Of a DNA stretch of 37,692 bases, positions 1 to 37,692 are shown piece after piece (position 1 is the first letter of the stretch; each line of letters begins with the position of its first letter). This stretch comes from Collodictyon triciliatum (lineage: Eukaryota). Below the pieces are notes generated by a model. It did no database searches, was not told where the DNA came from, and worked only from the letters and a program-made list of their open reading frames with translations. The position numbers and the translations under genes were made by a program. The stretch covers positions 1 through 37,692 of the forward strand of contig JBHJMP010000869.1 of assembly GCA_043381765.1 (NCBI GenBank). The letters run 5' to 3'.

Positions 1-94
1 AAAACATAAAAAAACATAAAAAAACATAAAAAAACATAAAAAAACATAAAAAACATAAAAAAACAAAAAAAAACAAAAAAAAAACAAAAAAAAA

Positions 95-126
<32 letters not shown>

Positions 127-249
127 AAAAAAACAAAAAAACAAAAAAACAAAAAAACAAAAAAACAAAAAAACAAAAAAACAAAAAAACAAATAACAAA
201 AAACAAAAAAACAAAAAAACAGAATAACAAAATAAAAAAATAAAAAAAA
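1..249. repeat. A-rich degenerate tandem repeat: (A7CAT)n grading into (A6C)n and poly-A
   Basis: Directly visible periodic units; lies upstream of gene 1. Confidence 0.9.
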
Positions 250-344
250 GGACACGTGCCCTACTCTTGACAAGCGCCTTATTCCACCCAGAAAAACCAA
301 CACTTGTTACGAACGATAACAATACTGCTTGGCACCCTTTGAGC

Positions 345-1948
345 ATGCAGCCTGCAATCAACTATTCACTGCTCGGTTCGTCTGTTTTTCATTCCCAGGA
401 CTAAAAAACAGTAAAATAAATCCATATGCGTAGTTACTCCTCGTTACTATTCATAAGCTTCATTAATGTTACTGATATTAATTTGTTTTTTTTTTAATGT
501 ATTTGTTTTTATGATTCAGACGAACTTGTGATTGATCTGGTGAAGGAACAAAACGCACTACGCTTTGGGGAAAAAAGTACTTCGTCAAATAACCCAACAG
601 AAGTGTTGGCCTCCTTCCAGGTCATCATTTTATCAGTTTATTTATATGTCTTGGGAATCATATCTAGGGAAGCAGGAATACATAACACGTGCCGGATAAT
701 CAGTATTTAAAAGTCTCTTGCTTACTCGACTCACATCCTTTCTAAAACCATCCCTGTCTTATCTTAACCAAACATCAATCTGAAAACTTGCGTAGAAAAA
801 AGAATTGTGATTGATATTTAAATACCCTCCCAAAAACACTGAATTGTGTTTGCTTACTCGATACAGCACATACGGGAATGTATTGAAGATGGACATATGA
901 GCGAAGCTTTGGATGACGTGCATCCTTATCTTGACTCAATCTTTAACGAGGAAATTCGGTTTCTTCTCTATAAACAACAGGTTTTTACAGGCCATCATAT
1001 TTTTTTCTTACAATTTATTGTTTTAATGTCCCCAGTTTAATTTTATGAGTGAACCAAACGTCCTGCCCATGAAGTTGCCCAAGCTTTTGTGTGATATCTT
1101 TTTGCACAATCCGCATAATCTCATATTACTCTGCCGACTTTACTTTCTTCGGATTAGTTTGTTGAAATGTTACGAAAAGGAGAGTCAGTCGGTAAAGTCC
1201 TTGACATGTGCACTGAAAAACTTCGCCCACTCGCTCTCCACGCCACAGTTGACTCCTATCGAGATTTTCTTCAGTCTTTGCTAGTATTGGTCTACAAGGA
1301 CGAGGCCAAATCGCCCGCACTTGAAGAATGGTATGCATCTCGAGTTGGTAAAAATACCATGTGATTTTAGCTTTACAAAAATAATTACATTTCTTCTGAC
1401 TTGCCATGGATATATCATTGTGCTAAAAATAAAAAGTAGTTGTTCATGGGCGAAAGAAGAATAAGCACACTTTATTACAGGGATACGTCGCGCAGACTAA
1501 AGCTGGCCAATCTAGTCTACTCCTCACTCTGCAATGAATTTAATCGATACGATTGCCAGTTTTCGATGATGATAAGATACCTGGCAAGGATATTTGATGC
1601 GGCTCTGACGAAGGATGCAACCATAGCCGACCCACAGATCGATATTGTCATTCAGAAGCTATTGCGCTTTGATAAGGAAGCAGCTCCAAAGTCCATGGAA
1701 CATATGTCCAGGCTAATGAGCGGTGACAGAGACTCCACCACAATGATGAACGTCCTATCCATCACAAAGATGCAAGCAGCACAGGCGCTGCAATTCGGAA
1801 AGGGGAACATACAGAATGCCATCAGAAACGAATCCTTGCGCGTATCAGTTGATTTCCAAGTTTTATTTCCGTTGTTGAAAGAGTAAGTCTCGTGCTCCAG
1901 AATATGCGAGAATGATTTTGCTAGGTCAAATACGGATTAATGCGCGTC

Positions 1949-1979
<31 letters not shown>

Positions 1980-3730
1980 ATCCTTTGCAGTTTAAGGGAG
2001 TCAAGAAAAATCATATTTACTCAGTATTTAATTTTTCCTTCTACCTGTAGGTATTGTGACTTTCGGGGGCTGATTTGTGATGGATTCGATAACTTTCTCT
2101 TTGATGCATCTCCGCCAACAGAAGCTCACCAAGATTTGATGTATGGGGATGTAAAATATTCATAATACACACTATCCTCTGAAGAACGGTTGTTGAACAA
2201 GATATATATCTCCAAAAAAAAAAAAGCAAAATTTTCATTTGCTCACGAATTAAGTTCATTCTCTTTTTCAAAGGAACATCAGGTCTTTGAGCCAGAGGAA
2301 GCAATTTGATAAAGTGTTGGATATCCTCTCGTTGAAATACCATCAGTTTCTATCGGAGGACAAAAGCACACATTTTTCTCTCATTCAGGCGACATATTTG
2401 GAAATGCTGATGTCCGGACGCACTGATGAGGCACTTACTTTTTCAAACGAATCGTTTGGTACGAAAAAAAAAAAAAAGAAGAGGGAGAAAATATGACAAT
2501 TTCAACAGGATACATCATCCGTTCGCTGTTATTCTTCAATAAAGTCAGATAGATTTCATGTTTTTTTTTCTTTCATAAAAATAGCTTGAAGTAATAATTT
2601 CAAATTGAATATCTGTAGCACCGTTTGTCATGTCAAATCCACAGTTTTACCAGCAGTTTCGGGACACTGTAATAACTTAACTATCGAAGAAGGCCCAACT
2701 ATGAAACATAACTTTATTTAAAGCAATTATGGAAAATTCCGAACTGCACACAAAAACAACTAAAACTTTCTCCACGACTTATACCTTGTATATTTGATGA
2801 AGACTGTTATGATAATATTTGATGCCAAGGCGATTCAAGAAAGTCTGTTGTATAAATCTGTAAGCCTCTTCCGGATGCTGAGATCTCTACCTCACTCACT
2901 TCTTTTATTTATTCAAACATATATAAATGAATCGACATATTCATGCGCAACAGTATCTTTAAAAAACTAGAATCTCAGATGAAGTCTATCACCACAAAAC
3001 GACAGAATTACTTACATGTGTCTCTATTCAACGATGACTAAATTTAATTTTTATCTTATTATTTTACTATTAAAAAAAAAACAGAGATATTAAATCTGCC
3101 TTCTCAATCCCAAATAATGAAATGACGCAGTTAAACCTCGACGCTCTCGTCGCAGACATCAACACCGGCCTTGTAAAGTTCCTATCGATCCAAGAACCCC
3201 GTCTTGTCTGCGTCCTTAATCGCCTGCTTTCCTGCCACACGAAATGGTTCCAAACACAAAAACTCGACGATCCGTTCGTATTCCTCATTATTATTACTTT
3301 TTTTTTTTTTGCATGCACACGCTTATTCACCGCGTCGGCGAACCCACTTTGCATTTACCTTTTAACATCCTCTGAATCAAAAAAAGCAATGATATCAAAA
3401 CAAAACAAACCAAAACAAAGCAAGTTGAAAGAACCTATGTTCAAAAAAAAAAATAGTTTCAAGAACCTATTCCCCATCGAGCAACTCAAGAGGCTCGATT
3501 CGCTCAAGTCCGAAGCATCATCCAAAGCTCCATCCGCGAATGAGTCCCAATCCGCACAACCTGCATCGTCTGCAGCATCGTCGCCGGCTCAGGCAACTCC
3601 GCTGAATCTCTCAGAAGACAGTATTCTCCTCATCATGGAAATCGCGGGCATCTCGCGCGGTGAGGCGCTCGCTTATCTCGTTCGCTTCAATGGGGACATG
3701 GATGCCATCATCACGTCCTTTTTTCCGTAG
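345..3730 (+). CDS. Multi-exon gene for a duplicated CTLH/CRA-domain protein with internal and C-terminal UBA-like motifs (plant At5g66810-like family)
   Basis: Exons join in frame with GT-AG introns: 345-375, 520-620, 867-980, 1158-1330, 1481-1882, 2051-~2140, 2274-~2458, ~2619-2668, 2803-~2839, ~3085-3273, 3457-3730 (one small exon near 2979-3020 uncertain). Motifs: MQPAINYSLLDELVIDLVKEQN; IRECIEDGHMSEAL...FLLYKQQFVEMLRKG (CTLH); WDTSRRLKLANLV...DCQFSMMIRYL (CRA); ALQFGKGNIQNAIRNE...LLKEYCDFRGLI; second CTLH; C-terminal SEDSILLIMEIAGISRGEALAYLVRFNGDMDAIITSFF*. Family assignment is from memory. Confidence 0.85.
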
Positions 3731-3762
3731 CCGCGCAGCCCGCAAATAGTTCTCTGAATGCC

Positions 3763-3765
3763 AAA

Positions 3766-3852
<87 letters not shown>

Positions 3853-3868
3853 GAAGGAAGGAAAAGAA
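3763..3868. repeat. (GAAA)n microsatellite
   Basis: About 21 perfect units just after the stop codon of gene 1. Confidence 0.97.
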
Positions 3869-4312
3869 AGAGAACAAGAGAGTTAGATAGGATAGTAGCA
3901 CTCTCAACCCTTCTCATGTTCTTCCAATTATTTATTTTTCAATTATTTTTTCTTATTTTTATGTGGCATTTTTAAGAAAATCTCGGGAAAAAAAAAGTAG
4001 CGAAAAAAAAAATATAGCAGGGAAAAATAACGGTGTTTGAGAATTTAATTTGGTTGATTTGATTCGCAGACAAATCAGAATTTCGAATCGCGCAGGAATC
4101 AAATAAACACAGAGCGAAGCGAAAGGAAATCCTTTCAAGCTTTTGCAAATAACGCGGAGAGTAAAAGCAAGAGAAATAGAGAGAGAGAGAGCGGGAGAGT
4201 GGACAGAGACTTTGTGTTTCTTTCCTCAGAAACTTGTTGGCTGCACTGAAAAGCTTTCACAGGGAAAGAAAAAAAGAAAAAGAAAAAAAAAAAGAGGTCA
4301 GCGAGAAAAGAA

Positions 4313-9727
<5,415 letters not shown>

Positions 9728-10358
9728 ACAGGCGACATGGCGCGATAGTCAAAGTGGCGAAACTCCCCAAAAAACAAAAAAAGGAAAAAAAAGAAAAAAG
9801 AAAAAAGGAGGGGAGTGAGGAAAAAATAATAATGCTGCCTTCAACCGCTTTGACATACACCAGTTTTCTTTCCCATCCCAGCAAGACTTTTTTTTTCTGC
9901 CACCCAAACCGCAGACTTCTCTCCTTCGCTCTCTCTCTCTTTTTCTCTTGGTTCTTCATTGTTGATTGGATGCTTCAGTGCAACTGAACCAAAGGCACGG
10001 AACATGTGAAGACATCGCTGAAATAACCAACTTTCATCAGCATTTTCCTCCGATTCCCTAAAGAAGAAAAGATTATGTTGTTTCGTTTTTCTTTTTCTTC
10101 CATTCCTTTCATACTCGGCTTCTGCACTTATTCGGAGTGTATAAGCGCTGTTCTGCCAATCTTCATAATCTCGTTCTTTGATGAAACCAGGATAATCCGA
10201 AGCAAAAAGAGAGAAAAAAAAAACAGGAAAAGAATAAGGGAGCGAAGGAACCAATCGGATGAGAGCCTATGATGAAACGAAAGGCAATAACGAGAATGCA
10301 TGATATGTATTAAGCAATCGAATCTACTGCACGAGTATGAGCCCGGATTGTTGCGTTT

Positions 10359-13300
10359 TTATTTGGTTTCATGTATTTCCTTAGAGACCTTCCAAACACT
10401 TGTCCCATCTTTCTGGTCCTGCGCAAATCACATAACAAGTCGGAAAAGTGAATGGAAAGGATGGCTTGCAAGTCAAAGACAATCACAACCTCATGTTGCG
10501 CTGCGTAACCAGTAAAGACATTGCAAACCTCGATTCTATATCCAAGAGAAGGCAGAGTCTCGTCACGAAGTCGGTCGCATTGCTGGAAAAGGCCGCTGAT
10601 GTCCTTCTGCTTCGCAAGGCTGCGTACCTGTCTCCGGAAGTCCAGCATCGCATCCACCAATCTGCCTGCGTCCTGATTCCATGAATATAATAATAATAAA
10701 ATTGTCAGCTAAGTAGCCTTGATATTGAAGAAATATAAGCACCATTTTTCTTATAAAAAGGATACTGCTACGATTAATTCCGTTTTATGCAAAGATTAGA
10801 TAAAATGAAAAAGAAAACCAATTTAGATAAAATTAAGACTTGTGTCGGGTTTGTGTGGTTCTGTGACGGGTGAAACATCTGATGGGATAACCCAAAGTTC
10901 ATCAGAGTGCGCTCTATCAAATCCTCTGCGTCTTGGATGAGGCCTGATTGGGTGCCCTTGAATAGAATATGATTCAGGTATCAGTCAGAGTGGTGGATGT
11001 TGTATGACAAAAAACAGGGAATGAAAACAGAATTTGTAGTTAACGATGCAAAAGAGAAGAAAAATAAATACTACCCCTGTTCAAATCGGTGTCAAGCGGT
11101 CGTTAGTCAAAGCGCCATGGATGAAGGAGCAATAAATGGTAGGTAAAGCCGACGCGAGGTTTGAAAAGTGTATCAAAGAATATTTGTTTAATAGCGCATG
11201 AAAGCATTACAGTGAAGAAAAATGGTAAAACATCTTTTAAAATAGAAAAAAAAATGTGTATATATGACAATCTTTGATTGTTTCTTTTAATTTTGATTTT
11301 CTGGACAGAACGAATCACCTCCCACAGAAATGTACTTATTCACATCACTAATCAGAGTCATGATAATGCGAATAACTCGGGGAGTGTCGAAATCATCACA
11401 CAAAGCATCATGAATATTATGCCGATAGTCTGTGATTCTGGCGTTAATGCGATAGTTTTAACAGTTTAACCAACATTAGCATATTTCTATGCATATTACG
11501 AAAGATTTTGCTTGCGTCCAGAAAACACGTTCTTGAAATTAAATGGGAAACCAAAATGTGATGTTAATTGAAAACATGTGTAAACGAAAAGAAAAAAACT
11601 AAAGAAGCGAACGATGTGTTAACTAAATCGTATTATTACAGTCTTTGAAGCTCCCTTTCATTTTGTGTCCATTTTCGGAGAGGCGGGTGTTGCTCCTTCC
11701 GCTTCAAAACTCTAAAATTATTGATAAGCTTATATCTGATTCTGGTTTTGAGTGGCGATTCGCTTTCCGACGTGGCAGTATGTAAAATTAAAATATAGAG
11801 GCTATATTTCGTGTTAAATATTCACAGTTTAGGTCTTAAACAAACGCTGTGTTTTGGAAGAACTCTTTGATTTTCCTCTCTGTGCCGGTAACAAGTTCCA
11901 TAGATTCTGGATGAAAGGACATCGTCGTGTTGTACTGATGCAGAAGGCACAAGAGCCTCCATTGGTCGGCAGAGTGAGACTTCAAAAACTCCTACATTTT
12001 GGATATATGCAGCACATTGTCATTCCCTAGGATAAGCCACACCGTGTTTTTTATGGTTACTTTAAATATTGTACAAAGGCATAAATTTCGGATGCATCTC
12101 ATTGTGCAAATGAATTGATCTCATAACAAGTGGCACCTGGATTGTGATAAAGTTCTTTAACGACTTTGACATTTTCCTTCCTTCGATGTGAAGATGACCT
12201 GGCGAAAAGATGAATAGATGAATTATGAATAAATTACTGGGCACGTGGTTGAGTCAAACAGTCTGAAATTTTTTCTATTGAGAGCCAATAAAATTCAGTC
12301 TTCTTTGCTCGTGTCTGGTAAATGACAGATGAGTTACAAACGACAATGCGATTTTCTTAATCGATGTAATTAAAGAAAAAAAACCTGAGTGCAAAAAGTA
12401 ATTCACCCACTGCTCGACGCCAAAAGCACCTTCACATTGAAAAAGCTCATTTTCGTGGTGTGGGAACTTTAAATCAATTCCACCAGAGTGCATATCAAGA
12501 TACTTGCCGAATAATGACCTAGTCAGTATCAAATCCATATAAATTGTACCTCGACTACAAATTTCTGCAGTGATTTTTTTGATTAAAAAAATGACATACA
12601 AAAAAAATTACTTAACATCGTGAATACAGAATATATATATATACACTATAAATGCAAATGATACTGCGTTATTTAGTACACTTGAAAAAAGACTTTATGG
12701 TATCCTATACACACCCACACATGGCCGAGCATTCAATATGCCATCCTGGGCGACCATGACCCCACGGCGATTGCCAACCAGGGGAATCAGTGGATGTGTT
12801 TTTCCACAGAGCAAAATCACGCGGCGATTTTTTATCCTGAGAGTACCCTTCATCTGTCGAGCGAAGAGTTGATTGATATTTTGCAAGTATTGTATCAAAA
12901 GAAGAGTACTGCGCAATCGAAACTGCAGTCTTGTGATGAATTATTCAAGGTGTTTATTTCTTTTGTTGATTGTTTCTTGTTTCTGTAAATTTTTTGAGTT
13001 TTTTTTTTTTGTTAAATATCCAAGAACCTTGGAAATCATCAGTGTTTTCTGGTAAGCTACGAGACGGGTCGAGTTTTCCCTGTGAATTTTTTAAGAGACA
13101 GTTTAGTTGTTAAATTTATACCACTGAAAGAAAAGACTTTACTCGACAGCTTCTGATGAACGTGATCAAACATATTCCTCATAGTGCCACAGATTATATC
13201 TTCGTTTCATCAGCATTCGATGACTTTTGTTGCATTAATAGTGAAGCAAACCTTTCCATTTCGGAGGCTGGGAATGTTGAAATATACAGAACCGGAGGAA

Positions 13301-14073
13301 ACATATGCGTGCCCCTGTGAATTTGGGTGTTTGAAATGATAGGAATATATATGTACAAATTTTGAAGACGCGAGGGCATGTGAAGTAGTTTATTGGTGAA
13401 ATGTCGGGATAATCTACATATTGTTAAGAATTTCGAGAAAACAGTTTTGTTTTGTTTTGTTTTGTTTTGTTTTATGTTTTTTGTTTTAAAAAAGTGCTAT
13501 AATAACGATAGATGCAACAAGTAGTAAAATGAGCGACCTTTTCAAGCAATTTGGTCGTCATATCTATGATGTCGGGTATGTGTTCGGTGACCCTTGTATA
13601 GGCCGAAGGAGGAAGAACCTGTATTCAAGATTTCGATTTAACGGAATTAAAATTAATTACCAGTGATAAATACCGTGTATCAGATAAATAGAGGCCTTCT
13701 TTAGAATTTTACTTTCATTCAACTGAAAAGATTAATAATGCATGTATATATTCATATATATTTCAATTCATGTTCACGCATCCACATCCTCTGTTTATCG
13801 TCATAAAAAAGACGATAAAATAGAAATTGAAATGAAATAAATATCTGAAACTAAAATGAAATGAAATATATATTAAAATTACGTTTAAGTTATTCATGTC
13901 TCGAATAAAGTCCCCCTCAAACTTCCTAGCGAGTTCCAACCACTGCGTCTTTGTTTCTGCAGCCTTGTTTATTATCTTGTCATCCACGTCGGTCATTCCA
14001 ACGACAAGGAATATGTTGCAAGCGAAGTGATTTGTGAGGATTCGACGAATAATATCGAAGCTCACATAAGTTC
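10359..14073 (-). CDS. CARS2: Cysteinyl-tRNA synthetase (class I), probably mitochondrial/CARS2-type; 5' end lost in the assembly gap
   Basis: Spliced motifs: [148 protein letters not shown]; stop at 10361-10359. The lack of the long cytosolic C-terminal extension suggests the organellar type (inference). Confidence 0.92.
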
Positions 14074-14517
14074 NNNNNNNNNNNNNNNNNNNNNNNNNNN
14101 NNNNNNNNNNNNNNNNNNNNNNNNNNNNNNNNNNNNNNNNNNNNNNNNNNNNNNNNNNNNNNNNNNNNNNNNNNNNNNNNNNNNNNNNNNNNNNNNNNNN
14201 NNNNNNNNNNNNNNNNNNNNNNNNNNNNNNNNNNNNNNNNNNNNNNNNNNNNNNNNNNNNNNNNNNNNNNNNNNNNNNNNNNNNNNNNNNNNNNNNNNNN
14301 NNNNNNNNNNNNNNNNNNNNNNNNNNNNNNNNNNNNNNNNNNNNNNNNNNNNNNNNNNNNNNNNNNNNNNNNNNNNNNNNNNNNNNNNNNNNNNNNNNNN
14401 NNNNNNNNNNNNNNNNNNNNNNNNNNNNNNNNNNNNNNNNNNNNNNNNNNNNNNNNNNNNNNNNNNNNNNNNNNNNNNNNNNNNNNNNNNNNNNNNNNNN
14501 NNNNNNNNNNNNNNNNN
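14074..14517. other. Assembly gap (444 N)
   Basis: Run of N; hides the CysRS N-terminus, including the HIGH motif. Confidence 1.
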
Positions 14518-14659
14518 CCTCGGGTCCATATAAAGGATACAAACTCTAATATTCTAACCGCTCATGATGATAATCGACAGGCGTTTTCAGAGGATGGTTT
14601 CTTTTCCTTCCAATTTTTTAGTTGAATATTGATGAAATGCCCATTCTGACAAATATAAT

Positions 14660-15459
14660 ATGATGACAGATTCGCCTTCTCGACAACCTTCATCAAAAAT
14701 TCACGAATCTTATCCTACTGTAACTTTCGGAAAAATAGGAAAGGATGAAAAACCGAAATATGTACTTTTTTTTTCCTACTTTATGTTTGGGAGTTTCTTT
14801 TTCTTTTTCTTTCTTTTTTTTGAATTCGATTTTTACTTTTTTTTTTTTTAGTATATGAACGATTAATGCGTTTCTCTACACTCCATTACAAAGGAAAACG
14901 CTACATTCAGCGCAGATTTCTCCTCTGACCTGAGTTCCGAAGCCACAGATGATTTTGATGTAATATTAAAATTACATATGGGATTTCATAAGCGTTTTTT
15001 TTTTCCCCTTATCTTTGAAAATATTTTATGATTCTTGTCTTTATTCTTTTTTTAGGGTAAAAAATACTTAAAAATTAATTTTTGTACTCATTCCATAGGA
15101 TTGTCTCCCTTTAGAATTTGGTGATGCTGTAACTCCTAGGTATTCATTTCGAAAGTTAGAAAGAACTATGATTGATCATTCTAGAACTTGTGCTATGGAA
15201 TAATGTAGATTAGGGAGAATTATATCCTGCCTTATGACTAAATAAAATAATATATTTGTTGTAAAAATCATGCTATGAAGACCTGGGATATCTGTGCCTA
15301 TGCAAACGCCTGTACAGTTCTACGCGTTTTTGAACAAGAATCAGTCGATTGATATCATGGAAAAGCTTAACTCTCATCTAAAATTAAATGAGAATGGGTA
15401 ACGACCTTTCCTTATATGACTGACCACACCTCGAATGATTTTCTCAGAAAAAACGAAAA

Positions 15460-15534
<75 letters not shown>

Positions 15535-18500
15535 TGCCAATTTTAAATTGTATCCCACCTCTAACTACAAGATGGGTTGAGCAATATCACTCTCTCGGTG
15601 GCATGGACCAACTGATGGGGATATTCTCAACTGAAAAGCAAGGAGCGACGTATTGCTTTCCCTATGATGCGCCAACGATGTAGCATTTCATAAGATTTAT
15701 GATTCATTTGGAGGCTGATCACTTTTTTCAAAAAAAATATCACAGTGCTACTGCATCCTCGAAGGCATTGGATTGCATCCTGTCTATGCTTTCGAAATTG
15801 GTAAAAAAAAAAAAAAAAAAAAAAAATTTTTTAAAATTTTTTAAAATTTTAAAATTTTTTTTTTTTATTTTTGTTTTTGAAATATAAAAAAAAAAAAAAA
15901 AAAAAAAGCACATTCTAACATCATTCAAATATTCATACCTTTTTTTTTTTGTCATGTTTGTGTGTGAACTAGCATAACATGTCAATCTGTACTGAATCTT
16001 TCTTGATTTATGCAGAATAACTCACAACTATCCCAAGTAACGTACCGGCTTCTTCGTATTGTGTGTATAGCACTGTCAGGAAGCTCATCAAGTGTAAGAA
16101 GTGATTCGCATATAATTTTCTTTACTAGATTATGCATTATGAAATTTGAAAACCTTAAAGATTTTAAGATGAATGCCATGTTTATTAATTGTGTCATCTG
16201 TATATATAATTCAGAAAAAAATATATCCAATTTATCTAAATAATAGAACATTGACGGATGGATTCTGCTGGAGAATATAATAAAAGTTTCGATCGACCGC
16301 GATGTTATCTTGACGGGCCTCTACGATAATATATCATCACATGCACCGATTGAAATCCCCATATCTTACTATAAGGATGCACTGAGCTCGGAAAATCAGA
16401 GAATATTGGTTGGTTTATCTTTTATGGTACTTGAATGGTAACTTTCTATGACTATTGGCTCAGTGCTATCAAAGCTGTTTATGTTTTTTTTTTCTTTTGC
16501 AGAAAGTATCCTTGTCCATAGTTCGACTGCTTCTGGCTCACCCGAGGAGATTCCCAGCATTTTTGAATGAGTTTCGCCAGCATAATCTTGACTCCTCTAT
16601 TATAGTACATGTTTACGTATTGTCACATTTTTAACGAAAAATATCAATACAAAAGTAGGATATGTTAATTTCATATGTAATTTTAGATATCAGAGTCCGA
16701 CCAGGTTGATGTTATAGAACTGAAAAAAGAGATTTTGTCATCTGCGTGCACAACTGAAGAGTGGGTCTCATACCTTTGAATTTAGTTTTATTTTAAGACA
16801 ATATATCGCCACTTTTCTTGTTTATATTTATCTGACCGTCAAATGTCACTGCAAAATAGAATATTGACATCTCAAGGAGAATCGGAAATAACAACATCAA
16901 CGACATCAACAAAATCTTTAAAACAAAATGACGCTATCGATATATTACTACAAGGTCAGTAAATTTCTAATCATTTACATTTTTCAATAGCATTTAGTTA
17001 CTTTATGCATGAATTGTTTACTTTTATCTAACCGGAGCTGCATGCCTTTGCATCCACAGACTGTCGTGCCAAGAATCACTCCCGATCGTAATTTTTTTTT
17101 TAAAAAAAAAAAACATTACATGCTATAGATTAAACGGTTGTTTTTGGTATACCTAAAACCACCAGAGGTATTAATTTTAAACATCTCGGTCATTTAGCGA
17201 TGAAATTATGACTTTTCTAAACGATTGTGTCGCCCCAATCCTCTGTAGCGCTGATAAAACAGACGATAACATAAAAGAACGTAATCCAAACTTCTCATAT
17301 CCCTGAACGATATTTTTGCCATCGAGTTCTTTTGTCAAAGAAAATAAAGATATTGAATTTGGTTAAAATACTTCGATGTATTATAATACCTAGGAATAGC
17401 GGATGAGTTGTATGCATATTCCTCCAGCTACAAGCAGCTTGTTTCTCAGGTTACTGTCATGCAATCTCAGCTGCTCCATATTTTGACTTTTGGACATACC
17501 CCTGTTCAAATATTTTCAGTCAAATTCTTGTCTTTAGCAACATCACTGATGTTGTTTTTACAGAGCATGTAATAATTCTGAATTCTATTTCGAAAATTTC
17601 AGTATGAATTATCTAAAGAGGATGTTAGAAAACTGCAAACCGAGGTGCTTCAGCTTCAGAGTAAAGTAATCTCGCTAACTTGAATTGGATTTTACTATCA
17701 CCCGTTTTATCATAATTAGCATCATGTCACTAATATTAGTATTAGTAATAAAAACGTCCTATGTATGCATCGCTATAGATTATGTCATATTCCCAGAAAA
17801 GAGTTGATGCCTGCGTTATGACCGATGTGGTATTTACACATATCTTGCTCGATGCCCTGCCTTCTGGATCACCAGTCAAACGATATATATATATATTTTA
17901 TGGATTCTTCCTAATCTGAATAGGTCAGGGTTGAAATGGACACGATCAACAGAAAAAATACATCTCCGATGGCGCTAAGGTATGGAGAAACGAAATCATG
18001 ATTTGTTATGCATTCTCTCGTTTGCGGCTTGTAATAGTCGTATATTTGTTAATACCAAAAGCCAAAACCAAAAAAAAAAAAAAAACTATCTTCCCATACT
18101 TTTTCATCCACTCTTATAGATACTCTGATATCCAAGGAAGGGTAGATGAATCTCTGATGTCATTGGTGAGTTTTTATTTTTCTACTTTTTTTTTTGTCAA
18201 AATAAGATAAAATGAAGTGTATTTTTTCCGTTAAAAAGAATTTCCCAATATTTTCGAATTAATATTATCATAAATTGGTTCATGAAGGTGTTACAACTCT
18301 GTTGAGTTCCTCAATTTTTAATCATCAATATGACTAGGGATGAATAGGACATGGATTGTTTCTTGTAATGACAAAAATAATTCATTAGGAAATGAGTCGC
18401 TCCAGAAGCGCATCCAGAAGAAGATCGGGACTTCCAACTGACTATGGCAGTAAATCCACTACATCTGAAGCTAAACTATCAACAATGAAGAGGAATGCCA

Positions 18501-21500
18501 CCAACTTATTTTGTGACTTTGCAGATATTACAGTCAAAAAGAGAGATGTATAAATCTGTCCTTATCTCTACAATTATTTGGACACCTTTATGTTTTGGTG
18601 GCAATATAGAAAATTTATTTGATAGACTAATTTAAAAAACAATAAAAGAATTCTACAGTAGAGTCATCACTTTTCTCATTCCAAGGCACATGGAAACAAA
18701 ATAATCTTCTATCAATAGAGTTTTGGGACGCAATCACAAATTCTGTCTGCGGCATTAAAAGAAATTGTGTATGACTTGGGTGGTGTCCTCGCTGATATTG
18801 CTATTGCACAAAGCTGCAAAGGTTTATATCCAATTGTCATCACATATATTTATTCTTACCTATTTGACACGAACATAATCAGACCTTGTAGATGTTAAAT
18901 ATTAAATATGCAAATAATTTTATGTCTGATGATTTCTCATATGGTCCCAGATAATTCTGATCCGTTAAAAGGCACCGAAGGTCTTAATACATTCCTGTCA
19001 TATACATTCACTTTTTTTACATTATTATCTTTATCTTTATCTTTATCTTTATCTTTATCTTTATCTTTATCTTTATCTTTATCTTTATCTTTATCTTTAT
19101 CTTTATCTTTATCTTTATCTTTATCTTTATCTTTATCTTTATTTTTATCTTTGTCATTATTTTCATTGTCATTTTGATTGCCATTCTATAATTATCATTA
19201 TAATTCACTTTGGATCAAATAAAGGAAAAGTAATTATAATTATTATTACTATTGCTTCCTCCTCGTCTAATTGAGTTTTTGCTTTAAAATTTTGGTGTCG
19301 CAACCAACACACATACACACATACACACATACACACAAAAAAATCACAAAGGTTTCAAGGAAGCACCCAGGCCTGCGCTAAAAGTATTCTCTGATGAACG
19401 ACAAATGGTGAGTTGTTCACAAGCGGAAATATTGCTCTATCTCATATAAACCATCTGCTAAATAGCTTACTTCTTTTTCACGGATACAGGAAGTGAAACG
19501 TGCGTTCAGCACTAATGTGATTCCGGCCATGGAAATGAAAAATGTTCTTTTACTCATGGACGATTCGTCACTTTCAAGTATTTTGATCAAATCAAATTAC
19601 ATTTTTCTACTACAATTACTTTAAAAACATTCTGAAAATTAGTCGAGCAACTCAAGCTTATACATGCAACTTTACCGAATGATGAAGAGGTTAGATATAT
19701 TTTAAATTGAAACTGTGGCAAGCCACGATTAACATGATTTTTCCCCTTTATTCGATTCAAAGATGCTTTACCTGATTATATTATCTCGATCGTTTTCTCC
19801 GCTTAGCTTTGGTTTTAAGTCAATAAATCACCCCCTATTCTTCCCCTGTTGATAAATTTCGTTACGTCAGATGGAACAACTAAGACGCTTTGATCCGAAT
19901 AACCCAGCTGTTCGAATGGAGGAAGTGGCCACTATTCGAGTGTGTTGAACTCTTAATATTAAAACACTCCATATTTACATTCATATTCATATATATCGAA
20001 TACTCATATTGCTCAAAACGAAAGATTATGGGTATTCCGAGAATAAGAACCAGGCTGCAGGCGCACATTTTCAAACGAGAATTTCCTCAGCTTGCTGTTG
20101 ACTTAAAGACTGTTTGTATTCTACTTCCTTTATTTCAATAATATACACCCATGTTAAAATTGTTCGAATGCTTTTCATCTTATTCCTGATGAAATACTAG
20201 AAAATATACCGGGTATTTGATTAGCCAAAATCTCTTATTTTCTTTGCGTAGGAAGTTGACACTGCTTACAGAACATGCGAAGATTTCAAACTCCATCGAA
20301 AAATGCCTCGAATTCTTGACGTAAGATCTTTTTATTTGATTGGTCAATAATATTGTCATGCCCATATTAGTGAAGATCACGGTGATTGATACCATTATTT
20401 ACTATAATAGTCTATCAAGCGACTCATTCAAGCTAAAACTAACTCATATACTGCACCACCAAGAATCAACATCTTGGAAAATGTAAGGCTAAAGCATGCC
20501 CACGAATAAAATGCGTGCCTTTTAAGTTTTACTCGTTTTATAACTGAAATAATTTGTTAGGTAAAAGGAGTGGATTCAGATATTTGGAATGGTAATCTGC
20601 AGATTAATTATTTTATTTTCGAGAAAATATGATACCGACGTGATATAAGTGCCTTTGCTTGACATTTGGGTGCGAAAGAAAAATCATACATATTCTATAC
20701 AACCCGTGCAGTTTGTCATTTGATACATGCTATGCGACAGATCTGTATCGAGAGTGCTCCAGGTTCATGACCGATGTGAAACTCACAGAGACAGATTGCT
20801 GTATAACCCAGAAAATCTTATCAAGTAAGTTGCATTAAAGTTTATCCTGATATCAAGCTTATTCTTTAAATGTTTTATTCAGTTGTTGGCACTATTGCTT
20901 AATTTTTTAATTTTTTAACATGATGGTTTATATTTGGGAATAAACAATTTTAACTATATCATGGGTGTATTTTCTTGGCATTTAAAACATTTATCCAGAT
21001 GGCACACTTTTTTTATTTAAAAATTGTATCATATTGATGAATAAATAACAAACACTTTTATTGTATTTGTTGTAATAAATAGTCTCCATACCGCACATGA
21101 CCCAAAAAGCGGAATCCATCAAACAGAGGTTTTCACAGGTTTGATTTGCGTGGTTATTCGAGATTAGAGAAAGGAAACACAATTTATTCGAAAAAAACAT
21201 TATCAAGGTACTTATTTTTATTCAAGTATACATATGTTGTAAAAAAAAAATTTATTAGGCAGAAGAGGAATCGATAATTACTGAATCAAGAAAGTACGAT
21301 ATATTCAAGGATTCTATGACAGTAAGTAACGCAGACATATATGCTGCTTTTGAATTTATGGAATCTTAATCTTCGGCAACTCAGGGGTTTGTCTCAAAGT
21401 CAAAGCCAAGACTCGAAAGAATACTCGCACGTGTCAGTGAAACTGAGGTATTTTCTCATTTTCTTTTGAAGGCTATTATGAAAATATAGCATTTCCTGTA

Positions 21501-21708
21501 TGCATTTATATAATGCTTATTTTCCAGGTTTTTTTTTAATCATCTTCATGTAAAATATTATTAGGATATATACTGTGGGATATTGTATGGATTTGAAATC
21601 GAGTCTCTTACAAATGAGGTTGTTTTATATTACTCAATTATATCTGCAACTTATCAGTCAAACGATATTACACAGGAAATCATCCACCGATTTGATAAAA
21701 TATCATAA
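14660..21708 (+). CDS. Divergent formin-like protein (GBD/FH3-like N-terminus, no FH1, degenerate FH2), about 35 small exons
   Basis: Exons chain in frame. GBD-like: IMEKLNSHLKLNENGWVEQYHSLGGMDQLMGIF...ALDCILSML. FH2-like: LKVFSDERQMEVKRAF, EQLKLIHATLPNDEEMEQLRRF, IMGIPRIRTRLQAHIFKREF, AYRTCEDFKLHRKMPRILD, DIFKDSMTGFVSKSKPRLERILARVSETEDIYCGILYGFE. The start codon and some internal boundaries are tentative. Confidence 0.75.
15463..15532. repeat. poly(A) tract (~70 nt) in a formin intron
   Basis: Homopolymer run. Confidence 0.95.
19025..19152. repeat. (TTTATC)n microsatellite in a formin intron
   Basis: Hexamer array. Confidence 0.96.
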
Positions 21709-21963
21709 TTTAAGGTTTTTACTCCCTTAGGAATGCATGAAGGTTATACACGAGTTTTTCGTACAAGCTAGGGTATCCGTTTTCCAATTTTTCAATCTTT
21801 TTTTTTACCGAATTCATGATGAATTATTGCACTATGAAAATCATCATACATCTGACAAATATATTGAATAATAATGGTAATTAGTTTTGAGAGATAATAT
21901 GTTTATTTTGAATACCCATCTTTAGTCTATCTTCCAAGATCTGTCGCAAACTGGTGGCGAGGT

Positions 21964-22182
21964 TTATTATCATTATTATTATTATCATTATTATTATTAT
22001 TATCATTATTATTATTATCATTATTATTATCATTATTATTATCATTATTATTATCATTATTATTATCATTATTATTATCATTATTATTATCATTATTATT
22101 ATCATTATTATTATCATCATCATGGCAAAGCGAGCTATTGAATGATGAAACCTATACAACCTTTTCCCGATAGCGTTTTAAT
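21964..22182 (-). mobile_element. Dispersed repeat, copy 1: 3' end of a putative non-LTR retroelement/SINE with a (TAA/TGA)n tail; true extent unknown
   Basis: 22121-22182 is identical to 37631-37692. Both copies abut an (ATT)n/(ATC) array on the same side, which reads as a (TAA)n tail on the minus strand. Confidence 0.6.
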
Positions 22183-22899
22183 GATAAAAAAATTACTTTT
22201 AAAAAATAAAATAATTGCGCCATATAAAAATGAACATAAACTTAAACATAACAAAACCCTTATTCTCGTAACTAGGACAACCACATTCTGCCCTTGCGAA
22301 GTCAGCCCGTTGGATACAACCACATCAAACACCATGATTTTTCCGTAACACATCATTCTTTGCATAAGCAATTGTAAAATGTGATGATGGCAACCCCTCA
22401 GTATATACACAGAGTATTCAAACATACGCAGACACTATGAAAGACTGATTGAATACTTCTTTATTATGCCAGCAGACTCCAAGCCAAACCGAAGCTGAAG
22501 CCACCGTCCCACCATCTATACTTGCACAAACGTATGAGAAAAATAAACTTCTCGCATGTAATTTTTCTTTATATTCGCATACTGCTCCACTAATATTACC
22601 ATACCATAGGGAACAAAGCCATCCAGCCAACTGCGCGTTCGAATCGCTCACGAGGGCACCCGGTATGTCTGTTGTATATATCACCAGAATGAAATATCCT
22701 CTCTCGGCGATTTTCGTCCTTATGGCTGAGTCACACTTTGATTGGTCGAAGCAAATGAGTGTGTTTACATGGGGACATATGTGGTTGTAGAAAACGAGTT
22801 CTCTGAGGAGGGAACTCCACTGCCTTCGTACGTGCCGAAATAAAGCTCATTGAAGAACTTTGATTGTGACCTCGCTTTGTGCTTTATTCCTTTTATTCA

Positions 22900-23435
22900 T
22901 GTATGTAGTCTATGCGGTAACGACCTCCCCAGAATGCGCCGTGTGCCATAGTAGGAATAACTCGATCGAACACACATTTATTCAGTGCTCTCTCACTCTA
23001 ATGACTCACCCGAACGAGGAATCAATGTAGCCAGGCTTGAGAGCCATGTGCAATACCGATTCTTGAACAGCCTGCTGAAACACACCCATATTCTTCGCTA
23101 CTCTGACCACAAGCGAAGAGAGATGTGGGAATGTGTCGTGCGATATCTCCCACAACATGTCATACCCCTGCTACCCACGCAACCAATCAACCAGTTGGGT
23201 CGCCTACCTGACCAACTCGCTATCACTCACTTCTTTCCAGTGCTACCCTCTCCACAGTAGCATCTTCTACTCGCGTCTGCTTTCTACCAGCCCTCCCTCT
23301 ACTTGTCCTTATTTTAATGAATTTACCTTGAATCTTTACGCAAGTTTTTTCTCATAATTTTTCGTTATAGCCTTTATGTCTTTGCAGATTTTGGCAGGCA
23401 AGACAGCAAGAGACTACGAAAAAAAAAAAAAAAAA
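22900..23435 (+). mobile_element. Degenerate non-LTR retrotransposon ORF2 3' fragment (zf-RVT-like CCHC finger), possible poly(A) tail
   Basis: 22926-22988 translates SPECAVCHSRNNSIEHTFIQC (C-x2-C-x8-H-x4-C). A frameshifted downstream frame stops at 23260 and an A-run follows at ~23419-23435. Confidence 0.45.
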
Positions 23436-23550
23436 GAGGAACAGAGACGGGCGCCACACCTATTTTTATTTATATATTAACTAATCAATGTATAAACGTA
23501 TAAATTAATCTTATATTTAAATTTTGTCATTTATGTATGTTATTACCTCA

Positions 23551-26500
23551 TTATGCCGAGGCTCTTTGTCTCCACTCCGCCGCTTTTTCAGTATCTTTTT
23601 GAACAGCCCATCCATTTTCATAGCATTCAGCAACAAGCGACACGGCATGGGGGTACTTATATCCACCATACTGAAGCGTCTCAGCTATCTCATTCAAAAT
23701 TTCAAATGCTTCTGCTGAGCCTTGTTGAATTAACTCTTTCAGTTCTTCAAAACTATCTGCGACTTCACCTATAATTTTCCACTTTAACGATGATGGCACG
23801 TTAATTTCAACACCCCAGCCATTCTCGTAGCACTCAGCAAGAATTGAAATAGCCTGGGGGTACTTATAAGTGCTGTTGTCATTATTTTCAGCCATTTCTT
23901 TCAAAACAGCGAAGGCTTCCTTTGAACCTTGCTGAGCTAGTTCTTTCAGTTTCTCAAAGTTTTCCACTTTTCCGTAATACCGCGTTGCTTCGGTGATGTT
24001 TTTATCGACTCCCAAGCCGTTTTCGTAGCACTCAGCAAGAGCGGAAGCTGCTTGTGGATATTTACACCCACCATATTGGACAACGTCGACCATTTCCTTT
24101 AAAATTTCGAGTGCTCCGGCTGAACCTTGTTGTGTGAGTTCCTTTAGCCTCTCAAAACTTTCTGCATCTTCTCCACCGATAATCCTCCACTTAATTGATG
24201 AGGGGATGTCCTTTTCAATGCCCCACCCATTCTCGTAGCAATCTATAAGAATTGAAATAGCTTGAGGGTATTTGTATGAACCATAGTCATTTAACTCAGC
24301 CATTTCTTTCAAAATATCAAAGGCATCTTTTGAACTTTGCTGTGCTAGTCCTTTCAGTTTCTCGAAGCCTTCTGCAACTTCTCCACCGATAATCCTCCAC
24401 TTAATTGATGATGGGATGTCCTTTTCAATGCCCCAACCATTCTCGTAGCACTCTATAAGAATTGAAATAGCTTGGGGGTATTTACATGAGCCATACTCGT
24501 TCAATGAAGCCATTTCTTTCAAAATATCAAAGGCATCTTTTGAACTTTGCTGTGCTAGTCCTTTCAGTTTCTCGAAACTTTCCGTAAGCTCCCCACTGAA
24601 TAATTTCCACTTGATTGATAACGGGATATTCTTTTCAACTCCCCAACCATTCTCATAACACTCTGAAAGAACTGAAACAGCCTGGGGGTATTTGTATGAA
24701 CCGTATTGATAAATTTCGGCCATTTCTAACAGAATATCAAAGGCATCTTTTGAACTTTGCTGTGCTAGTCCTTTCAGTTTCTCGAAACTTTCCGTAAGTT
24801 CTCCACTGATTATTTTCCATCTAAGTGATAACGGGATATTCTTTTCAACTCCCCAACCATTCTCATAACACTCTGAAAGAACTGAAACAGCCTGGGGGTA
24901 TTTATAAGAGCCATACTCACAAATTTCAGCTGTTTCTTTCAAAACGCAGAATGCCTCAATTGAACCCTTTTGCGCGAGCTGCTTAATTTTCTCAAAATCC
25001 TTCGCCTTTATGTATTTTTCTATCGCTATTGTGTCATTTTTTTCAACTATCCATCCATTTTCATAGCATTCGCCAATAATGACAACAGCTTGTGGGTATT
25101 GAGGCTTATCACCCTGAGCTCTTCCCCATAATGTCCATTCGTACTCTTTAATATCCTCCATTTCTCTTAAAATATCCATAACATCTACACCCTGTCTTGT
25201 GAATTCCTTCAACCTCTCGAAGCCTTCTGTTATTTCTCCACCTAATATTCTCCACTTAATAGACGATGGGATATTTTTTTCGACGGACCATCCGTTTTCG
25301 TAACACTCTGAAAGGGCCGAAATAGCCTGGGGGTATTTGTATTTACCACTATCGTGCATTTGTGCCATTTCTTTTAACACTCCAAAAGCAATTTGTGAGC
25401 CTTGTTTTGCAAGTTCCTTCATACCTTCGAAATCATTAGAGTATTTAAGAGGGACAACCATTCTCCAAAAATAAGCTTTATCAGAGTCTTTATCAACTCC
25501 CCAGCCATTTTCAAAGCACTCAGCAACAAGTGGGAAAGTCTGCGGATATTTGTAATTTTCTTCCAAACTACCCACCAAAAGACTAAAAGTATTAAATTTA
25601 ATCTCTGCTATTTCCAGTAAAACACCGAAAGCCATAGATGAGCCCTGTTTTGCAAGTTCCTTAAGGCCATCGAAATCCAAAGAAGATTTAAGAGGGGCAA
25701 CCACCCTCCAAAAGTAAGCTTTATCAGAGTCTTTATCAACTCCCCAGCCATTTTCATAGCACTCCGAAATAATAGGGAAAGACTGCGGATATCTATGCTC
25801 TTCTCCGGGATTTTTATTAAACATAATCAGACTAATTTTTTTCGTTTCTGCTATTTCTAACAAAAGCTCAAATGCACTGTTGGAACCTTGCTTTGCGATT
25901 TGCTTCAATTTCTCACAGTTCTCTCTAACGTCCCCGCCAAGTACTTTCCACTTAAGAAACAACAGGATATCCTTTTCAGTACCCCATCCGTTCTCATAGC
26001 ACTCGGATAGTGCAGATATAGCCTTCTGGTACTTGTATTCTCCATTACAGCTTGTCTCAGCCATTTCTTTCAACAGACTGAATGCTTCGGTGATGCCTTT
26101 TTGGGCCAGTTTCTTAAGCCCTTCAAAATTAAAGGACGATTTTAATGGAGCAATCTGCCCCCAAAATTGAGCCTTTTCAGTATCTTTTTCGACACCCCAT
26201 CCATTTTCGTAGCATTCAGAAAGAATGTCAAGGGCTCGAGGGTGTTTATATATTCCGTAATCATTGTCCTCGGCCATATTTTTCAGCTGATAAAATGCAT
26301 TCGATGAACCTTCTTTTGCTAAACTTCTTAATTTATCAAAGTTCTCAGCCTTACCATACCAATTAGATGCCTTATCAATATCTCTATCTATACCCCAACT
26401 ATTTTCGTAGCATTCACCAACAATCGAAGCGATCTCTGGGTATATATACGATTCGTTGTCAGTAAATTTTGCAGTTCCTTTTAAAACTACAAATGCTTCC

Positions 26501-29500
26501 TGCGATCCTTGTTGTGCCAGCTGCTTGACTTTTTGAAAATTCTCAGCTTTGCAGAGCCACACCATATACCTGATATTATCTGTTTCAACAATAATACCAT
26601 TTTCATAGCAATTAGCCATCACTTGGGCCTGGAAATTTGTATGTTTCTTTTCCGTACAGTAACTCACAAAGGATTGATCAAAAGAAACAGCTCCAAGGGA
26701 AAGCAGTAGTGATTTGTTCAACTGGCTCAAACCTGTAACATTTCTTATTTTAATATTTCCTCCCTCAAGATTTTTTTGGCTTGTGTACACCATAGCCGTC
26801 CCATCCAACATTCTTCCATTACTAATCAAATTCATCGCATCACTCATCTCGTTAAATTCTGCAATTATGCTTCCATTTTCTCCCCTCTTGGTTAGTTGTT
26901 TCTTTGAGTTACATTTTATATCAGACTTTCTCAAGACGAAAATTCTATTTTTTGTCCCCAAATCCCAAATGCATATAATATGGTCAACACTTGCTGAAGC
27001 CAACCACTTTTCACCACTGGGCCCTTGGATATTGGTTACATGAGTAATCGCATCATTATGGCCCCTTAATCTCATAATCTGAGTTCCAGTGACTACATCC
27101 CAAACAATAATAATCTTATCATCGCCTCCTGAAGCTAGCCAACTCTCACCGTTAGGGCCTTTGAATATGCAAAAAGCATTGACAGATCCACTATGACCGT
27201 CAAAATTATAAACTTGAGAACTAGTAGTGACATCCCAAATACGTATCGTATTGTCACTACTTCCTGATGCCAACCAGTTTTCACCTTCGGGTCCTCGAAT
27301 TGTGCAAAGAACTTTGATAGATCCACTATGGCCGTCAAAATTATAAACTTGAGAACTAGTAGTGACATCCCAAATACGTATCGTATTGTCACTACTTCCT
27401 GATGCCAACCAGCTTTCACCTTCGGGTCCTCGAATTCCACAAACACTGTTCACAGAGCCAGTGTGACCTTCTAAATTTTTCATTAGGCTTCGAGAGGCCA
27501 AATCCCAAATACGTATTGTATTATCATTACTCCCTGATGCCAACCAGCTTTCACCTTCGGGTCCTCGAATACTACAAACACTGTTCACAGAGTCTGTGTG
27601 ACCTTCCAACATTGTTATTTGATTCCCACTGTTTTCATCCCAGATTCCTATTTTTTTATCTTGGCTCGCCGAAGCGACCCAATTCTTTCCTTCTGGTCCT
27701 TGAATACCACAGATAATGTTAACTGGCTCTTTGTGAACATGAAGTGTTTTAATTTGATCTTCAAAGGCCTTATCATAGCTACTTATGATATCATCATGAC
27801 ACACAGGTCCAAATTCACCCTTATCAGAGGAGTCTTGGGAATTACAAATACCATTAAAAAAATATGTGTATCCCTCTAATATTTTAATTTGACATCCTGT
27901 GGATAAATCCCAAAGGCGTACTGTTCTGTCCTGACTTCCGGATGCCAACCACTTTTCAAAATTAGGACATTCAATACTACAAAGACTCGAGATATAGTTT
28001 GTATGTCCCTCCAGTATTTTAATTTGGTCTCCTGTAGCTACATCCCAGATACGTATTGTATTGTCATGGCCTCCAGAAGCCAACCAGATTTCACCATTTC
28101 GCCCTTCAATGCCACATACACTACTGACCGTACTTGAATGACCTTGAAATAATTTTACTTGGCTTCCAGTAGAAACATCCCAAATACATACTGTTGTATC
28201 GCTACTACAAGATGCCAGCCAGTTTTCTCCGTTTGGACCTTTAATCCAGCAAACAGAATTTACCCAGCCATTATGGCCAACAATATTTCGAACATAATCA
28301 CCATTTGACAGATTCCATATGCGTATAGTATTATCGTTGCCTCCTGATGCCAGCCAGTTTTCTCCGTTTGGACCTTTAATCCAGCAAACACAATTTACCC
28401 AGCCTATATGGCCTCCTATTGTTTTTAATTGCCTTTCTGTGGCCACATCCCAAATACATATTGTACTAGTGCCTCCTTCGAGAAGATTACTGCTGCTTCC
28501 TGAGGCTAACCAACATTCACTTTGTGGTCCATTGATAACACAAATACTATAGATGTTACCCGTGTCCCCATGGAGTGTTTTTATATGCTTCCCTGATATC
28601 ACATCCCAAATATGGATTTTACCCCAACTTCCAGAAGCCAACCAATTTTCACCATTGGGTCGCTGAATGCTACAAACAACGTTGACACCATCTGATTGAT
28701 TTTCTATTTTTCTCACTTGGTTTCCAGTACCCACATCCCAAATGTGAATTGATTTATCGCTACTACCGGAAGTCAGCCAATTTTCGCCATTGGGTCCTTT
28801 AATACTGCATACACTTGTAACAGAATCAGTATGGCTATCTAATTTTTCGTTAAGAGCTCGGAATTTCACGTGGCTCATATTCGAGGAGTCAAAGATACAG
28901 TCACCGAGCAGCGAATTACTGAAATCGACCCCATCCAAGTTAGCGCCAGTGAAATTGGCACCATCAAGGATCGAGTTGCATAGATTTGCATTAGGAATTT
29001 TGATGCCTGATAGATCAATTCCTCTGAAAGAAATGTTCATAAAGTTTAAGCATGTGATAGCATCAGAGGCAGAATCTGCTTTGCTCTCATCGATTCGTGA
29101 CACATAGACGATTTTAAACAAATTTTTGATTATAAGCTCACGATTCCAATCTTTTTCCAATTTTACATCGTCCAGTATTTCACTGATAAACTCTTTGACT
29201 CTAGTAAACTCCACAGGCTCTTTGTTTATTCCGACCATTTTTGAATGGAGGGATAAATATTCGCATGAGTTTAGAGTTATAGGATGAACCCATCGAAGTT
29301 GAATTTTAAACTTGTTATTCATTTTTGTCCAAAAAACAATGGCTTCGCTGTGCTGCTTCAATTTCATGTACAGCTTATCAATTTCTGTGCAAATAGTCCA
29401 TATCATGTTCTTATTAATTGCGAAATTTTTACAGAGCAAATAAACTGCTTTTTTGAAAAATTCAATGGATGTTTCGTGTTCATTATTTTCTTCCATGAAT

Positions 29501-29605
29501 CTTGCAATTCGAAGACATTGAGAAACATCATAAATAGAAAGCTTAGTATTTGATTCCTTTCTGATAGTAATTGCCTTGTGAAAATACTCTATCACTGCAT
29601 CAAAT
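23551..29605 (-). CDS. 6,055-nt intronless terminal exon of the STAND gene (TPR, pentapeptide, WD40 x14, SEL1-like x15)
   Basis: The 2014-aa ORF in the track; acceptor tttttatccag| at 29606; its phase matches the upstream TPR exon donor at 29709. Confidence 0.92.
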
Positions 29606-32600
29606 CTGGATAAAAATCCAATAAATAAATAAATTATGATTTATTCAAGGGGTTTTCGTTTTAATCCATAAAATGGGGATTTTTTTAAAATTAAAAACAA
29701 ATGAATTACCTTTGAAGTTCAAAATTCGTTCTTGCGACATTCTCTAAAGCGTCTGAATAGCAGGCATGTTTTTCTCCTAAGGTGTTCTTACTTATTTCCA
29801 GCGCTTTGCAATAAGCGTTTAAAGAGGCTTCATAGCTAAGGTGATTTTGTTAAATTTTTTGAGGTGATGAATAAAATTTTTTAATCTTCCTTTCACTTTT
29901 GAGGTATTCAAATTAATATTCGATTTGAGATTCAAGAAATCAAAAATATAGCTTGCATATTAATTTGATTTAAATTAAAAAATTTAAAAAATTATTGAAG
30001 TTTACTTTTTAATTCCAAAATTAATGTCCCCAATCATCCCATAGCAATTTAAAACATTTAAATGCTCCTCACCATTTTCAGAGATAAAGTCATCAAGATA
30101 CTTATCTAGTAAAGCCATCGCCTCTAATTTCCTATATAAAATTTTGATGAGATTGCATAAAATAAAAAATAATGGAGGAATTTTTTTCATAAATTCAAAT
30201 TTTTTCCGCTGATTCGATTCAAAGTTATGAACTCAAAAATGTACTTTTCACATCTCAGGTACACGGCCACTATCAATTGGATTGCTGGATATAATAATTC
30301 GTGTTTGCTCCCCAAAGTGTTTTCAAGAATTATCCTTGATTGATCAAAGTTGGAAAGAGCCTCCGTGTAGCTACGCGGATAAATCAATGATTTTTTATTC
30401 TTCCTTTCAATTTGCGAGGGTTGAAATAATTATAAGATAAAATGCATCGACATTTAGATAATTCTCTGATCAAAATATTGCTTACTTTTTCAGTGTCATC
30501 GACAAATGTCCAAATTTTCTATAGGAGTCCGCCACAAGAGGGTGCTCATTTCCACATTTATATTTACGAATGGCGATGGATTTTTTATAGTAGGATGCAG
30601 CCATGTCAGTTCTACAGAGAATATTCCGAATTAGTTCCCTGAATCTTATTTCCCTGAATCTTATTTTTAAATCTGACGTTATGAATATTACTTGGACTGC
30701 TTTAAGAATAAATCTCCAAAGTGTTCGTATGATTGAGCAACTTGTACATCATTCTCTCCAAGTTTTACAATTCTGAAATCCAAGGAAATATTATATCTTT
30801 CCAAAGCCTCATCAAATCTGCATTTAATAATGTTAATATTTTATGCATGTTGATAACAGAAAATGATAAATAGCATTTATCTGTATTTGTGATGAGCACG
30901 ATTGTGTAGGACTACATAAAATATTTCAAAATACTTCTCCTGCTGCTCGTAAATAGATCCAATGCGTTCATGAATATCAGCGATGCTCAGTATATTAGTT
31001 TCATTTTTCTCAAGAGAAAAGAGGCATCTCTCAAAATAAACAATTGATTCAGAAAATCTACAATTCATAGAAATTAAATGAAGAAATGTGAAATATTTTT
31101 TAATATTAAAATGGAACTCAAAATATTTAGCGTTACAATATTTAAAACCTTTGCAGATTCAAATAGACTCGCCCAAGGTGTAGGTAATCAAATGCCTTCG
31201 ACTCTGCTCGGCATCAGAAAGGATCAGAATTTTTACTTGATCTCATAATAAGTAAAAATTTCGCTCTTGATGTGAATGAGTTACCTTCTAATCGACTCTT
31301 TGCAAGGCGAGCATTCAGGACAGATAAGAGAAATGTATTCTCGTATGATTCTTGAAAAAAATCTACGAGCATGCCCCCCACTTTTCTTAGAGTCTTGAAT
31401 AAATTTCAATTAACCAGTTGCTTAATTCCTCAAAAGTAGCTAATTAAAGGATACGAATCGTAATAAAATCTACCTTAGCCATGGTTCCATAAGCATCTGT
31501 GTAATTTGCAACTCCTTTCTTATGAATTTCTTTCCATATATTGAAAAATTCACAGCGATGATGACCTCCAAGCATGGATATTACGACCTTGAAAGAGAAC
31601 ATCAGTGGAAAAGTAAAATAGTAATTCAAATATATATATAATTGCTACTTATATTAGACTTTTGTAACATTACATGTTCTTGTTTCAAATATTCGACAAG
31701 CAATTCAAATGATTGTCCTCTAAGCAATTGGTAGCATATCTCGGCAGCAAGCTCCTCATCCACATTTAATGTCTCTGAATACTGACTGAAAAGCCATTTT
31801 CCGTATTCCTCATGCGCTTTTACCATTTCTGCACTTTCAATGAAGTATAAATGCTCCACTGTATTTACGAGTGAAGGATGAAAGAGGATATATCTGTCGA
31901 ATAAAAAAATTAGTACAAAGTCAAAATATAACAAATTTATGAGAAGTGAATCACTAAAGCAAAAACCTTCCATTGCGAACAAAGAGGTAAACTTTAAGAT
32001 AAAAGAAGAAATCTCTCCTAATGCGATATTTTATTTTATTAGTTGAAGTATTGAAACATGTCAAGAAAGATAGAAATAATTTGATGAATTATATATTGGT
32101 ACCACTCCAGAGGTTGAAATTTAATTCCCATGATATCCTTTACGTAATTTTCCAACTCCCATTCAGTCAAGCCGATGCGAGAGACTTTGAGAACCTTCAT
32201 CGACGCAGAAACAAAATCTCTATCTGCTTATCATTTTTAATGCATTAATAAAAAACAAAGTGACATCAAGTAGTTTGTGTAATTGAAAAAAAATTTACCA
32301 CTTCCATCAAACTTGAGCTTCCAGCCCTGAAAAATTGAACTGTAGACCTCAGTCAATCCCTTAGCAGATAAAAGGGTATCCAAATATTCGTATTCATCTT
32401 TATAGAATCTGAGTGCGCAGATAGAACACAATATGGTGCGAAGATAGAGGGGACATCCTAAGACAGAATAAAAAACTATCAAAATTGAGCTGAGTTATTT
32501 TAAAGGTCTTAAAATAAACTTTACCCGTTTGCTCTATGTTTGATAGAATTAAATCTAATTGCTTCTCGTCCATTTTCTTTTCATGCAGAATGAGAAAATA

Positions 32601-35600
32601 TTCAACAATTTCCTTCACTTCGTTAACAGGGAGCTTTGTCATAGTGATGATATCTAGACCACGTTTCTTGGCGGTCTTGAAGGTTTTTAATAAAAAAAAT
32701 TTTTTTTTTAGAATTTTCTCATTTTTGAGACTTTATATTTTTATTTTCAAGTCTTTTTGTCCAATTTAAGTGTGGAAAAATTACGTTGTATGTAGTATGT
32801 GTATCGGTGGTCGAAACAATGATCAATATGTTTGATGGTGTTTCTTTTGGAAGCCAGCTCAGAAGATGAGGTGCTGGTGTTCCTTTAGACGGCTTGATTT
32901 GGTCGATAGCATCAATGAAGAAGACAAATTTCTCATTCCTATATAAATTACGGTTAATAAGTGAAAAGGTACCTTGGCCAGAAATTTCTATTGTTTTCAA
33001 TTTCTGCAAGATGGTGGTTGATGCTTGTTTCTACATAATTTTCCAAAAAAAATATATAAATGCCTGTTCGATTCTTGAATCATTCTCAATAATCCATGGA
33101 TTCCTTCCTTTTCGTAATCTGAAATAGAGTGGAATTGAGCAATGTTTTTTTATTCTATTGTTTTCAATTTTGTGCAGGATGGTGGAGATGTTGGCTTTGG
33201 TGGAATTGAACAATGTTAAAATATCATGAATAAAAAAGAATGCCCATTTTAATGATAATCTAGATGGTAACCAACCAGTGTCAAGTCTTTTTTGTCCGAC
33301 AAAACTGAACCTTTCAGTCACGAGAGTCCAAAATCGAATCGAAATACTTTAAAAATTATGTATTTAGCCAAAATTTATTTCAGATAAACAAATAGAATAT
33401 TGATGTATCTACTATTTGGATAAGGAATTTTCGAAATACTGTATGATAGAAATTGTAATTCTACCTTTCAACGTAATTGCTGTAGTTGGTGCACCCAACA
33501 AAATGGAAAAAAACGTTAAATCCAGAGTCATCTTGACTTTTTAGATCTCTCACTGCCGCGGCCAGGAGAGATGACTTTCCAATACCAGACTCGCCAGCAA
33601 GGACTATGGGATTGGAATTCTCGACATCCAGCTGGGTCATGACCTGATGTATAAATTTTATTATTGACAAAACAAAGTCAAACTTAATTAGGTACATTTT
33701 TCATTAATATATTATAAACCCATTCACTTTTTCTTTTATTGTCTTGAGATTTTCCTTTCTTCCACTGAATCCAAAGAGTTTACTCATCATGAATTGACTT
33801 TGTGCTCGGTCTTCAGAATTTTTTTTCTGAATCAATATAATATGAATGTTTTTTGTTTTTTTTCTGAATCGTTAAACATAATATGAAATTTTAAAGAACT
33901 TATAACATCATATACGAATCTAAATATTACGGGCTCAATTCCAAAATCGCGTTCAATTGAGTAGTTAATGTGGTGAACCAGATACTCTGAAAATTCGCGT
34001 GCTTCTTTGTATACGGTATGCCCATACTTGCTCTTAACTTTCTTTTTTAACTCGTTCTGTCTTTTTTCCTGGATTAATTTTTCATTGATTTAGATCAATA
34101 CAAAAGAGATAATGACTTTTTGAATTATCTGAAATAATTGAATAAATATTGAATGTCTTTTACATCCTCTTCATCTTCGACTTGGAAATTTTTCCTTTCT
34201 TTTTCACTTATGGAAGTTTTAACCGCATGTTGTTCATCGCGAACGTAGAAGAAGACACGACTACAGGCTGGTTTGTCAATCATGCACGCGTATTGAATCT
34301 AAAATATTTGATAAGTTTATTTCTTTCAAAGAAATTGCTTATTTATTGAATTATATTCACCTCATATTCGGATACACTAAGTCCAGGCATTTCATCAATG
34401 AAAGGAAAATAGCAGTTGGTCTGACTACACCACTCAACCGATATGTCCTCAATGGTGGCATCAGGCTTAGTTTTCAGCAGTTCTTGAAGGCGATCATGCT
34501 TATTTAACTCCGCTTTGCTTTGGTCGGGTATCCAACCGTAGCTAGAACCAAGGGAACACACAAAGTACGGGCATTTTTCGATTGAATCCAAACAACGGAC
34601 CAAGGTCTTTTTTAAAAGAAATCATGGTTAATATAATTGAAAAAATTGGTTATGATAGTTATTAAGGAATATTGATATTTTAACTACCAATCCCTCGTTG
34701 CTTCCCTCGAAGTTTGTTCCATGTTGCAAATCAATGAATACAACCTCCAATCCCTTCGATTTAGCAAAATTTATAATCCTAAAGAAAAGCTTAGGATATT
34801 AGAAGATTTGAAGTCTCTTCTCCCATTCTATGAAATAGTTAAAAGAAAATTGAAAAGAAGCTAACTGAGTTGCTCCGTGCTTGAAAAACTCTTTTCTCTC
34901 CTCTTCCATGTCATGAGAGCTGAAAGACAGGAAGATGCGAATAACACGCTCATGAAAAACTGTGGGTGGAAGCTTTCTCGATGTTTCGTATCTTCGTGGG
35001 GCCAAATCCCACTTCTTGAATTCTTTTCCCTTTAAGCCTTGTCGAGCAAGCTTCATCTATTTGATAATAGAATTTTTTTACAAACTTAGGCAGAATTTTA
35101 CAACGGCATTGCATCTTGTTAAATGAAAAGACTTATATTGACCTTATCAAGAAGGATGCAGGTTCTGATCAGGACAATAGAACCTTTTTCCTCCAATCCA
35201 AGACCTAAATCAATTCATATTTAAAGACTTTTTTCTTTTTGAAAAAATTAGGTATAAAAATTTGGAGCCTTGTTCTCACTTTGGAATGGAAACGGAGCAT
35301 CTGCTCTTTCGTAAAGCAACTTGGCACAATCATACCTCGAATGGCATCTTTTCTGCATTATTTGTATATTTGAGCATTGAAATATTTATTTTGATATCAG
35401 AAAAATCAAGACATAATATATGCCAACCTCGAGGAGGTCAAAATGGTCAACGCTTTTTCCGATAAGATACCAGATAATATCGTTCACCAAATCTATAAAA
35501 AAAATCAATATATAAATATTATAAATGAGATGCATATTTAAGTATCAATATCATATAGCATAACCTCGCTGCACTTTGAATCTAATAAAGGAAAAGGTAT

Positions 35601-36100
35601 GAATATCACATGGAATGCGCTTACCAGCGTAATGAAGTTCAATTCTAGTTGATTCATCGCGCACAGTCAATTTTGTAAACCAATCAACAACGAGTTTTTG
35701 ATTCTCTTCAACGAGAGCCTTTTCCTCAATAGCTTGGTCCCTAATTAAATTCCATAAATGTGAAACCGTGAAATCATTTGAATTTAGATCAATTCTGTCA
35801 AGGTGAATCAGCATTTACGAAAACAAGCGAGAATGGAAGTTTCCCAAGGGATATCCCGTGACCATCTCTATCAGCACGGTCAAGAAAAAGCCGTCCTCAA
35901 AGTCATCACAAATGTTTCTCGCCTTGAGTTCGATTTTATTCAAGTGGTGATTTACCCACTCCAGGATAGCCTATTATATTCACGAGTTTGTAAATAAGAT
36001 TCGAAGTATGGCCAAACTATAAATAAAAAATAGATTAGAAGCTGACCTCGTCAATGGTGATCAAATCAACCCCTTCGATGCTTGCTTCGATTTCGGACAT
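23551..36100 (-). CDS. Giant multidomain STAND/NLR-like protein: degenerate CH domain(s), DUF4062, NACHT/AAA_16-type NTPase, TPR array, pentapeptide repeats, 14 WD40, 15 SEL1-like repeats; ~31 exons, ~3,200 aa (estimate)
   Basis: ATG at 36100. CH-like ILEWVNHHLNK...DDFEDGFFLTVLIEMVTG. DUF4062-like RVIRIFLSFSSHDMEEER, FIDLQHG, CLDSIEKCPYFVCSLGSSYGWIP, LSVSEYEIQY. Walker A GESGIGKS (33595-33572); Walker B FVFFIDAIDQI; LSWLP; GCPLYL; SRIGLTEWEL. 42-aa TPR exons at 31057-29710 splice in frame (AG|A) to the terminal exon 29605-23551. Confidence 0.85.
23555..26625 (-). repeat. Coding tandem repeat: 15 SEL1-like units of ~65-81 aa (core YPQAxxxLxECYENGWGVEKD)
   Basis: 15 CYENG/CFENG/CYENS cores counted; 210-bp DNA periodicity at 24331/24541/24751. 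Confidence 0.92.
26960..28840 (-). repeat. Coding tandem repeat: 14 WD40 units of ~45 aa/135 bp (consensus GHxxxVxSVCxIxGPxGExWLASGSxDxTIRIWD)
   Basis: Counted from the translation; unit 8 is degenerate; 135-bp DNA periodicity at 27184/27319. Confidence 0.95.
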
Positions 36101-36465
36101 TTTTTTGCAGTTCTTTGTTTTCTGTTATACATATTAAGCACGCTGTGTATTAGTGCCCAAATGTCGTTTCTTTTCTCTTTCATAGATTCATTTTGAAAGA
36201 AACCCTCACACAAAGCACCCTTGAACATAAAATAAATGATTAATTATATTTCACCAAAAAATAACGAGATTGGGTCTTCTTTTTTTTTTTTACTCTCTGA
36301 AAATTACTATATTCTTTTTTAGTTGAAATAAAATCTACGTATTCATTTATTTCTAATTTATTTGAATGAACATTGTGCATATAAATGGTATAATCGCAAA
36401 GAGAAATACCATGTAATGAATTTGATAATGTAATATCTGTCCCAAGGAACGTGGTCTTCATGTGT

Positions 36466-36533
36466 TTTGTTGTAGTTGTTGTTTTTGTTTTTGTTTTTGT
36501 TTTTGTTTTTGTTTTTGTTTTTGTTTTTGTTTT
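36466..36533. repeat. (GTTTTT)n microsatellite
   Basis: Hexamer array upstream of the STAND gene. Confidence 0.95.
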
Positions 36534-37481
36534 CAAATCCAAAATCAGACTTCATTTAAGTCTGTAATGCGAATAAATAAATAAAAAAAAAATTGAATGC
36601 ACCCAGGTCAAAAGAACCAACATCACAACAGAGCACCGAATTATTTCAGAAGGAAAAGTGCACACAGGTTGTCTTTCATTTCTTCATGATGCCAATAGAT
36701 GAGATTTGGTCTTATTTCCAGAAGATAATATTCCCTCATGAAAGTGTCGGCACGCAAGAGGCATTTGATTTCCTTTTGGCGGCTTGCCTACCTTATAAGC
36801 TGGTGAAAATGATTGCCCTCTGAGGCGATTTCTGTTTTATATCAGACTTTGAATACTATATATGGAATTTATATATAATTACTGTAATTATTCATTTCAT
36901 GGACATTTTGAGTAAGATGTATCATTAAAATTAGTTTAATGTTGATATTTATAATATACAAAAAACATTCTGCTGGCTTGTTAATTTTGACCTCGTTGGT
37001 TTTTTACCGCATAGGGAAATGAAAATTTTGGCAATCAAAATGATTTTTGAGTCCATGTCCATTTCTGGATTATATAATAGCACAATCAATCGACACTATT
37101 CGGCACCCGTTTTTGTGTTAAAATTTCAAATAAGTGGGCTGTGTGCGCATGCCGTGCGAATTTAGAGGATTAGTGGGTCAGGGGTGGTGTCACATCCACA
37201 GAGAAATGGCGGTGATATGCAGGTGTGCCTGACGCAACACGCATAATGCTAATGCTATCGATAAGCATATCCTCTGCCGGTATTATTCAAATACATAAAA
37301 ATTTGGGTTATTTAAATGAAACAGTATATTTTAGAAGTGAGGCATGTCACGTTAGGTTTCATCAAAACAACCTGGATTTCAACAATCGCACCCGCCTACT
37401 TCGAATCGAATAATGGAACAATCATCGCTCCTTAAGAGTCCCCAGGTGGAACCATTACATATCCCCGCTAATATTACTGAA

Positions 37482-37692
<211 letters not shown>

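What the first reader, a model, noticed from the sequence alone, without database searches (positions are those of the whole stretch)
23551..36100. Giant protist NLR/STAND-like receptor carrying three different sensor-type repeat arrays in one polypeptide
Seen: one in-frame spliced gene encoding CH-like, DUF4062, STAND NTPase (intact Walker A GESGIGKS, Walker B FIDAIDQ, GxP), about 9 TPR, pentapeptide, 14 WD40 (two 7-bladed propellers) and 15 SEL1-like repeats. Established: DUF4062+NACHT proteins (TEP1, NPHP3/TTC41, NWD1-like) and fungal NLRs normally carry one type of superstructure repeat (TPR, WD40 or ANK). Inference: stacking TPR, WD40 and SEL1 behind one switch, with the WD40 and SEL1 arrays recombining and the TPR array built from exchangeable exons, suggests a modular intracellular non-self/immune receptor. 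I do not recognise this architecture.
Basis: partly seen in the sequence, partly recalled or inferred. Interest (0 to 1): 0.85.

Follow-up and report, generated by a model that had tools for sequence, protein, structure and literature searches.

The report
Giant protist NLR-like multi-repeat protein
One apparently intact 30-exon gene encodes a 3,216-residue ATPase-switch protein of the TEP1/NWD family with four kinds of repeat behind the switch, a layout otherwise seen only in the flagellate Diphylleia rotans; an immune role is plausible but untested.

Summary
On the minus strand, 36100..23551, I built a model of 30 GT-AG exons (9,651 nt, 3,216 aa, no internal stop). Its order is CH, DUF4062, NACHT, about 9 TPR, pentapeptide, 14 WD40 blades, a linker, and 15 Sel1-like units of about 70 aa.

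A Diphylleia rotans transcript (P0009, 2,619 aa) runs collinear with it from the CH domain across the 29605 junction into the first Sel1 unit, at 41.5% identity. This makes one gene likely, but no RNA from this organism was available.

The architecture is not unique. D. rotans has several paralogs, and the WD40-linker-Sel1 junction occurs in only 6 of 1.84 billion representative proteins. The 15-unit Sel1 expansion is specific to this gene.

Three 2026 preprints show DUF4062 is a TIR-like NADase fused to NLR-like proteins. Here the catalytic Glu is kept, but the RWG loop and the TEP1 R976 equivalent, present in 21 of 21 homologs, are replaced.

The repeats are at most about 86% identical in DNA, with dS of 0.36 or more and dN/dS below 1. 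Ongoing recombination is therefore not shown.

Verdict: a new variant of a known kind, of moderate interest.

The parts
23551..36100 (-). Whole coding region: 30 exons, 9,651 nt CDS, 3,216 aa
   Evidence: Model: all introns GT-AG (62-291 nt), no internal stop. Collinear with D. rotans P0009.
36047..36100 (-). Exon 1 with the proposed start codon (uncertain)
   Evidence: Chosen by the splice-path search. No homolog support; the N-termini of P0009 and P0132 find nothing upstream.
35143..35970 (-). Exons 2-6: calponin-homology (CH) domain and following helical region
   Evidence: Pfam CH 19.3 bits on exon 2. PDB CH-protein matches, best E 2.6e-4. Aligns to P0009 residues 188-342.
34164..35056 (-). 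Exons 7-10: DUF4062 / NIR / TeTIR TIR-like domain. Catalytic Glu present; RWG loop and the R976 equivalent replaced.
   Evidence: Pfam DUF4062 26.2 bits. The homologous P0009 stretch hits the human TEP1 domain 11gz_A at E 1.6e-16. 22-row alignment.
32299..33826 (-). Exons 12-17: NACHT NTPase. Walker A in 33465-33643, Walker B in 32785-33030, GxP in 32299-32457.
   Evidence: Pfam NACHT, AAA_16 and NPHP3_N on exon pieces. Motifs aligned with 12 homologs.
33031..33321 (-). Intron 14 (291 nt), holding a degenerate duplicate of the 5' part of exon 15
   Evidence: Read from the sequence. Weak tblastn match of P0009 726-760 at 33119-33015 (E 4.5). Using it would need a GC-AG intron.
31149..32223 (-). 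Exons 18-23: winged-helix/helical arm after the NACHT and the first half TPR
   Evidence: Collinear with P0009 residues 899-1123.
29710..31057 (-). Six one-repeat TPR exons: 31057-30935, 30817-30692, 30611-30486, 30370-30245, 30131-30006, 29835-29710. All phase 2-2.
   Evidence: lengths 123, 126, 126, 126, 126, 126. TPR_12 hits of 14.4-21.6 bits on three of them. One-to-one with P0009 repeats.
29050..29605 (-). Start of the 6,055-nt terminal exon: last about three TPR-like units and a helical spacer
   Evidence: Acceptor at 29605. TPR_1 and TPR_8 traces. Aligns to P0009 residues 1371-1500.
28858..29049 (-). Pentapeptide-repeat segment
   Evidence: Pfam Pentapeptide 47.1 bits, residues 192-230 of the piece.
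26977..28857 (-). 14 WD40 blades (7 + 7; the eighth is degenerate)
   Evidence: Pfam WD40 272.6 bits. Blade list. 135-nt period at 78-86% matches.
26602..26976 (-). Lineage-specific linker between the WD40 and Sel1 arrays
   Evidence: Found in 6 of 1,835,955,588 representatives: 5 from D. rotans and 1 unnamed fragment. The fold model was poor (pLDDT 48).
23554..26601 (-). 15 Sel1-like units of 66-81 aa
   Evidence: Pfam Sel1 183.9 bits. 15 anchors. 15 DNA core copies and 210-nt units up to 85% alike. All-helical model (pLDDT 69.8) whose best PDB matches are Sel1-repeat proteins.

Best explanation
This is a single, apparently intact gene for a 3,216-aa STAND (NACHT) switch protein. It belongs to the DUF4062/NIR/TeTIR-NACHT class that also holds TEP1, NWD1/2, NPHP3 and TTC41. 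Within that class it belongs to a small family so far seen only in the freshwater flagellate Diphylleia rotans and in this window.

Domain order: CH, TIR-like DUF4062, NACHT plus helical arm, about 9 KLC/NPHP3-type TPR, a pentapeptide beta-helix, two 7-bladed WD40 propellers, a family-specific linker, and a Sel1-like solenoid expanded here to 15 units.

Inferred mechanism:
- The C-terminal repeat stack binds partners or ligands and keeps the NTPase off.
- Binding permits nucleotide-dependent oligomerisation through the NACHT.
- Oligomerisation clusters the N-terminal CH and DUF4062 modules.
- This copy keeps the catalytic Glu, F902, R914 and C959 equivalents. It has replaced the RWG loop (QHG) and the R976 equivalent (Ser).
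- Its output is therefore more likely scaffold or proximity signalling, or teaming with catalytically intact paralogs, than TEP1-like NAD+ hydrolysis.

Shown: gene structure, domain content, family placement and the active-site substitutions. Inferred: splicing in this organism, oligomerisation, ligand sensing and any role in non-self surveillance.
For: - Gene model: 30 GT-AG exons and 3,216 codons without a stop in AT-rich DNA.
- Collinear homolog: D. rotans transcript P0009 matches model residues 17-2090 at 41.5% identity (1,697 bits), and a second alignment reaches residue 2219. This crosses every exon junction from exon 2 on (names).
- Domain hits.
- NACHT motifs match the family in 13 of 13 rows.
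- Family placement: the nearest relatives of the DUF4062-NACHT part are four D. rotans proteins (31.5-42.2%). Balamuthia, Saccoglossus, Dictyostelium and TEP1 proteins follow at 21-26%.
- The linker is found in 6 of 1.84 billion representatives.
- Variable C-termini in the family: a single Sel1-like motif in P0009, P0132, P0010, P0200 and P0201, several units in P0080, and 15 units here.
- 9 of 11 parsed WD40 blades resemble another blade of this gene more than any of 17 P0009 blades; 1 is lower and 1 ties.
- DUF4062 as an NADase, and the residue roles: preprints 10.64898/2026.05.01.722283, 10.64898/2026.09.04.749371 and 10.64898/2026.09.21.753143 (sections and passages read).
- Residue mapping through PDB 11gz_A and the 22-row alignment. 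DLRWG and G-x-R-[YF]-G are present in 21 of 21 homologs and absent here. The catalytic Glu is present in all 22 rows.
Against: - No transcript data exist for this organism. Splicing, the start codon and single-mRNA status rest on homology and splice logic.
- P0009 is only about 42% identical and may be a paralog rather than the ortholog.
- The residue argument is transferred from human TEP1 mutants. A Gln/His/Ser active site might still bind NAD+ or another nucleotide.
- Animal members of the class (TEP1, NPHP3, NWD1) are not known immune receptors.
- Repeats evolve under purifying selection (dN/dS 0.10-0.71) and lack the high internal conservation typical of fast-evolving fungal NLR sensors.
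- Intron 14 holds a possible alternative or decayed exon, so the model may be wrong in that 30-aa stretch.
- The genome is not held, so copy number in this organism is unknown.
Confidence: 0.5

Rival explanations
1. It is a fully active NADase immune receptor, as the first reader proposed and as the 2026 literature would now frame it. The repeats sense a pathogen or virus, the NACHT oligomerises, and the DUF4062 domain depletes NAD+ and kills or arrests the cell.
For: - The DUF4062-STAND-repeat layout is that of Avs-type bacterial defence proteins and of most eukaryotic NIR proteins.
- The catalytic Glu and the F902, R914 and C959 equivalents are kept.
- The family is multi-paralog, lineage-restricted and shuffles its C-terminal cassette between NTPase types.
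Against: - The R942/W943 (RWG) and R976 equivalents are Q, H and S here, against 21 of 21 homologs that keep them.
- R942A and R976A abolish TEP1 activity (Discussion passages).
- NWD1, NWD2 and NPHP3 were inactive or barely active in vitro although they keep more of the site.
- No infection or expression data exist.
Confidence: 0.2
2. It is a constitutive, non-immune scaffold comparable to NPHP3 (cilium), TEP1 (vault) or NWD1. It would be tethered to the cytoskeleton by its CH domain and would use the long repeat stack to assemble a fixed complex.
For: - NPHP3-type signatures in the family: NPHP3_N and TPR_NPHP3 in P0133 and P0136, with faint matches on window exons.
- A CH domain is present.
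- The NADase site is degraded, as in NPHP3.
- The TPR count is conserved one-to-one with P0009.
- dN/dS is below 1 and no unit pair is near-identical.
- A kinesin-2-like gene in the same window suggests a flagellate (the motif reading is recalled).
Against: - The family is restricted to one lineage and has several diverged paralogs.
- Sel1 count ranges from 1 to 15 between relatives, and blade numbers differ: 14 here, at least 17 parsed in P0009.
- The same C-terminal cassette sits on two unrelated NTPase modules.
- These are features of conflict-type families rather than of core machinery.
Confidence: 0.23
3. It is a gene-model artefact. The locus is two genes (CH-DUF4062-NACHT-TPR and pentapeptide-WD40-Sel1), or a decaying pseudogene read through by my model.
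For: - No RNA evidence from this organism.
- Exon 1 is unsupported.
- Intron 14 carries a decayed exon copy.
- Conserved DUF4062 residues are lost.
Against: - The D. rotans transcripts P0009 and P0132 span the same junction in one ORF.
- The last TPR exon and the terminal exon share phase 2, and the split codon aligns with P0009.
- 3,216 codons have no stop and 29 introns are all canonical.
- Purifying selection acts between repeat units.
Confidence: 0.07

Closest known systems
Diphylleia rotans EukProt transcripts (EP00002: P0009/P0129, P0132, P0134; partly P0010, P0200)
   Same: Same domain order from CH through DUF4062, NACHT, six-plus TPR, pentapeptide, WD40 propellers and linker to a Sel1-like unit. 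Identity is 41.5% (P0009) and 32% (P0132) over about 2,000 residues.
   Different: These proteins end after one Sel1-like motif and keep DLRWG and the R976 equivalent. The window gene has 15 Sel1 units, 14 blades (at least 17 parsed in P0009) and a substituted NADase site. They are unannotated transcriptome ORFs.
TEP1 / NWD1 / NWD2 / TTC41 / NPHP3 class (DUF4062 = NIR = TeTIR fused to NACHT)
   Same: A TIR-like DUF4062 lies directly upstream of a NACHT, followed by a helical arm and WD40 or TPR repeats. The catalytic Glu aligns with TEP1 E1008.
   Different: Identity is only 21-26%. There is no TROVE/vWA; a CH domain sits at the N-terminus instead. Both TPR and WD40 are present, plus pentapeptide and Sel1, where the TeTIR preprint describes 'either WD40 or TPR'. 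The RWG loop and R976 are replaced.
Bacterial Avs-type and other STAND defence proteins with a DUF4062/NIR effector
   Same: Three-part logic: N-terminal NADase-type effector, STAND NTPase, C-terminal repeats.
   Different: This is a eukaryotic, intron-rich gene about three times longer, with four repeat types and a probably impaired effector.
Fungal HNWD/HET-E-type NLRs with highly conserved repeats
   Same: NACHT plus WD40 arrays built by tandem duplication. HET-E-like proteins appear among the WD40 hits.
   Different: Internal conservation here is 76-81% in protein, below the fungal 85%-over-100-aa criterion. dN/dS is below 1 and no polymorphism data exist.
D. rotans P0080 (other NTPase + pentapeptide-WD40-linker-Sel1 array)
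   Same: It shares the C-terminal cassette including the rare linker and a multi-unit Sel1 array (Pfam Sel1 63.6 bits).
   Different: It has a different N-terminal P-loop module, with no DUF4062, TPR or CH match to the window, and fewer, more diverged Sel1 units.

Membership tests
DUF4062/NIR/TeTIR-NACHT STAND proteins (TEP1, NWD1/2, NPHP3, TTC41 class) | DUF4062 TIR-like domain directly upstream of the NACHT | tested here: met
   Pfam DUF4062 26.2 bits (above 24.7) on exon 9. The domain is followed by the Walker A exon in the model. The homologous P0009 stretch hits TEP1 11gz_A at E 1.6e-16.
DUF4062/NIR/TeTIR-NACHT STAND proteins | NACHT-type P-loop NTPase with Walker A, Walker B and GxP | tested here: met
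   GESGIGKS, FFIDAIDQ and GCPLYL align with the motifs of 12 homologs. Pfam NACHT on single exons is just below cut-off (23.9 and 16.3 against 26.7).
DUF4062/NIR/TeTIR-NACHT STAND proteins | C-terminal WD40 or TPR repeats | tested here: met
   Both are present: WD40 272.6 bits, and TPR exons aligned with TPR_12-positive repeats of P0009.
Catalytically competent NIR/TeTIR NADase | Catalytic glutamate (human TEP1 E1008) | tested here: met
   The second Glu of SVSEYE aligns with E1008. It is present in 22 of 22 rows.
Catalytically competent NIR/TeTIR NADase | RWG loop (R942, W943) and R976, whose alanine mutants lose activity in TEP1 | tested here: not met
   The window has DLQHG and GSSYG. DLRWG and G-x-R-[YF]-G occur in 21 of 21 homologs. 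Mutant data come from passages of 10.64898/2026.09.21.753143.
Catalytically competent NIR/TeTIR NADase | NAD+ hydrolysis to ADP-ribose and nicotinamide | not testable with these tools
   Needs a biochemical assay.
NLR-type immune receptor (functional sense) | Ligand-triggered oligomerisation and a defence or cell-death phenotype | not testable with these tools
   No expression, infection or genetic data. No RNA run was listed.
Fungal-type NLRs with highly internally conserved, concertedly evolving repeats | At least 85% identity between repeats over at least 100 aa (Dyrka et al. 2014, PMC4986451; passages read) | tested here: not met
   Best pairs are 76% (WD40, 45 aa) and 81% (Sel1, 70 aa). 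DNA identity is at most 86% and dS at least 0.36.
Sel1-like repeat (SLR) proteins | Sel1 sequence signature and alpha-alpha solenoid fold | tested here: met
   Pfam Sel1 183.9 bits. The single-sequence AF2 model of the last 420 aa is all-helical (pLDDT 69.8). The top Foldseek matches are Sel1-repeat proteins (6ok3 at E 1.8e-6) and SEL1L, but TM-scores are only 0.16-0.19.
TEP1 orthologue | N-terminal TROVE and vWA domains before the DUF4062 | tested here: not met
   The N-terminus is a CH domain. TEP1 proteins are only 21-22% identical.
NPHP3 orthologue | NPHP3_N / TPR_NPHP3 signatures and loss of the catalytic Glu | tested here: inconclusive
   NPHP3_N scores 19.0 bits (below 24.8) and TPR_NPHP3 12.6-13.3 bits (below 100) on exons. 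The Glu is present here but absent in NPHP3. Proteins under 1,440 aa, NPHP3 probably among them, were outside the length range.

The most novel reading that the evidence does not exclude
The gene may be the 'sensor' half of a protist NLR network. Its TIR-like NADase domain has been disabled, and its recognition surface has been enlarged by a lineage-specific 15-unit Sel1 solenoid stacked on TPR, pentapeptide and WD40 modules. It would signal by co-oligomerising with paralogs that keep an intact NADase site, such as the P0009 type. That would be a sensor/helper division of labour, evolved independently of plants, in a deep-branching eukaryote (Diphyllatea/CRuMs-like).
Probability: 0.12. Interest if true: 0.75.

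Novelty: new variant of a known kind. Interest (0 to 1): 0.5.

Why it matters
DUF4062/NIR/TeTIR-NACHT proteins were recognised only in 2026 as a widespread eukaryotic class of TIR-like NADase-bearing NLR-like proteins, and their cellular roles are largely unknown.

This locus gives a genomic view, with full exon structure, of an extreme member from a little-studied protist lineage.
- It has four different repeat folds behind one switch.
- It has one-repeat symmetric TPR exons.
- Its Sel1 array grew from 1 to 15 units.
- Its effector site has lost residues that every compared homolog keeps.

It is a natural test case for three questions: how sensor arrays are assembled by cassette shuffling, whether NADase-dead members act as scaffolds or as sensors, and whether NLR-like surveillance exists in CRuMs-type protists. 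It does not open a new category. Relatives already sit unannotated in EukProt, and the class is described.

Tried and rejected
- Codon-usage log-odds trained on the terminal exon did not separate exons from introns.
- A splice-path search that maximised exon length over-extended exons. One weighted by P0009 matches skipped unsupported exons. The final model merges both with hand-checked junctions.
- The word-index search with residues 1-270 of the terminal exon returned 7 pentapeptide proteins and missed P0009. It is therefore no evidence of absence.
- No whole genome is held, so paralogs in this organism could not be counted.
- No RNA holder was listed.
- Laying three freshwater-metagenome DNA runs gave only short contigs (151-293 nt) with 0-2 differences over parts of the locus, a few intronic indels, and joints with sides of 21-24 letters. 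This was too thin to say anything about repeat-number polymorphism.
- The earlier-findings index gave nothing by place, words or sequence.
- The search for upstream exons homologous to the P0009 and P0132 N-termini found nothing.
- The AlphaFold model of the linker, from a 7-row alignment, was too poor to search with (pLDDT 48, pTM 0.30).
- The Sel1 model matched Sel1 proteins by E-value but with TM-scores of 0.3 or less. It supports only the local fold.
- Literature: 'Diphylleia' + 'NACHT' gave one unrelated paper. 'NACHT, Sel1, WD40, TPR, protist' (4 of 5 terms) gave 15 papers, of which 14 were listed. Judged from the titles and abstract openings of those 14, and from passages of two that I read, none describes this architecture.
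- Supplementary tables of the three DUF4062 preprints, which may list the D. rotans proteins, could not be opened.
- An alternative path through the duplicate exon in intron 14 was considered. It was not adopted because it needs a GC-AG intron and a weak GTTTTG donor.
Full report
**What is there**

The window is AT-rich eukaryotic DNA with short introns. From 23551 to 29640 the minus strand carries an open frame of 2,029 codons. Upstream, to about 36100, lie many short open pieces in changing frames. G+C is 0.38-0.415 with a strong negative GC skew over 23001-29000, and 0.30-0.35 over the intron-rich part.

Pfam on the long frame gives:
- WD40, 272.6 bits, and Sel1, 172.2 bits.
- Pentapeptide, 47.1 bits, and Sel1, 183.9 bits, on its sub-parts.

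The short pieces give:
- DUF4062, 26.2 bits (cut-off 24.7).
- NACHT, 23.9 and 16.3 bits on the Walker A and Walker B exons (cut-off 26.7).
- NPHP3_N, 19.0 bits, and CH, 19.3 bits.

The CH exon matches 48 PDB sequences at E up to 10. The best 43 are parvin, actinin, plectin, filamin, spectrin or dystrophin chains (best E 2.6e-4).

**Gene model**

Two splice-path searches and hand-checked junctions gave a model of 30 exons. All are GT-AG, with introns of 62-291 nt. The CDS is 9,651 nt and encodes 3,216 aa with no internal stop. The ATG is at 36100 and the stop at 23551-23553.

The decisive guide was protein P0009 (2,619 aa), the best hit of the terminal exon among 6,878 candidates (1,056 bits). 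It is a Trinity transcript ORF of Diphylleia rotans in EukProt.

Its tblastn matches run in order from 35970 to 26932. The global comparison gives 41.5% identity over model residues 17-2090, and a second alignment reaches residue 2219. That span crosses the junction at 29605 between the last small TPR exon and the 6,055-nt terminal exon. A single mRNA with this layout therefore exists in a relative.

Splicing in this organism is not shown. No RNA run holds the locus, and exon 1 has no homolog support.

**Anatomy**

In order, the protein has:
- A CH domain.
- DUF4062.
- A NACHT with GESGIGKS, FFIDAIDQ and GCPLYL, aligned with the family motifs in 13 of 13 rows.
- A helical arm.
- About 9 TPR of 41-42 aa. 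Six of them are each encoded by one exon of 123 or 126 nt, all phase 2-2.
- A pentapeptide segment.
- 14 WD40 blades, of which the eighth is degenerate.
- A 125-aa linker.
- 15 Sel1-like units of 66-81 aa (15 DNA core copies).

A single-sequence AlphaFold model of the last 420 aa is all-helical (pLDDT 69.8). Its best PDB matches are Sel1-repeat proteins and SEL1L (E 1.8e-6 and up), but TM-scores are low.

**Family**

The DUF4062-NACHT part is closest to four D. rotans proteins: P0009 at 42%, P0134 at 39% (partial), P0132 at 38% and P0133 at 31.5%. Next come Balamuthia, Saccoglossus, Dictyostelium and many TEP1 proteins at 21-26%.

P0133 and the Balamuthia protein carry DUF4062, NPHP3_N or NACHT, and TPR_12/TPR_NPHP3.

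A full HMMER scan with the linker found 6 proteins among 1,835,955,588 representatives. Five are D. rotans transcripts and one is an unnamed 183-aa fragment. Five of these six carry WD40 before the linker by Pfam. Pfam also finds Sel1 after it in P0080 (63.6 bits) and, below cut-off, in P0201 (20.3 bits). For the others a Sel1-like motif was read by eye in the printed tails.

P0009, P0132, P0010, P0200 and P0201 end after one such motif. P0080 has several units and a different P-loop module at its N-terminus.

So the C-terminal cassette pentapeptide-WD40-linker-Sel1 is shuffled between NTPase types within this lineage. The 15-unit array is an expansion specific to the window gene.

**The effector domain**

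Three 2026 preprints show that DUF4062 (renamed NIR or TeTIR) is a TIR-like NADase:
- It acts as an effector in bacterial anti-phage systems.
- Most eukaryotic DUF4062 proteins are NLR-like.
- Human TEP1 is an active NADase that depends on E1008.

I read named sections of 10.64898/2026.05.01.722283 and 10.64898/2026.09.04.749371 and passages of 10.64898/2026.09.21.753143. The last reports that R942A and R976A abolish activity. It also reports that F902, C959 and R914 are needed and that R908 matters less.

The P0009 domain aligns to the TEP1 crystal chain 11gz_A at E 1.6e-16. Chain position plus 893 gives the human residue number, checked at R908, R954 and R976.

In a 22-row alignment:
- The window keeps the equivalents of F902, R914, C959 and E1008.
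- It has H for R908, QH for R942-W943 (DLQHG for DLRWG), and S for R976.
- DLRWG and G-x-R-[YF]-G are present in 21 of 21 homologs.
- The catalytic Glu is present in all 22 rows.

All these residues lie inside exons, so splicing choices do not affect them. I therefore predict that this copy is a poor NADase or none. That is an inference from human mutants.

**Are the arrays recombining?**

Tandem duplication is clear. There is a 210-nt period of 3.9 copies at 85% matches, and a 135-nt period at 78-86%.

The closest units are only 81-86% identical in DNA. In protein they are 76% (WD40) and 81% (Sel1) identical. dS is 0.36 or more and dN/dS is 0.10-0.71. This is below the 85%-over-100-aa criterion for concertedly evolving fungal NLR repeats (PMC4986451; passages read).

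Over longer times there has been turnover. 9 of 11 parsed blades are closer to another blade of this gene than to any of 17 P0009 blades.

The six symmetric TPR exons could be duplicated or skipped in frame. They nonetheless match P0009's repeats one-to-one.

**Interpretation**

This is an NLR-like STAND protein and a new architectural variant of the DUF4062-NACHT class.

The TeTIR preprint describes C-termini of 'either WD40 or TPR'. This family has both, plus pentapeptide and Sel1.

An immune or conflict role is suggested by three things: the class, the lineage restriction, and the paralog and cassette variability. Against it stand the degraded effector site, the purifying selection, the CH domain, and the non-immune roles known for animal relatives.

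I rate the readings as follows:
- About 0.5 for an NLR-like sensor or scaffold with an impaired NADase.
- 0.2 for a fully active NADase receptor.
- 0.23 for a constitutive NPHP3-like scaffold.
- 0.07 for a model artefact or pseudogene.

**Organism**

The best and nearly only relatives are from D. rotans. Short, near-identical contigs occur in a freshwater metagenome. 'Protist' is therefore reasonable but not proven.

**Limits**

- There is no genome, so no paralog count in this organism.
- There is no RNA.
- Supplements of the preprints were closed.
- The linker fold failed.
- The stretch around intron 14 may be alternatively spliced.

Noticed in passing
window 33031-33321 (minus strand, intron 14): The 291-nt intron holds a diverged copy of the 5' part of exon 15. 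One frame of it reads a peptide closer to D. rotans P0009 residues 726-744 than the exon-15 version does. Using it would need a GC-AG intron and a weak donor. It may be an alternative or a decaying exon.
   Followed up: partly
window 26602-26976 (minus strand): The 125-aa linker between the WD40 and Sel1 arrays is an extremely rare sequence: 6 hits in 1.84 billion representatives, 5 of them from D. rotans. The low-confidence model suggests one extra blade-like beta unit followed by helices.
   Followed up: partly
D. rotans protein P0080 (stored protein, residues about 470-2169): The same pentapeptide-WD40-linker-Sel1 cassette is attached to a different P-loop NTPase that has no DUF4062 or TPR. 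This is evidence of cassette shuffling between STAND families in that lineage.
   Followed up: partly
window 5644-6168 (+), with further exons to about 7240: Exons of a kinesin motor. The SSRSH and DLAGSE-type motifs are recognised from memory, and it looks kinesin-2-like. This would fit a flagellated organism.
   Followed up: no
window 12275-12607 and 13763-14060 (minus strand); N run about 14070-14500: Pieces that look like a class I aminoacyl-tRNA synthetase (possibly cysteinyl-tRNA synthetase; recalled resemblance), interrupted by an assembly gap of Ns.
   Followed up: no
window 36440-36530, 37455-37660, 4400-4600, 9290-9400: Long microsatellites flank the genes: a six-base AAAAAC-type repeat just upstream of the start codon, and ATT/AAT-type and other short-unit runs elsewhere.
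   Followed up: no
window 30294-30586, 31075-31292, 33021-33255, 33478-33628: Short contigs from coded freshwater-metagenome runs match these stretches, introns included, with 0-2 differences. The organism or a very close strain is present there at low depth.
   Followed up: partly

Follow-up and report, generated by a model that had tools for sequence, protein, structure and literature searches.

An intron-free 6-kb terminal exon in a predicted NACHT gene of Collodictyon triciliatum: a probably old cassette fusion with a Sel1 array amplified in place

The window analysed here, a stretch of 37,692 nt from Collodictyon triciliatum (GCA_043381765.1 JBHJMP010000869.1:1-37692), carries on its minus strand a predicted gene that ends in an intron-free terminal exon of 6,055 nt, stop codon included (29605-23551). 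The stop-to-stop frame spanning this exon runs for 2,029 codons (29640-23551), while the runner-up within 20000-37692 has 142 codons and the longest listed frame without N in the rest of the window has 218. So long an open frame is not a product of chance, because stops are expected at roughly 0.06 per codon by a rough estimate. The exon start at 29605 is set by the acceptor ...ttatccag, followed by A, and the exon closes with a TAA at 23553-23551; no ATG is found within the first 48 codons of the frame, and the intron between 29710 and 29605 interrupts one tetratricopeptide (TPR) unit, which continues into the large exon. The gene model upstream, a prediction from sequence that is doubtful in region 33346-33035, has about 22 exons of 73–312 nt and introns of 43–170 nt. 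The contrast between a very long exon and an intron-dense upstream part, on which the original prediction was built, is thus real in both its halves, and the exon appears to be the true 3' exon of a predicted gene that, with more than 3,100 codons, is very large. In two freshwater-metagenome DNA runs, the fractions of sampled words present are 0.14 and 0.06; their contigs are short and of low depth, some at least 99% alike, and none bridges an exon junction or shows an altered repeat number.

Table 1. Coordinates of the features in the window, with the residues of the exon frame where they apply
Feature	Residues	Position	Strand	Basis
CH (calponin-homology) domain exons, same gene		35671..35970	-	Pfam CH 0.0014 on piece 35818-35970
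DUF4062 (NIR, TIR-like), three exons		34361..35056	-	Pfam and exon model
NACHT NTPase exons		32785..33631	-	P-loop 33631-33465, Walker B 32938-32785
Helical and winged-helix exons after NACHT		30935..32675	-	tblastn
Five TPR exons		29710..30817	-	Gene model; Pfam TPR_12 on three pieces
Large exon		23551..29605	-	Open frame, acceptor and stop
Three TPR-like units (42 residues) and linker	13-165	29146..29604	-	Weak Pfam TPR; relatives
Junction motif	166-207	29020..29145	-	Alignment and custom HMM
Pentapeptide-repeat beta-helix	196-262	28855..29055	-	Pfam PF00805
14 WD40 blades	263-893	26962..28854	-	Pfam, blade table, fold model
Cap and first Sel1 unit	952-1037	26530..26787	-	Custom HMM
15 Sel1-like units	996-2029	23554..26655	-	Pfam Sel1 PF08238; unit table

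Domain order is predicted to be CH, DUF4062, NACHT, eight 42-residue TPR units, the cassette described below, and 15 Sel1-like units. Upstream of the large exon, Pfam was run on 40 open-frame pieces, not on a spliced protein. The CH exons match P0009 residues 189-262 and P0244 residues 127-175 in tblastn, colinear with the gene; they are a feature beyond the original prediction, and the gene's 5' end may lie further upstream. DUF4062 is matched on piece 34346-34621 (9.5e-06) with 26.2 bits, above the cut-off of 24.7, and P0009 residues 346-516 map onto its exons with 42% identity; no significant match to the DUF4062 exon turned up among PDB sequences, the best being a weak one to the TEP1 domain chain 11gz_A (E=0.43, 27 residues). 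The NACHT motifs are readable (P-loop GESGIGKS, Walker B FVFFIDAID) and their exons are colinear with P0009 residues 606-798; the Pfam NACHT matches to the P-loop piece 33464-33700 (4.2e-05) and the Walker B piece 32722-33030 (0.0092) score 23.9 and 16.3 bits, the match in P0009 scores 25.2, and none of the three reaches the cut-off of 26.7; nSTAND1 and NPHP3_N also match this region. The helical and winged-helix exons have no Pfam match but are matched in tblastn by P0009 residues 801-1123, P0020, P0244, and P0245. Each of the five TPR exons is exactly 126 nt long, or one 42-residue unit, with identical phase in all five, and P0009 residues 1157-1373 map onto them unit by unit. An NPHP3-like recipient had been proposed for the upstream half; as an orthologue, NPHP3 is ruled out by a TPR_NPHP3 score of 13.2 bits, where the cut-off stands at 100, and by the long C-terminal part of about 1,860 residues that follows the TPRs.

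The translation of the large exon (P0001) shows Pfam matches in the order TPR, pentapeptide, WD40, and Sel1. Weak TPR matches at residues 10-106 fall in three TPR-like units that, unlike the five upstream units, lie inside the exon without introns. The TPR-tail piece (residues 13-110) matches six relatives and the linker piece (residues 111-195) three (P0009, P0010, P0020), all of them Diphylleia proteins of the TPR type, and the linker is restricted to this family. The junction motif (LF.IV..S+.D...AAS.AIT.LNF...F.G), modelled as two helices, is where the shared cassette begins on its N-terminal side. The sequence starting LFKIVYVSR, to which the original prediction saw the TPRs give way at 29120-28860, does start there (residue 174, window 29121) but ends near 28981, not 28860. 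A pentapeptide repeat follows (PF00805, residues 204-242, 2.8e-12), for which the fold model shows a strand every five residues, and then WD40 matches from residue 266 to about 910, in blades mostly of 45 residues, their number being enough for two seven-bladed propellers. The WD40 DNA has a tandem period of 135 nt, and blade-against-blade DNA identity is 49–81%, with its peak in blades 9–12. Residues 900-1050 match no Pfam family. Here lies the cap (GGN.....GLS..N..LL..GA.SFD.DFV.YC), and the motif NVTGLSQLNKSLLLSLGA is found in the place predicted for it, at residues 968-985 (window 26739-26686). Full-length matches to the cap HMM occur only in the window, P0009, P0010, P0020, P0244, P0245, P0021, and P0159, the last a cluster-mate, and the cap with the first Sel1 unit appears to be the ancestral end of the cassette. 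From N- to C-terminus, the cassette would comprise the pair of junction helices, the pentapeptide beta-helix, the 14 WD40 blades, and the short cap. The fold model, with a mean pLDDT of 80.2, shows helices, beta-helix, propeller blades, a short beta coil, and Sel1 helices; with a pTM of 0.48, its relative domain placement is not usable.

The closest relatives come from a single transcriptome and are known as transcripts only. A search of representatives gave 291,916 proteins at E≤0.001, the best being P0009 (1,163.7 bits), which carries the EukProt label of Diphylleia rotans (EP00002), as do P0010, P0020, P0052, P0244, and P0245. From the CH exons through to the cap, P0009 keeps the order of the whole gene, with 15 colinear upstream matches, and it aligns with the large exon at 40% identity over 895 residues with eight gaps, through TPR, linker, pentapeptide, and WD40. 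Pfam was rerun on the N-terminal parts of the WD40-rich relatives, whole proteins being swamped by propeller families; that of P0009 contains CH (4e-11), DUF4062 (42.4 bits), and NACHT. The part from TPR to cassette is also present in P0244, P0245, P0020, P0010, and P0052. With the window these transcripts share the order CH, DUF4062, NACHT, TPR, linker, junction, pentapeptide, WD40, cap, and Sel1, complete in P0009 and in part in the other five, at 31–42% identity in the cassette alignment and 40–47% in the N-half, but carry one Sel1 unit against 15, and their cassette lengths imply other numbers of WD40 blades; P0245 has an extra C-terminal region past the Sel1 unit. A literature search for Diphylleia and NACHT gave one irrelevant match.

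Several observations bear on the age of this arrangement. Phylogenetic analysis of the N-half gave (P0246,(P0244,(P0009,P0245,P0020,window))) with SH-aLRT of 99 to 100 and a long window branch (0.87); this was a quick method in which the row for the window was aligned by threading onto P0009 via tblastn, with a possible pull toward P0009. In the cassette tree, a branch has the seven TPR-type rows together on one of its sides, and among these P0244 is basal (support 69/39, 186 columns). Separate histories had been predicted for the two halves; instead, the two trees appear to share their branching order, with weak support on the cassette side, an outcome that the original prediction had itself named as counting against it. 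Nor does codon usage carry a foreign signal: GC3 is 0.39 upstream, 0.32 in the pentapeptide and WD40 part, and 0.36 in Sel1, so that the exon resembles the rest of the gene. The alignments show a cassette fusion behind the DUF4062-NACHT-TPR half that is probably old, given that a multi-copy Diphylleia rotans family shares it and that the branching order is the same for the two halves. Its seam falls somewhere between P0009 residues ~1282 and ~1528; as this interval includes the exon's 5' edge, the exon itself may be the old captured block.

The cassette is also found behind other NACHT proteins. A paralogue with only one half, of the kind that the original prediction proposed to look for, does exist: P0246, likewise labelled Diphylleia rotans in EukProt, carries the N-half only and has no cassette. 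P0021, with the same label, has the cassette behind a different NACHT without DUF4062 or TPR. In tblastn, P0021 has no match in the upstream gene, its NACHT type not being homologous to the N-half, and it aligns with the large exon from residue 108; sharing is counted only from residue 166, because the junction HMM begins there. Among 276 fetched proteins this HMM matches 11 seeds, two seed cluster-mates, and seven further proteins. Unnamed or bacterial-labelled proteins contain a P-loop, FIHxSxxEY, the junction motif, pentapeptide, and WD40 in that order, and six of ten have the cap (GLS..N..LL.Q.GA). With P0021, they bear out the predicted sharing of a module behind unrelated NACHTs, and these comparisons show what appears to be a shuffled cassette of junction, pentapeptide, WD40, and cap. 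A word-based junction search was uninformative, with seven plain pentapeptide proteins lacking NACHT or WD40, and an Atlas match of residues 110-310 to cyanobacterial and ciliate WD40/pentapeptide clusters (scores <0.9) offers leads, not evidence.

The Sel1 array seems to have grown locally. PF08238 matches (3.9e-56) reach the end of the exon in units of 39–81 residues, with a tandem DNA period of 210 nt. DNA identity is 71–89% among units 9–12, highest between units 9 and 10 (neighbouring units 71–84%), and 49–66% for most other full-length pairs, rising to 72% beside units 9–12. P0009 and P0020 end within 20 residues of a single post-cap Sel1 unit, which is also present in P0010, P0244, P0245, and P0021. 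An ancestral cassette with one Sel1 unit thus appears to have been amplified in place to 15 units, or ~1,000 residues, since relatives with alignable ends carry one unit after the cap; moreover, the window's first and last units resemble that single unit, the last matching the P0009 C-terminus, and a Sel1 search found no close relative (62 matches, best 91 bits, identities 20–25%). Rather than a third captured part, the array would be the cassette's own last repeat, expanded in place.

It is probable, then, that the exon is a genuine 3' exon of an NLR-like gene, with an old, shared fusion and Sel1 amplified in place. The cassette would have stayed intron-free and grown by tandem duplication into a long exon, to which the Sel1 expansion may have contributed about half the length. 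A broader reading, possible but on balance doubtful, is that pentapeptide, WD40, and cap form a bacterial-type, intron-free, horizontally mobile cassette, captured as a terminal exon in a Diphylleia-like lineage, still intron-free, and remodelled in its Sel1 and WD40 repeats as part of a diversifying immune receptor. On this reading the cassette would have passed among unrelated STAND NTPases and also crossed the line between bacteria and eukaryotes.

It is unlikely that introns were instead lost from the 3' end, through recombination of a partly reverse-transcribed mRNA with a once intron-rich gene. In the five upstream TPR units an intron recurs at one fixed repeat position while the three in the exon have none, and the intron-free zone starts about 155 codons ahead of the first cassette-shared residue; however, the three internal units are degenerate and could have been intron-free from the start, and neither a poly(A) remnant nor a target-site repeat was seen beside the stop codon. 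Intron loss is the sole form of the retroposition idea that still fits. The original prediction of a recent, locus-specific capture by recombination, retroposition, or horizontal transfer has become very improbable. It drew on the contrast in exon size, and the cassette does turn up after NACHTs of other types and, by its title, in a Gammaproteobacteria MAG record, but Diphylleia homologues, with P0009 as a full-length one, retain this TPR-linker-cassette junction at 40% identity, the trees of the two halves are congruent, codon use is host-like, and the cassette has no second copy elsewhere in the window. That two adjacent genes or a mis-assembly were merged into one is scarcely credible despite an assembly gap elsewhere in the window, given the absence of an ATG near the start of the frame, the good acceptor with a TPR unit running across the intron, and the complete Diphylleia transcripts that unite the same parts in the same order.

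In function, the protein would most likely be a STAND sensor of the NLR-like kind, with the TIR-like DUF4062 domain as its effector. If it works as APAF-1, TEP1, NWD, and fungal NLRs do, the repeat arrays would hold the NACHT module inactive in the absence of ligand; once ligand has bound, oligomerisation would bring together the N-terminal DUF4062, a possible NADase, and the CH domains. The odd domain mix appears to be an old family design common with Diphylleia rotans and enlarged by local repeat duplication. The finding changes no major view. It broadens to a little-studied protist group the view that immune-type STAND receptors are put together from swappable cassettes, links the DUF4062 domain, newly described as a NADase effector, with a sensor arm reported so far from endofungal bacteria and Mortierellomycota, and offers a clear case in which one terminal repeat has become an array of 1,000 residues, all within a single exon.

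Searches of the literature for "NACHT, pentapeptide, WD40, Sel1" and for "DUF4062, NACHT, TPR" found no description of this architecture, although its parts have clear counterparts. In the available excerpts of two preprints, DUF4062 is a NADase effector in Avs proteins and TEP1 (bioRxiv 10.64898/2026.05.01.722283; 10.64898/2026.09.04.749371), and one of the two reports NWD1, NWD2, and NPHP3 as inactive as NADases in vitro. As described in these excerpts, TEP1, NWD1, NWD2, NPHP3, and TTC41 likewise have DUF4062 beside a NACHT ATPase, followed by WD40 or TPR, whereas the window's gene would combine TPR and WD40 in one protein and add CH, pentapeptide, and Sel1. NACHT-PPR-WD40 receptors, described in excerpts of a further preprint as common to Mycoavidus and Mortierellomycota (bioRxiv 10.1101/2021.12.02.471044), match by architecture what the original prediction described for Mycoavidus and Mortierella. 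Compared by description, those of Mycoavidus cysteinexigens and Mortierellomycota similarly use pentapeptide then WD40 as a NACHT sensor arm, and unnamed proteins of this design share the window's junction motif and, in several cases, its cap. In the window, the pentapeptide is followed directly by WD40, with junction and cap motifs; however, the cassette does not lie within about 110 residues of the winged-helix FIHxSxxEY, as eight TPR units and the linker separate the two. Relative to the receptors as excerpted there, the window adds this TPR array before the cassette, an N-terminal DUF4062 and CH, and a Sel1 array after it. Fungal NLRs, in the portion of Dyrka et al. (2014; PMC4986451) available, likewise have effector, NOD, and repeat modules re-assorted across lineages with varying repeat number; internal repeat conservation is lower in the window, where the best pair (89% DNA identity over 70 residues) falls short of the ≥85% over ≥100 residues used in that study. 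APAF-1 also has a STAND ATPase followed by two propellers, described in the excerpted sources as folding back on the ATPase, but differs in its NOD type and effector and has no pentapeptide, TPR, or Sel1.

The 6,055-nt exon that encodes P0001 (29605-23551, minus strand; the big exon) is part of the intron-dense gene that lies upstream of it, as the original prediction of a long intronless exon in such a gene had held. The open minus-strand frame runs from 29640 to 23551 (2,029 codons), an acceptor with a polypyrimidine tract and AG sets the exon start at 29605, and a TAA at 23553-23551 closes it; 218 codons is the maximum among the other N-free frames listed for the window. A Pfam scan of 40 minus-strand frame pieces from the upstream part of the gene gave matches to DUF4062, a NACHT P-loop, Walker B and TPR_12, and our own splice model predicts about 22 exons of 73-312 nt there, with introns of 43-170 nt and 24% GC. 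The five final upstream exons (29710-30817, minus strand) measure exactly 126 nt apiece, share the same phase and encode one 42-residue TPR unit each, as would be expected of an array built up by exon duplication; the next TPR unit starts before the last intron and is completed in the big exon. The gene that includes the NACHT part also takes in CH-domain exons at 35671-35970 and a small exon at about 35143-35205, all on the minus strand. The whole gene is flanked by a direct repeat (21972-22182 and 37482-37692; 94% identity over 211 nt) composed of an ATT/ATC microsatellite and an identical unique flank of ~60 nt, the right copy being cut by the window end; a dispersed element is one candidate identity for this repeat, the border of a duplicated segment another.

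In P0001, the WD40 repeats are followed by a stretch without a Pfam family and then by Sel1 repeats through to the end (Pfam, 3.9e-56). Of the two motifs named in the original prediction, one begins at residue 174 (window 29121) and the other occupies residues 968-985 (26739-26686). Repeat units are mostly 49-66% alike in DNA (pairwise identity), with higher values for WD40 blades 9-12 (65-81%) and for Sel1 units 9-12, a younger block (71-89%). An AlphaFold model of residues 160-1061, built from an input alignment of 15 rows (mean pLDDT 80.2, pTM 0.48), predicts a pair of helices, a beta-helix and propeller blades, with a short beta coil ahead of the cap helix, and Sel1 helices.

Features of the big-exon product (residues of P0001)
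Feature	Residues	Remarks
Weak TPR matches	10-106	Pfam
TPR-like units	13-138	three further 42-residue units, intron-free
Linker	139-165
Two-helix junction motif	166-207
Pentapeptide repeats	196-262
Pentapeptide	204-242	Pfam, 2.8e-12
WD40	266 to about 910	Pfam
WD40 blades	263-893	14 blades, mostly 45 residues apiece
Cap and one Sel1 unit	952-1037
Sel1-like units	up to stop	15 in total

Residues 13-1030 were searched against 1.84 billion representative proteins (E<=0.001) and matched 291,916 of them, almost all via WD40. The top match, well apart from the others, was P0009 (2,619 residues; 1,163.7 bits), one of eight close relatives that all (8/8) bear EukProt Diphylleia rotans labels. BLASTP aligned it with P0001 at 40% identity over 895 residues with 8 gaps, unbroken over the TPR, linker, pentapeptide and WD40 regions, and its N-terminal 1,150 residues contain CH, DUF4062 and NACHT domains (Pfam). 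When the 150 matches listed were compared with the window by tblastn, seven matched upstream of the big exon, and only P0009 and the partial P0020 did so colinearly; P0009 followed the order CH exons (35970-35671), DUF4062, NACHT, helical region, TPR exons and big exon. Its first ~188 residues matched nothing in the window, and the true start of the gene may therefore be missing or lie at positions beyond 35970. Among the same listed matches, 16 of 150 covered the pentapeptide piece, three (P0009, P0010 and P0020) covered the TPR tail, linker, pentapeptide and cap together, and none covered the Sel1 piece.

A search with the DUF4062-NACHT-TPR part of P0009 (the N-half) returned 34 proteins and added three relatives. 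P0244 (50% identity) and P0245 (61% identity over 58% of the query) carry pentapeptide and WD40 repeats, and P0246 (39% identity) has DUF4062, NPHP3_N and TPRs only. P0246 is a relative with one half alone, lacking the cassette of junction motif, pentapeptide, WD40 and cap. Next came metagenome DUF4062-NACHT-TPR proteins at 22-26% identity. After its one Sel1 unit, P0245 continues at residues of about 1640-1849 with W-/G-rich repeats ('GRDWKWGDQDGG...WWRVKWD') that resemble MIB/HERC2-type domains.

For the N-half, a quick-method tree built from 13 rows and 855 columns was (P0246,(P0244,(P0009,P0245,P0020,window))) with SH-aLRT of 99-100. For the cassette, a tree based on 18 rows and 186 columns (junction, pentapeptide and cap) had a branch that set apart the seven TPR-type cassettes, with P0244 basal, and the Diphylleia-labelled P0021 fell among non-TPR carriers. 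The two halves show the same branching order, although the cassette tree is weak (support 69/39), which is consistent with a single fusion preceding the diversification of the family. Foreign codon usage was not seen in the exon: GC3 was 0.39 upstream, 0.34 in the TPR tail, 0.32 in pentapeptide and WD40 and 0.36 in Sel1, and repeats inflate the significance of the chi-square tests (p values of 0.02 and 0.002). Colinear homology to the cassette-free P0246 stops near P0009 residue 1282, and homology to other cassette carriers begins at P0009 residue 1528 (P0001 residue 166), so that the fusion seam is only bracketed, between residues ~1282 and 1528. The 5' edge of the big exon, at P0009 residue 1373, falls within this interval. 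As for the absence of introns from the big exon, the cassette may never have been colonised by them, or introns may have been lost from the 3' end.

The best explanation for the Sel1 array is that the last repeat of the cassette itself expanded in tandem, internally. Every relative with an alignable end has a single unit, '...SFD.DFV.YCES....FQA..MA.CYE.G..VEKD..KA.EW', after the cap, and the first Sel1 unit of the window, directly after its cap, has the same form. P0009 and P0020 end just past this unit, P0010 and P0244 have short tails, and P0245 and P0021 continue with other sequence. The last Sel1 unit of the window is 52% identical to the P0009 C-terminus over 27 residues. With residues 990-2029 as query, 62 proteins were found, all generic Sel1 arrays (best 91 bits, 20-25% identity).

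Elsewhere in the window, exons at about 4600-9600 (plus strand; motifs include 'SSRSHSIF') presumably encode a kinesin-2 (KIF3-like) motor, which suggests a eukaryote with flagella or cilia, and those at about 12000-13000 (minus strand; 'KMSKSLKNF') are, we assume, cysteinyl-tRNA synthetase-like. A run of N marks an assembly gap at about 14070-14520 (the whole window has 444 N), and long microsatellites are many (e.g., 1-280, 3750-3890, 9170-9430, 19000-19230 and 36400-36550). Short freshwater-metagenome contigs (runs X1 and X2) match parts of the gene at 30294-33628 with 0-2 differences per 150-290 nt (at least 99% alike); that metagenome contains, at low depth, the organism itself or a strain close to it.

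The cassette also occurs behind other NACHT types. The NACHT of P0021 is of another kind (34.7 bits), DUF4062 and TPR are absent from the protein, and what follows is again the junction motif, then pentapeptide repeats, WD40, the cap and one Sel1 unit. Among 276 proteins fetched, a junction HMM also matched the seeds P0047 (record titled as a Gammaproteobacteria MAG), P0117 and P0013 and seven further proteins; of ten such proteins inspected, nine have a P-loop, seven an upstream winged-helix motif ('F.H.S..E[YF]') and six a 'GLS..N..LL.Q.GA'-like cap at the end. NACHT-PPR-WD40 receptors are described as common to Mycoavidus and Mortierellomycota (bioRxiv 10.1101/2021.12.02.471044). Given that published description and the carriers found in this work, the module named in the original prediction does exist.

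By analogy with other DUF4062 proteins, this one would be an NLR-like switch: the repeat arms would sense a ligand, the NACHT domain would then oligomerise, and the DUF4062 and CH domains would then act. In two 2026 preprints DUF4062 is described as a TIR-like effector with NADase activity, both in bacterial defence proteins of the Avs type and in human TEP1, and as adjoining NACHT in NWD1, NWD2 and NPHP3, which are reported there as inactive in vitro (bioRxiv 10.64898/2026.05.01.722283; 10.64898/2026.09.04.749371).
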